Positions 1 to 64,000 of a DNA stretch of 64,000 nucleotides are shown here, piece by piece. Position 1 is the stretch's first letter. The number at the start of each line of letters is the position of its first letter. Made by a program: the position numbers and the translations under genes. Below the pieces are notes generated by a model that was not told the DNA's origin, did not search any database, and saw nothing but the letters and a program-made list of their open reading frames with translations. Source of the stretch: Phallusia mammillata (taxonomy: Eukaryota); contig OZ281494.1 in NCBI GenBank assembly GCA_965637545.1, positions 9,548,001-9,612,000 on the forward strand, in the 5' to 3' direction.

Positions 1-344
1 ACCGAGTACTTAAGTGCAGTGTTGTACTTAGTTGTGTATCACCTGCTAATTTATCTGTCATGGTCGGCGTACAGGCGTGCACACACACATGCAGAAAAAA
101 GTAATCTCCATACAATAGCGAAAAAAATACGTAACCTGGCGGAACTTTTTCCCAAATTTGTACTGTCCGAAGCATATATTGGCACAAAGTTTTCAGTGTT
201 CTTATAGTGTAAATCGGCCTTCGGTACTCGCACGTTGGTATCGAAAACTGAGACAAAATATTTCGATACCGAGTACGAGTATCGATACCACTGAAATCGT
301 TCGATACCATCGATACCGAGTACCGGGAACCCGTCCCATCACTA
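1..344. mobile_element. One end of a non-autonomous hAT-like element (MITE), truncated by the window start
   Basis: Repeated TCGATACC/ACCGAGTAC subterminal motifs (1-9, 230-325) end in GTCCCATCACTA at 344. Its reverse complement TAGTGATGGGAC resembles hAT/Ac-type termini. The other end is not in the window. Confidence 0.55.
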
Positions 345-529
345 GTAATGTAAAAACCAATTAATGTCACATTTACATGTCTTTAGTGGTTTGTATTGGT
401 TACAGCTTTGTGCTTTTACTGTTTCGATGTGTGTTTTAGCTATGATCAATTTAATGTGCCTGGATTGTTTATTATGTCTATTTGACTTCAAGAATATGAT
501 TAAAATGTGATGTTGTTGTTTATGTGCAG

Positions 530-1545
530 GAAAACTTTGTTTGGAAAAGTGTTATCCAACTTGACCATCCTGCAATTATGGTTAAGTCAGCACATATTGA
601 CTTCACAGCCAAGTTCAAGGGCATCCAATATTTTTTGTACCATTGGCCAGTTGCTTCTTTTATTGCTGGCACTTCTGTGTTTTTCCTGCCCATGTTTTTC
701 TTTGTGTCAATGTTCGTGTACATCTGCATTTGGCGGCAATTGTTTTCTGTACAGATTCCTGCACAGGCAGCTGTTCGCAGGGGCACCAGGCAACAAAATG
801 CAGTGCCACCAACACTTACTCATGCTGACATACAACCAGCTCGAATGCCTAGTGGCACAGGTAAGTTTTTCACCTTATTCTTTAATACAGTATATACCCA
901 AAGCATTAGGTTTGACAAAAAAGGTTTTGTTTCTTTCGTCCTTCTTTCACACTCAAAATTAGAACAAACAACTTTCAGTCCCACATTATAAATTTTCTTT
1001 CATATAGTGTAACATATGAATAATATGATCTCCTGCTTCTGTCTGAAATAAGCATATGTTAAAGTAGAAAGTGCAGCAACAATTTTTGATTGGGCAAAAA
1101 AGAGCTTACTGGACTTTTTGGTAGGAAACAATGAAATAGTTGGAGTTCCTGGAGGTTTGCAATTGGAAAATCTAAACCCAATAGCAGATCTATCACGCCG
1201 TTCTTCCTCTTCTTCAATTGAGATGCTTGGGCAATCTCATTCACCAGAAGTTCAAGATGAAATAACAAGCAGCCAAATCAGTTATGTTATGACCCCTTCA
1301 ATTCATGGTAGTCTTCAAACTGAACCACCTAATGCTGAATCCATTTCTGGGTAAGATATGGTCTATCATTCATTTAAAGGCGTAATGGATTAATGATAAG
1401 TGTTGTTAATAAAAGTTTGTTTTCTGGTATGTATGTTGCTCATTCAGGTTGTTTGTGTGCTTGTAGGGAATTTAGTCAAGCAGAAGAAAATGGTTTGCCT
1501 GAAATGGATGGCCAGCTAAGACTAAGACGGACTCCACAAAATTAA
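530..1545 (+). CDS. BSCL2: Seipin, last three coding exons (530-860, ~1077-1350, 1467-1545); 5' part lies outside the window
   Basis: Translation ...IDFTAKFKGIQYFLYHWPVASF followed by a hydrophobic helix matches the seipin GLRYxxYxWP plus TM2 region. GT-AG junctions keep frame (phases 1, 2). Ends LRLRRTPQN*. The acceptor of the middle exon is uncertain by a few codons. Confidence 0.8.
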
Positions 1546-3121
1546 GCTTTAACTCTGCCAGCACTTCTCATTTTCTGCACATTTGTGTTTTATGTCTTAT
1601 CACTGTTGTTTTGTTACATTCTTTATTTTAAGCTGGGTGATCTTCCATCATTTTATTCTTCCATATTTCTTTTTAACCCATTCATTATCATGCTTTGTTC
1701 AAAAATTAAGTGGTAATTGGCAAACATTCTTAACTGTGGTTGAGTAACTTGCTTTGCGCTTTGCATCATATAGGGGCAGATTTTATCGCGGCAGAACTTG
1801 CTGAAAGTGCGTATGTTGCCCTTTCAGCGTGCGTACTAACGCGCATTAATGGATAATAATCAGGTAATGGAGTCAAATCCCGTTGGATAGACCGCTTTCG
1901 GTGTTCTGTATCTTGAAGATTTGGACACTGGAAGCACGGACTTAATTAAGGACAGTATAGTTTGTGGCGTTTAAACGTAAATTTTAATTTTCTTTTTTTG
2001 GAGAGTATTGCCTAAAAGGCGTGTGCCGAATGACGTAAAGTACGGTTGTTTCCAACGGAAGGTTTGTGCTAAGTAGTATGCAACAGAGTTAAACTATAAA
2101 AAGCTCTCGTTAGCATTTCGGCATTAAAGCAGTGTTGTTGATGCAGTATCATTAACGTCGGAACGAGGGGTAACCATCCTGTCTGAAATCTGGTCAGAAA
2201 ATTATGTTTTTTAAAAAGAAATTTTGAACTGAAATTGATTTCTACATTATCTTAAAATGCTGGTTTGTTTACCAATGGTAATAAAATTGGTGAATATAAG
2301 CGCAGCACTCCCGAAAATTACACATAGCAACATCTGATCGGGAACCACTAGCCTACAGACTGCTAACCGAAAAAGCTAACCCAATTCCAAACACCCCGAC
2401 GACATCGTCACTAAATAAGCTGTTCCATACATTGAAAATGTTGGTCTTAATTCATGTACTTAACGAGTTCCAATAGCCCGAGTTGAAGCGTTTGTTTGCT
2501 CACAGACACCGCCTTGTTTTGAGCGCTCTGGAATCACTTTGCATTGGCTTGCCTCCTGCGGTGATTTTATGGCTTTAGCTGGTGTTGGTAACGCTTTGCT
2601 TATTTGCTTAGGAGACCCTCGGATCGGTGGACGTTTATGTCTTGGAACAGTTCAGGCGTTGTTGTGATATGGAATCCAAACACAGTATTTTACGATCCTT
2701 TCCTGGCGTTAGTCTGAGTTGTTTGGTTTGTGGCCATGCAGGACATGTCTTGTCATGTCGCACTTAGTACAGTTGAGATATGAGGCCAGGTTTTTGTGTA
2801 CAAAGCTAAACTCTGCACAGCTTATAACCTTGTTTCAGGTGTTGACCTAGAAGTTGCATCAACTGTTACTGTCAGTGATAAGTAAACTAGAATGAGCTGT
2901 GAGAATTGAATCTCAGTAAAGGACAAAAACTAGAAAGTTTGGGCACGGTAGTTTGCATAGTAAAACTACACTGTAAATTTAGGAATTCAAACAGTTTAAA
3001 CCTGGTTACTTTTTTAACGGTGGTCTTTATTTCTAGAGCTATAGCTATCATATCTCTTTCTTAAGTCTAAGTTATTTGGTTGACAAAACGTGGATGAACT
3101 GTGATGTGACAATTAAGGACA

Positions 3122-6100
3122 ATGGAGTTACATTGTATTGTCAAACAAAGTGTCTCAATGGCGCCACAAAATAAAGTCAGTCCCCAAAATGGAATTGGAT
3201 TAACTGAAAAGGAGTTGCCCAACTCGGAAAGTACTCAAATTGATTCGGATGAGCAGGCAATGGTCGTGAAAAACTCGAATGTAGACACAAGTTTTTCGGA
3301 CGGTTTGTGTGTGTTCCAGGCTTGAAGTTTAATGTTGACAGTATAAACTTTGCGCCATTGTTTCATCGCGTAGCATTGTTTTCGGTTACATGTGGGTTTG
3401 GAAACACGATATCTTAAATTCTACGTTTGATGTTTATACACATTACTAATATGTCACCGGTCCCACATTAAAATGTTTTTAGTTTCAAAGTAATATTAAT
3501 TAGCAAAACAACTTACAAGATGCAATGGTGCTAATGAAGCTATTGAAGGCTTTGGAAAAACTGTTCAACGGGTTGAGGTTTTTAAACTGTAATATTTCCA
3601 CAGATACAACTGATTTTGCGACTATTGGGCCCAATGGTCCTTGTCCTGAAGTAAGCGGTGCTCGCGTGACGTCACCAGGAAAACATTGGAGAACTTTGCG
3701 CACAACTTTAGCTGCTAACACAGCATTTCAACAAGCTGAACGCGAAAAACGCAAAAGGGTAAGTAACCTATGCAAGTGTGTCATAGTATATCGGCCCGCA
3801 AATGTTACACATTCTTAACCGAGTATTGCTCACTTTGTATAACGGCACAATGTCATTTTTGTCCAAGTTACGTCGGTTATAAACGTTTCCAGCTAAGCGC
3901 AAACGCGCTTGTAGTGACGCTATTGATCGAACAAACGTCGGTTGAAACGCAACAATTTCAATTGTATTGAAATTCACAGGCATTTTAATGCAACATAAAG
4001 ATGACATTAAAGTTTGGGAAGCCCTGTCCTATACATTATACAAGACGCCTTCATCAGGATAATGGCATATCTTGCAAGAAAAATTTCTTGTAAAGCGACA
4101 AATTGAAACCATCCACACACATAAAACAGCGATAGCAAGATCGTGCGGCTGCAAACTCGCTTCAGCGTAGTGATAAAACAAGCTCAGTGGTATAAAAGCG
4201 GCCGATAATTTATCGACATTAGAACATCTGTTAACGTTCATTGTGTTGGCGTGTGAATGGATGTTTCAAGACTCTGGGAAACTTCGCTCGTGGTAATCGG
4301 TTTCCTTCATCAACACTTGAACAGCAGAAAAGTTAACGCTGTAGTTGTGGGTGGTTAGCCTACATGGTTTGCCAACGCTTATTTCTTAGCATCATTCTTG
4401 CCCACATCCCTTTCGTGCTCCTTCCGGCGCGTATTTAAACTTCTACCCGTTTCATCGATGTAAATTTTGTCACAATCTCCACATCTAGGAAGGCAAGACG
4501 GTTGTTGCGTTCCAATTCCATAGTGAATGCAATTCCCTGTTGCACATTGTTCAAATTACGCCGAAACTATGTTACCTGGTGTTTATCAATGATATAGAAT
4601 GTATCATCCACACATCGTCGCCAGAACCGTGGTGGTTTGGCAAAAGTTTGCAAGGCACGTTCCTTCACAGACTCCATGACCATGTTGGCAACGGCCACTG
4701 ACAACAGAGAGCCTATGGCCGTGCCATGCATTTGTTTGCGTTTTGTATGGGTCGTCGAAACTTCAATTGTTTATGATACAACTGCTGGATGAGCAATACT
4801 CGGATATACATTTTGCCTGGCGCTGGCAGCAATAGCTTATTTAGTTCAAATTCATGTTACTTTAAAACCTCAGAAACGCTACCAATAAAGTGGGCTAATT
4901 TGTTCAACACATACTATTGTTAAACGAAGTGTATCTGTGGAAAATTATTATAGTGCGGTATTACAAAATCATGTATCAGAATGTTGGTGAGCAATGTTGT
5001 TTTTATGTCCTTTATTATTTTTGTCACATAAGGTATTATTGGAAGCCATATTGCAGCATTAGTGTACGTTCAACCTGCTTTAATATCAGTACGCGCAAAT
5101 TTTAGTTGGTTTTGGATGGTCGGCTAAAGAGTATACTGAAGTTAAAGTAACATTTCTGCAATGTTGATTCGGCGGCGTAACGAAAACCCGAAAATTTCTG
5201 ACTCTGTGATGGACTTAAAAAGCCCTGTTATGTGAATTTTAACACATTTCGAAAACATGCGATCGCGTATATACAAGTTGTATGACTTATTGTTTATAAA
5301 TCCAGTGCTTGTTATAGATTCATCGTCAAATGAATGGTTCAAAGGCGGCAATACCTGTCCTACCTTTGCCACTGGCGGTCATGCTATTGATTTTTAATTG
5401 CCTAATACCCGGGTTAGGTAAGTTTATTCTATGATGCAAACCCTCTAAAACAAATTTATTATCTTCACTGTGTGGATTTTGCAGGGACCATTCTTTCCGG
5501 TTTTACCTTTATTTGTTGCGCAACTACTTATGACAAACAAGACCGGGATGATTTATCAGTCAAAATTCCGGGCCTGGTACGTTATTAGATGAGTAGCGCT
5601 ACTAACACAGGAACTCACCCTACAGGCTTGCTAATTTCCTGTAGGTGGAAATACTTTAAGGCAGTTTGTGTAAAAAAAAATGCTGACGATCAGAGATATT
5701 GGGGTTGGTATGAGATTTGATAATAATAATAGCAATAAAATGAACCTAAAAACCCAGTTCTTAATCCTATTCCAGTCTCACTATAATAATTTAAATAACT
5801 GCGCTGTTGTGTGAGTTCCTATGTTAGTAGTTCTACCTATTAGCTGGTTTAATTATACAATGGCGGCTTGGCCTATACATTCAAAGGTGTTCATTTAACC
5901 AATATGCGATCAGAAAACATTTCTTGTTGTTAAAATTAATAACATTGTTTTGTCAGACATGTTGCCGCCCGAAAGAATATAAATTGTTTTATTAAAAAGG
6001 TTAACAATTTTACTAGGTCGATTTTATTACAAGTTGGCAATAAACTACAAAATCGTTTGCTCTTTGTTCGCTGACATATGAAAGGACCTGATTGACGTCA

Positions 6101-6258
6101 TTCTCCTTTTGCAGGTGGCCACAAACATCTGTGTAGGAATGGCCCAGTTGCTTACAGTTACTTTCGTCCTAGTCGGTTGGTTCTGGAGCATTTCTTGGGG
6201 CATTACTATGGTGTATCTGGCTGTTGATCGGGAAAAGCAACAGTCGAAACGAATTTGA
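3122..6258 (+). CDS. STUM: Protein stum homolog (stum/SPEC3 family membrane protein); exons 3122-3301, 3604-3758, 5318-5417, 5485-5576, 6115-6258
   Basis: Spliced product contains AAIPVLPLPLAVMLLIFNCLIPGLGTILSGF...VATNICVGMAQLLTVTFVLVGWFWSISWGITMV, the characteristic stum C-terminal domain. Junction phases (1, 0, 1, 0) are consistent. The first exon is less certain. Confidence 0.8.
3830..4745 (-). mobile_element. Degenerate Penelope-like retroelement fragment (RT core plus GIY-YIG-like remnant) in stum intron 2
   Basis: Minus-strand reading 4745-4460: KQMHGTAIGSLLSVAVANMVME...PPRFWRRCVDDTF...*...AFTMELERNNRLAFLDV, a typical PLE RT pattern (GxAMGSPLS / RYVDD / FTME / FLDV) with an in-frame stop. 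The downstream part is weakly similar and deleted. Confidence 0.7.
5593..5836. mobile_element. MITE with ~26-bp terminal inverted repeats in a stum intron
   Basis: GTAGCGCTACTAACACAGGAACTCAC (5593) pairs with GTGAGTTCCTATGTTAGTAGTTCTAC (ending 5836). A further copy of the right end occurs at ~30543-30570. Confidence 0.6.
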
Positions 6259-9200
6259 CCAAGGCTTACCTATAGTTTTGTAAATAAGGGTTTCGCACGC
6301 CTATTTGCATTTACGTCTCGAGGAAAAGTCAAAGCCAGAGTCAAACGAGTGAGGACACGCCGTGACAGTTGGAAACCTCGAGTCCAAACCAAACGAACCC
6401 GTTGTTGCTTGATTGCCACCCATCGGCAAGGTTTTTTATTTATTTCTCAACCAGTATTCACTATAACAGTCACCAGAGACCATAGTGCAAAAACTATCTG
6501 ACCTTAAAACTCGCATAGAAAGAGTAAAGATCTTGGCTCAAAATGAATGAATGCTTCAAAGCATGCTTGAAAATTTTGATTAGGTTATTATCGCTTGACA
6601 TATCCAAACTTGTTCGCCAATTTATCCGTTCGGCCATGACTATTGCTGCTACTTTCATTCATTGAGATTTGCCTGTTTAAATGTTTTTTTTTTTCGCGTC
6701 ACGCACTTTATAAAGCAAAATAAATAAATAAATCTTTATTCAAAGAACGATAGGAGAGGTACTATATAAAGTATGGGAAATGGCATGACAGATTTTGTTC
6801 AACATAAAAAAAACCTTGCTTTTTTATGCAGGCCTCATAATTGAAACAACCCGACTGCTCTCTTTTGACCCCAAGCGACATGAGAAATAAAACAGCGCAC
6901 AGCGACCCTATGTAAATTTACCACACTAACCTCACTATAACAATCATAGCTTGCATAGTTGCATTGCAGCTAAAGGTTTAACCGAGATTCCAGTTTTTTT
7001 AGTTTTCGTTTGTTCCTGGTAGCCTATGTTCCTACAAGTATTTTTAGCCATGACACTCTCGTTGACCCCGGTGTGGTTGCTAAAATCAACTTGGCGAGGT
7101 AATGTTGTAGCAGGTGATGTAGGAATCACAACATGAGTTGGCTGATTGCCGAAATGCACAGCAAACATGCAAGCTACGTTAAAATGGGATGGAAAAATCA
7201 CTGTGCAAGAGTTTGCAGACGTGGCAAAGTGTTCTGCATCGACTCTTGCCACCATATCTTGAGTGTGGAGAATGAGTGATGACAAATTGAAAGAGAGGAT
7301 CTCGAGACCGATTGGCTAATGACAAAAGAATGTCACTGCGTGCTGCGCGAATTACATGTCACGAACGTTTATTGTCCACCGAACAACAGGTCGAATGATG
7401 AGACCGGACACAAACGCACGGCGAATGCATGGGAAAAGTGAAGGTCATGCACATGTGTTTTGAAAGCAAACAAACTCGGGTAGCAAAGGGAAAAAAACGT
7501 TCTTTAATGGTTCTGCTCAAAACCGCCTAAAAATGGTTAGTTAGAGAGTTAGTTATTTGCTTTGCGTCGTGTAACATCGACGATCCATTGAATCGGCTGC
7601 GACAAAATGCGATCATGATTTTTATGACGATGATGATGATAAGGTCGGCGACCCTTTTCGGGAAATAACCACGAAAAGGGAGTAAACAGATTGAAAGTTG
7701 CCGCCTTGCAAGTATGTATAAGTGAGTGAAAGATATGTACAGATGTGAAATTCGATATAACAACGACGGTGTTACGACGCTAGGTTATGCAGATGATGAC
7801 AAATGAAACCTGTACACTGGCGGGGTTTTGCAACGATCCACAGGGAAACTACAGCAAAAAACAGCAGGAAGACACAGAATAGAACATTGATGGGTGTAAA
7901 CAACGCACACGTCAGCAATTGCTGGTAAAAATTCGTGTTTCGGTTTATTAAAAAAATATACATCGGAAACACTGGAAACATTCCGTTGACACTTTTTTTC
8001 GGGCCTCATGCAAAACGCAAATCATGCTAAGGAAGGAATGCAAGTGCGCCCCTAGTGGCGCAAATGCGAGTAACATCTACGATAGAGGACAGTTTTGTGC
8101 CTCGTATGTCTAGCAGCATTTCACGACGTTGAAAACGGCAATAGCGGTGCTACATAAAGTACGTTGAAAAAATAAACACAAAAGCGTTCAACAAGCAGTA
8201 ATGGCTTAAAACAAGATGCACTGTGCCATTTGTACTCGGGCCGTAAACGCAAACACTTGGTCGGTTGTTTACGCTAAAAGTGAGATAATGCCTAACACTG
8301 AAGATATGCTAGAGACAGTTGACGTCGTTACGGGATTGTTTCGAAACGAAACCCGACTGATGAGTGGCTGATGCTTCGGTGCTTCACAGTGGCTGCGCAT
8401 GTTCGTTTCAACGAGTATGGAAAGGCCTGTTAGGCGACATTCGAACAGTTCAAGCCAGCAGCATTGATAATGCCGACCCGGGCAAGCATTGCGCCGGGTT
8501 AGTTTGTGAGATTACAAATAAAAAAGATAAACAACACTCACCGTCATGATGATTGGACCCCAACATCCTTCTGCTGTCACGTCCTCTGAAACAAAAGCTT
8601 CATTCTGTCTATCTACTCTGCTGCACACTTTGTGATACTCAACCGGTTTTCTAACATTTTTCCTGCCCATATGTTGTTTTATGTAACGCGACTTGTGGAT
8701 TGTGGTGGTTTGAACGCGACTCGAGAGTGCACAGTGTCAGATGATGAACTATTCAGTGACATGTGTTGCACAGACGAAGTTTTCGTCCGCGTGAAGAAAC
8801 TATACCGTCAAGAGAAGCGACCTTTGCAGTCGATCAATAGAGCGTGTTTGATTGTGATTGGCGGGGACGAGGGATTAATGATGGCTGTGTGTGATTGGTA
8901 GAGGTGCGGACAGATCTGAGTATGTGTGTGTGCAGAAAAGGCTGATCGGTGGTAACGAAAACCGAAAAGCGCCGTGTGTGACGCGCTGTGCCAGCTAATC
9001 GATGATTTTTCTAAGGACATGACAGCGAATGGATGCCGAGAACCAATCATGATGACGATGGCGACACAGACACCTGGAACAATCTAGAACAAGAAGAAGC
9101 GAAGGGTGACGATCTAATCGAATATCCTTAAATGGTACGAACTATGGAAACAGTATAGGATAGAGATTATATGGCAGCAAGTGAAAAGTATAATCGAAAC

Positions 9201-10612
9201 GAAAAACTGAACATGTGATTTAACGTGAATGAAGGCTACCATGCAATACAGAAATTATTTTTTGGTACAGGCGAGAAAAAGATTTGCTACACTTTGTTTG
9301 CCGTATTGGGATTCGAAAAGGGCAAGGGACAATTGCTAGAAAAGGCGCAAATAACATTTCCTGGTTTAACGTTTGTTCCTACTGTGCCACTTTTGTGCGC
9401 GGTCCAACTATAGCTCAAGCGATTCTTTGAACGCTGACATACAAGGAAGTTGCTTCGGGAATTACTCGAGGGACTAACAGCGCTTGGTTGGCCCGTCTCC
9501 CAGTGGGATCAGGCTGGTTTTGTCAGGCGGCGGACTGTTAAGATTTCCCATTCGGCGCGCCAACATTCCCTAGCGAGGCAAGCTCCTGAGAACAGCCTGG
9601 CGGCGAAACAGCCACCGCAGACGTAAGCTGTTGTCCGAAACCCACGAAATATATCTCTGCGGTCTAAAAACTACAACGCACAGAATGGCACGTACGTTAA
9701 CTAATCGCTTACAGTAATATATCAGTAAATTGGAAGACTTAAGTGAAAAATGTTGATTTTAGCTGCTCCATGGACAAACTATTCGCTGTAAGCCCATTTG
9801 AGCAAAAACATACTGTTGACATGGTGATGGTTGCTCTGGTAACTACTACAAGTTCCTGTTGACCGCGTCACAGTTTTCCGATCGGCGGCAATAAAGGCCG
9901 ATATGATGTCTACCGGGAAATGCCAAGCACTTTACCGCTTGGTGGGCCGAGGCAGCTTTTCGCCAAACATGGAAGCAATAAACGCGAGGGTGCGGTGTCC
10001 CAGCGGATGCGGAAGACGCGCACGGAACAAATAGTCGGGTCGTCGGTGGCGGCGCGAGTGCTACGTGCGTTGTGTGGACTTGTACTATCTGCAGGTTGCG
10101 ACGATGGTGGCACAGTAACGTAAAAAAGCAAATGGCGGAAAAACGTTTTTGCAGCGAGGCTTGCTTGATCGACGTTACGAAAAAAGATATAATAGATCGA
10201 TTAAAAACAATGACGTGCCATGCATTGAACAGTAACATAAAGCTTGTTGTGAAAAGTGTGAAACTTTTCTTTTCTATCTTGTTTAAAGTCGCTGCCACTT
10301 AAACGGCTACTTTCCGATCCAAAATCAGCAGCTGATCAAAACAAATCAGCAATGGAAGCAGGCGATAAGGTTTATATTAATAAACTAATATCTTTGCCAC
10401 TGGGTGGCCAGACACGGAAAGTGGAACTTTTCGGCAATCCAATGCAAATGCGTTCAGACTCAGCTGCTGAAATGTTTTCTAATGTATGCCATATGTATGT
10501 CAAGGTAACATAGCGGATAGAGCAAAATAAAACTTATTACGGCGGGTTTGGCATGACGCGTTACATTAAGTGGAAGACTGACTAGCTACACAGCAGGAAA
10601 ATTGCTGACGAT

Positions 10613-13600
10613 TCACATAAACTTGACTTGCTGGGCCCGGGCACTTTGGGCTGCCGCAATCCGCTGTGTTATAAGCAGCTGTGCGGTCTGGGGGCTCGGC
10701 GGTTTTCCAGTGATGGACACTTTCCTGTTTCTAGTACCTACCACATACTCGCCCTTCTTCGATATCTGGATTTTTGCCCCTGAAATATCCTGATACTCAA
10801 CTAAAGTTCGACCGGCTTTGCCCAAAATTGCCCCGATCAAATTTTCGGGGATCGACAGTTCAATCGTCTCACGTTGTCCGTCGCTCGATTTTTCGACACT
10901 CAGCAGACCCACTCCCGCTGACTGGGGATTGAGACCGACCGGTATCGATTGGGTGGAAGCCATCGAAATGCTGGTAGGTGTTACAGCCGACGGAGGGTGC
11001 TGTGCCACTGAATTGGTCGCACATGGAATCGACGAAGGCGTGCTGCTGAACAGGTGAGGATGGCTCGCCGCCGTAATGTAGCCAGCCGAGGCTAAACTGG
11101 CAAGGTAATTGTTGTTTTGAAGCGACAACGTCTGTGCTGGAACTGCTGTGCCGAATCCAGCCGGAAGTGAACTTTCGCCAGGCAAAGCGGTAGCAGACAA
11201 AATTGGAGTTGACGAGGATAAAGGACTGACACTTCCTCCGAGTGAGGCGTTCGGTATTACGCCGAACGAAGGACTGGGACTCGTAGCGTGCACGCCGGGC
11301 ATCAAAGCGCTGTAGTTAACACCACCAACTGTATAACCCAATGTACTCATGGCAGCATTGATGGTCGTAAGCTCACCGTTGGCCGCTGACACTGCCGGGT
11401 ACGCCGTCGCATGGTGAGCGTACGTTGGCAAGGCTGCCTGTAAAACAGTCGGATGCTGACCTGGTATGACATAATGTCCAAGCATGGCAGCTACTGCTGG
11501 GTGTGCTGCATCGACAATCGCAGCTGAACCGGCAGCGTACGGTGAACCAGTTGGATTGGCATTTGCCACCGGACCAGCTATTCCGGAGTAGCTGATGTTG
11601 GGACAGCTCGCACTCTGCGGATCGTCCTTAATCTTGTCGATGATGATGTTGGATGCCGCGATCAATTGATGTTTTTCGCCTTTTATGGTGATCACACGTT
11701 CCTGAACGTTGACGCCATCCGGTTTCTGCGAGAGTTGCACCTGTAAAAGCATAAAGGCGTCAATATCGATCGCTCTGACGCCCCGTTGGTAATGCCGTAA
11801 AGCCCTTCGTGTCTAATGCCTTTTTTGTTGCTCTATTTTTTGTCTTAGTCTTTAGTTCAGAAATAATTGCATTGTGCGCATTTTAAAACGCGAAATAACT
11901 TAGTATCTGATCATTTTAAGTGTGTGCACTAGGTGTCGACAAAGATCATTTTTTACCTTTGATCCACTTTCTTCCATGATAGTTTTAACTGTCGCTCCTG
12001 CTTTCCCGATGACTAATCCAGCCGTTGTGTTAGGAACAATCATCTTAACCTGAAAAACAAGTACAGAAATGATAAAATGACCCATACTTGCTTTGTGAAG
12101 GCACGACGTTGTTAGTTCAGAACTTGCAAATCAACTTTTGTACAGTTTGTACAGTGCAACACTTGCTGTTTTGGCCTTTTGCGAACTCATTACAAACAAA
12201 TAATTTGTCAAATATACTTCGAGCCGTATAGGATATCGCCACATTTGTGTTCAAGTCATATATGGTGTACATTTGTGCCAACACGTATCTTTAAAGAAGA
12301 ACAGTAGCTTTTGAAACGGCGCTCGAAACTAATTGAGTCAATTTCGGCCGGGATCGATGTAGTCGGGAAGCATTGGGACGCAATGGAACGAGTGAGTACG
12401 TGTGTGTGTTTATGATGAGGAACCCCTTGGGGATTGCTCCGGTCACATTACCTCGGCGAGCAGCTGCGCTCCTCTTGCCTGCGCTCCGAATTCGTTTATT
12501 GCAGTGACGACCCGTGGGGAATTGCGAAGAATTAAAGAAACAACCTGACGGGGCGGATGCAGATTCAGCAGATGTGAAAAAATAAAACTGACTGATGGCC
12601 GATGACGACATTCGCATTGGCGTATAGTAACATTTAGTATGTTTTATAGGATCTGTCCCTTCAATATAGTTGGCATCGTATGTCGACGATCACTTTTTAA
12701 TTGTGTTCATTTTTTCATACATGCGAGCTCTGACTTGAGACCGTACGGCGTACGCAATAAGCAGGCGCTTGTAGCAGGTCGTTCTACCTTCCTTTTGTGT
12801 GTTGGTTTTATTACTTGTTTTATGTTTTTTTCCTTGTTGCATTACTTAGTTTTGGCAAAGGTACTGATGATGCCGACAGAGGGTGCAATATATATCTCGT
12901 TTTAAAGACAGTTGTGTTGATTCTGATTTAAATCACTAGTGCTTTGGCATTAAATAATATCGGCCTATATTTTTGTCAAACAACTTTTTCATCACACATT
13001 TTTTTGCATTTTGAATAAATATTTCAGAAATGTAAACATTTCAAAAATATTTATTTAACTTCCTTTCCTTTTCACTCCTAGGAACATTGTTTGTGCATGA
13101 AGCTTATTGAACCACCGTTTTCAAACCTGGCAAACCCCGACATTAGTATATGTTACCAAATTTTGCTGTATCAGTACCAACCACTTGTGCACAGCTATAT
13201 ATACGTCATGTGACAAGCAAAACCAGAAAAAAAGTTTCCAAAGCTTGTTTGTTGGCCGAAACTGTCAGAGTGCTTTATGTAGTAAATGCATTGTAATGCA
13301 GACGCTGTCTCCATTGTTAATTTGAGCGATTGCGGAAAAGTTGGCATGTCAACATTAACCATACATATGCTTTCTGTCATTTTGACTTTCTGATGTATCT
13401 ATGTTTTTAGTTCAGCCAATTTTTTGCTCGACATCGATTGAAACGGAAACATAAGGAAGCAGTTCAAGTATTATGGTCGGTGCAAAGCAGGCTTACCCCA
13501 TTGTCTCGATATAAGCAACACGCAAGGCAGGCACAAGGGTGCACAAAAAGCACACAGCATGATTTCCAAGGGTTCATGATGTGACGTTTGCCTTTTACAA

Positions 13601-16600
13601 AAACTGCTTCCTTATTCTATTGTACATTTACCACTTGGTACCATGACAACAATTGGCATATCAGTTATTTAAGACGAAATGTTGTTCGATTACATGCATT
13701 TAAAACAGAGGAACAATTTGGCAAAATGGCGGTGAATTCCGACTGAAGTGGCTTTGACAAACATCTCAAACATCTCAGGTCAGTTTACTCAAATAGGGAA
13801 TGAAACGACAGTCATTTTTACTTCCAGTTTTATTGCTACAACCAAAGCCACTTCGTTTACGACGCAAGTCAATAAGTCAATTGTTAGAATTTAACAGCGC
13901 TGCTTCGTTAAAGATCGCGCCCATATGAAACAGCCTTCACGACTGCTGCTTTATTCTGGCTTGTGACTGTTCAAAAAAGAGCCAGTGCGACTTGGTAGGG
14001 GCAATGCATGTTCGCCCGTCGCCTGTTTCGTATGGTTTGGGAGTAAAATCGATATCGGATTCGCGGTTTGATTGAAACGATCAGTCTTGACGTATGACAC
14101 ATTTCATTCTACATCGCTTGGTGTATATGCGACCTGAAGGGGTTGCGCGGAGGACAAAATGCTAAAAACGTTTCTGTAATTTGTACAATGAACAATTCCC
14201 AGTAATCCCAATTACTTGCTAATTTGGTTATAAATGCACACGACTGTTGGGTACATGCCAAGTGTTTTCTTAAAGAAAAACGTCCGAAACAGTTTCTTGG
14301 TTTGCCCTATTGGAGCATGATTGTGATTTTGATGTAACTGAATTACTAGTTCTACTTTAGGTCTATGGCAGCAACACACTATAGAGCCGGAGCAGGAAAA
14401 CTTAAGTATTGATTGCTGGCTGCCTCTTGCAGTGCGGCTGAACAAACAAGTGAGAGTGACGCAACTCCATAAAGAATCCCTGGAGAGCGTTCCGCTAGCA
14501 GCAGGGCTTCTTTCAAGTGTACTTAAAACTACAGCGTCGGGGCTTCAGAAACAAATGGCTCCGGGTTAGAAATATTGGCGCAGTTTTTTCTGGCCCTGCC
14601 GCAAAGGTTAACCTGAAACTCTTAGACTCGTTTTGTTAGAATTCCCCAAACAAAGATCACCGTGCACTACTAAACGACCCAAAACTATTTGCAAATCCCT
14701 TTTTGTTATTTGTTTCCCTTATCATTCCTGAGTCGGCGAAATAAGACCTGAAAGGTCCCAAATGCATTGAGTTAGTCGAAATTATAAAAATACACTTTTT
14801 GTTGTTAATGTTAAGGTATTGGATTTTTGTGTCTTTGGCTTGGGAAACAGTAAGTTTAATTATTGTAGTTAAGGGAGGGGCTCCTATCATTTTTGGGATG
14901 CAAGATTTTGTGCAGTTTTAATCGCACTTGTTGCACGCTGGGGATTAAACCGCGACTGACTAAAACCCGTTGATAATTGCCCGCCAACTAATCGAGGTCA
15001 ACGGAGGCGACTAATCAAGCGAAAGGGATCACTGGGGGCTTTCTGTGGAATGTATACTTCGACACAGCGGTTGTCTATTCTTGCATTGCCGGGCAATTAC
15101 AAAAATGATAATGCAAACAAAAATGTTCATCCAACTTCTAACCAACGACATTCAGAGCTATACTTTTGTGAAACGTTTTAACAACCCGAACAAAAGTATG
15201 CACAAGTTGACTGTAGAACCCCGTAAATGAAAAGAGATACACTGGAGTTATTAATGTAATTACCTGCTTCGGGCGATCTCCAATGATCGCAGCGAGGTCC
15301 TTGGGCACAGGGAACTCGTATACTTTCTCGATGATGGTGTTCTGTACTTTCATTAGACCTTCAGCAGTTCCTTGTATGAGCACGACGCGATCTTGCGTGC
15401 CTGTAAGATCACTCACGTAAATTCGATAAATTGTGTTATTTTGCAGCGGTTTGTTGGCAGGGTTGCTGACGTCAGGGAAAAATCCTTCGCCCAAAAACGA
15501 TTTCCAATTGCCGAGCGACTCGGATCCGAAAATTGAATTTGTCAGTGGCCCAGGGCGACGCAGCGGTGACGATAAGGTTACTTGACAATGGGACAGATAG
15601 CATCTCGTTGTGCGGTGTCATTTGGGATAGGTGAGAAACAGTTCACTGCGAAACCAGTTTTGGTATCGGTGTTGCAAAACGCAAGGGTTGCTGCGTACGG
15701 ATTAGAGAACAACTTTTTGTCCCACAATACAACTTTAAATCACTTCTCGTCCCGCCGTGCACTTGTCGAAACACTCCGCGGCACTTTCACGCGCACACGA
15801 TGCGAAATCGAAGGAATACAACCCAGGGTCGAGCGTTGCGTTTTGTGCGTTTTGCGCGCCAATCCAACACAGATGAGCAGTGGTGCCTAAATGGTAAGGA
15901 CAACTCAACGAGTGCTTCCGACATTTTCTTCAAGAGCTTCGACCCTTCAAACTTCCCGACCTAACGCTCTATACAACGCCCCTTACATCGCTGTTGTAAT
16001 ACTAACGTCCGGCATTTACCATCTTTCACTGAATTGCATCGGATTATCACAGACCCCAAACGATATCATACTATAGCCCAATCAGCCGTCATATATCAAG
16101 CTATTCAACGCTTACTGGAAATAGTGGGGATGTGTATGGAAATACTTCGTTGTTTGAGGTTTGATTGCAACGTTAAATTATCTATGTCGTGCCGAAAAAC
16201 GATAATCTGTGTACAGTATATAGCGCTTGGAGACTATAAAATACATGCCGAATTTGCCCACTGTTACAGATTGTTACATACTGGGTTAATTCCAACCCTA
16301 GAACTCTCATACTTCCGTGTTGACTTACTGCCAGACACTCTACGCCAGGACAACCCGCAGTTTGGGTGATTCTGGCAAGCAGGTGTAAATAAGAGGAGCT
16401 ATTCAAATATTGACACCAAACAGTGTTGCGAATTAATCGCTTGTTCGATAATCACTCTCTCCCACCATGACAAAGCTACCACTCAGGGACACGCGCAATT
16501 GTTAACAGGACGATTTAATGGTTTGAAATGCGTTCGAAGGCCATAAACTGGGCAACAAATGTTCGAATAAAAATGCACAGGCACCGACTATCACCGTATT

Positions 16601-19600
16601 TTTTGTGACCCATTAGAGAGTATTTATTGTGACTAGCGAAAACTGTACAGCGAGGAGGACTTTGCTGCACGGCTGTTGTGTCACCCTAAAGGACAGTCGC
16701 TTATGAATTTTAATGCCAATCCGAGCAAATTACCGTGATTACAACTGCTGCCCAGACGAAGATGTGTTTTGTAACCAGCAATGATTTTGCGTTGACTTTC
16801 CTTGTGTGTCCGCGACGGGGCGAAAAATACAAAGTTTGTTTTATAAATATGTGCCAAACGGTAGAACGCTTGAGATTAATTCTGCGAAAACGTTCACTAC
16901 GCCCTTTAGTACTGGCAACATGTAGCTGGTTTAAGCAAGTACCGAGGGTGGGGACAATGACGGCCTAAACTCGTGGAGCACGAACGCATTATGACGTAAT
17001 TTCGGACAACGTGATACGCGCTATGTCGCTGGGATGATGACAGACGTGCCCGGTGCCCTGAAATTTCACACCAGGAAACGGGCGGTTGAATTCAGCAGAA
17101 TATAATGCTGTTGTGTAGGCGACCGCTGTCAATGTTGCGTTTGACTATTTAAATGCTAGCTCACGAGCTGGGATTTCGAGCCACAGGGCGTAATAAGGCA
17201 ACGCAACACATTGGCGTTTATAAAATGTCCTGCAAACTTGTGACCGTTATCGCTATTATGTACGGCATTGGTGTCGAATTCCAAACGCGAGTCGTTATAC
17301 GCAGTGTTTGTCCTTAGGGCACATTTGTTTTAATGCTTTGCAGTCGTTGTGCTCCGGCCAACGCAATGGCGTCAAAAGAAAATAAATACGCACCCAGGGC
17401 CTGGGCTCAACCGAGAATTGGAAACGCGTTTTGTCACGAGCTTTTTGATCGGGATGACGCTATTACGCATCTATAAGCGTCTTCCTTGTACCCCAAGCAG
17501 TTCTGTCGCATCTATGCAGGAAGACAGACAATTTGCATCGCTTTGATCTTTCCAAGCAAACCAATAGGCGCGTCGCATTTTACTAATTTAGTCACCAAAA
17601 ACGCAAATTAAGCACAAAGTCCTTTACTAAAACTGCACTTTCTGTGTTACAACATAACCGCACTGCCTTCGTTCAATAAGCATGCCAGATCGTGTGATAA
17701 TGCGAAATCTACAGCATAACGTATGCACGAGGAACTTTCAAAGCAAGGCTATCTTGTCAACGTGATGCACAAACAAACCATGAGACGACGCACACACACA
17801 GATTGCGGTTTACGATAAAGTTCAACCCTGCCAGCCGTTTCACGAATTTTCCTACATCAATAAACAGAGACTTATTCGGAGTAGCCGATGACTTACCCGG
17901 GTAGAAGTCTTTGGCCTTGGAGAGCTTAATGATCGCACCCGAGTCTTTCTGTAACTGAACGATGATCTGTCCGCCTTTGCCGATCACTGCTCCTGCAGCG
18001 TAACCAGGTATTAGGACTTTGAGAATTAGCTGGCCTGGTGGTGGCGAAATTCCTGGTATTCCATTCTCAATGGAGGCATCTGTGACAATAAACTGTTATA
18101 CAAGTTGCACTGAAACAGTTTTGCAGTCAACACAACTAGCTTAATATAAGAGTGCTATCAATGTTAAAACCGATGACTAAGCTGTCTTAATTGATTGGCA
18201 CTTCACTATCGGAAATTCACGACCTTTAAAACTTAACCTTGAAGTTTCAAACTCTTACCGTAGTGCATTCGTTGCACAAACGGGTTGTAATCACACTCCT
18301 GAATGTATTCATAACCGTTACACCGGTATTCCATTGCTGCAATGTTGTTATGCGAGTTTTAAATACCGGCTAGTATAACTCACAGGCCCTATAAAAACAT
18401 CACACAGTTCTCAGACCTTGGTGTAAATCTTAAGCTACACATGTACGCGTGGTAGCGTTTATTGCCCAAGCGTAGGTTGACTTTAAGCTGACTACATACG
18501 CCTTCCAAAACTCCTGTTTTCTTCCGGGTTCCAACGCACTAAATCTGAAGACGCAGTGTTTGAGGCCCGTGCGTTTATGCGATGCAAGCGCTGTCACTGA
18601 ATTGCGGCACAATACGTCCGGAACACACGCCTGATAATGACAAAGAATAACAAGGCACGCTGTGTAAGAAAAAGCGCTGCAATTAGATTTTCCTTGTCTG
18701 CTTTGCTGAAAAAACACAGGTCAGGGAGACACGGCGTTTCCTGACATTCCTCTGCTGCGTGGTCGCTTTCAAATTATATTTGCTGCTGACGAGGTAGCCG
18801 AGACAAAAAAACTGGAAGTCCGTTTCCAAACTGACTTGGAGCGATGGAACTGCCTTTTGAATTTTACTGGCGCTCGTAAACGCGTAAGCTAGTTATTCGT
18901 TAATGAAAGCTGCAATCGGTGTCCTGGCCAAGCGAGGTACTGAATTTTTACGAGGTTGATTTAATTTTTAGGGTGGAGTTCGCTTCCCGAAGTTTAGTAA
19001 AACATTGAACATTCAGAGCAAACCCGTTGAAATAAGAATCTCGCAAACGGCAAAGTCACAAACTGCTAAACATTAACCGAGGATGTGGTGTTTTTACAAC
19101 ATCTTTTAATCCACTTTCACTTTGTGCAAGGCGCATTGAAACGACTTAATACGGCATGTCAACGCGTCTTGTGGGGTCGAGTCATTACTTTTGTCGCAAT
19201 TTCCCTCAGGATTTCAAAATCCGAAATGCGATGCGCTCTTCCGGGTTTCTGGGGTCATTCACAAAATTAACTTCATACGCCTACTGAGCACACTTTAATG
19301 CACAAAAAAACGAAGAAAAAGAACTGGGTAGCGACGTTTTTTTCACATCGATCTTTGATCAATAATCGCCCATGCAACGCGCTGTACATTTCCTTATCTC
19401 TTTTGTCTCAGACTCTCCTTAACAACACATTGGCTACGGACGGGAGGAAAACAACGGCAAAGAGCACGTTATCATATTACTCCCAAAATACAACGTATTC
19501 TGATCAAAGCCAAAGCCTCAGGTCTTGTTACGCGAGCTGGCCTACGCACAAGGAACTACTCAAGAAACAACGAATCGGAAAAGATTTCCTCGCAGTTGTT

Positions 19601-21545
19601 CGTGATGCAAAGCGCACTGCAAAAGGAAACTAGTCGTGAAAAGAAATATGAAGGGTTGGCACGGTCCTGCGCCCATCAGTCACGGAGTGGCACAGCAGGA
19701 AATCGTTTGAAAATGACTTTTCATGCAGACTTGCGCGAAACGATCTGATTGGTTCAAAAAAAACTCGACCAGGAAACTGCATTCCTATCAAGGGCCTGTA
19801 ATTTGTACACTCAACAACTGATTTAAAATCGAACCATAGCTTTTTCACTTCCGTCAGCCACCAATACGTTTGCTCGAATTTGACCATTCCTTTTTTCAAA
19901 CCAAGGCATTTGCGAACAATCCCTAAGTCAATGACCAGCTTTCTTTAAATATGTCTAACTATGGTTATGATGACTAAACAACATACGTCTGCCTTAATTA
20001 CAACTGCTCAGCACCAAACCGAGCTTTTGCGCCTTGTCAGCCGACAGTCAGCAAAGTCTAGGAATGTTTCTCATTTCCTTGCAAGCGCAGTTAAATAACG
20101 ATCTGTTCAAGACGATCACGATTTAATTCATCAATGCTTATCGAAATGTTTCGAATGCATGGTCGTTTGGCCATGACGTCATAAGCACGTGAGGCCTTGA
20201 TTGGTATTTTGGTCTTACAGCAATGTTCAATTGTCGTTTGAACGAGATTGGCAATACACCTGTACACTAGATCGAATGTAGATGTACACAGGTCAAACAC
20301 TTTGGACTATTTAACAAACAAACCGAGCATATGTTTCTAATCACAAATGGAACAAATTGTATGGGCAAAAAATCCTACGTTTGGAACAATATTTGTAACG
20401 TAAGTCATCTTTAACTACTTGCAAAGTTGCTTAAAACAGTGGTGTAAAATGGTAAAGGCGCCCATCCTTGCTTTAATTTCACGCAAGACAAAAATGGCCG
20501 GGTAACAATGTGACGAATTTTCGCGACTGGAAAGAGTTCAGTTGCACAAAACAAACATTTTCGAAAGGCCTGTTGTTGGGATAAAGACAGCGTCTTGAGC
20601 ATATTGTCAGCATAAATCAGTTGCCAATGCAGGAAGTAGTAAGTGACACAACATGCGTTCGACACAACTGACAGTTTCACTTCTTAGGAAGGCCGGTGAT
20701 GTGCGTAAGCAACGAAGGCCTAATTCCCGCAGGCTTATATCTGCTAGGCGATAGATCGGCGGATAACAAATCCAACTTTTCAGTGCAAGTTTGCCGTTGT
20801 ATTCGCTACGACGCAACACGAGTCAAGCAGCACTGCAACAGACGGGTGAATGACAATGGCGCAAAAATGCCAAATAATGCTCAACGGGTCACTGCACATC
20901 AATAGCACAGTATGGGATTGATTCAGTGGGGACGCTTGCAAAAATCGAAACAGATGCTTACCCGCTGTGTTAATGTCTTGCGAATGGCGAACAATGTAAT
21001 GAGGCAACGTCTTGGCCTCACTGTACTACGCGGTATGACGGGCTCGGATTTGTTTACTGTCGCTTGTTGCGAATTTTACTGGTGCGCAAATATAGGGTGC
21101 GCGTGGAACCGCCTACTTCAAACATAACTTTCACAAGAAAGATATTCAACTTCAAACCAAAGACACGACCACCAGTATTAGATCACAGTTTTAGCAGCTA
21201 ATTCCATTGTGCACTTAGTTGTATATTTCAAAGTTACTGACAGATACCAAATATCAAATCACGCTGTGTTTTGTATTATCTCAAAGCGACAGGCTTATTA
21301 CTCACGTTTACATTTATGCTAGGACACTTTTCAGACCATAATATAGCTTTTTAGCAGCATTTACATAGCGCAGCTAAATGGACGATCATAAATACAAAAC
21401 ATAATTCAAAAAATGCTGACAACTTACCGTCCATATCCGACTTTTCTCTTTTGATGTCCACAAGTTCAACGGGTTCGTCCAATGGCCTTTTGCGCGACTC
21501 AACGAAATAAGTCCCGTTCGGCATAGGTACAACTGCCATCATCAT
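10613..21545 (-). CDS. Nova: Nova KH-domain RNA-binding splicing factor; exons 21545-21428 (1a), 18079-17897, 15400-15264, 12049-11957, 11740-10613
   Basis: Three KH domains: [50 protein letters not shown]. Also the Nova linker [29 protein letters not shown] and an N-terminal NLS-like SRKRPL. All junctions are GT-AG and phase-consistent (1, 1, 0, 0). Confidence 0.95.
12452..12544 (-). CDS. Nova: Candidate 93-nt in-frame cassette exon of Nova between KH1 and KH2 ([31 protein letters not shown])
   Basis: Acceptor ...CATCCGCCCCGTCAG|GTT and donor GAG|GTAATG; 31 codons without a stop in phase 0, matching the flanking phase-0 intron. Sequence evidence only. Confidence 0.45.
18259..18334 (-). CDS. 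Nova: Nova alternative first coding exon 1b ([25 protein letters not shown])
   Basis: The ATG at 18334 has an in-frame stop upstream. The exon ends TACG|GTAAGA in phase 1, compatible with exon 2. Ciona Nova is known to have two alternative first exons, one lacking the NLS (recalled, not checked). Confidence 0.7.
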
Positions 21546-21932
21546 TATGAACACATTCTGGTGACGATGTTGCTGAGATTCGACCTCTATCCCCAATCGA
21601 CCCAATCTCACGCAGCGTCGCGATTTTTTCTGCGTTTAGAGCACCTCGTTCTTCGCGTGCCTCATGCCCGCCATCTTGCTGCTCGCCAGCGAGAGAAGTT
21701 CACTAACAAAAAATCGATATAATCTGACAAGAAAATTAAGATACATGCCCGAGAGGATTTGGCTCCGCGTGGAACATGTTGTCCATTGGATTTTTTTGTT
21801 TTAATTTTGCATTTGGACAATACGCAGTATTTTCAAAGATTAGGCTTATTTTGTTTTTCGTTTACAAAACTAAAATTAATAATTTTGTTTAGGCCCTTTG
21901 AGCAAGGACAAGTACGTAACCTTTACATAGGC

Positions 21933-22559
21933 TGTAACGTTTTCTGTCGCGTGTTCCCCTGTTTTCACGAAAACGTCACACAATGTGGCTCAATAAAAAA
22001 CGCGGACACCATAAAGGAACGACAATTCGTTTTAATGGTATGGTCAATTCCGGTTTTTCTGCGAATGAAAACGAAAACGTATAAAGCACAAATCGCACTC
22101 GAAACACAACAAGTAAACATACCGACTGTTTGGCCACAGGGGTTTTGGTATTTAATGATGTTTTAAAGGCCGAACAAATCCTGCACAAATAACCAAACAT
22201 TTACAGTTTTAGAACAAAACTTCACATTACAGTACAAAGCCAAACTTACCAGCAAAATGATTCACAAATGCAGCTTTATCAACTCAGCAATTTATTTATA
22301 CTTTCTAGCTGCTAAATAAAGGTATCAAAGTTTAGATTGATGGCTTCAATTCAAATTATGCCTGTCAGCAGTTTACAAACGTACACCACGAGGCAAGTTA
22401 CAAATGATTGCAACATACACAGTACACAGGCAATTGACGTCACGCATTAGAACATTAATTGTCACGCAATGGAACACTAACTGTTGCGTCACAGGACAAT
22501 TGTTATACGTTTTGCTGGGCAAAGTTATGTTCACAACAGTTGGCGAAAACGACGTAACA
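21933..22559 (-). repeat. 3' LTR of the Bel/Pao element
   Basis: Direct repeat of 28420-29046; no difference seen by eye. Confidence 0.95.
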
Positions 22560-22663
22560 TACCCCCACCCGAATGTATCTCCAGGGGAGCATACATTCTA
22601 AAACACAAAACGTCGTTGAATATATACCGAACAAAACGAACGAAAATGAACATCGCAAACAGT

Positions 22664-25600
22664 TTACAATTTGCCGGTCGCGCAATCACCGCGGGAGTCC
22701 ATCACTAAACACAGTTTGGTGATGGGTCGTCTGACGGAGGTGGCACCGGTTCCTACCAGTGCAGAGCGCACGACACCATGCGCATCCGGAAAGGTCGAAA
22801 TCACTCGGCCGATTCTCCAACGTGCTCGCGGAATGGATTCGTCCACAACCAACACTAGGTCGCCTGCCTCGACGTTCCTCTGCTTCGAAAACCACTTCTG
22901 TCGTTCAATGACAGTGGGTAAGTATTCTCGCACCCAGCGACGCCAAAATTGGTCAGCCAGGTATTGCACTTGTCGCCAATGGTGGCGAACGTAACAGTCC
23001 TTCTTCACGAACACGCCAGGTGGCATGTTGGGCGACGGACGCAACAAAATTAAATGATTGGGAGTCAGCGGCTCGTCCGATTGTGGATCCATCACCACTG
23101 GAACAATGGGTCTACTGTTGAGAATGGACTCCGCTTCAACAAGCACCGTTTCAAGGGTGTCGCGGGTCACGCTTTGTGCCGTCAGCAACGCAGAAAGAAC
23201 TCTTCTTACAGACCTGATCATTCTTTCCCAGACGCCACCCATATGGCTTGCCGCAGGAGGATTAAAAGACCATTGGATGTCCTGTTGTCTCAAGAAGTCA
23301 TCAATGCTCTGTTGATTCCATCTTCCGATAGCCTCTTTTAGCTCACGCACGGCTCCGACAAAATTTGTTCCATTGTCGCTGCAAATCTTAGTTGGTCTGC
23401 CACGTCGTCCGATGAATCTTCGCAGGCAGTTGATAAAAGCACTCGTTGACAAACTGTCAGCTACCTCCAGATGCACTGCCCTGACCGTCATGCAGGTAAA
23501 TAGACAGCCGTACACCTTCACTTGGCTTCTTGCTTGGCGCACCATTAGCGGTCCAAAATAATCAACGCCAACGTACGTGAACGCGGGGCTATGGGAGTTC
23601 ACACGATCAATCGGCAATCTGGCCATAAGTTGCTCGCCAACGGGCGCATTTCGTTTCCTGCAAAACACACAATTGCCCAACACACGGCGTACAGCGGCTC
23701 CGCCCTTTATAATCCAAAATTTTTGACGGATTTCAGACCAGGTGTGACTCATTCCTGAGTGACCTACGTCCTTATGAAACTTGACAATCAGTAAGTCGGT
23801 GAGGTGATGTCTGCCTGGAAGTATAATAGGATGCTTCGCATCATCCGAAATAGAGGCCAATTCAAGTCTCCCTCCAACGCGTAGGAGACCGTTGCTAAGG
23901 GTGGGGCCAAGCTTGTCAAACGTTCGAGAGTTCTTCGTTTTCTTCCACTGACCATTGCCTTTTCGCAGATTTTCAAGCACCTCTGGAAAGGCTTGTTGTT
24001 GCACAATTCGAAACAGTGCCAATTCAGCTTCTTGAAGCTCTTGAACCTGAAGGGTTCCCTTCGGAATGGTCGTATTTGTATCTGCACACCGTTTCGACAA
24101 TAAAACGCGCTTATACCGTAACAACCAAGCGGTTGCACGTCGTAGGCGATTCCAATCGGAGTAATGATTGATCAGTTTTGAGATAGAATCCGTCTCGCAA
24201 GCGGTTCCACACGTAAAATTTGCACTGACCTTCTTTGCTTCCATTAAAATATCATCTCTATTTGAAACTTCTTCTTCTTTAGGCCAAGTAGATTCGTCAC
24301 CCCAAAGAAACCGTGGACCGGTTAGCCAAACGTTGTTATTCACCATTTTCTTCACAGACAAGCCACGTGAGGCGTCGTCGGCAGGGTTTAATTTGGATGG
24401 AACATGTCGCCACTGCTCACTTCTGCTTCCACTGTCAATCTTTGCCAGTCGGTTTGCTACAAAGGTTTCGAAACGTTTTGTAGAATTCCTAATGCTCATC
24501 AACACCGACATGGAATCTGTCCAGAACGTCGATTCGCAGTCGGGACAGCCCAACTCTCGTCGCAGAAAGCCATCCATTTTAACCGCTAGCACCGCTGCCG
24601 TCAACTCCAAGCGTGGTATGGATACCGTATGTATCGGTGCAAGTCGTGACTTGCCAAGCAAAAAACAACAGTGCACCTGCGTATTGTGGTTAACAAGGCG
24701 CAGATAAGAAACTGCCCCGTAGGCCGAAGACGATGCGTCAGCAAAATGGTGCATTTCCATCTTAACTATCTTTCCAAAGGAAGGAGGTTTAATGCAGCGT
24801 TGAACCCGTACTTGGCTTAACATAGGAAGTCCCTCCATCCAGCTTCTCCAACGATTAGCATCTTCATTTGAAATATCTTCGTCCCATCCTAACCCTTGAC
24901 GACAAAGGTCCTGCAAAAGTATTTTGGCACTTACTGTAACAGGAGCAACAAGACCTAAGGGGTCGTACAGCGCACTGACGGCAGACAAAATTCCACGGCG
25001 CGTCAGCGACTTATTCGGCATCTGCACATCAAATCCAAATTCGTCATTTGGGACGTTCCAAAACACGCCCAAAATTCTTCCAGCTACGTCCGAATTAAGA
25101 TCATGATTCTTCGCCATCTTGGACCGTTCGTCAGAAGGAATTGATTGTAAAACTCTATTACTGTTGCTCATCCACTTGGTTAGGTGGAAGCCACCTCTTT
25201 GCAGGAGCTGACCTAAGTCTTTCACCAACATAATTGCTTCGTCCTCGGTCGCCACGCTTGCAAGGCAATCGTCCACGTAGAAATTTGATTTTAGCGCTGT
25301 AGTAGCTGCAGCACTGAACTCGTGGCCAAACTCTTCCGCAGTTTGGAGCAAGCTGAAAGCGGCGCAGCTCGGAGAGGATGTTGCGCCAAAAAGATGTACA
25401 GTCATCTCGTGGTCTTCCGCTGGCTTGGACAGATCGCCCTTGGGCCACCACAAGAAACGAAGGCTCGCAGTGTCTTCTGGCCTTACCCGGATTTGATGAA
25501 ACATGGATTCAATGTCTGACACAACCGCCACGGGTTCCTTTCTGAACCTTGTCAGGACGCCTACTAAGTTGTTCATCAGATCTGGGCCACTCATTAGGGC

Positions 25601-28360
25601 ATCGTTTAATGCAACGCCTGCGTGCTTTGCGGCACAATCGAACACGACGCGCACCTTGTCAGGCTTGCGCGGGTGCAAAACAGGGTGATGTGGAAGATAC
25701 CACTCTCGTTTACTTTGGCCGCGATCGTGCGAAGAGATCCTTTTCGCGTATCCCTTTTGGATATAGGTTTCCACAGTGCCAACGTATCGCTCACGAAGTT
25801 TCTCGTCCTTCTTTAGTCTTCGTTCGAGAGAACGGAGTCTTCTTTCTGCCAACACGCGGTTTGGCGGAAGTTGAGTTTGATTTCCTTTCCACAGCAAGGG
25901 CAACTGATAATGGCCGTCTACATGCAACACGTCCCGTTTCATAATTTCGAGCGCCGATCGGTCTTCACGCGAAATTCTCTTGTCATCAATTATGGTTAAA
26001 TCAGAAAAATCGGTTCTCCACAGACAGTCGATCTCTTTGCTCACGTTGTCGTCAAAACTACTTACGTAGTTTAAATCAATGCGTGTTCCGCTGGTGGGCA
26101 CAAACGATGGCCCCAACAAAGACCACCCAAGAGCCGTTTTTACTGCAATGGGTTGTTCGCGGCTGCCGCAGCGCGTCTCCTGGAAAACCATCAGTTCAGG
26201 AGCATCGACGCCAATCATAAGTGTCACTTCTCCACCTTCGATCTGTGGAAACTCTAAACCGCGCAAGTATGACATCCTTTTCAGTTTAGTCTTTGATGGT
26301 AACTTGTTAGTTTTTACCGGAAGCTTATCGATGGCCATTACACTGTTAAGATTAATACTAGGTCCATCATCGAAGGCAGGAGCAACAGACAGGGAAACTA
26401 TTTTTGTTGGCATAGTTTGCTCGTGGCCTACAGTTCGAAGCGATACAGTACGAGACTCCCCTTGCAAGTGTAGGGCATCCACTAGCCGTTGACTACACAT
26501 AGATTTAGTGGCACCAGAGTCCAAAAATGCATAAGTGAGAAATTCTATGTTGCCATTTCGCGCCCGAACTGGTACGATATTCATGTACATATCACCACAT
26601 ATACTGGTATTGCCACATATTGCAGAGGGCTTGGAATCTGACGCCAAGTGAAATGAATTAACTTCACTGGTTACCTTTTCTTCAGGAGCAGAACTGCGGT
26701 TGGCTTCTGCTCTAGAAACCTCCCGATGTAGCAGCGTATGATGAGAGTTGGAATCACAACCGGAGATCTTGCACGGATCCTCCTCCTTGCAATCTCTTGC
26801 ATTATGTCCTTTCTGCAAACACTTAAAGCACAGTCTTTGCCTTCGTGCAAATTCGTATCGTTGGTAGACAGGCTTCTTTTCAAACGAATTGCAAGTGGTC
26901 AAATCATGGAGCCCTGTACAAAACAAACAGCGAGCCTGCGGGGCTTCAGTTCCCGGCAGCTCAGACGACACGACGTACGTCGCAGCCCTATTTTTTCTTT
27001 GACCACTAGGCGTCTCCCGTACGGGGTGATGGGCCCGTCTAAACGACGAACTTGCCACGGCAGCTTGATTATCGACAAATTCGGTGAGGTCGTCGAAATT
27101 AGGTTCTCGATCGTATGTTTTAATTATACGGGCGACCTCTTTGTCCCATTGCTCTTGCATGTCACTGGACAAACGACGCACAATCGCCAACAAATTTTGA
27201 AATGTGTCCAAACCTGCGTTGCCTTCGATTTGGGATAGTACCACTTGACATGTCTTCATCAACCTCGCGAATTTCTGCATGCTATGGACGTCTTCCGAGC
27301 GAAGTTTCGGTCCGTACTGTAGTTGGTTTAAGCAGGTGCGCGCAATGATGTGATCCTTGCCATAATTTTCCTTTAGCAGTTTTAGGGCCTCGGCGTATCC
27401 TCCTTCTCCACTGAGCATGGAACAATGCTTAATCAAATCGTTAGCATCACCGACACAAAATTGCTGCAAGTAACTGAGGCGCACGTCGTCGTCAGAAACA
27501 TGTTCAGCAATATGGCATTTAAAGCTACGAATAAAGGCATGGTACTCCATAGGATCACCGGCAAACTTTGATATCTGTGGGGGTGGCAGTCTAGAATCTT
27601 TCTTAACAGGTCGCTGATTACTAGTCGACGGTTGGGGCTCCGGCAAAGCACATACTGGCAGATCAGACACAGACAATTCGCGGACTTCGCCAACGACACT
27701 ACTGGTGTTTGCACAATTACAACGGCATTTAGGCTCGAACGGAGTGGCTTCGGGCTTCAAAACTAGTTTTCTGGGTTTAATAGGTGACGGAACAGACTTA
27801 CTTGGTTCGTTGGACTTTGTAATCAAGGTCTGTGTAACTGCCGTACCTAATCCTTCCAATGGAACAGATAGGGGTACTTCAACGGGGTCTTCCTCGTAGG
27901 AGTTCACTTCCAGCTCCGCCATGTGGAGTGCGTGTTTGAAACGGATTGCCTTTTCCATCTCATCCAATTTTCGTCGTCTATCCTTTTCTTCGCGCGAACA
28001 AAGTTCTTCTTCTTCGCGGCGCTGACGCTCTTCTTCGCGGTGCCGACTTTCTTCTTCACGTTCAACACGTTCCCTCTCCCTTTGGATAGACTGTAACTCA
28101 TAATTCTGCTGTATTCGCATACGTAAACTTTGCAATTTTAATTTAGATCTCCGCTTCATTTCTAAGATAGCCGAACTAGATAATGTGCGCACGCTACTTA
28201 TCACCGAACCATCCACTGAGGGTGGGCGTTGCGCTACATTCTCCAGCGGATTCGATGTAGAGGGTTCGCCATCGCGGAAGGAGTGAACACTCGCTTCGAC
28301 CCATTCTTCCGTGCGTTGGTTCACGTCGTCTAAATCGAATTCGGGATCGTCTGCTGCCAT
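22664..28360 (-). CDS. Bel/Pao gag-pol polyprotein (~1898 aa from the first ATG)
   Basis: Domains in order: DUF1759-like gag (LPPPQISKFAGDPMEY), CCHC knuckles (CLFC..H..C; CFKCLQKGH..RDC), aspartic protease (AFLDSGAT), RT (VSDIESMFHQI, FYVDD), Pao RNase H (HFADASSSAYG), integrase zinc-binding and core (VGVDYFGP, SDNGTNF), DUF5641-like C-terminus. Confidence 0.95.
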   Translation of the reverse strand: MAADDPEFDLDDVNQRTEEWVEASVHSFRDGEPSTSNPLENVAQRPPSVDGSVISSVRTLSSSAILEMKRRSKLKLQSLRMRIQQNYELQSIQRERERVEREEESRHREEERQRREEEELCSREEKDRRRKLDEMEKAIRFKHALHMAELEVNSYEEDPVEVPLSVPLEGLGTAVTQTLITKSNEPSKSVPSPIKPRKLVLKPEATPFEPKCRCNCANTSSVVGEVRELSVSDLPVCALPEPQPSTSNQRPVKKDSRLPPPQISKFAGDPMEYHAFIRSFKCHIAEHVSDDDVRLSYLQQFCVGDANDLIKHCSMLSGEGGYAEALKLLKENYGKDHIIARTCLNQLQYGPKLRSEDVHSMQKFARLMKTCQVVLSQIEGNAGLDTFQNLLAIVRRLSSDMQEQWDKEVARIIKTYDREPNFDDLTEFVDNQAAVASSSFRRAHHPVRETPSGQRKNRAATYVVSSELPGTEAPQARCLFCTGLHDLTTCNSFEKKPVYQRYEFARRQRLCFKCLQKGHNARDCKEEDPCKISGCDSNSHHTLLHREVSRAEANRSSAPEEKVTSEVNSFHLASDSKPSAICGNTSICGDMYMNIVPVRARNGNIEFLTYAFLDSGATKSMCSQRLVDALHLQGESRTVSLRTVGHEQTMPTKIVSLSVAPAFDDGPSINLNSVMAIDKLPVKTNKLPSKTKLKRMSYLRGLEFPQIEGGEVTLMIGVDAPELMVFQETRCGSREQPIAVKTALGWSLLGPSFVPTSGTRIDLNYVSSFDDNVSKEIDCLWRTDFSDLTIIDDKRISREDRSALEIMKRDVLHVDGHYQLPLLWKGNQTQLPPNRVLAERRLRSLERRLKKDEKLRERYVGTVETYIQKGYAKRISSHDRGQSKREWYLPHHPVLHPRKPDKVRVVFDCAAKHAGVALNDALMSGPDLMNNLVGVLTRFRKEPVAVVSDIESMFHQIRVRPEDTASLRFLWWPKGDLSKPAEDHEMTVHLFGATSSPSCAAFSLLQTAEEFGHEFSAAATTALKSNFYVDDCLASVATEDEAIMLVKDLGQLLQRGGFHLTKWMSNSNRVLQSIPSDERSKMAKNHDLNSDVAGRILGVFWNVPNDEFGFDVQMPNKSLTRRGILSAVSALYDPLGLVAPVTVSAKILLQDLCRQGLGWDEDISNEDANRWRSWMEGLPMLSQVRVQRCIKPPSFGKIVKMEMHHFADASSSAYGAVSYLRLVNHNTQVHCCFLLGKSRLAPIHTVSIPRLELTAAVLAVKMDGFLRRELGCPDCESTFWTDSMSVLMSIRNSTKRFETFVANRLAKIDSGSRSEQWRHVPSKLNPADDASRGLSVKKMVNNNVWLTGPRFLWGDESTWPKEEEVSNRDDILMEAKKVSANFTCGTACETDSISKLINHYSDWNRLRRATAWLLRYKRVLLSKRCADTNTTIPKGTLQVQELQEAELALFRIVQQQAFPEVLENLRKGNGQWKKTKNSRTFDKLGPTLSNGLLRVGGRLELASISDDAKHPIILPGRHHLTDLLIVKFHKDVGHSGMSHTWSEIRQKFWIIKGGAAVRRVLGNCVFCRKRNAPVGEQLMARLPIDRVNSHSPAFTYVGVDYFGPLMVRQARSQVKVYGCLFTCMTVRAVHLEVADSLSTSAFINCLRRFIGRRGRPTKICSDNGTNFVGAVRELKEAIGRWNQQSIDDFLRQQDIQWSFNPPAASHMGGVWERMIRSVRRVLSALLTAQSVTRDTLETVLVEAESILNSRPIVPVVMDPQSDEPLTPNHLILLRPSPNMPPGVFVKKDCYVRHHWRQVQYLADQFWRRWVREYLPTVIERQKWFSKQRNVEAGDLVLVVDESIPRARWRIGRVISTFPDAHGVVRSALVGTGATSVRRPITKLCLVMDSRGDCATGKL

Positions 28361-28419
28361 CTTCGTCGTGATTGCGTTGGTACTAGACAATTGACAGTCG
28401 GCCAGTCGAAAAACTTTTA

Positions 28420-29046
28420 TGTAACGTTTTCTGTCGCGTGTTCCCCTGTTTTCACGAAAACGTCACACAATGTGGCTCAATAAAAAACGCGGACACCATA
28501 AAGGAACGACAATTCGTTTTAATGGTATGGTCAATTCCGGTTTTTCTGCGAATGAAAACGAAAACGTATAAAGCACAAATCGCACTCGAAACACAACAAG
28601 TAAACATACCGACTGTTTGGCCACAGGGGTTTTGGTATTTAATGATGTTTTAAAGGCCGAACAAATCCTGCACAAATAACCAAACATTTACAGTTTTAGA
28701 ACAAAACTTCACATTACAGTACAAAGCCAAACTTACCAGCAAAATGATTCACAAATGCAGCTTTATCAACTCAGCAATTTATTTATACTTTCTAGCTGCT
28801 AAATAAAGGTATCAAAGTTTAGATTGATGGCTTCAATTCAAATTATGCCTGTCAGCAGTTTACAAACGTACACCACGAGGCAAGTTACAAATGATTGCAA
28901 CATACACAGTACACAGGCAATTGACGTCACGCATTAGAACATTAATTGTCACGCAATGGAACACTAACTGTTGCGTCACAGGACAATTGTTATACGTTTT
29001 GCTGGGCAAAGTTATGTTCACAACAGTTGGCGAAAACGACGTAACA
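28420..29046 (-). repeat. 5' LTR of the Bel/Pao element
   Basis: Direct repeat of 21933-22559. Confidence 0.95.
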
Positions 29047-29798
29047 TAGGCTACAGAAGAAAATTAAAAGAGATAACTAATAGGTTGGCAAATTACAAGT
29101 GCAAGTTTATTAAAAAAAAATTGGACTTGGTTCACAAGAAATATAACACACATTTTTTTAATGTCACATTATTTTTTTAATATCGTCCCAGAAAAAACAT
29201 CAATATAGGAATGGTTCTAACGTCGTATGTTTATTGTGTGTCAAACTATTTGCCATGAACTCGAAGGACAGAATAACAGTGTTCAAATTTTATAGTACAG
29301 CGACATGTAGGCTAATGTCGGCACTTTTTGAATGTTAAGATAGGCTACATTAAAAAAAACTTTTATTTGTTTAATTGTCATACATCAGACATTGAGCATA
29401 ATTTGTTTCTCGGTATTATTTCAGTTTTCAAAAACTGGGAAGTTGAACTGGAACTAAAACCCGAACCTGTGAACCGGTTTGAGCGGTTTAAGTAATTCAT
29501 TGAACCCGAACCGTAAATTACATTTTCTGTACAAAACGAACCGAAGTTGAACCCGTATTTTGTTGGCGTGACCCTTAAACGGACCCAAACTAGTAAAAAT
29601 CCAGCCGCATTTTTGTTTTGTGATCGCCAACATATAACAATTAATGATTTTAAAACAACGTGCTGAAGAATGCGTGAGCTAACAGCTACAGGACGGGTCA
29701 AAAATGAGAAACGCGGCACGTAAAAGTAACGGTCATTTTAACGTTTAAAAAGACCGTAATAATTTCGGCGAACCGAATTTTTGGTATAGGCCTATATG

Positions 29799-29992
29799 CA
29801 GTGGTAGGTTTCATTTTTTTTTTGTCAGCCGGTTCTATCACAAACATCATATTTTTCAGCCGGATCTCAAAAATCGGTGTATCAGATAAGATGCAAAAAT
29901 CCATTGACAGAAACCAGTAATGCTAACCAGTTCGCTGATCTCATAAAATTTCGCGAGACGGTTCTGTAGAATCGGGGCGAACCCCACCACTG
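29799..29992. mobile_element. hAT-type MITE (194 bp)
   Basis: TIRs CAGTGGTAGGTTTC / GAACCCCACCACTG, flanked by a near-perfect 8-bp TSD CCTATATG / CCTACATG. Confidence 0.75.
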
Positions 29993-30151
29993 CCTACATG
30001 TACGCTACATTACTAATTTGAACGAGTTAAAAAAAAATCGGTTCGGACCGGGTAATTTGCCCGACCTGGAATAATACCCGAAACCAAAAAAATATATTTT
30101 AACCAGAAACGATGCCGAGTTATTGAAAACAATAAAAATGATACTGAACCG

Positions 30152-30391
30152 TATGGGGCGCCGTTGTCGAATAAATCAAGTTGCGGCAACTTATCTAACT
30201 TGTGACGAAACTTTCGCTAACTTTCGGCAACTTAGCATTGCAAGTTAGTTAACTTGCGGCAACTTTGCTAACTTGCAACGCTAAGTTGCGGCAAGAATTA
30301 GCTATCTTGCAAGTTTTTTGTTTGTTTTTGAAAAGGCCTTAAGGCGCCGTTGTCGAATAAAACTGAATTTATTCGACAACGGCGCCCCATA
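30152..30391. mobile_element. MITE with 25-bp TIRs, internal AACTTGC-type repeats and a third TIR copy forming a terminal hairpin
   Basis: TATGGGGCGCCGTTGTCGAATAAAT at 30152 and its perfect reverse complement ending at 30391. An extra GGCGCCGTTGTCGAATAAA occurs at ~30343. Flanked on both sides by GAACCG. Confidence 0.7.
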
Positions 30392-31288
30392 GAACCGAAC
30401 CAGTAATATTTTAAATACAGTTTAAAAACTGCTAGTTGTTCATGTTAATTTTAAGACCCTAACTCTATCCCAGTCTCAGTGATTTTTTTAAATAGCTGCG
30501 TTTTTGACGTCATCTATTGGTATTTAGCAAACTGTGTGTGCTGTGAGTTCCTGTGTTAGTAGCTCGACCTTACACCAAAGAATTCTTGGTAGAGCTGTTG
30601 ACACTGGAATTGACCAGTAGGGGAATCACCCGGGTTTTCTCTGAAAAAAAAAAGCAATGAACACCAGCAATCGACTGGAGTTGGACCAGGCTTGTAAGAA
30701 GTTATTAGAATAAAAACAACAAGTTTAATTGCTTGGGCGTGTGGGTGCCAAAGGAAATCAACAGCCTGAAAAGTTTTCATTAGAGAATAAGAATAGAAAT
30801 AGTAGTGTAGTGATGATTAGGTTATCCGTTTACTTCTAGGCAAATTCACAGTCTTACAGGTTTGACCTTTTTAACGTGATTTTTTTCGAAAATGACCATT
30901 ATAAAACTACCCAGGCTTAAGTTTTGTGCGGCTCATTGATTCAATGCATACCTTTGTACCTATTATCAACTATGCCTGGGATTGTGACATTTAATCTAAA
31001 GGTGTTTAATAAATACAAAAACTCAATAGGGATAAAATATAATAGACATTTTATGTTCAAGTTGTTTCCATCCATTTCAAACAAAAGCAAAAAATGCAAA
31101 TCATTGCATGCTATAATAATGCTATTGCTGTAATATTTGTTCACATTTTATTTTGAAATTTGCAGGTTTAAGTTATTACCTTTTGGGTTTTACCTGCAAA
31201 GTGTGCAAACATTAGTCAGAAGAGTCAGTGTCTACATGTTTACACACCAGAAAGTCAATTCTTCAATATGTAGCTCTTAAAAGTGAAC

Positions 31289-34200
31289 ATGAGCGAAAAC
31301 GACAGCACAGCCTTAATTTTTTTAAGGATTATGAAGACAATGTTATAGCTGATGGTGGATTTGGCACAGTTTATACAAAGGAACACCCGGAGTATGGTAA
31401 CATTGTCGTGAAGCGCGTTCGTTTACGTCATGCCTCTGATGAAGTGAGAAGCAGAAGTGAAAATGAGTAAGTTGAGAAATCTTGTAAATGCGCACTGGTA
31501 AATGAATGTAAATTAAGCCCCGTTGTCAAGAATAATTTGTCTTCCCATCTGTCCTATTTGTAAATGTTTATGCTGTAAATGTGAAGTAACCTCTAAATAA
31601 AACCGATATGAATTCAGACTTTTTCAAGTTTACTGCCTTTTATCATAGGTATGAACCACAATGGTTAAAATGATTATAAGGTATATCTTTTGTGTAGTCA
31701 CCTTTTGTTTTTTGTAACTGTTTATATTAAGTTACAAAGGAAAGATGCAGAAAACTGTTGGGATGTACAAACATATCTACCACATGTCATAAAATCTGTT
31801 CACATTGTTTTTGTGACAATTTTATTATTTATTTGTGTTCTGTAAATGTAAATATAAGGGAAATTTTAGAATAATAGCAAATGCCATTTATTTTTTTCAC
31901 TTGTTAGTATTTGTTCAAAATCTTTTGTTTAAAAAAATATATTTTATATCCAGTGTGGAACGAGAGCATAAAATGTTGCATATGTGTGACCATCCGAACA
32001 TTCTTAAATGCTTTGAAACAAGAACTTTGTCGACTGGTTCTATTGAACTCATGCTTGAACAGGCAGGTGGGGGAAACCTACAGGATCTTGTGCTGAAAAA
32101 TGAAGAACTTGCTTGGGATGATCGATTTCACATTGCAATGGGACTTGCCAAAGGTCTTAGTTACCTACATTCAATGTCTATTGTTCATGGCGATGTTAAA
32201 CCACAGAATGTACTTCTCACAGAATCCAAAGAGGTAAGAATCTTATTTTGTATTTTTTTTTTCTTTTTCTCCCAATTTGTTTACATGTTGATGGCGTGAT
32301 ATGGATGCAATATGTTTTGTTGGCACCATAGCGTCAGTGGTCGCCCCACCAGTCCCCCAAATGTAAAACAATTTTTATGCATCCTGTAAAAAGTTTGTAT
32401 AATTTTAAACCAAAACAATACCAAACATGGGCCCAATGTTTAATATTAGAGTGAATATATACACTGTTTATAGATAAGGTAATTGTGCATGTACAATAGC
32501 AATATGTGCTGCCTTCCTTACTAACTTGTTTGATCATATTAGGTAAAAATTGGTGATTTTGGTGCTGCACGAATCCTTGAAATACCATCTGCTTCCTGGG
32601 AGTCTATAAACAGAAAACAAAAGGATCAGAAAACCAATTTTTACTGTGCCCCAGAGCTCTATAAAACACACAAAAATGAAGATGGAACCAAAGCGAAAAT
32701 CATAAAAGATTTTCCTATGGATGTATACAGGTTAATTTTCTTGTAAAAAATGTAAAACGGAGATAGTCTTTTTTAGACAATTTGTTAGTGACTATTGTTT
32801 TCACCTTTACAGTTATGCTATGGTGCTGTATGAACTTATTACAAGGAAAGAAATCTATGAAGATTCATATGCTCACCCTGATATTATTAAAAATGCCATA
32901 TTACGTGGTGAAAGACCAAATCCAGCTCCACTTACTAATGTCATGGATTCCTTGCAACCAGAATCTAAGGATTTTGAAATATTTCAACTTTTATCCAATA
33001 TTATGAAGCAATGCTGGGATGCGGATCCATTGAAGCGATTGACAATGCAAAAAGGTGATGTCTGGTCCTCAAAACAGCCTAACCATAAGAGGTCAATTTG
33101 TCTGTCATATGTACTCTTTTGCATGCTGTAATTTGAGTGGAGTGGAGTTTATTTCGCTTCGTGAAAGAAAACATAGCCGCACAATAAAAAAAAATCACCA
33201 AGTCGGAAATAGCTGCGCAACGTTATAGGGTGCAAAAAGTGAATGGCACAATTGCACAAATAATGACTGAATAATGGCTGAACGTGCTGCAGCTACATGG
33301 TACTATGAAGCGTTATGTGACTGGGGCTTACAAGAAAGTAAGATTTGCGCATTTTGTGTAAACATGGCCAGGGTGAGACCAGTCGAGTGGTCCCAAAACT
33401 TACCACTGTGTTGGAGAAACAGGACGTGACTCGACAGAAAAAGTGTAGATTTTGTTACACCTGATTTTCTTTCATTTGGCAGTTGAAACATCTCTGGCGG
33501 ATTTTTGGGCCAAGAAACAAGCGGAAGAAAGATTAAGACATGAAATGGTGGAAGCTGCTAAAAGACAAGAGGAGGAGGCTGCAAGAAGAAAAAAAGAAGC
33601 GGAAATGGCAAGAAAACAACAAGAAGAAAAAGCTGCAAGACGTGAAGAGGAAGCAGATAAGCGTCGTGCTGAGGATGAGGCTAAAGCAAGACTGCTGGAG
33701 GAAGTTTCCCATAAAAGAGTTAGAAGGGAATCAGACGAACCTGAGCTCCGAACGGTTTCTAGAACTGAACTTTGGTCCTTTAGACCAGGTAAATCAATTG
33801 CTAAGCAAGTTCAATAGTCACTGCTTAACAATAAATGTATTGTGTCGAAAATTAACGTTGATTTACTCATTTTTTGACATTGCAGTGAGGCAACCGAATC
33901 CACCAGTTTCAACCAGCCGAAATTGGTCCCCGTATTCGGTTACGAGCTTCAGTAACGACGGATCCGGTTCTGATGACTACTTTGGCTCACGTAAGGAATT
34001 CCTACTAGCAGAAAAACTTCCACTGTAAGGAGCTGCTAGAAAGATTTGATAGTAAACTTTGTGCATTTTCAGAACCTGAAAGACGAAAGCTGCAAAATCT
34101 CCCGAAACGAAGATCCAAACGCGGTAAGATAAGATTACTAAAAAGTATTGCTATATGCTACATAGATATGTTTCAAAAACCCCAAACGCTTGCCGAGTAA

Positions 34201-34514
34201 AATTTGTAAAAGTAAACGTCTTTGTGAAAAGTTGAATATTGTTTCTAGGTGCAAAGTGGTTAGCGAGAGGAAGCAACTCAAGCAATTGCTGCAAAACTAG
34301 TTGTCGAGTATTTTTGTGGATCATCCTGACCACCCTCTGCATTTCGTCTGGCGCTTACTGTTACCTAGGCACTTTGCGAGGACCAATGTGTTCCCTTTCA
34401 GCAGTGTCGTTGATCTTCTTGTTTTGGGATTTGTTTGGTCCATTCTTTGTGTGGATTTTTTGTTGTTGTTCAGGTCCCTTGTTAACGAAAATCGGAATCC
34501 GGTCACAAGATTGA
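31289..34514 (+). CDS. RIPK/TKL-like Ser/Thr kinase with charged coiled-coil and C-terminal hydrophobic helices; exons ~31289-31467, 31954-32233, 32543-32730, 32813-33054, 33483-33788, 33886-33990, 34073-34123, 34249-34514
   Basis: Motifs ADGGFGTVY, IVVK, HGDVKPQNVLL, VKIGDFG, CAPE, DVYSYAMVLYEL, CWDADPLKR. Junction phases are consistent. The ATG at 31289 needs one extra T in the T7 run at 31317-31323, or else an upstream exon. Confidence 0.75.
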
Positions 34515-35989
34515 AAGGAACGTCCGGTTTTCTTAACTGATTGTTTCGTGACCTCTTTCCCAAAATGTGCCTGGTTAAGGCCCAAATCTGCCTGTTTGTT
34601 AATAGCTTGTGTAAAGCGCGCCGACACGCAGGGGCAAGAATATTACCCTTAAAGAAGTTCTCAGTTTATGTCCCGAATTTTTGTAAATGCCTGATGTAGT
34701 ATGTCTCTACCATTCATAGTAGTACAACGAATTTTGTAGTACGAACATTACCAATAATACTAACAACATGTCCTAGGTTTTTTTACCAGTTGTTATTTTC
34801 GTTGCTTAAAATGCAGTTAACCAAATTTTTTTACACAATAGTAGTAAAATTTTAAAATTTATTTTCATGCTGCTAATTGATTTTGGCTTACAAAACTTTT
34901 GAGCTTACCGAACTATTTTACTTCGCTTACTCAATCGACTATTGCTTGCTTTTGTAATCATTTTGTGCGCCTTGAGTTGGAGCTGGTCTCAAACTTGACA
35001 AACAAGGTAACTTTACACAATCCTATTTGTTTAGCGCAACTAGAACTCAAAATGTATTCTTTATTATCCGTTTATACTGAACACAGTGTTTGTTGTGTGT
35101 ACCAGTGTGAACGATTTGCCTATCAGCATTTTCATAGTACCATGTCTGGTTGCGTTGCATGTTGCAAACTCTTTCAAACTCTGTTTTAGGAGTACGAATT
35201 CAGGCATAAAGGTACCATTCCTTGATTTTAAAGAGATTAAAGCTTTATCAAGAAGAAGTTATACTTTCACAACGACTTGATCCTTTTTTATTATTTCCAC
35301 CATCAAGCGTTTTCGAAACTTTTGTTTTGGTGGTTTCTTGGACAGCTTTTCAACATAAAACCTACCTTATAAGTTCCATACACACCATTCCCGAAACTAT
35401 TTTTTTGCTTTCTGATTTACCCTAGAAGCATTTTTGTCTGTCAATTTCCCCGCGTTTAAAAACCTGTATTGTATTATGTTCGACTTATCATGTACACTTT
35501 GTTTCACAAAGTTCTATTGTCAGTTGATAATGAAAAACGACAATCATCTATTTCTAAACTGCCAGTAACTTAATATCTGTCTCGTATTTTGCTTATTGCA
35601 GGCAATGCCGCAAGCCGAAACAGAAATAGGAAACTTCTACCAGTGAATGATGGAAAAAGTCGTGTTTCATATTTACTTGCCGTTAAACGGTGTCATGTTT
35701 AAGACATACGAAGAGCATGTATTTTGTCACGGATATCCATACATTAAAAATATACACTGGACAAACGTTATTGGTTTATAGAAACATGGACTCCCTCAAT
35801 CAAATGTCAAATGGAAGGCAAGGGTAAGTTAAATCATCCACGTTTATCAGTTTGCAACTGAATGAAATAACTCGAGAAAGTAATCACATACGGAGACCTC
35901 TTTTTTAAATAACAATCTCACTCGATTTTTAGCAAAAACCCTCAAGATTAAAAGTTTGCTTTCTGCCAGTAATTTGTCTGTTTCATTTA

Positions 35990-36330
35990 AAAGGGTGTCG
36001 ATGCATTTACATTTAGACACCAGTGACTTTATGTTTTCTAAGTCACATATATGGAAAGTTGGCGTAGAAGTACAACTGCTGAAACTGCATAGGAATCCCG
36101 AGGCAGAAAAACTCCTGCCACTGGACTTGATGTAAATGGCAACATAAGACGAAGCAATGTAAAGAAGTGCCACAAAGTTGAACGAGATTACAATGGACGA
36201 CATTGGGTTGACGCCTGATTCGTTTTTGCTGATGCGAAACAGACGCGGAATGCAAACACTGCTGCTGCTGTAGTAACCAAAATAACCGACAGTAGATGGC
36301 GCCACAGAGTTTGTTTTAAGACGTTGCGCG
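35990..36330 (-). pseudogene. Inverted, internally deleted fragment of the LDLa-GPCR 7TM exon
   Basis: VAPSTVGYFGYYSSSSVCIPRLFRISKNESGVNPMSSIVISFNFVALLYIASSYVAIYIKSSG is identical to the 47345 ORF. The DNA then jumps to CAGGAGTT...GATTCCTATGCAGTTTCAGCAGT (TM6-7 region) out of frame. There is an upstream in-frame stop. Confidence 0.8.
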
Positions 36331-37614
36331 TCTGAGTTTTAGAATTGACTTGTCGGCTATGATTGGAATTGAGAAAAAAAAACATGTGTTTAAGTATCAA
36401 AGAGGAAATGTTATATTACATCGTCAAAATGTATTGCACAAACAAATAAGGTCTGATTGAGTGTTATTTTTCAAACGAAGCGATGCGCAAAGCAGCCTTA
36501 AAATAGCAAATTTTAACTTACCTGATCTTGATACCGGTAGAACTTAACGATGTATCTTATGTCTGTTGATATTTTAATGTTTTTCTTTTTTAGACGGAAA
36601 CTGACGAAGCATGTTGCATGTTTGATACGTGAAGACAGATTCGTCGGTCACCACCTTGTAGCACAAACTGCTGATTTCTGAAGTCTGTTATAATGTCCAC
36701 GTACTTTTCACAAACGAGTCACATTTTATTTTATTTCACTAAGGATGAATTTACAGTAAAGCAAAAATTAAATATTTTCCGCTACAAAGCAAAATGCAAT
36801 TCAAAGTTGAGGAACAACTTCTATAATTTTATAAGGTATTTAAATGCATTTCCGGCAATAAACAGCTCAGTGGAAAAAAGCCGTGGAAATGCCGTAAATC
36901 ATATATAACAATGTGACCTTGCGTCATGTGACCTTTTTGCATGGGAAAAAGAAACGGTTGGGATAAGTCACCGTTGGTATGGTTGTAGGCTGTATAGGCC
37001 TACTCTCGACCTAGTTATATTACAGCTAATTTTTGACCTTTAAATCGTTCGAGCTGGAATACTTGGCCAAACGCTTTGAAAGTTTCCTTTTTATTGGAAA
37101 ATGGATTTTTCTTAACAGAGACTTGTCGAGGTTGGGAACTGCACCAAAGAGGTTTACAAGCTGAATAGTTCTTCCATGCGGGAAGTTAGACTTGTTGACT
37201 TGAGTTGTCCGAATTGTTTTAAGTATCCAAATAACAAACAGAATTCCACAGAAACTTCGCAACTTTATTGCATATACAAACTTATCTATTCTTATGTTGA
37301 TAAAAAGTCTGTTGCCGCATAATCGTTATATGCATTTTGTTTATCTCATTAAACTTAAGTGCTAACAAATTAAGCTGTGTACTCCACAAGTCGGATGGTG
37401 ATGAGCAACAGGTAACTGCTTTTGCTTCTCGATGTCGTGTGACAATGTTGCATTTTTTTGCAAAACTGTGGATAAATAAACAGTGGCCAGACAAGTTTTT
37501 TAGGCGCATGGAAATGTGTAATGTACATTTCAATTATTGATCAACTCAGTTATACCCACAGCGAAATTTAAAAACTTTGTACTTTATTATAATTTTATGC
37601 CATGCTTTGTTTAA

Positions 37615-39098
37615 TCAGCAAAAGTGCAGGAGCAGAGCAAAAAATGTTACCAACATTGCTATTGGTAAAGAATGGATTGAGTTAGATCTGTCTCCACAAT
37701 CTTCAACCATGGTTCCGTTAATCTCGCGTTGTACGCAGTCGTCTTCAATATCCTCACCGTTCTCATTGTTACAGTTGTTTGCTGAAACGTAGATTTTATA
37801 AAACCTGGGCCGAAAGTTTAATAGGCTGAAAACACACAGATAAGAAGCTGCAGTTCTAACAAACAAAAAGCCAATTCCAACGACATCCTTTCAATATATT
37901 TAATTCAGTAGACCCCCAGAATACCTGATTTTTATCGTTATTAATTGTTGGTAAATACACTTGTACCAAATTGTAAACTTAAACAATTTAATAAAACGTC
38001 AATGTTCGTACTGACATTGCACTCATAATTCAGACGAGTGTGGTCGACATTTGACGTTATTTTTGCTTTTATCTTTTGACACCATCCAACCATCAAAATC
38101 TAACACACTATACAAATCATGACGAAACACCTTTTATATAAGCGATATAATAACTGTTAACACAGTAACTTGATTTCATTTGTTGAAGTTTTATAATACA
38201 CCCTGGTGAAACTTTGTCCCGTTTGTCAAGCCAACGAGGCCTAATTTAATGTATAATATTACCATATGCGCAACTGTAATGGCAAACCAGTCCAGAAATC
38301 CCCAGAATAGTTCCATCGCCGCAGCCAAGGTTTAATGGAATTCCACATGATCTTGATATTCCGACTGTCTCTATTCCAAGAGTACCTACATGTACACTCA
38401 TTTAAAACCACATATTGTGTGATTTTGAGACTTATTTACTGATACCTATTTGTTTTTACATCTTTCAGTTAGTGGTTGTGCGCTTTTAACACGTCGCTAA
38501 CCACATTCTTAAAATTTCTATAGGCTACGCTCAATCGCTAATTCAGCTTTGTCTTAACGTATATATACTGCTTTATTAAGTCAATTTCGTATGACAAGCT
38601 TATGTCCTAGAAAGTAATAAACATTTGCGTCAAACCCTCATTGTTTGCGTTATGCATCAAAAGTGTTTGTTACAGTGCCATTGAGTAAACACTTATCTTA
38701 ACTTTTGTCAAAAATCCGAGGTTTAAGTGATATACTTTTTTCGCACTTACGGGCTTTGACCACATCAGTCACGCAAGCTAGACTCTTATTCTGGCAGTTG
38801 ACACTCCATTTTCGGTCCACGTCCGGTCCAGAACATGTCTTCCCCACTTCGACCCCAGCAATAGATGTATAAGTACATTGGTAGCACCGGATACAGGTAC
38901 CTGAAAATAATTTAGATCAATTGCCAACTGACACGGACTTGACGAACCCAAACTTGTTTTTTTCAACAAATATATATAGTTTAGAGGCATTTAAATGACT
39001 AAATTGTAATGTGTTTAAAAAAGAAACGTTCAGAATAGAACATTACCTACCCGTTGCCACAAATGAAGTAAGCAAAAATACCACGACTTGCCTTTCAT
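37615..39098 (-). CDS. Ly6/uPAR (three-finger) GPI-anchored protein, copy B; exons 39098-39051, 38900-38751, 38385-38263, 37781-37615
   Basis: IRCYQC...C...C...C...RSCG...GCG...VCHYSCAYANNCN, then an acidic stalk and a hydrophobic GPI signal. Exons 2 and 3 have the same sizes (150, 123) as in copy A. Exon 1 is 1 nt short (A-run after the ATG), so this is either an assembly error or a pseudogene. Confidence 0.75.
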
Positions 39099-40261
39099 GT
39101 CGAAGTTCCAAATAATTTGTCGCTCAAATTTGTTGGTTAAAACGCTATCAGTCAATACAGAGAATAACTACTTCGCGAATTGTCAACGTTTTTATTTAAA
39201 AATTTTATCTTTTTATTTTTTTCCAGTTTTACATAGAGGTTACTGGCGAAACCATAACTTTTTCACATGATTGTGGAACGATGGATTAATATAGGAAAAA
39301 TGGAAAAAAATAACCATAAAAGTTCATGTCACTTTGTCTTAACGTCGTGTGACCTTACTGCCTTCAGGCACAGGAAACTTGATCCTATTGTAACCGCGGG
39401 TTAGTCTTACTAAAAGTGGCTTTACAAACTCTTGAACTTACTGCAGGTGCATCCAAAGCGCAGCCTGCGATCGCATTTGACGTGACTTCTTAGAGTATTT
39501 AAATTTTTAGTTTTTAACATTGCCCCAAAAGGTTAAATTAAATTTTTGGCGTAGTGCGACTCAAAGTTAAAGCTTTACAATGAATCTTTACCATATAGAT
39601 GTCGATATAGAAGAGAATTTATTCCTTAAGATAAGCAAATATTTTTTTTCGCAATGCCCATGTGCTCAAGGCACAAAGTGTTGAAAAATTTGCCTGCGCT
39701 GAGGCATTTGTAAGAAATTTTATTGTTTTGTGTTGCAGTTGGTTTTCAAACTAAAATTCTTTTACTTACTTTGCATATGTTTCCATTGTCATCTTGTAAT
39801 GTTTGTTTGGATTTGGACTAAAAGCAACGACACTTGTAATATTTCTGCGATTATGTTATTTGATACACATTGCATGTATTTAATTTATCATGCAATATCT
39901 GCAAGGTGTGAACATTCCTGTCACCGTTTTGGAAAGCCTAGTTTGCTTCGTTTAAAGCTTTCAGTATACAGGCATATAATGTTTTAAAACCGGTGATTAT
40001 GCTTAATTTATAGTAACGTGCTTTTAAAAAGTAACGTGCTTACATTACAGGGTCTTTAAAAAAATCTATGTTTAGGTATTATGTTTGTGACGATTATAGA
40101 ACAGGTTTGCAAACAAAATTTATTGGGACGGAAAAATTCACAATGTACATTTCATTTCATTGATTTAGGTTCAAACATTGATGTATATAATTATTCACAT
40201 GAAATAAGAATTTGGTTACTAAATTGTAGTACTGAAATGTTTATGCAACGCGAAATATGTT

Positions 40262-42665
40262 TCACGCCTGGAAGATATGCAGAAGCAGAGCAACAAATGT
40301 TGCTAACATTGCTATTGGCAATGAATGAATTGAGTTAGATCCGTCGCCACAATCTTTGACAGTGGTGCCGTTAACCTCAACTTGTTCGCAGTCGTCATCA
40401 TCGTCAACCACAATATCTTCACCGTTATGATTGTTGCAGTAGTCACCTAACACGTAAAATCGACAAACTATGTTTGAATAGGGCAGAGTAAAAGTAAGAC
40501 AGAACCAAACATTTGTACGGTTAAGTGCAAGTTACTTATTTCGAGTTTGGTCGAAGCTATTATATTATCTTTACAACTGACATCACATCACTATATTTAC
40601 ATCTGACGTCACGTTATATATAATGAATCCAACCTTGGGGGTCGACTAAAAGTCCGACTGCCTGACTGGGCTGACTGACCTGACTTCGGCGGCAGTGTTT
40701 CACAAAATATTTTTGCAAATTTTGGCGATTGGGAAAGGCCTGACTTGGGTGATTGAGAATTGGGTTGGGGCTGGGGTTAGGATCAGGGTAGAAGTTTCAC
40801 CGAGAATATATTGTAAAAAACTGCCGCCGAAGTCATGCCAGTCAGGCAGTCAGGCAGTCAGGCTTTTAGTCAAACCCCCAACATTGTTCCAGATAACACA
40901 GATTAAGTAAGCGTAATTAAGCTATACCCTTAATTCATATTTTGTGTATTTTTGTCCCACCTAGCTGTAAAAACTAGAATATTTTTGAAGATTTAGAGTA
41001 TACTGTGTGACAGTTAGTCGCTGTCCCACTCTCATTCTGAAATAATATAAATTTCATGTTTACCATTGTGACAACTGTAGTGGCTCACAAGTCCAGAAAT
41101 CCCAAGAATAGTTCCATCGCCGCAGCCAAGATTCAATGGAATTCCACATGATCTGATTATTCCGACAGACTCTATTCCGAGAACACCTACAATAATTTTT
41201 AACTGCCTGTCAAACGATTTTTTTATTATTTACTTGCTTTTAATTTAGGAGAAGAAGTTTTCCAACGATATAATGCCAATGTGAAAATTGTTTTAATACC
41301 ACGCCCCACAGGTTTTGTGATAAGAAGTTGATTTTATGGTTCTTTAAATCGTTTAAAAAGGTCAAATTTTATTACAAAATTAAAGTCAAGCAAGCACTCT
41401 AAGTTGAAAGAGAATTGATGCAGAAGCAGTCATAAAATTGTCTATACTGTTTAATGTCTTCTCTTAACAGGACATGATCGAAACTTTTATTATTAAATGC
41501 AAATTAGGATGTTAATCCTGCAGTAAACTCGTTGGCTTCACCGTTTTATAGCTGCACGAGCACGTATCATGTTTTTTCTTCACTTTTACCCAAACTTTAA
41601 AAAGATATTTCTTGTAATTGTAACTTTTTTTACTTCTGCAAATTGTTTTATGTCTTGCGGTTGTTTTGAAGCAATGTTAACAGCGGTTGTTATTGTCAGG
41701 GATACGAAACGCGGCGATAGGTCTTTGTTACTGTTTCAGGCAAAATGGAACAGCTAATACTAATTTACATTTGTACACTCAAAAATAGTTTGCCGACAAG
41801 TGGTTTCAGTTCCAACAAGAAAAAAATAGAATGCATTTTGCAACTAATTATCCAAATCTTGCTCTGTCAATGAAAAGAGCTAAATAACGCAAAGAGTCTA
41901 AGCGTCAATCTTCGCTCCAAACAAAAGTAAGCTTTTGTGAAATGAAAGTGATACTGCTAGCAGAGTTAATTTCAAAATATCAAGGGAATTCGCTCCTCCG
42001 ACGGAAGTTCTTCATGTCAGTTACTATCTTAAAGATACCTTTTTGATAAGTTGGTTGCAACAAACGTTATAACAACGTTAGCATGCGGCCCGCCACAAAC
42101 ATTTTTTGCTACTCCGGCCCTTGACTCGTTTCAAGTTGTGCGGGCCTGTATTACATACAAAAGATCTCGTTTATTATTTCATGACAATTTCTTTAACTGC
42201 CTCGAAAAATTGACAAATTTAACACATAAATAGGTATGTGGTAGTTGTTTAAATATTTGTTTTAACACAAAGTTACAAGATTTTCAAATTTTTTGTTAAG
42301 GTTGCGTTTACTTAACACTTACTGGCTTTAATCACATCAGTTATGCAAGCTGAATATTCAGTCGGGCATTCGATTCTCCATTTTTCGTTCACATCTGGTC
42401 CTTCACATGAATCATCTAAGGCGACTCCAGCTACGGATGCATGTGTGCAATTGTAACACCGAATACTGATGCCTAAAAAACAATAAAAACAGATACCAAA
42501 GCGCATTGGCGTTATAATATCCCAAGAAACCAAATTGAAATAACACCCTTTAACAAAACAGTTTCGTTTTAGGATTAAGATCCAGTTTGAGTCGTTCGAA
42601 AAAAGTCTTTACTTACCCTTCGCCCAAAAAGCGGCAAACAATAATATGACAAGTTGAATTTTCAT
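40262..42665 (-). CDS. Ly6/uPAR (three-finger) GPI-anchored protein, copy A; exons 42665-42617, 42472-42323, 41186-41064, 40446-40262
   Basis: Signal peptide MKIQLVILLFAAFWAKG; IRCYNC...HYSCHNGDYCN; acidic stalk VDDDDDC; C-terminal GPI-type tail. All introns are phase 1, GT-AG. Confidence 0.85.
40637..40879. mobile_element. MITE with long (~80 bp) imperfect TIRs and a GGGTTAGG-like core, in Ly6-A intron 3
   Basis: GGGGGTCGACTAAAAG...GACTTCGGCGGCAGT pairs with ACTGCCGCCGAAGTC...CTTTTAGTCAAACCCCC. Flanks AACCTT / AACATT are a possible 6-bp TSD. Confidence 0.7.
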
Positions 42666-44206
42666 GTTAAAAATGCAAAAAAACTTTAAAGTTTAAACCC
42701 TGCCTTGTGAAAATCGCTTGTCAAAACACAAGTTGATCAGCATTAAGAATGGCCACGTGTCGGACGATCAACGCATTTATGCAAAATCATTTTTTCCGTT
42801 TTCTTTTGTTTTGTCATGGGATTTTGGGCAGGTAGAAAGGGATTGTATGGTGTTTACATTAACTTTATTTGAGTTAGGGAATTTAGAATTTGGATACAAT
42901 GCTTGCGCCAAACAATGGAAACGATACTCGTAAAATGTAAATTCAAATCGACTGTTTAACTTGCAGAAAATCTCTTATAGTCTGGTATATAGTCACAAGG
43001 TTTTACGGCATTTTTACTGGACTTAAACGAGGTAATACTTTCTCTAGGCAAACAGTCAAACTGCGCACCAAACAGTTCTGGAAAACTGAGTTATAACTTT
43101 TAAAAACTAAACATGGTGCTGGTTTCAGAAACCTAAACTGATCCGTTTGCAATTGATCAACTGCTTTATATCGGGTCCCTACTTCGTTAAGTATAATATT
43201 CCCCCTTAAAACATAACCATCAAAAAATACTCATCAGGATTTAGTAAAAATCTTGTCCAAGACTCTTGTTTCCTTTTGAGGATTGCTAAAAACACAGACC
43301 GAGATCAATTGTTTTGACACCCGTTTACGGACCAGCGCTTATGTTTGTTTGCGCAAGTGTCTATTGCAGCTATAGCTGATTTAATAGTTTTAAGCTTTAC
43401 TTTTTGGTATGTTACTGTTTTTGTCGTTACTGTTCTATATGTGATAACTTACATAACAAAATAATTTTACCAAAATGCTTATTTCAATCAGTGAAGAAGC
43501 GAAGGTTATGATTGTAGGAAAAAGGTAACCCACTGAGCTACCTCTTCAAGCCTGCTTTGCATATACGTAGTTCCTAAATATAGACAATAGCGTCCTGTAA
43601 AACTTCATAAGGGTAATTAATCGCTTGCACGTATGTGCAGCAGAGTATACCTGAAAAATTCCCGTTGCCTAAAGTTCGTCTCCGCTACTTGACTCTTAAT
43701 GATGCTTCAGTGCCTTATATAGCTGCGCTTAAGTGTAGTTAGAGGGTCAAATGTATATAACTTGAAGTATTATAGTTGGAAAACCCGAAATAGCCCGGAG
43801 TTTTGTGTTTTAAAAATGTACCCGATACCGAGAAAGCAGATTTAAAAAAAATTATGATGCCAAATCTTAAAGATTAATTCTAATTCTTGATTCGTATTTA
43901 AGCTTAAAGACGCTTGATAGAGCTCTTGGGGTGGAATTGAAGTCACGCTTAGAAAAAAATATGCAAATTGTGATAGAAAAATCAGTATTTGTTTATTCAA
44001 GTCCACCTGGTAGCAAAATTAAAGTACCGATATCTGTGACGCAGTGTATTGGAAAATTGCATCTTCAAAAAATACTTTACTAATACAGTATTTGGAAAAC
44101 AATTAAACAGTCGCAATTTTAGGCCCATCAAATGTACGATGAAAGGAATGTGAATGATATATGCTGTCTAAACATGTTCTTTGTAAAATATATCCTTGCT
44201 GAAAGA

Positions 44207-47200
44207 ATGATGGCAATTGCGTTCTTTGTTGTTTTTTCTTTATCCTCAATACATCACGGTAAGTGATAAGGAAAACATGCATTTATTCCTTTGAAACTAT
44301 AGGCAAAATCACACTTAAAAAGTATCATGTGACTGATTTTAAAAACACGTACAATTCCGTCTCATAATTTAGAGTAGATTTTTCGACAAGTTAACAGTTG
44401 TGTTGTCTCAAATTATACATGTTTGGTTAAAGATTAGTACCACTTTATACGTCATGGTGTGTTTTATGATTTTTTGACTCAAGCAATCGTGTCAACTTCA
44501 ACTGCCAACTTCAAAGAACAAAAAAAAGACAATGAAATTTCGGGCCAAGTATTCAATTTACTATTATACTCCCAATAATTTTTGAAATATCACAGTGCGG
44601 GGATCCCCTGGAAGAGCAAACTGTCGCGCTGAAGATGGTTTCTTCCGTTGTTTGTACACTGGCGTTTGCATTCCACGTTATAAAGTTCGAAGTTACGGAA
44701 GCGACTGTTGGTTGGGTTCGGTGTCAGATGAAAGCGACGAGGATAGAGGTCAGATCAAGTAAACATTTTACCTAGCGGCTTTAATTGTCTATTCATCACA
44801 ACAACGATAACACATAGGGCAGTATCTTACTTCAAAATGTTAAATTTCAGAACCTTTGAATTGCACCGATGATGAATTTCGATGCCGCTCTCTCCAAAAG
44901 TGTGTACCACGTTATCTTCTCAACACAAAGGAAAGTTGCAAATTAAACGAGGGCTTGATACTTCCATGCCGAAAGCAGACAGGTTGGTTGGTTTGTGGTT
45001 GCTAAACTATAACTTAAAATCTTTTTATATGTTGCCAAGCAACTAACGCTATAATCTCATCATAGAATTCACGTGCAAACGCAGCAAGTTGTGTATTCCA
45101 CGGTGGATGGTGAGGAACGGCAAGCGCGATTGCGACACAATGATAGTGGAGGACGGAAGTGACGAAACAATCACTCTCACCTCATGTGACGTTTCGGAAT
45201 TTCCCTGTTCAAACAACACTTCCTCACCACTACAGTGCATTCCGAGGGCATGGGTTGGAGACGGTGTGAAAGATTGTGCAAATGGAAGGGATGAAATTAC
45301 GAACTTGACAAGTTGTTACAATGACACAGAGTTTCGGTGTAACACAAACGGGCGCTGTTTGGCGCGACATCGAGTGATGAATGATTTTCCTGATTGTCCT
45401 GATGGTTCCGATGAAAAGCAAGCTCTTAAATGCATTCCAGACAAAGAGTTTCGATGCCATGACAACGGTCGTTGCATTCCGCGCTCGTGGCGAGGAAACA
45501 CATTTATGAATTGTAACGATGGAAGCGACGAAATTCCATGGAACGCCAACGAAACTTGCTTTGATGGCGAATTTCGTTGTCACAACGGCAAGCGATGTAT
45601 TCCCATCTACATGCTGTGTGATGGCATGGATCACTGCGGTGACTGCAGCGACGAGATTGAGAGCTGCACTGATCCCAGGATGCTTCGTTGTCCTAACGAG
45701 CCAGGTACGTGTGTGCTTCCCACCTATTCTTGCGATGAATTTGCAGACTGCCCAGGAAATGCCGAGGACGTCCTATATACCACTGGTTTTAAGTGTAACA
45801 AAGTTGTGGCCGGACTTGACCGTACAGTGTACTGCGTTCTGCCTCAATGGTCATTAACCGATGAATATCCGATTTGCAAAGATTCATCAGACTTGTGTTC
45901 TGTCAACGGAACTTTCAGATGCCATCGGTGTTTGTATTCGGACATGATTATTTCACCCAAACAGTTATGTGACGGTATTTTTGACTCCCCTGACCTAACA
46001 GACGAATGTCTTTGCGCCCGAAATGTTCCGGGTTCGGTTTCGTCAATATATCTGTGTGACAATGTGTGCTACGGAGATCCTGGCAACCCTGCTTGTTCGT
46101 TGTGCAGCATAGGGCAAGTAAAATGTGGATTGGAAGACGTATGTATTTCCAAATCACGAGTGTGCGATGGTAAAGTGGATTGTCCTATAACAAAGCTTGA
46201 TGAGCTTTACTGCGGCAGATCAACCAATCAGTACAACCCGGTGAACTCGAAAAATTTTCATTGCGACCCTATTCCACAAGAAATAAGTAAAGTTGTTCAA
46301 ACGCTCTTAACCAAGGATGTCATAAACACCTTAGCTCCTTTGCAAGCTACGAAGTAGGTGGCTTTTTTGTATTACAAGAGAAATATGCATGTTTCATTAA
46401 TGGAGTTTGTTTGCTTTGCTTCAGGTGTAACAATGTTGTGGAGTGTTCAAGATTCGAAGACGAGTGCAGCGAGAGAGCAAATTGCAGTATGAGACATCCA
46501 GTGTGCGACCAAATTCCGATGGGCATGGTAATGTTTTGACTTAAGGGATAATTTCATCCTTCACACTTCCTGTAGTGTGTTCTATTGAAAGACTTTGATT
46601 TGGTTCAAAACGGTACCTAAGTTATAGTTATATGCTGCTTACAATTGTGTTTTGTTGAAACCATGTGTAATACGCAATTTTTTTAGTGGGTTATCTCTGG
46701 ACACTTAGTCGGTGGAGATTTACTTCGAGTGCCAGCACGAATTTGTCAACTACAATTTGGCACCAGTTCCATCCTAGGCTCATCAATTTGCAACGGATTT
46801 GATGAGTGTCAGAAAGGCTACGACGAAGCGACATGTCCAGGTCGCTTTCGATGCGCAGCAGGACAAGTCGAAACCTTGGTGTTTGGTGAGATTTTGTTTA
46901 TCATTCAGACCTGAAAGAGGCTGTAATTGCTTTTAGGATATTAGGCAATGACTTTAATTATTCGTACAAAAGTTGTAGGTCAGGTCGCACTTTTCGGCTC
47001 AGATTCGGGCATTTTTTAACAAACGGGCTTGGTTTGGAACTGACTTCACATTCTGTGTCAGCATTTTCCAATGAAATTACTGAGGTAAATAGCTTAATTG
47101 GACTTAAACCTAATGCTTAACAGAACTAAAACGCCTTGTTTAAGCCATTGCCCATCATTTTACATTGTATATGTGTACTTCATTATTTTCAGTATATACG

Positions 47201-48835
47201 TACTTTTTGTAAGCTTTCAAATATTGGCCTGCCAATCAGTTTTTCAGGCGTCTCGAAAAATAACTTTGGTTTGGGCCGGATTTGGGATAGAATTTCCAGG
47301 TCCAGTGAAACTCTGTTGTATACAATTTCCCCAATCAATCTTTATTGATGGGTCATACTAAAGTCGACTTACTTCGTTCAGGTGTTCGTGATCGTGTAAG
47401 CATTCCAGTCCAGAAAACATGCGACCTGGTCTCCGATTGCATCAACTCCACAGACGAACTTAACTGTTCCGAATCCACACACTTCTACTGCCTTAACAAG
47501 TCACCTCCATTTGTACCAAGAACCAAAGTTCTCGATGGCGTTTCAGACTGCAGCGATTCCTCAGACGAATGTCCTCCGAACTACTTCAAAAACGACGCAC
47601 TTGCCTCAAACGAGCAAATGATCAAAATCCGAACCCTCGAGATCCTGGTTTGGTTTATGGCCGTATTGGCGTTGTTTGGCAACCTTGCAGTAATGGTGAA
47701 CACAGCGGTTTACTTCAAACAAATCAAAATCAATCAATTGCAAAACAAAGTAGGCTTAATCAACAACGCAATGATTTTCAACTTAGCAACAGCTGATCTT
47801 CTCATGGGTATTGTTCTCCTGGTTGTTGGAATCAAGGCAGTAGAGTTTTCAGGGAGTTACTGTCTTTTTGACAAGTTGTGGAGATCTAGTAACTTGTGCA
47901 ACGCAATTGGTGCCATGACAGTGATTTCCAGTGAGACATCAGTGCTTACATTAGTTTGTATCACATCATATCGTCTCTACATTATCTGTAAACCGTTTGA
48001 AACTCGTTGTATCAGGGGCAGAATTGCAATAATGTGGATCTGTATCATTTGGTTTGTCTCCTTTCTTCTTGCTTTGCTTCCACTTTCTACCGTCTTGTCT
48101 GGAAATATGTTAAACAGCGCTCAAATCACGCCTAGTCCTTATTTCTATTCTGATCAAGTGAAACTTACCGACTTCAGGCAATTTGCTCTGCGAATCGCTG
48201 CTTTAGGCAACAAAACTCAGCAAAATATTGAGTCATACAATTGGGACGAACTTAACGCTTATCTAACCTCGGAACAAAGCTCCGTGGCGCCATCCACTGT
48301 CGGTTATTTTGGTTACTACAGCAGCAGTAGCGTTTGCATTCCGCGTCTGTTTCGCATCAGCAAAAACGAATCAGGCGTCAACCCAATGTCGTCCATTGTA
48401 ATCTCGTTCAACTTTGTGGCACTTCTTTACATTGCTTCGTCTTATGTTGCCATTTACATCAAATCGAGTGGCAATGAGGTGACTAAATCCAACAAGGTGA
48501 AGAACAAACAGAATGTGAGCATGCAACGGAAAATCACATTGCTCATAGCAACTGACATGTGCTGCTGGTTACCGATTTGCATCATGACATTTCTTAGTAT
48601 GTCAGGAGTTGTTCTGCCTCCGGCTTCCTATGCAGTTTCAGCAGTGGTTCTCCTGCCCATCAACAGCTCACTCAACCCGATGATTTACAATAACTTTCCA
48701 CAGATGGTCTATTCCAAAATCCGATTTCTTATCAACAAAGCCAGAAGTTGCTTCAATTCTTCGCCATTGCGCAACGCCGTGCATCGGCCATCAGCCGAGC
48801 TTGAAATGCCCAACAAAAATGTCACTAAAGTGTAA
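44207..48835 (+). CDS. Class A GPCR with ~15 LDLa-like repeats and no LRRs, copy A; exons 44207-44258, 44596-44748, 44851-44982, 45066-46353, 46425-46527, 46687-46885, 47382-48835
   Basis: Signal peptide; repeated C..EFRC..GxCIP..xDG..DC.DGSDE modules; 7TM with LALFGN, NLATADLLMG, TDMCCWLPI, LPINSSLNPMIY, similar to LGR/RXFP/GRL101 7TM regions. Junction phases checked by hand. Confidence 0.85.
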
Positions 48836-49578
48836 CCTACAAATTTTTTAACGTAAATTGGCCATAACACCACGAAAGGCAGGTTACTCTTTAGGACTAA
48901 ATTTAGATAGTTGTAGTCTATTAATTATATACGTGGACTACCTTTTGTCTGACGTTTCTGTAAATCAAACCCTTGGGCTGTCAGATGTCAGTAATGCCCT
49001 AAAATTTATAACTTTATGTGAATAAGTGAAACTTTCACCAAGTAAAGCTGTATACGAGTCCCCGCCACTTGACGCTTGTGCAACGATATAGCTAAAGCGT
49101 GCCCTTTTGCTTTTCATCTTTTGCTCATCTGTGCCTTTTTGCTTTTTGCGCTCCTTGCCGTTTAACATTACGCAGCTTTTACCCGCTTGGGTAAATGCTA
49201 TAGCGCGACTGTGCTGCTACGATTTGTTCTACGAGCAAACGAAACTCAAATCAAGCACGTCCTTGAAGGAGTAGAGTGTTAAAAACATGATTTGCAGACA
49301 CAAACTGTTGCTGTTGTGTGTTTTTGTACAGACTGCATGATGTTGCTTACAAGTATGACATGTTTCGTTTGAAACTGAACTTGTTGACTTATTCCAATAG
49401 CGTATTCAAGAATTATGCTTTAATATTTTTACTGAAAAAAATTGTTGTTTGAACATTACTGCCATTTGTCACTTCTTTCAATTACATTGTCGTTTTGCCT
49501 GGACGCAGCGACAAGTTCATTATTTCCGCAACTCTCTCGATGTTAATGTGTTTACTCATTTTCGCAACAGAAAAATTT

Positions 49579-49778
49579 NNNNNNNNNNNNNNNNNNNNNN
49601 NNNNNNNNNNNNNNNNNNNNNNNNNNNNNNNNNNNNNNNNNNNNNNNNNNNNNNNNNNNNNNNNNNNNNNNNNNNNNNNNNNNNNNNNNNNNNNNNNNNN
49701 NNNNNNNNNNNNNNNNNNNNNNNNNNNNNNNNNNNNNNNNNNNNNNNNNNNNNNNNNNNNNNNNNNNNNNNNNNNNNN
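49579..49778. other. Assembly gap (200 N)
   Basis: Run of N. The flanks show it falls inside a tandem duplication, so the true gap is probably several kb. Confidence 1.
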
Positions 49779-51223
49779 CGTGTGAGCATTCCAGTCCAGA
49801 AAACATGCGACTTGATCTCAGATTGCGTCAATTCAACAGACGAACTAAACTGTTCTGAATCCACACACTTCTACTGCCTTAACAAGTCACCTCCATATGT
49901 ACCAAGAACCAAAGTTCTCGATGGCGTTTCGGACTGTAGCGATTCCTCAAGCGAATGTCCTCCAAACTACTTGAAAAACGACGCACTTGCCTCCAACGAG
50001 CAAATGATCAAAATTCGAGCACTTGAGATCCTGGTGTGGTTTATGGCCGTATTGGCGTTGTTTGGCAACCTCGCAGTTATGATAAACACTGCGCTTTACT
50101 TCAAAGAAATCAAATTCAATCAATTGCAAAACAAAGTAGGATTGATCAACAACACAATGATTTTCAACTTAGCAATAGCTGATCTTCTCATGGGTATTGT
50201 TCTTCTGGTTGTTGGAATCAAGGCGGTCGAGTTTTCAGGGAGTTACTGTCTTTTTGACAAATTGTGGAGATCTAGTAACCTGTGCAACGCAATCGGTGCC
50301 ATGACAGTGATTTCAAGTGAGACATCAGTGCTTACATTGCGGTTTGCATCACATCATATCGTCTCTACATCATTTATAAACCTTTCGAAACTCGTTGTAT
50401 CAGGGGCAGAATTGCAATAATGTGGATCTGTATCATCTGGTTTGTCTCATTTCTTCTTGCTTTGCTCCCATTTTCTACCGTCTTGTCTGGAAATATGTTG
50501 ACCAGCGCTCAAATCACACCCAGTCCTTATTTCTATTCTGATCAAGTGAAACTTACCGACTTCCGGCAATTTGCTCTGCGAATCGCTGCTTTGGGCAACA
50601 AAACTCAGCAAAAAATTGAGTCATACAATTGGGACGACCTTAACGCCTATCTAACTTTGGAACAAAGCTCCGTGGCGCCATCTACTGTCGGTTATTTTGG
50701 TTACTACAGCAGCAGCAGCGTATGCATTCCACGTTTGTTTCGCATTAGCAAAAACGAATCCGGCGTCAATCCGATGTCGTCCATTGTAATCTCGTTCAAC
50801 TTTGTGGCACTTCTTTACATCGCCTCGTCTTATGTTGGCATTTACATCAAATCGAGTGGCAACGAGGTGACTAAATCCAACAAGGTGAAGAACAAACAGA
50901 ATGTGAGCATGCAACGGAAAATCACATTGCTCATAGCAACTGACATGTGCTGCTGGTTACCAATTTGCATCATGACATTTCTTAGTATGTCAGGAGTTGT
51001 TCTGCCTCCGGATTCCTATGCAGTTTCGGCAGTGGTTCTCCTGCCCATTAACAGCTCACTCAACCCGATGATTTACAATAACTTTCCACAGATGGTCTAT
51101 TCCAAAATCCGATTTCTTATCAACAAAGCCAGAAGTTGCTTCAATTCCTCGCCATTGCGCAACGCCGTGCATCGGCCATCAGCCGAGCTTGAAATGCCCA
51201 AGAAAAATGTCACTAAAGTGTAA
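49779..51223 (+). pseudogene. LDLa-GPCR copy B, last exon only visible, with a 2-nt insertion frameshift at ~50340
   Basis: Highly similar to 47398-48835. Copy A CTTACATTAGTTTGT corresponds to copy B CTTACATTGCGGTTTGC, which splits the ORF (49449 and 50420 ORFs). The 5' exons presumably lie in the gap. Confidence 0.7.
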
Positions 51224-52297
51224 CCTACAAATTTTTGACGTAAATTGGCCATAACACCACGAAAGGCACGCTACTCTTTAGGACTAAATTTAGATAGTTG
51301 TTGTCTGCTAATTATATACGTGGACTACCTTTGTCTGACGTTTCTGTAAATAAAACCCTTGCGCTGTCAGATGTCAGTGATGCCCTAAAATGTATAACTT
51401 TATGTGGATAAGTGAAACTTTCACCAAGTAAAGCCGTATACGGTCCCCGCCACTTGACGCTTGTGCAACGGTATAGCTAACGCGTGCCCTTTTGCTTTTC
51501 ATCTTTTCCTCATCTGTGCATTTTTGCTGTATGCCCTACTTTCCGTTTAACATTATGCAGCTTTATCCGCTTTGGTAAATGCTATAGCGCGACTGTGCTG
51601 CTACGATTTGTTCAACGAGCAAATGAAACTCAAATCAATGCCGTCCTTGAATGAGTAGAGTGCTAAAAACGGAATTTGCGGACTTTGCTGTTGTGTGTTT
51701 TTGTACAGACTGCAGAATGTAGCGTACAAGTATGACATGTCTTGTTCGAAACTGAAACTTGTTCACTTATTTCAATACCGTACGCAAGAATTATGCTTTA
51801 ATATAATAGACTTCTTCTATTTTCATTGTCGTTTTGCCTGGACGCAGCGATAAGTTCATTATTTTTGTAACTCTGTCGATGTTAATGTGTTTACTCATTT
51901 TCGCAACAGAAAAATTTAGTTGAACCCTCTTTTTTATTTTAAAACCGACCATTGTATTACTGTAATTCTTTTCCTGGAATATGTATGTACTTACAATTTT
52001 ATTAGACGTCGCTTATGTGTTGTGACTAAAACTGCATGATTTACAGCAGTATTACGTTTCCTGGTCATTGTAGGCAATGTGTAATGTACAACGGCATTTG
52101 TTCTCTGTTAAAGCGAACAGAAAATAGTCGCAATCATCTTGTAATATAAAAATACAAAATGGCCGATAAATTTACGCAAAGAAACATGTGACGTTATAAG
52201 ATACCAAGAAACTAAACTGCAATTACACAATTTAAGAAACAATTTTCGTATTAACATTAAGAACCAGTTCGAGTCGTTCGAAAAAATCATTACTTAC

Positions 52298-52345
52298 CCT
52301 TCGACCAAAAAGAGGCAAACAGTAATACAACAAATTGAATTTCAT
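52298..52345 (-). pseudogene. Orphan copy of Ly6 exon 1 carried by the tandem duplication
   Basis: Matches 42617-42665, including the GTAAGT donor, but is 1 nt shorter. No recognisable exon 2 lies downstream; similarity to copy A ends near 52190. Confidence 0.65.
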
Positions 52346-53230
52346 GTTGGAAGTGCGGAAAAAGCTTTAAACCCTGTCTTGTAGAAATCGTTTGTCAAAA
52401 CACAACTTGATCAGCGTTTTAAGAATGGCCACGTGTCGGACGATCACCGCATTTATGCAAAATTATCTCTTTTTCTTTGTTTTGTCATGGGATTTTGGGC
52501 TGGTAGAACGAGAATATATGGTGTTTTACAATGGTTTTGTTTGAGAGGTTGGGAATTTGGATACAATGCTTGCGTCAAACAATGGAAACGATACTCGTAA
52601 AATGTAAATTCAAATCGGTTGTTTAACTCGCAGAAAATCTCTGGTAGTGTGTTATATAGTCCCAAGGTTTTACGGCATTTTTACTGGACTTAAACGAAGT
52701 AATATATTCTTAAGGCAAACGGTCAAACAGCGCACCAAACAGTTCTTTGCATCCTAACTATAGACAATAAGCGTCCTACTTGGAATTTCCCTTGTCATGA
52801 AATTCGGCTCCGCTACTTGACTCTTAATGGTGCTTCATTTCCTTATATAGCTAAGATTAGGTTTACTTTAGGGCTTCTGGTTCGCAAATTTATTAGACTT
52901 GATGAAGTATTTTAGTTGAAAAACCCGAAATAGTTGGGGAAAAGTTTTGTGCTTTAGAAATAAACCTGATACCTAAGGCAGATTTAACTCAAAAAAATCG
53001 ACTATGTCTTGCTGAAGATTGATGCTTGGTTTCTATTCAAGTTCAAAGACGTGTAATAGATCTTTTAGGTTAGAATTAAAGTCACTTTCAGAAACTATGT
53101 ATCAGTTGTGACCAAAATTAGAATTTGTTCATTTATCCCCAAATATGTAAAAATACCACCAGGAAGCTAAATTAAAGTACCATTTTATGTGACACGGTAT
53201 TGTATGATAAACTAAAGTGCATGTAAAAGA

Positions 53231-53282
53231 ATGGTACCATTTGTGCTCTTTGTTGTTCTTTCTTGGATCTCAATACCTCAAG
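53231..53282 (+). CDS. Exon 1 (signal peptide MVPFVLFVVLSWISIPQ) of LDLa-GPCR copy C, whose intron 1 is interrupted by the Polinton
   Basis: 52-nt paralog of 44207-44258 with an AG|GTAAGT donor. The region 52380-53446 aligns with 42700-44414. Confidence 0.75.
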
Positions 53283-53446
53283 GTAAGTGGTAAGGAAAAA
53301 GTGTATACTTATTCTTTTGAAATAAGGTTGGCAAAATTTTACTCATAAACTATCATGCAAATGTAACTGATTTTAGTATTACGTACAATTTCGTCTCACA
53401 CTTCAGATGAGATTTTTCGACAGTTAACGTTCAGTTGTGTCAAATT

Positions 53447-54000
53447 AGTAGTATATATTGTGGCTTTGACCCACCAAGTATGCTCAATTACTTCCGGTCT
53501 AACCCTATAGACGGTTAGACGTCAACCCTAAGTTTAGACCCTTAGTTTAGACGCTAACCCCAACTATAACCCTAACCCTAACGGTAATAACCCTGAGTTT
53601 AGACCCTAACCCTAACTATAACCCTAGTTAAGACCCTAGGTTTAAATGCTAACCCTAGGTTTAGACGGTAATCATTCTAAGTTTAGACTCTGACCCAAAG
53701 TTTAGGAGCTAACCCTAACCCCAACCCTAGTTAAGACCCTAGGTTTAAATGCTAACCCTAACCCTAACCCTAGGTTTAGACGGTAATCATTCTAAGTTTA
53801 GACTCTGACCCAAAGTTTAGGAGCTTCAATCCTAAGGGTAATAACCCTACGTTTAGACGTTAATTTGAGATGCTAATAATTCTAACTATAACCCTTTAGA
53901 GGGTAATGAATGTAATCCTATGGATGATTTTCCTAACTATTTGGTATGTATTAGGTATAACCCTAGGTAGTTTGTTGCCCAGATTGATATAACCCTAAAC
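53447..54000. repeat. Presumed left terminal inverted repeat with degenerate telomere-like (CCCTAA/AACCCT) repeats and an internal ~90-bp duplication
   Basis: Many AACCCT/CCCTAA/TTTAGAC units. 53620-53710 is repeated at ~53725-53826. The right TIR is not in the window, so TIR status is inferred. Confidence 0.7.
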
Positions 54001-54376
54001 GGTAAAAACCGCAAGATTGCATTATCTTTACGTTTGTGGTGAGCTGGCCTCGCTTGCGGAAATTGTTTCCTGAATTGCATTGCTATTGAGGGCAATTGGA
54101 TGGGAACAATTGTACGCTAGGCAATCGTGTTTACCAGGCCCATCAAAGGGCTTGGCGAAGCCAATAATTCGCGCCTGCAGACCTGTTTTCTGACGTAATA
54201 TTGCAAAGACGGTTTTGACGCAGTCAATTGCCAAGCGCTTCGGGGAGAATTTATTCATCGAATAACGTTTGTACAACCAAGTCATTTGCTATATAATTGG
54301 ACGAAAAAGAGTTTACAAAGTCATGCGAAAAAATTGCGATATGTACATGTTGTTGAAAACACAAATGATTGTTTGC

Positions 54377-57300
54377 TCAAAGTTCATTGGGCGCGGTTGA
54401 AATTCCGTCGCCTTGAACAATGCGCTTTCCGTAGAAGTAGGTTAAACCCGACTTGTATTGATTGTACGTATAAATTTCAGAGCGCTTAACCATAAAACCA
54501 ACATTTTTAGTTGTGTGCGATATTTGGGATCTTAAAACATTGAAATAGTTCTCTTTTCTCATTTCATTTTGTCTTCGATTCACCCCTTTGCAAGAAAATT
54601 TTTGACTCGAGTCGCCGAATGCAAAATACGTTTTTGAACACAATGCAACAATGCCATGGCCTTGGAATTCAACTTTCCACAACCCCCCTGACCTACGATC
54701 GTGAGCATATTGTTTTAGACAACAAGGCAGAAGATCCCAGGGAAAGCCCCCTTTCTTTGCTTTCAGGAAGTCATTGAAATGAGCAGGGCAGTACTGGCGC
54801 AAAAACCATTCTCCATACTCGTGGTAAAATTCAGTTAGCATGTGAGCTTTAACACAACTGTCTAAATTATTGCTAGATAAACTAACGTAACACGAGTCCG
54901 TGTCTATTAATACAATTTGATATTTGTTACGTTCAAGGTATTTATCTAGCATGTCATAAACAAATGCCAACAATCTTTGCTTTGCGTAACAAAAGATAAA
55001 AAGCCGATTTGGGAAGGGTAATTGAATTTGCACACAGCCTTTCGGCTTACCACCTGATATAGTCCATTCCCTAAACAATTGATGCTGCTAAAACGACGAT
55101 TGGCCACACACATTGCCGCTTTTGGGGCGTCCACATATTTTATGTTTTTGTGTTTTTCGACGTTCGTTATGGTCCGTCCAAATGCCGAGTTTGTTTGCAG
55201 TTTAGCCAACGTCCCTAAAATCGTGTAGTTCGGAGATGTATCTCCAAGCCTTCTGTCATTTGCTATTTTTTCACCAAAGCCTTCGAAGCAAGCAACAGGT
55301 TTAAATTCGATGAATTGATGAATTTTGTCTACAGTCAAGCCGTGCGTCATGTAAAATTTCACGAGAGGTGAAGTGAGAAATATTTTTGTCCCATGGAAAC
55401 TGCTGATTAACATTCGTCTCGGTTTTTTCAAAATGTTGTGTTTTTCCGCGTATGCTTTCATATGCGGTCCAATGTCATCTCGGCCCACATTTGTATTTTT
55501 GAATATTGGCGGAAACTGAGCGAGCTTGGTTTTCAAATGTTCAGGAGTAGAGATGTCACACTCGACCAAACCAAAAAGTCGATCGTTTTTTATATCAGCG
55601 ATTATTTCGCCTTCCGACATTTTGCCTTTGGTGTTATGAAAAAGATTCAGTTTGTTGAGAAAGTGTTTGACCTGGAAGTCGTTTCTTTTCTGATGTTTCC
55701 AAGCGCATTCCGCCATTTCAATCACCGTGTAACCGAGCGACCGAAGGTAATTGGTGGTTTGTTGAGTGTCTTGTCGTAATTGCCACATGGTCTTCTTCAA
55801 CTTTTTGTTGTAAGTGTCATCTTTGAAATATTTACAACAGCCATGGTAAAAACACCCTGTAGTTCAAGTTCAAAGTGTTAACGATTTCATTTTATAGTTT
55901 GTAAATCACCAAACAAGCAAATTATTTTTTAACTAACAAGGCAAAGCAAACTAAGTTTTAATCTCTGTATTATATAAGAGCAATACCAGGTTTGTTTTGT
56001 TGTTTTTTTCAACAAAGTTTATTTTATATTTCACTACATTTTATTCTAAAATAATGCATTTGGGAAAACACAAAGTTTAGTGAACATGTATAGGACCACC
56101 GTTCGCGCTTGCAACATTGCGGAAATTGTTGGCCTAATTGTATTACCAGAGCCCCATAGCGTGGACAATTTGTTGGAAAACTACCAGCTCGCTTTGTGAC
56201 GTAAACGCTTGCAACACCAAACTTGTAAAGTAAGTTTTTGTTTAATAAAAGCGTTAAACTTGGCACGAAAACGCACCGATCTTTGGATGTTTCCTTGTCC
56301 AAACGAAAAGGAAGTCATTTCTCATTGAACTTTGCAAGTAAATGACTATTTTTATAGTTCAAGGAAACAATTCGCTTACAACATCAAACTAGCATAGTGC
56401 TTTTTTTATGTTTCTTTTTGTTCAATAAATGGATAAAATTTGGCAGGAAAACATCGTTGGATATTTCTATATTTCTACATGTTTTTTCTATATTTCATGG
56501 GAAAAGGAAGTAATTGAAGTTCTGTGGGGGGCCCACATTTTGCTTGCAATTTATAACTCACCGTGAAATTGGTATACATTCCCCGATGACGTATACCCAT
56601 CTACACGAACTCGTTTTGAACCCAAAACAGCTTCTTTGGAGTTGAACTGATGGTAAATCGTCTGACCTGAGCGATGAGATTCCCATTCCAAAAATTCGAC
56701 AGCAATTTGACTGTGATAGTTTCTGAACTCTGGTTTAAACTGGTTATTACGTAGTCGACGAATTCCAAAACCGGTAGGCATTTCCATCATCAGACACTGA
56801 AAAGATTAAACACAAAACATGAGATCGAATTTGGGTCGAATGAAAACAACCCCATATCGATACTTACTTTAGTGTACAAGCTATTTGCGTCGTATCCAAT
56901 CACGGATTGACAAGGTAGTTTTCCATTTTCAAGAGCGCGGATGATTGTGATGCCTCTTTCACAATACCGAGAATGGATTATCGCAGGACCTCCCACAACC
57001 TGATGTCTTATTAGTTCAACCAAGTCCTTGTTTTTTTCACCAAAAAGCATAAAAACTTCCCCGTGTTTTAAATTCCGATACATGATTTTTGCCGTTAGAC
57101 CAGGGATCGATACGGCTTCTTTGAACATGTCGCAATTCTGGGATTTGTACAAATCAAACTGTTTTTGCAACGCTTCCAGAAAGGGTAATACATCCAGCGT
57201 ATTATAATACTCCAAGTAGTCTCGAAGAGATGTCATTCCCTTTTCTTTCCAAACCTAATACAAACACTGTTCTTTAGAAAATTAAAAACAAAATAATTTA

Positions 57301-59406
57301 CATGTTTTTGAAAAACAACTCACGTTTAGGCACTTCTTGTAAGCCTCTTCGGAAATATTGCTTCCTTTAATGTGACTGTAGAATTCTTTATGTGGAGGTA
57401 ATTCTCTTTCCTGGAGACGTTCCAGCGTCGTTATGTATTCATACGGAAACGAAGCTTTCATTTGAGTGCAATCGTAGGCTTTCAAATATTGTTCGTACGA
57501 CGTGCCCGCTGCCAGATAATAGCTGATGTCTAGAAACCGCAGTGACTCTGTACTCAAACACATAAAGCTTTGATCCTTTTTAACAACGCTAATTCTTTGA
57601 CCTTGTTGTTGCAAAGACATGATCAAATACGGTTTGATAAGATTCATATCAAATCGGCCGCCGTTGAAAGTAAAAAAATAATTGCATGAGATGTGTTTCT
57701 AGTTCCCGTCTAATCTGGTACAAGGGCAATTGCTTTACTTCAACAGACTCCTTTAAACTCTGGGCTTGTAAGAGGTCATCAACTTGTTCCAGTAAGCTTT
57801 TATATTTTGGTTGTAGAAGATTGTACGCTTGGTTTGACATTGCAAGCAGGCGATTCGTTAATTTGTCAATCAACCCTTGAGAATTTCCATCCGTCACTTG
57901 AAAATAGGCGTTTTCAAAGCCTGGTATGTTGGAACTTACGCAAAACGACAGCGGTTTGTGTCGTTGCGTGTATTCCGTTTGGATGGTTTTGGACGGCAGA
58001 TTTTCTGAATCCAAATAGCTCTCAAAATCAAAAACGGCGCGAAATTCGTAGAAACGATCTACAACGCTCACATCAATTCCTGCAAATTCCATTTTTTCAA
58101 ACACAGTTTTTGAACATTGATAGGAGCCAGCGGGATACACTTTTTTGACGCTGTTTGTGCATTTTTTCTCATGTCGATTTAATTCATAAAAATTCTTGAA
58201 GTTCGTGCCACAAGACTTGCATGCAAATGAATTGGAAAATTGGTTGAAGTTTCGAATCAGACTAAAATGATTTTCGTACAGATTTAAATTGCAGGTGGGA
58301 TAGGTTTGTTTCATCAACAAAGACGGTGAGCGTTGCACGAGTCTGGAAACCACTTCTCCGTTGAATTTCTTCAGTTCAAAAACCGAAATGTTGATTTTAA
58401 ACAACTGTTCCAAAGCGTAAATATCACAGAGTTGAACACCGGCGAAATCGCCCACTCTTTCACGAGACCAGCGTGAATACAAGTCTATCATTTCCCAGTT
58501 AACTTGCCTGTCCTGAAACCAAAGCTGAAGGCATCGGAAAAAACATAAATTGTCTTTGTGCAAACGACCATGGCTGTTCCGCAGCATACACACGATTGAT
58601 TTGTTGCGGCGGATGTAAGGCGGCAGTTCCGTTACTCGTCCACCAATCAACTGACGTCCACACTTGTAAACATAATATATAATGTTTGTAATAATTTCGA
58701 CGGTGTTTTTGGTGTCAGGTCGTTGCAGTTTTCCGATTTCCAGCAGATCCAACTCTCTGACCATGGCAATAAATCGCTCGACATCCTCGGGGGTATTGAT
58801 TGGAATCGGCTCGTCAATTGCAGGTGTTGCCGAATTAGAATGATAGTAACGTAGTTGTGCAGTTTCTTGATGACGCAGAATGGCACCAACGCTTAAAGAA
58901 ATTTTTGCGCGGTATGGTATTAATTCTAATAAATACTTTCGCAATTGTTCCAAATGATCAAAGTCGTCAAATGTGAAATTAAAACTATCAACTACCGGCT
59001 GCCCTATGTGATGCATTGTTCTAATGGAATCCCAGTGTCTAGAATAAAACTCTTGTAATTCTTCATCTAAGAATATAGGAGCTTCGTCCGTTCCGGCTAT
59101 AATCCGCGGTTGGTCAAAATCTGTTGCAAAAGAATTCTGTTGCGGACGTGACGATATCGGGTGATTTTCGGAAACATGATGCTCCAAATCGTTTAACCGT
59201 GGAAACGAACTATCACAGTATTGACAGCTGTATTTTGGCTGACCGCGACAGGACGTTTTATGACGTTGGACATCGCGCGGGTATCTGAATACTCCATTAC
59301 AATATTCACATGTTGCATGAGCTCTTGCTTCGTGCAGTAGCAAATGAGAGTTTAACAATGCTTCAGTCCGGAAAATCCGAAAGCAATTAGGGCAGCTATA
59401 AGACAT
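54377..59406 (-). CDS. Protein-primed family B DNA polymerase, spliced: exons 59406-57324, 57254-56868, 56796-56562, 55856-54377 (~1394 aa after correcting two 1-nt homopolymer frameshifts)
   Basis: ExoI VFDFES, ExoII FNGGRFD, ExoIII YNTLDV, motif A GYDANSLY, motif B KLQTNSAFG, motif C IDTDS, then SKTY and CKGV. Vsr-like insert VDGY..YQFHGCFYHGC..LGYTVIEMAEC. Three N-terminal C2H2/C2HC-like fingers. AATAAA at 54255-54250. Confidence 0.9.
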
Positions 59407-59549
59407 TGCCTATCGACCTAAATGAAATACAAAATAGGTATGAAATAAATGCATCATATATTGGATGCAGAATACAAGTGTTACATTGTTATACACGTGA
59501 TTATAAGATTACAAGCAATACACATTTGATTGGATGTGAAATGAACACA

Positions 59550-60116
59550 TCAATTGGCTTTGGAGAAAGTCTTTCCCACTTGATTCACTAATTTCAACAC
59601 GGCGTTTTCAGTAGCTTCTTTCCTCTGACAAAAGTCGACCATGAGTTGTTCATCTTCTGAATCTTCTAACCCTGGTGCATTCGCAGCTTGATTTGTTGCC
59701 TCGGCATTGAGCCCACTTGTTCCTGCACTAAGATCATCTTCTTGATTGTAATACGACTCTCCTAAAAGATGTTCGAGGTAGCGCCTCTCAATCTGTCTGA
59801 CTGGTCTGTAAACATGCCTGGTAGGTTTTTCCTTGGTTCTGCATGAGATTAATGTCGCAGGTCGGCGAGAACGGATAAACGGATTCCCTTCGTCGCTATC
59901 TAAATCATACTTTTCCATAAGTCGTTTGCTTTTTGGAGAGAATTCCAACTTTCTCTTGGCTTCAGTCATTTTTTCTTTATCAATTTGGTTTTTGCGTAAT
60001 GTTCTCTTCTTTCGCTCTTTGCGTATTACCTTTTGGTTTTTTTTTAGTTTAGACAATTGTTTCGGACTGTCGCCACTATCACTAATCACTATCGCCTTTG
60101 TTTTGCGGCGCCGCAA
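59550..60116 (-). CDS. Polinton accessory ORF, Lys/Arg-rich then acidic; start unresolved
   Basis: 188-codon open frame with NLS-like basic clusters. It begins at TTG, and the upstream frame is broken by a TAA. No homology recognised. Confidence 0.4.
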   Translation of the reverse strand: MRRRKTKAIVISDSGDSPKQLSKLKKNQKVIRKERKKRTLRKNQIDKEKMTEAKRKLEFSPKSKRLMEKYDLDSDEGNPFIRSRRPATLISCRTKEKPTRHVYRPVRQIERRYLEHLLGESYYNQEDDLSAGTSGLNAEATNQAANAPGLEDSEDEQLMVDFCQRKEATENAVLKLVNQVGKTFSKAN

Positions 60117-60497
60117 ACTTTTGTTCAGCGGTTAAAAATCTTCGTCTGAGTTAAGAATAATATCATTGCTTGCAAGATTCTTTGCCATGATGCTTTTACT
60201 GGGTACAGATTGCACTGAACCGTGGGGATCACTTAAAGGCATGGCATGGGAAAAAATCCACAGCGGCTGGAAACGACGAGAGAGCCTTGCAATTTGCGAC
60301 ATCGTGGTGCAATTGTTTAGGGTTGTTTGAATTGGTCAATTCAGTTTTAATTGCGCAATACATACGTCACTGTATTGCGCCACATGTCGGGACTTGCCTG
60401 CCGAAACCAAAAAACAAACAAAACACGTGTGGTTTTGCGGCAATGCTTAAAAAGGGAGAGGTTTTCATGTCGACCCCGAACATTAAATTGCAACAGC

Positions 60498-61009
60498 ATG
60501 CATCGTCAAGTTCGTTCGGGGAAAACTATTTTCGCTGAAATCACTCGTCGACATGTAGTGGAAGGTAAATGCTTTGTGCTTACCCCGAGGATTGTCAGGG
60601 GAGTGACTGATTGTTTTTTGCAGATACCCGCTTACGCTGTGCAACGCTGAGTGTGCGTTTGGGAAAAGGATTGTACCTCGACTGCGACCAACTGAAACAA
60701 CTCGTAACCTACCTGTTCGAAGGTCTACCATATCTTCTGGCATTTCCGAAATCGGCAAACAACGGCTATTTCCGTGTGCAAATAATTTACTGTTCGGATC
60801 CAAATTCTCAAATCCAGGCCCGTGTTGATGAAATAACGACCGAATCTAAATTAATGAATGCGGAAGTGCTTTTCAAAGAAAACATTCTGTTTGCCCCGGT
60901 GTCATACTTGAAACCTGTTATTTCCAATACATCATGTTATGAATCTCACGCAATCGATTCAAGGGAAATCAAAAATGTAGAAAAACTGTTTCGAGAATCG
61001 CGCCTATAA
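60498..61009 (+). CDS. Polinton ORF of unknown function, two exons (60498-60564, 60624-61009), ~150 aa
   Basis: A 59-nt intron GAAG|GTAAAT...GACTGATTGTTTTTTGCAG|AT (phase 1, branch-like CTGAT) joins MHRQVRSGKTIFAEITRRHVVE to DTRLRCATL... in frame. Confidence 0.55.
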
Positions 61010-61066
61010 AATGGCGATCTAGCTATTTCTTCTTTCATTTTGTGTTCGCTTTGAAAGGATTTTGAC

Positions 61067-61678
61067 ATGTGTGCTCAATTTAAACATCCTTCAACCATTG
61101 TGATATCGGGTCCTAGTCAATCAGGGAAAAGCGTATTCGCATTTAAACTGATACAAAATATAAAACAAGTATTTGATCCCGTTCCGAAAAACATTTATTG
61201 GTTTTACGGTGAATTTCAAGATTCGTTTCGCAATTTTCCCGATGTACAGTTTAAAGAAGGATTAAATGAATTAAATTATCTCAAACAAGATTCTTTGTGT
61301 GTTATCGACGATTTGATGACAGAGTGCAATGAAAAAATCTCTAATCTATTTACCAGGGGATCGCATCATAGAAAGTTGACAGTTGTTTACCTGATTCAAA
61401 ACCTTTTCCACAAGGGCCGCGAGCATAGAACCACATCGTTAAACGCTCATTATATTGTTTTATTTAAAAATCCACGGGATAGTTCTCAAATACAAGTTCT
61501 AGCTCGGCAAATGTATCCGGGCAATACAAAGGCCCTAATCGAAGCGTTTCGCGAATCAACAGGAATTCCTCATGGATATCTATTACTAGACTTGCGTCAA
61601 GAGACACCGGAAAACTTGCGGTTACGCACCGGAGCGTTTCGGGACGAAACCCATTACGTTTACATTCCAAAGACTTAA
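61067..61678 (+). CDS. A32/FtsK-HerA-type DNA packaging ATPase
   Basis: Walker A GPSQSGKS, Walker B CVIDD, then RGSHHRKLTVVYLIQN...SLNAHYIVLFKNPRD, typical of Polinton ATPases. Confidence 0.9.
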   Translation: MCAQFKHPSTIVISGPSQSGKSVFAFKLIQNIKQVFDPVPKNIYWFYGEFQDSFRNFPDVQFKEGLNELNYLKQDSLCVIDDLMTECNEKISNLFTRGSHHRKLTVVYLIQNLFHKGREHRTTSLNAHYIVLFKNPRDSSQIQVLARQMYPGNTKALIEAFRESTGIPHGYLLLDLRQETPENLRLRTGAFRDETHYVYIPKT

Positions 61679-61715
61679 ATTCGAATGCATTTGCGTTTGT
61701 GCGTCATTTTACAGC

Positions 61716-62066
61716 ATGCCGTCGACCTTGATACAAAAACATAAGCAGGCTTTGCAAGCTCTGGCGAAAGGCGACGCAAGAGTTCGTCATTTAATTTTAA
61801 ACGGCTGTGACAAGACTCTGGTGAACTGTTTGAGCGAGTGCGCAGACAATATCCTGCGAGGAAACGTACCGCTAAGTTCCGTTGAAAAGAAACGATTGAA
61901 ACCCTATCGTCAAAAACTTCGTTGTCTCGCCAAAAAACAAACCCCCTTTCTCAAAAAGAAGAAATTGATTAACCAAAAAGGAGGCTTCCTTTCTGCAATT
62001 CTTGTGCCATTATTAGGAAGTGTTTTGCCGAGTCTGGTTGGAGGCATAAGCAAGTTGTTTAAGTGA
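61716..62066 (+). CDS. Small basic Polinton virion-type protein ending QKGG|FLSAILVPLLGS (amphipathic tail)
   Basis: 116 aa. The pattern ECAxNILRGNVPL...KKLRxLA...QKGGFL is recurrent in Polinton/adintovirus small ORFs. The GG|F site resembles an adenain cleavage motif (inference). Confidence 0.7.
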   Translation: MPSTLIQKHKQALQALAKGDARVRHLILNGCDKTLVNCLSECADNILRGNVPLSSVEKKRLKPYRQKLRCLAKKQTPFLKKKKLINQKGGFLSAILVPLLGSVLPSLVGGISKLFK

Positions 62067-62677
62067 TGTCCGTGCAAAAAATGATGCTCATTGACCCACG
62101 CATGTACCGCGATTCGACCACAAAAGTACTATCACGACTTGATGCTGACATGGAACAGATTTTAAATCGGAACGATTTGACGGATCAAGAAAAAATCTCG
62201 CAATACCAGGAAGTGTTGGAAAAGTATTTGCTGTTTCACCAGAAACTCGAGAAGCCCCTGGCACTCCCTATCGTACGCAACCCCGCACCTGCAATTCAAA
62301 ACAAAGCGCTGAAAACGGACAATCTCGCCGAGCAAACAACTCACTCTATAGCAAAGCCATTCGATGACGCAGCGGAAATGATTGTAACAAGCGCGCCCAA
62401 AGCTCTGCAGAAAAAGGCTCGATCACTATTAGATCACTTAAAGCAGAACAACATAAATTGGGACGCGCACAAACAACTGATCTACAATGATCAAGTGATC
62501 ACCGGAAGCAATATCGTCTTGGTTCAAGACGCTCTTCGTAAGCGTAAGAATGTAGATCCAATCGGTTGGAAAACATTTGCTGAAATCCTGAAAGAAACCA
62601 ACACACCCGAATATATCGTCGGAAACAAAGACCGCTTCAATTTTACCAAAACGAATCCAAGTTGGAAAACCTATTAA
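62066..62677 (+). CDS. Conserved Polinton accessory protein of unknown function
   Basis: 203 aa from the ATG. The motif INW...LIYNDQVITGSNIV..LVQDALRKRK...PIGWKTF..IL..N.P..IVGN is seen in Polinton ORFs upstream of integrase. The ATG overlaps the previous stop (TGATG). Confidence 0.7.
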   Translation: MSVQKMMLIDPRMYRDSTTKVLSRLDADMEQILNRNDLTDQEKISQYQEVLEKYLLFHQKLEKPLALPIVRNPAPAIQNKALKTDNLAEQTTHSIAKPFDDAAEMIVTSAPKALQKKARSLLDHLKQNNINWDAHKQLIYNDQVITGSNIVLVQDALRKRKNVDPIGWKTFAEILKETNTPEYIVGNKDRFNFTKTNPSWKTY

Positions 62678-63708
62678 TGGAAAAGATATACTACACACCC
62701 TCTCAGGCGGGGAGTTTGGGCGGCGTTGATGCCTTGCATCGCTACAGCAAACAAAACCGATCCGATGTGAAACAATGGCTTTCAGGAAGCAGGGCTTATA
62801 CCTTGCACAGAACTGCGCGACGTCACTTTCCTCGCAGAAAAGTGGTTGTAGGGGGAATGGGCCAACTCTTTCAAGCCGATCTAATCGATATGAAGCGATT
62901 GGCTCGTTTCAACGATAATGTAAAATTTCTGTTGACCAACATTGATGTTTTTTCAAAGGTGGCGTATGTCATTCCTTTGCGCAATAAAACTTCTAGCTCC
63001 GTGGTGAAAGGCTTTTCCAGCATCCTTGAACAAACAAAGCCTTGCAAACTTCAAACAGACCTTGGCAGTGAATTCATATCAAAACCATTTCAAGCTTTGT
63101 TAAAAAAGCACGGCATTGGTTTTTACAGTACTTTTAACGCCGAGACAAAGGCTTCTGTGGTCGAACGTTTTAATCGCACAATTAAAAGCAAGCTATTTCG
63201 ATACATGACCGCGCAAAACACCCATCGCTATATTGATGTACTTGACGACCTTGTTCACTCCTATAATACATCCTATCATCGTGCAATCGGGCGAGCTCCA
63301 TTGGAAGTAAGTGACTGCAATCAGGAAATTGTCTTCCAGAAACTCTATGGCCATCCTGAACCTTTGACCCGACAACGATTTAAACCGGGTGATGCTGTTA
63401 GAATTTCTAAGTTCAAAAAGGTTTTTGGAAAAGGGTACGTTTCGCAGTGGAGCGAAGAATATTTTCATGTAAAACAGCGGCAGCCCGGCGAACCTCCAAC
63501 TTACACGCTATCAGATCTAAACGGGGAACTCTTGCAGGGGACGTTTTACGAAGCGGAACTGCAAAAAATAACTCCGCCGGAAACATTTCAAATTGAAAAA
63601 ATAATAAAGCGAAGAAGAAATAAATTATACGTTAAATGGAAAGATTATTCGCATGATTTCGATAGTTGGATCCCGGCGTCAAGCGTTCAACATGCCAGTG
63701 GTCACTAA
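62677..63708 (+). CDS. Retroviral-like (c-int) integrase with C-terminal chromodomain
   Basis: FQADLIDM, LTNIDVFSK, LQTDLGSEF, ASVVERFNRTIK (DDE core); C-terminal FQIEKIIKRR..KLYVKWKDYSHDFDSWI chromodomain. The ATG overlaps the previous stop (TAATG). Confidence 0.92.
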   Translation: MEKIYYTPSQAGSLGGVDALHRYSKQNRSDVKQWLSGSRAYTLHRTARRHFPRRKVVVGGMGQLFQADLIDMKRLARFNDNVKFLLTNIDVFSKVAYVIPLRNKTSSSVVKGFSSILEQTKPCKLQTDLGSEFISKPFQALLKKHGIGFYSTFNAETKASVVERFNRTIKSKLFRYMTAQNTHRYIDVLDDLVHSYNTSYHRAIGRAPLEVSDCNQEIVFQKLYGHPEPLTRQRFKPGDAVRISKFKKVFGKGYVSQWSEEYFHVKQRQPGEPPTYTLSDLNGELLQGTFYEAELQKITPPETFQIEKIIKRRRNKLYVKWKDYSHDFDSWIPASSVQHASGH

Positions 63709-63925
63709 GATTTGTGCATCTTCTGGTAAAATTGTCTTCATTTGCCAAATAATTCTAATTTATGGTGTTGTGATTGCCAGCATATTCAATATTTCATCGC
63801 CTCAGCAAACAGAAAAACAGCTTTGGATATCCTTGTTGTCGAGTTGCTTAGGTTACCTGTTACCGAACCCGAAACTGAAGTTCAAAAGGAATGCAGCAAT
63901 TCAACCTAGCCCTGCCGAGCAATAG
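63692..63925 (+). CDS. Small two-helix membrane protein of the Polinton
   Basis: 77 aa with two hydrophobic segments and a WISLLSSCLGYLLPNP motif. It overlaps the end of the integrase. Confidence 0.6.
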   Translation: MPVVTKICASSGKIVFICQIILIYGVVIASIFNISSPQQTEKQLWISLLSSCLGYLLPNPKLKFKRNAAIQPSPAEQ

Positions 63926-64000
63926 CAGCTTGGATTTTTATCCGGATAATACAGTGACAAAATACACCACCCGCTTGCCTAGGTCGTTTGCACTACAAGG
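63891..64000 (+). CDS. N-terminus of a probable minor capsid (penton-like) protein, truncated by the window end
   Basis: MQQFNLALPSNSSLDFYPDNTVTKYTTRLPRSFALQG matches the FxLxLPSNSS..FPxNT..(F/Y)xTxLP..L.G start common to Polinton minor capsid ORFs. Confidence 0.65.
   Translation, partial: MQQFNLALPSNSSLDFYPDNTVTKYTTRLPRSFALQ

Follow-up and report, generated by a model that had tools for sequence, protein, structure and literature searches.

A Polinton DNA polymerase gene interrupted by three introns that are probably spliced from its transcript in Phallusia mammillata

The pPolB polymerase gene of a Polinton in the genome of Phallusia mammillata carries three GT-AG introns that are most probably spliced from its transcript, likely constitutively and by the major spliceosome of the host, and at least intron 1, as well as likely intron 3, appears to predate the split between the family of this element (family A) and its sister family in the same genome (family B). 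We put the probability of this reading at roughly 0.85. The gene lies on the minus strand of a 64,000-nt stretch of DNA (assembly GCA_965637545.1, contig OZ281494.1, positions 9,548,001 to 9,612,000), termed here the window, and is part of a complete 14.1-kb Polinton. The three segments were initially proposed in a sequence-only reading of the window, and a check of the window positions confirmed their ends and lengths. The features of the element are given below in window coordinates; X1, X5 and X6 denote probable RNA runs from three studies, whose RNA status was guessed from coverage and joints.

53447..54322: left terminal inverted repeat (TIR), starting AGTAGT, with a 6-bp target-site duplication before it (53441-53446)
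54377..55856, minus strand: pPolB exon 4, with the remaining Vsr-like domain, motifs B, C (DTDS) and KxY, and the stop
55857..56561, minus strand: intron 3, 705 nt, phase 1, GTGAGT..CTACAG, GC 0.33; joint in X1, X5 and X6
56562..56796, minus strand: pPolB exon 3, first half of the inserted Vsr-like nuclease domain
56797..56867, minus strand: intron 2, 71 nt, phase 0, GTAAGT..TTTCAG, GC 0.35; joint in X1, X5 and X6
56868..57254, minus strand: pPolB exon 2 of 129 codons, spanning the Exo III region through motif A
57255..57323, minus strand: intron 1, 69 nt, phase 0, GTGAGT..TATTAG, GC 0.22; joint in X1 and X6
57324..59406, minus strand: pPolB exon 1 from the ATG, bearing C2H2 zinc fingers as well as the Exo I and Exo II motifs; covered by X1 contigs
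59418..59440, minus strand: possible further splice acceptor (putative), a pyrimidine tract and TAG, 11 nt before the polymerase ATG
59550..60131, minus strand: open frame upstream of the polymerase, 193 codons, without Pfam match
61055..61678, plus strand: packaging-ATPase-like gene with P-loop; weak AAA match below cut-off
62584..63708, plus strand: retroviral-type integrase with chromodomain; Pfam rve, E 4.8e-09, above cut-off
63879..64000, plus strand: start of a 246-codon gene, which from its place in the gene order we take to be the likely minor capsid protein gene
66703-67527: right TIR, past the window end, in window numbering extended along contig C1

The element combines AG-type long TIRs, a 6-bp target-site duplication, pPolB, an integrase and a capsid module with some weakly recognized parts, all of which are Polinton features. 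Its TIRs are about 0.85 kb long and differ by 4 substitutions over 824 aligned columns; such near-identity suggests a recent insertion. The major capsid and protease genes lie past the window end, where the protease matches Peptidase_C5 above the cut-off, and for a 434-aa protein the score is 0.99 against clusters in which 14-30% of the members have a DJR-like domain, the recognition value being sub-threshold. Motifs Exo I, Exo II, A, B, C and KxY were found in the exons of a second family A copy (the C7 copy), in which the Exo III pattern gave no match. The exons taken individually gave no Pfam polymerase match and exon 4 as sole query matched no solved structure; at E<=1e-20, however, exon 4 has matches in 175 longer proteins, and most of the 120 listed carry PF03175. 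Among the matches listed, the nearest named relatives come from molluscs, echinoderms, amphioxus and a sea anemone (39-45% identity). Some database proteins start near an exon boundary.

The literature consulted, Repbase entries aside, presents the core genes of Polintons as intronless (PMC8097293), in line with the sequence-only reading, which took pPolB genes of Polintons to be usually single long ORFs. This is a descriptive and not a formal trait of the group, and the pPolB gene with its three spliced introns departs from it. The nine further genes compared with family B showed no intron; eight of these (132-374 codons) are single colinear matches to family B, and the family A capsid gene consists of a single open frame.

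All three donors score 6/6 against the GTRAGT-type consensus, as had been claimed for them, and 5-9 pyrimidines per 11 nt precede the acceptors, thus the GT-AG and GTRAGT features of a U2-type spliceosomal intron are present. Introns of 69 and 71 nt are too short for self-splicing ribozyme introns of group I or II. Their "host-like" size refers to a comparison with one putative host intron (46354-46424, 71 nt), read by eye in a neighbouring gene. The GC content of exons is 0.40-0.42, versus 0.22-0.35 in the introns. Intron 2 sits directly 3' of motif A, and intron 3 lies in the Vsr-like motif HGCxxH, where it splits the codon for glycine. Measured on the C7 copy, the excess over an intronless profile equals the length of each intron. 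On read-through a stop is met within each intron or at most 5 nt beyond it, which supports the proposed dependence of the polymerase on host splicing.

Evidence for splicing comes from the runs. Joints across introns 2 and 3 occur in all three probable RNA runs and across intron 1 in two, with X1 and X6 joining at all three introns and X5 at two. A skip of 71 nt is present in X1, X5 and X6, and one of 69 nt in X1 and X6; the third skip was read in all three runs as 706 nt with one letter between, that is the 705-nt intron and a substitution beside the acceptor, which is common to the C7 copy. The transcript letters are those of the C7 copy at all 35 places tested. X12, a DNA-like run, has cover in every one of the 30 bins of the element and zero joints, while X1, X5 and X6 cover just the polymerase and the integrase in a transcript-like manner, X1 contigs covering the integrase partly and without joints. 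The region 59811-62394 is without RNA cover and carries no information on expression there. One may ask if the joined contigs stem from an intronless DNA copy, either a free virus or a processed copy, since the run type is guessed. This is very improbable: the runs leave most of the element uncovered, the breaks fall exactly at GT-AG, the letters follow the C7 copy, the joined form is missing from X12, and no intronless family A copy was found in the assembly. The earlier view of the segments as real spliceosomal introns is thus borne out by the joins in probable RNA contigs.

It was also proposed that intron retention gates replication. As a regulated switch, retention would keep most cells from making the polymerase and replication would be licensed by splicing in certain cells, and the stops met on read-through would suit such a role. 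The possible extra acceptor before the ATG likewise hints at more complex 5' splicing; an X1 contig ends by it, at 59419, no joint was seen there, and an acceptor-like site also precedes the polymerase ATG of family B. However, no retained-intron contig was seen among X1, X5 and X6, from three studies, and none in the middle of intron 3, so that the splicing gate is unsupported. The X1 depth in the bins of intron 1 (12.2) and intron 2 (12.1), against 15.5, is what full splicing predicts. The 6/6 donors also argue against a switch, consensus donors being typical of constitutive introns. The run data are assembled contigs, which give no reading of strand, level or rare isoforms, and since contigs lose rare forms some retention is still possible, but a switch is unlikely and constitutive splicing is the preferred reading.

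Two family A copies were found, such counts being lower bounds. The C7 copy is 97.9% identical to the window copy, has its own, different 6-bp target-site duplication and TIRs of 926 bp that start AGTAGT and are 100% identical, and keeps all three introns. All six intron ends are kept between the copies, and intron 3 has 5 indels (676 nt in the C7 copy versus 705 nt in the window copy). The claim that removal of the introns restores the reading frame stands for the C7 copy, the exons of which sum to 4,185 nt, i.e., 1,394 codons and a stop in one frame, and fails for the window copy, which has two extra frameshifts, near 57.7 kb (exon 1) and near 55.0 kb (exon 4), both absent from the C7 copy. 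X1, X5 and X12 span both places and differ there from the window copy; X6 spans neither. In exons 1, 2 and 4 the two copies differ by 27 synonymous and 23 non-synonymous changes, which are few and mixed with decay of the window copy. The window copy is young and likely disabled, and it is not of the transcribed type.

The frameshifts of the window copy might suggest that the segments are recent introners or random insertions in a decaying copy, all the more since introners were already reported in dinoflagellate Polinton-like viruses (PMC12166617, as far as the available part of that report goes). Yet introners are expected as many similar copies with terminal repeats, and intron 3, searched separately, had no genome match outside the two family A elements, whereas introns 1 and 2 were searched only as parts of a 2-kb query. 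Terminal inverted repeats were looked for in the intron DNA and none was found, and the comparison of nine introns gave no meaningful likeness, just 18-23-nt AT-rich matches. Moreover, the positions are common to a family at 50% protein identity and the joins are seen in transcripts. A recent origin of this kind is scarcely credible; an ancient introner origin of the segments is possible.

The age of the introns is indicated by family B, of which the same genome contains three copies bounded by TIRs, with a separate 6-bp duplication for each. Families A and B have 50-51% identity in exons 2 and 4, and three separate trees place them as sisters (0.95, 0.995 and 1.0; SH-aLRT 96 and 99.9). At position 1, family B has a GTAAGT..TTTAG intron (154 and 104 nt) at the same position and phase as intron 1 of family A. 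At position 3 it has an AT-rich insert starting with GT (129 and 112 nt), which is a candidate intron only, because it ends in AT and not AG in the three copies keeping that end. Intron 2 is absent from family B and known only in family A. Since two positions recur in a distant sister family, the introns are, judged from sequence, likely old, and conservation of the intron position was found for intron 1, with the insert at position 3 pointing the same way.

Among 80 metagenomic relatives, 12 have strong GT-AG introns and 39 have one open frame. Weak GT-AG fits were left uncounted (L074, L104, L121 and L127, and second weak fits in L061, L077 and L115), their donors scoring 2-4 and the fits being approximate or pyrimidine-poor. 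A first metagenome scan with exon 4 gave no relative, nor did viral contigs by any single exon or alignment. Two relatives have an intron exactly at position 3, within the Vsr-like nuclease motif. The best trees contain no clade uniting the phase-1 position-3 carriers; a single clade of them was unrejected by AU tests (p 0.215 and 0.242) that took 36 of 67 and 32 of 49 rows. A profile of the domains of 16 relatives matches E. coli Vsr (1vsr, E 1.9e-07), Pfam Vsr being recognized in 9 of the 16, and the window family aligns across the same profile positions, with the Vsr-like domain inserted after motif A.

Intron sites cluster among the relatives: in the Vsr-like motif three distinct sites fall inside a 7-nt stretch, and at motif B two fall inside 4 nt. 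It is known that group I introns break recognition sites of homing endonucleases, and by analogy introns might gather at conserved motifs as they break sites recognized by nucleases of competing elements, which the presence of a Vsr-like nuclease in the polymerase itself would fit. Glycine codons, however, are classic intron-insertion sites and abound here (59 well-conserved columns), sliding of one old intron would give the same clusters, and sequence-specific cutting by the Vsr-like domain is putative, so that such immunity is improbable.

For the preferred reading, RNA polymerase II of the host would transcribe the element in the nucleus. Because Polinton replication goes from DNA to DNA without passing through RNA, an intron once gained would never be purged and would travel with every new copy. 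The introns would most likely be tolerated passengers or mild expression aids rather than a switch. A tentative extension, compatible with this reading, is that the introns make the longest gene host-like and thus aid export or help it escape the silencing of long intronless transcripts. They occur only in the 4.2-kb polymerase, the other genes being intronless as compared. In the parts of these sources available, long intronless transgenes in human cells are protected from HUSH silencing when an intron is inserted (PMC8770142), and an integrated giant virus of an alga shows an enrichment of spliceosomal introns in its latency genes (10.64898/2026.10.09.758095). Against it, families with single intronless frames of 1,324-1,347 codons coexist in the same genome, nearly half of the metagenomic relatives have one open frame, exon 1 is still 2.1 kb long, and a longer gene is a larger target for intron gain.

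Several known systems resemble the element described here. It is like vertebrate and nematode Mavericks/Polintons (adintovirus-like; Eupolintoviridae) in its 14-kb size, AGTAGT TIRs, 6-bp duplication, pPolB, rve integrase, ATPase, C5 protease and double-jelly-roll capsid, and unlike them in the spliced polymerase. The protein-primed polymerase of adenovirus, which is related, is likewise made from a spliced nuclear transcript (E2B mRNA); there a short leader is spliced onto a single long coding exon, whereas here introns interrupt the catalytic region. A Vsr-like domain within pPolB was described for Polintons of marine nematodes and molluscs, where the available text mentions no spliceosomal intron (10.1101/2023.08.22.554363). 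Dinoflagellate eupolintoviral proviruses also have intron-type insertions in full-length Polinton-like elements, but these are, according to the available part of the source, young, multi-copy transposon insertions, about 25% of them in coding regions and of unclear intactness (PMC12166617), while those of the animal element are single-copy, position-conserved and joined out in transcripts. Punuivirus of Chlamydomonas has host-type GT-AG introns in integrated virus genes, checked by RNA-seq; it belongs to another virus group and host, and as far as that source could be consulted its introns lie in 61 of 506 genes and are latency-enriched, in contrast to the replicative polymerase of a 14-kb element (10.64898/2026.10.09.758095). 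Ginger1 is a DNA transposon whose key gene has 1-4 position-conserved introns, one with non-canonical ends, yet it is a cut-and-paste element with a single transposase and no polymerase or capsid (PMC2836005).

Intact Mavericks were defined through intronless open reading frames, with GeneWise "introns" taken as decay (PMC8097293), and prokaryotic gene callers were used since such viruses were taken as intron-free (PMC10120064). These published criteria support the earlier warning that ORF-based screens would call the gene fragmented: surveys of this kind would misfile a working, transcript-supported, mobile, intron-split polymerase as a fossil. It is conceivable, though doubtful, that intron-bearing Polintons are old, widespread and largely hidden in animal Polinton diversity, the intron in the Vsr motif being ancestral, shared across distant hosts, lost or slid elsewhere, and kept since splicing licenses host-like expression of the polymerase. 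If true, the numbers of intact versus fossil Polintons in the literature would be systematically wrong, and such lineages would be bound to the nucleus and the spliceosome for their replication and would not be parasites of cytoplasmic giant viruses. The relatives with introns at recurrent sites make Polintons tractable for studies of intron gain, loss and sliding. The introns described here provide direct sequence evidence that this lineage uses the nucleus and spliceosome of its host to express its replicase, a point that matters for where and how animal Polintons replicate.

Three spliceosomal introns, numbered 5' to 3', interrupt the Polinton DNA polymerase gene (pPolB; 54377..59406, minus strand), and the window sequence bore out on that strand the ends and lengths proposed by the sequence-only reading:

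57323-57255, minus strand: intron 1 of pPolB, 69 nt, donor GTGAGT, acceptor AG
56867-56797, minus strand: intron 2 of pPolB, 71 nt, donor GTAAGT, acceptor AG
56561-55857, minus strand: intron 3 of pPolB, 705 nt, donor GTGAGT, acceptor AG

Their GC content is 0.22-0.35, against 0.40-0.42 in the exons of this copy, and the exons directly adjoin, with no gap, when aligned to an intronless 1,347-codon family of the same genome. Intron 1 lies ahead of the Exo III region and intron 2 after motif A, while intron 3 falls inside a glycine codon, that of the HGCxxH motif in an inserted nuclease domain. This domain matches E. coli Vsr (E 1.9e-07, profile built from 16 relatives), Pfam Vsr was found in the inserted domains of 9 of these 16 relatives, and a pPolB with a VSR domain is known from the part consulted of an earlier report (10.1101/2023.08.22.554363). 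That the introns give nuclease immunity is very improbable. Read-through of each intron meets a stop within it or at most 5 nt past it; therefore the polymerase cannot be synthesized without splicing. It is plausible, though less likely than not, that the introns serve as an expression licence; in human cells, placing introns in long intronless transgenes counteracts their silencing by HUSH (PMC8770142). Two more frameshifts in the window copy, at ~57.7 kb and ~55.0 kb, had been overlooked in the first reading.

The host element is a 14.1-kb Polinton, which extends from 53447 to 3.5 kb past the window end, has terminal inverted repeats (TIRs) beginning AGTAGT and is flanked by a 6-bp target-site duplication. 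It encodes an rve integrase, a C5 protease, an ATPase-like protein (weak match) and, likely, a double-jelly-roll capsid protein. Searching the genome at the DNA level revealed one further copy of this family (family A), on contig C7, that is 97.9% identical and has identical 926-bp TIRs, a different target-site duplication and pPolB exons in open frames. Sister copies lacking conserved GT/AG ends had been named as evidence against introns; the opposite was seen, as the C7 copy keeps all three with unchanged ends (69, 71 and 676 nt), and five indels between the copies lie in intron 3. The TIR pair of the window copy differs by 4 substitutions in 824 columns and that of the C7 copy is identical, therefore both insertions are young; since two separately inserted copies carry the same introns, the element transposed with introns in place. 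The other nine Polinton genes show no intron-sized gap relative to the sister family B, except breaks in the family B capsid copies. Telomere-like, TAACCC-rich degenerate repeats within the TIR (53520-53915) are the site of most inter-copy indels. The Polinton is embedded among tandemly arrayed host LDL-receptor-repeat/7-TM receptor genes (42500-53450 and past the window end), where a paralogous empty site (~44200-44540) matches both flanks. A 200-N assembly gap (49579-49778) falls within a 2.4-kb tandem duplication of a receptor gene, possibly an assembly artefact. Elsewhere in the window, a BEL/Pao LTR retrotransposon (21933-28719) has a single 1,932-codon frame and LTRs identical across the 300 nt compared, so its insertion is recent.

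Of 16 sequencing runs listed, none was recorded as RNA and 14 were guessed to be; four were compared, namely the RNA-like X1, X5 and X6, from three different studies, and the DNA-like X12. The junction check proposed from sequence came out in favour of splicing: introns 2 and 3 are joined across by assembled contigs in 3/3 RNA-like runs and intron 1 by contigs of X1 and X6, and X12, with all 30 bins covered, has no joint at any pPolB intron. The third joint registers as a skip of 706 plus a single intervening letter; this is an acceptor-adjacent substitution common to the C7 copy, so intron 3 measures 705 nt. The contigs carry the C7 letter at 35/35 differences tested among those listed (five alignment-dependent rows beside an indel omitted; 64 more rows beyond the listing), thus the transcript comes from a C7-type copy and not from the frameshifted window copy. 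Over 54320-64000, X12 has almost solely C7-type letters across the element, so the sample behind this run may lack the window insertion or carry it only rarely.

Depth is zero in the middle of intron 3 in X1, X5 and X6, and in the intron 1 and 2 bins of X1 it equals the value expected under full splicing; the contig data are uninformative on strand, level and rare isoforms. The suggestion that intron retention gates replication is not supported by these depths, and retention acting as a switch is unlikely. Constitutive splicing is the likeliest mode (probability about 0.85). Host polymerase II would transcribe the Polinton in the nucleus, the major spliceosome would remove the three introns, and they would persist because Polinton replication goes from DNA to DNA. 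Both families have an acceptor-like site just 5' of the polymerase ATG (59418-59440, minus strand; near 2655 in the family B copy L029), where an X1 contig stops exactly, and the 5' leader is possibly spliced. Such a site lies within 30 nt of the guessed ATG in 6/35 loci, against a 4.5% background, the loci being non-independent and two of the six being families A and B.

Protein searches of the genome for pPolB gave 20 and 27 matches. The nearest, family B, is 50-51% identical across exons 2 and 4, has three TIR-bounded copies, each with its own 6-bp duplication, and is sister to family A in three trees from separate natural stretches. It has an intron exactly at position 1 (GTAAGT..TTTAG, 154 and 104 nt), lacks intron 2, and is interrupted exactly at position 3 by an AT-rich insert, 129 or 112 nt long, with a GT start and an AT end. 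This insert (L029:5547-5675; L030:5570-5681; L047 near 5755) begins GTAAAT, and in each of the three copies still possessing its far end that end is AT rather than AG; inside the insert, upstream of that end, is an out-of-frame CTAAT..TTTCAG. The 129 nt of L029 are in frame and stop-free, and the 112 nt of L030 shift the frame. The insert may be a non-canonical intron, or its acceptor may have been lost ahead of the spread of family B. Contig C3 of the same genome holds a cluster of many decayed pPolB fragments (~10-18 Mb).

The intron survey took in 80 metagenomic relatives, the best of 252, picked via the exon 2 region and hence biased against introns there. A single open frame was found in 39/80, including L065 with an in-frame intron, and 12/80 (9 once near-identical loci are merged) have at least one intron with a donor score of 5-6 of 6. 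No relative has an intron at position 1 (79/79 covering loci continuous), and none was called at position 2 (77/80 continuous). At position 3, 58/78 are continuous. The identical base is interrupted by a phase-1 intron in L061 and L126; in L111 and L115 a phase-2 intron falls within the same codon, and in L094 an intron lies 7 nt upstream. By rough odds, chance would give an exact match in <1% of cases with uniformly distributed sites (11 distinct sites, 3 of family A, ~4,000 positions), and in ~7% if insertion prefers phase-1 glycine codons (4 such sites; 59 glycine columns being conserved). In the best trees L061 and L126 stand apart from A+B, and AU tests did not reject a single clade of phase-1 position-3 carriers (p 0.215 and 0.242); the sharing may reflect one old intron or an insertion hotspot. 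A second hotspot lies at motif B, at phase 0 in five loci and at phase 1, 4 nt further, in three (L076, L077, L081, L082, L090, L065, L111, L115). L115, 97% identical to L111, is the most intron-rich relative surveyed: its pPolB has seven GT-AG introns, each 74-100 nt long, and has one intron site near profile position 106 in common with L093 and another, at motif B, with L065.

An introner (transposon-made) origin left no sign: intron 3 has no match elsewhere in the genome, a search for terminal repeats in it found none, and nine introns compared have only short AT-rich matches in common. Literature searches turned up no paper that describes spliceosomal introns at conserved positions in the polymerase of an animal Polinton. 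In the parts consulted, intact vertebrate Mavericks are without introns, 'intact' being defined via intronless ORFs (PMC8097293), Polinton core genes are intronless and cargo genes intron-bearing (10.1101/2022.07.12.499685), and gene calling assumes the absence of introns (PMC10120064; 10.1101/2022.05.02.489867). Introners are described in the consulted parts for dinoflagellate elements (PMC12166617), group I introns for protist PLVs (PMC12220804), and introns for an integrated giant virus (10.64898/2026.10.09.758095) and Ginger elements (PMC2836005); the portions seen of PMC8502044, PMC11296320, 10.64898/2026.07.28.741278 and PMC5718144 held nothing relevant. The pPolB introns are real, are supported by transcripts and belong to a genuine Polinton, and such an intron-split polymerase bears on the counting of Polintons and on how they are expressed.

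What the first reader, a model, noticed from the sequence alone, without database searches (positions are those of the whole stretch)
59407..61716. Polinton start codons sit directly behind 3' splice acceptors: possible SL trans-spliced operon or adenovirus-like spliced leader
Seen: four element genes have an acceptor-like AG, three of them with a clear pyrimidine-rich tract, 1-11 nt before the ATG. These are TTGCAACAG|C-ATG (60498), TTTCATTTTGTGTTCGCTTTGAAAG|GATTTTGAC-ATG (61067), GCGTCATTTTACAG|C-ATG (61716) and, on the minus strand, TTTTGTATTTCATTTAG|GTCGATAGGCA-ATG (PolB, 59406). Intergenic gaps are only 37-57 nt on the right arm, with no evident matching donors. Host GPCR genes here show the same pattern (CTGAAAG|A-ATG at 44207). 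Established: ascidians use spliced-leader trans-splicing and operons; adenoviruses splice one leader to many acceptors. Inference: the virus-like element may express its gene cassette as a polycistronic pre-mRNA resolved by the host SL machinery. I am not aware of this being described for Polintons.
Basis: partly seen in the sequence, partly recalled or inferred. Interest (0 to 1): 0.75.

Follow-up and report, generated by a model that had tools for sequence, protein, structure and literature searches.

The report
Ascidian Polinton: AG-before-ATG near chance
The splice-acceptor-like AGs just before four start codons of this virus-like element in a sea-squirt genome are really there, but they are about as frequent as chance predicts, so the idea that the element borrows the host's spliced-leader machinery stays plausible and untested.

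Summary
All four quoted AG..ATG motifs are at the stated coordinates, and the 57- and 37-nt gaps are correct. The element is a Polinton/Maverick-type replication and integration module: protein-primed PolB with N-terminal zinc fingers, A32-type ATPase, rve+chromo integrase and four orphan ORFs. Its genes form two divergent same-strand clusters. The host is an ascidian: a Nova-like host gene is 66-68% identical to Ciona and Clavelina. So the premise about trans-splicing and operons holds. The signal itself is weak. An AG 1-11 nt upstream occurs at 46% of all 2214 ATGs in the window (genes 5/7, P=0.17). With a host-calibrated rule (YAG plus pyrimidines) P is 0.05-0.13. Acceptor-like sites are as dense inside coding sequence as in the gaps. 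Two starts overlap the preceding stop by 1 nt, and one of these has no nearby AG. One start (60498) is ambiguous. The ATPase "tract" holds a canonical TATA(-32)/initiator pair, found at 0.3% of ATGs. Only two sites (before ORF116 and PolB) look like real host acceptors. No leader donor was found for an adenovirus-like cis-leader. Verdict: an ordinary compact Polinton. The SL-operon reading is not excluded (about 0.25) and needs RNA evidence.

The parts
54377..59406 (-). Protein-primed family-B DNA polymerase gene with N-terminal C2H2 zinc fingers. It is not one open frame in this copy.
   Evidence: C2H2 hits at residues 3-25. 3143 homologues, with full-length ones of 1344-1487 aa. Relatives reach PF03175 DNA_pol_B_2 and share the zinc fingers. 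tblastn to five intact relatives gives 4-5 pieces, 2-3 frame changes, 2-3 internal stops and about 900 nt extra. Whether the interruptions are introns or decay was not decided.
54250..54255 (-). The only canonical AATAAA after any gene of the element, about 120 nt after the polymerase stop.
59418..59434 (-). Acceptor-like TTTTGTATTTCATTTAG, 11 nt before the polymerase ATG. It is one of the two sites that resemble real host acceptors.
   Evidence: 12/15 pyrimidines, YAG
59550..60302 (-). Orphan minus-strand gene (about 250 codons, basic/acidic low complexity) upstream of the polymerase. It has one internal stop and no AG within 15 nt of its ATG.
   Evidence: no Pfam or PHROG hit
60303..60497 (.). 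195-nt divergent region between the two clusters. It holds a perfect 10-bp palindrome at 60353..60380, and AATTGCAnCAnn directly before both flanking ATGs.
   Evidence: no donor-like site on the plus strand and one weak one on the minus strand
60498..61009 (+). Orphan gene read in two frames. The frame switch coincides with a 59-nt stretch that has a strong GT donor and a T-rich AG acceptor (candidate intron). The start is ambiguous (alternative in-frame ATG at 60384). The AG before 60498 has a poor pyrimidine tract (7/15).
   Evidence: exons searched apart and not joined
61005..61011 (+). TATAAAA overlapping the stop codon of the upstream gene, 32 nt before an initiator-like TCATTTT (A at 61037).
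   Evidence: this arrangement occurs at 7 of 2210 ATGs (0.3%). A Ciona TATA at -31 is functional in CiTnI (PMC3074122).
61033..61057 (+). It contains the initiator-like motif, and the AG is a non-YAG AAG.
61067..61678 (+). Intact A32/IVa2-type (FtsK-HerA) packaging ATPase, 203 aa.
   Evidence: 1147 homologues, best 53% identity over 100% of the length, 204-206 aa, with PF04665 and PF02456 precomputed
61701..61715 (+). Acceptor-like GCGTCATTTTACAG|C, 1 nt before the ORF116 ATG. It is the best host-like site and closely resembles a host acceptor, GCTTTTACAG|G.
61716..62066 (+). ORF116, an orphan with a hydrophobic C-terminus.
   Evidence: no family hit
62066..62677 (+). ORF203, an orphan. Its ATG overlaps the previous stop (TGATG).
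   Evidence: no homologues; low-confidence fold, pLDDT 43
62677..63708 (+). Retroviral-type integrase (rve core plus C-terminal chromodomain). Its ATG overlaps the previous stop (TAATG), and there is no AG within 14 nt.
   Evidence: PF00665 and PF00385; transposase PHROGs; foamy-virus and HTLV integrase chains

Best explanation
This is the replication and integration half of a Polinton/Maverick-type virus-like element resident in an ascidian genome. Its genes are packed as in such elements generally: two divergent same-strand clusters around a 195-nt control region. The minus cluster holds an orphan gene and PolB. The plus cluster holds an orphan gene, the ATPase, ORF116, ORF203 and the integrase.

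The AGs before the start codons are mostly what T-rich leaders give by chance in 59% A+T DNA. At least the ATPase gene appears to have its own TATA/initiator core promoter inside the 57-nt gap. Two sites, before ORF116 and before PolB, are good host-like 3' splice sites and could receive the host spliced leader if a transcript runs through them.

Shown: the gene identities, the architecture, the host lineage and the background frequencies. Inferred: gene-proximal promoters, and the lack of any special adaptation.
For: Background frequencies of AG-before-ATG: 46%, 15% and 5-18% by rule, against 5/7, 3/7 and 2-3/7 genes. Acceptor-like sites occur every 135-170 nt in the coding sense strand, and the gaps hold the number expected from their length. 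A TATA(-32)/YYANWYY pair lies 30 nt before the ATPase ATG, an arrangement found at 0.3% of ATGs. The same spacing is a functional Ciona promoter (PMC3074122), and Ciona promoters are T-rich around the TSS (PMC4691747). The AG before the ATPase is AAG, whereas all 7 host acceptors read here are YAG. The minus-strand orphan gene and the integrase have no AG within 11 nt of the ATG, and ORF203 has only a weak AAG. The 12-nt context shared by the two first genes has AG in one and CG in the other. Gene identities.
Against: Seven genes give little statistical power. With the strictest rule, 2/7 reaches P=0.045. The architecture meets the operational Ciona operon criterion, and the internal junctions lack AATAAA while the terminal gene has one. 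Every proposed AG lies downstream of all uATGs in its leader. TTCAT lies at branch-point distance (20-29 nt) before three AGs. No TATA/initiator pair was found for any gene other than the ATPase. Relatives of this virus lineage (adomaviruses, adenoviruses) do use acceptors immediately upstream of ATGs (bioRxiv 10.1101/341131). One gene seems to carry a 59-nt spliceosomal intron, so the transcripts do meet the spliceosome.
Confidence: 0.5

Rival explanations
1. Each cluster is transcribed from the central divergent region as one polycistronic pre-mRNA. The host SL is trans-spliced at unpaired acceptors in front of downstream cistrons, at least ORF116 and PolB and perhaps the ATPase. This resolves the transcript into capped monocistronic or oligocistronic mRNAs and removes the uATGs. 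ORF116, ORF203 and the integrase, which overlap by 1 nt, would then share one mRNA or use acceptors inside upstream coding sequence.
For: The host is an ascidian. About 50% of Ciona genes are trans-spliced and about 20% lie in operons of up to 6-7 abutting, often single-exon genes that mostly lack AATAAA (PMC1488885, PMC2760879, PMC7986045). The gaps are -1, -1, 37 and 57 nt, with no donors and no AATAAA inside and one AATAAA after the last minus-strand gene. Two acceptors are indistinguishable from host ones. uATGs lie upstream of every AG. Transposon transcripts carry the SL in Hydra (bioRxiv 10.1101/2024.03.13.584568).
Against: There is no enrichment over background. The PolB junction is 143 nt, above the 100-nt criterion. 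A Ciona-type abutting cleavage at the AG before ORF203 would cut off the upstream stop codon, and the integrase has no nearby AG. The ATPase site is AAG and has its own TATA/initiator pair, which would leave only a 20-nt outron (outrons need more than about 50 nt, PMC3074122). Compact packing is the rule for Polintons in any host. This copy's polymerase and one orphan gene are interrupted. No RNA evidence is available.
Confidence: 0.25
2. An adenovirus- or adomavirus-like strategy. A short leader exon transcribed from the central region is cis-spliced alternatively to the acceptors in front of the individual ORFs.
For: In adomaviruses, acceptors immediately upstream of the late-ORF ATGs are heavily used together with a three-exon leader, as in the adenovirus tripartite leader (bioRxiv 10.1101/341131). 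One strong donor exists early in the plus cluster, inside the gene 60498..61009.
Against: No donor-like site (>=4/6 to the generic consensus) lies on the plus strand of the divergent region, and only one weak one lies on the minus strand. The one strong donor has its own good acceptor 59 nt away. In a trans-splicing host, an unpaired acceptor needs no cis leader. The acceptors are at chance frequency.
Confidence: 0.07
3. This copy is a silent, decaying insertion. Whatever signals its ancestor used, nothing is expressed here, and the motifs are relics or noise.
For: The polymerase is read in 4-5 pieces with frame changes and internal stops. The minus-strand orphan gene has one internal stop. 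No capsid or protease gene and no terminal inverted repeat lie inside the window.
Against: The ATPase, ORF116, ORF203 and the integrase are intact open frames. Some or all of the polymerase interruptions could be introns, since the neighbouring gene has a convincing 59-nt candidate and Ciona has a 60-bp intron class (PMC4122922). The right part of the element probably lies beyond 64000.
Confidence: 0.18

Closest known systems
Polinton/Maverick elements (adintovirus-type) of animals
   Same: Protein-primed PolB, retroviral-type integrase with chromodomain and A32/FtsK-type packaging ATPase, tightly packed with small orphan ORFs.
   Different: No protease, major or minor capsid gene, and no terminal inverted repeats, were seen within the window. 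The element runs to or past the window's end. The polymerase frame is interrupted.
Ciona-type SL-resolved operons (Satou et al. 2006, 2008)
   Same: Same-strand genes <100 bp apart (4 of 5 junctions), mostly single-exon, no AATAAA in upstream cistrons, ascidian host.
   Different: The defining evidence (SL on downstream cistrons, upstream poly(A) end abutting the AG) is RNA-level and absent here. Two junctions are stop/start overlaps, which do not fit an abutting AG. One junction is 143 nt.
Adenovirus major late unit and adomavirus late operon (spliced leader, acceptors just before ATGs)
   Same: A related virus lineage in which acceptors immediately upstream of start codons were shown by RNA-seq (bioRxiv 10.1101/341131). 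Gene blocks lie on one strand.
   Different: Those use a cis-spliced multi-exon leader with donors, and no leader donor was found here. Those are late structural genes, whereas here the visible genes are the replication and integration genes.
Hydra transposon transcripts carrying host spliced leaders
   Same: Mobile elements in a trans-splicing animal whose transcripts receive the host SL (about 30% of TE Iso-Seq reads; bioRxiv 10.1101/2024.03.13.584568).
   Different: Shown there for CR1 and Tc1-type elements as single transcripts. It was not shown for Maverick genes or as a way of resolving polycistronic units, and the host phylum differs.

Membership tests
Polinton/Maverick | Protein-primed family-B DNA polymerase | tested here: met
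   3143 homologues. Intact relatives reach PF03175 above the cut-off, and the region aligns over their full length. The window's own pieces do not reach Pfam by themselves.
Polinton/Maverick | Retroviral-type (rve) integrase | tested here: met
   PF00665 37 bits (cut-off 32.6) plus chromodomain; PDB integrase chains
Polinton/Maverick | A32/FtsK-type packaging ATPase | tested here: met
   Homologues carry PF04665/PF02456, with full-length matches
Polinton/Maverick | Double and single jelly-roll capsid genes and adenain-like protease | tested here: not met
   No ORF in 51200..64000 matches any such family. They may lie beyond the window's end, so for the whole element this is inconclusive.
Polinton/Maverick | Terminal inverted repeats with target-site duplication | tested here: inconclusive
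   No inverted pair flanks the genes inside the window. The right end is probably outside it.
Ascidian SL-resolved operon | Host performs SL trans-splicing | tested here: met
   Host lineage is ascidian by the Nova-like gene. Trans-splicing is taken from the literature on Ciona and Oikopleura and not shown for this species.
Ascidian SL-resolved operon | Same-strand neighbours <100 bp apart | tested here: met
   Gaps are 57, 37, -1 and -1 nt. The fifth junction (143 nt) fails.
Ascidian SL-resolved operon | Unpaired 3' splice site at the 5' end of each downstream cistron | tested here: inconclusive
   Host-like YAG sites lie before 2 of 5 downstream cistrons, an AAG before two and none before one. 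This is not above background.
Ascidian SL-resolved operon | SL sequence on mature mRNAs of downstream cistrons, with the upstream poly(A) end abutting the AG | not testable with these tools
   No transcript data are reachable.
Adenovirus/adomavirus-type cis-spliced leader unit | Leader exon with a splice donor upstream of the acceptors | tested here: not met
   No donor-like site on the plus strand of 60303..60497, and one weak one on the minus strand
Adenovirus/adomavirus-type cis-spliced leader unit | Acceptors immediately upstream of ORF start codons, used in RNA | tested here: inconclusive
   The motifs are present but at chance frequency. Their usage is not testable.

The most novel reading that the evidence does not exclude
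In ascidians, Polinton genes are expressed from two divergent polycistronic pre-mRNAs that the host's spliced-leader trans-splicing resolves, at least at the acceptors before ORF116 (61714|61715) and PolB (59418|59417). The virus-like element would thus have adopted the host's operon system in place of the cis-spliced leader used by its adenovirus and adomavirus relatives.
Probability: 0.22. Interest if true: 0.7.

Novelty: new member of a known kind. Interest (0 to 1): 0.33.

Why it matters
How animal Polintons are transcribed is essentially unknown. If an ascidian Polinton used host SL trans-splicing to resolve gene blocks, it would be the first case of a DNA virus-like element plugged into a metazoan operon system. 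It would also be a natural counterpart to the adenovirus and adomavirus spliced leader, and it would give a simple RNA-seq signature for finding active copies. As it stands, the sequence shows only an ordinary compact Polinton module. Its start-codon contexts do not differ measurably from background, so the value of the finding is a clearly posed hypothesis that is cheap to test, rather than a discovery.

Tried and rejected
- An exact look-up of a host ORF to name the species found nothing on record. The ATPase search also returned no self-hit, so the host genome does not seem to be in the protein collection.
- The Rfam scan of the window found no SL RNA or any other family.
- The search for terminal inverted repeats or a second copy of the element in the window found none.
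- The shared TCATTT/TTTCAT motif before three ATGs looked striking (P=0.0003 naive). A look-elsewhere simulation gives 13-20%, so I rejected it as evidence either for an initiator or for a branch point.
- The shared ACAGC-ATG-C string of two starts reaches P=0.045 in random sets and is not compelling.
- Acceptor-like sites are depleted on the element's sense strand (6.9 against 9.4 per kb). The BEL/Pao ORF shows the same and host exons do not, so this is uninformative.
- Strong donor-like sites are not enriched in the polymerase sense strand (3 seen, 2.5 expected). So I cannot say whether its interruptions are introns.
- ORF203 has no homologues. Its single-sequence AlphaFold model is poor (pLDDT 43), so I ran no fold search.
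- The polymerase piece has no PDB hit by sequence.
- Paper searches for Polinton or Maverick together with trans-splicing or spliced leader found no paper linking the two for Polinton genes.
Full report
OBSERVATION. All four quoted motifs are at the stated coordinates.
- CAACAG|C-ATG lies at 60498.
- TTTCATTTTGTGTTCGCTTTGAAAG|GATTTTGAC-ATG lies at 61067.
- GCGTCATTTTACAG|C-ATG lies at 61716.
- On the minus strand, TTTTGTATTTCATTTAG|GTCGATAGGCA-ATG lies at 59406.

The gaps of 57 and 37 nt are right and contain no GTRAG donor. The host example at 44207 is also there.

WHAT THE REGION IS. The genes form two divergent same-strand clusters around a 195-nt region (60303..60497).
- Leftwards: an orphan gene (59550..60302), then after 143 nt the polymerase (54377..59406).
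- Rightwards:
  - an orphan gene (60498..61009);
  - after 57 nt, an intact 203-aa A32/IVa2-type packaging ATPase (61067..61678);
  - after 37 nt, ORF116 (61716..62066);
  - ORF203 (62066..62677);
  - a retroviral-type integrase with chromodomain (62677..63708).

The last two genes each start by a 1-nt overlap with the preceding stop, TGATG and TAATG.

Gene identities rest on these results:
- The ATPase has 1147 homologues of the same length, aligned from residue 1, so its ATG is the true start.
- Pfam sees only C2H2 zinc fingers in the polymerase. An exhaustive search finds 3143 relatives. Intact ones (1344-1487 aa) reach PF03175 and share the N-terminal fingers.
- The integrase matches rve and Chromo in Pfam and integrase chains in the PDB.

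No capsid or protease gene and no terminal inverted repeats lie inside the window, and the element probably continues beyond 64000.

STATE OF THE COPY.
- The polymerase region aligns over the whole length of intact relatives. It does so in 4-5 pieces, with 2-3 frame changes, 2-3 internal stops and about 900 nt of extra sequence.
- The minus-strand orphan gene has one internal stop.
- The gene 60498..61009 is read in two frames. The best frame-compatible GT..AG stretch is 59 nt, with a 5/6 donor and an 11/15-pyrimidine acceptor, which fits the 60-bp intron class of Ciona (PMC4122922).
- I searched its two exons apart and left the joined step out.
- I could not decide whether the polymerase interruptions are introns or decay. 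Strong donors are not enriched there.

HOST. A Nova-like KH gene in the window (exons between 10616 and 21545, minus strand) has its best named relatives in Ciona savignyi and C. intestinalis (68%), Clavelina lepadiformis (66%) and Styela clava (51%). The host is therefore an ascidian nearer to Ciona and Clavelina, but none of these species. The literature gives the following for Ciona (PMC1488885, PMC2760879, PMC7986045):
- About half of the genes are SL trans-spliced.
- About a fifth lie in operons, defined operationally as same-strand pairs <100 bp apart.
- The upstream mRNA ends directly at the downstream AG.
- Operons mostly lack AATAAA and are rich in single-exon genes.

IS THE PATTERN MORE THAN CHANCE? 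No.
- Of all 2214 ATGs in the window (both strands), 46% have an AG 1-11 nt upstream. Of the seven element genes, five do (P=0.17).
- Requiring >=9/15 pyrimidines gives 15% background against 3/7 (P=0.08).
- Seven host cis-acceptors read from homology-supported exons are all YAG, with 7-12/15 pyrimidines. With that calibration (YAG, thresholds 7, 9 and 10) the backgrounds are 18%, 9% and 5%. The genes score 3/7, 2/7 and 2/7, giving P=0.12, 0.13 and 0.045.
- Host-like acceptor sites occur every 135-170 nt on the sense strand of both clusters. The gaps hold 1 and 2 of them, against 0.6 and 1.1 expected from length.
- Only the sites before ORF116 (TTTTACAG|C, almost the same as a host acceptor, GCTTTTACAG|G) and before PolB (TTTCATTTAG|G) look like real acceptors.
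- The ATPase site is an AAG. The 60498 site has a poor tract, and its ATG is not secure, because an in-frame ATG lies 114 nt upstream.

FOR THE SL-OPERON READING.
- Four of five junctions meet the <100-bp criterion.
- No internal junction has AATAAA or ATTAAA, whereas the last minus-strand gene has one about 120 nt after its stop. This is weak, since absence over such short stretches is expected.
- Each leader contains uATGs, and all of them lie upstream of the proposed AG. This matches the 'sanitising' role discussed for CiTnI (PMC3074122).
- TTCAT lies 20-29 nt before three of the AGs.
- One gene seems to have a spliceosomal intron.
- Relatives of this virus lineage use acceptors immediately upstream of ATGs (adomavirus RNA-seq, with a three-exon leader like the adenovirus one; bioRxiv 10.1101/341131).
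- In Hydra about 30% of transposon Iso-Seq reads carry the host SL (bioRxiv 10.1101/2024.03.13.584568).

AGAINST IT.
- The statistics above give no enrichment.
- The 57-nt gap before the ATPase contains TATAAAA (61005..61011, overlapping the upstream stop codon) exactly 32 nt before an initiator-like TCATTTT (A at 61037), 30 nt before the ATG. Only 7 of 2210 ATGs (0.3%) have such a pair. A TATA at -31 is a functional Ciona promoter element (PMC3074122). From that start the AAG would have only a 20-nt outron, below the roughly 50 nt thought necessary.
- The AG before ORF203 lies inside the upstream coding sequence, just before its stop, and the integrase has no AG within 14 nt. A Ciona-type abutting junction does not fit those two.
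- The PolB junction is 143 nt.
- The two first genes share AATTGCAnCAnn before their ATGs, but the AG of one is CG in the other.
- Compact packing is normal for such elements in any host (my own knowledge).

THE CIS-LEADER ALTERNATIVE. No donor-like site (>=4/6) lies on the plus strand of the divergent region, and only one weak one (GAC|GTATGT) lies on the minus strand. The one strong donor of the plus cluster has its own acceptor 59 nt away. This alternative is not supported.

MOST LIKELY MECHANISM. The most likely picture (about 0.5) is ordinary compact packing with gene-proximal control. The ATPase has its own TATA/initiator promoter. The AG-before-ATG pattern is largely a by-product of T-rich leaders. 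Two good acceptors may or may not be used. The SL-operon model keeps about 0.25, the cis-leader model about 0.07, and a silent decaying copy about 0.18. The last is not exclusive of the others as a statement about the ancestor.

Shown: coordinates, gene identities, host lineage, background frequencies, and the presence or absence of signals. Inferred: every statement about transcription.

NOVELTY. I found no paper linking Polinton or Maverick genes to SL trans-splicing. The nearest precedents are the Hydra transposon result and the adomavirus/adenovirus leader. The idea is new but unproven. What is demonstrably here is a new member of a known kind.

STEPS LEFT OUT, AND A SLIP.
This removes the comparative test and any chance of seeing SL-bearing transcript contigs.
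- I left the N run at 49579..49778 alone.
- Slip: in my private reasoning I worked out where one in-frame stop lies in the minus-strand orphan gene, went through the bounds of the polymerase ORF pieces as the ORF listing printed them, and worked out the bounds of the candidate intron.

Noticed in passing
window 53520..54000: A degenerate telomere-like (CCCTAA-rich) repeat array with a 115-nt higher-order unit. It lies just beyond the polymerase 3' end and its AATAAA. It could mark the element's terminus, its insertion site or an interstitial telomeric tract.
   Followed up: partly
window 60353..60380: A perfect 10-bp palindrome, GCGCAATACA-N8-TGTATTGCGC, in the centre of the divergent region (DNA fold z=-2.9). 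The loop contains ACGTCA. It is a candidate factor-binding site of a bidirectional promoter.
   Followed up: partly
window 60303..60314 and 60486..60497: Both first genes of the two divergent clusters have AATTGCAnCAnn directly before their ATG (9/12 identical). These form an imperfect inverted repeat bounding the control region.
   Followed up: partly
window 62064..62068 and 62675..62679: Stop/start overlaps TGATG and TAATG join ORF116, ORF203 and the integrase. This arrangement would suit coupled termination-reinitiation or a shared mRNA.
   Followed up: no
window 57649..59406 (-): The polymerase begins with C2H2 zinc fingers, and a further finger lies near residue 400. Intact relatives share this, so it is a trait of this Polinton lineage.
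   Followed up: partly
window 22664..28390 (-): A single 1908-aa open frame of a BEL/Pao LTR retrotransposon (DUF1759, RT, Peptidase_A17, integrase, DUF5641), apparently intact.
   Followed up: no
window 44207..51223 (+): A tandem run of LDLa-repeat and 7TM (rhodopsin-type) receptor genes. Two of the 7TM copies are near-identical paralogues, and the last copy holds the 200-N run and is read in two ORFs.
   Followed up: no
window 40637..40878: A palindromic element of about 240 bp (arms 88% complementary), MITE-like.
   Followed up: no
window 10616..21545 (-): A host Nova-like KH-domain gene with at least five exons. It was used here to place the host among the ascidians.
   Followed up: yes
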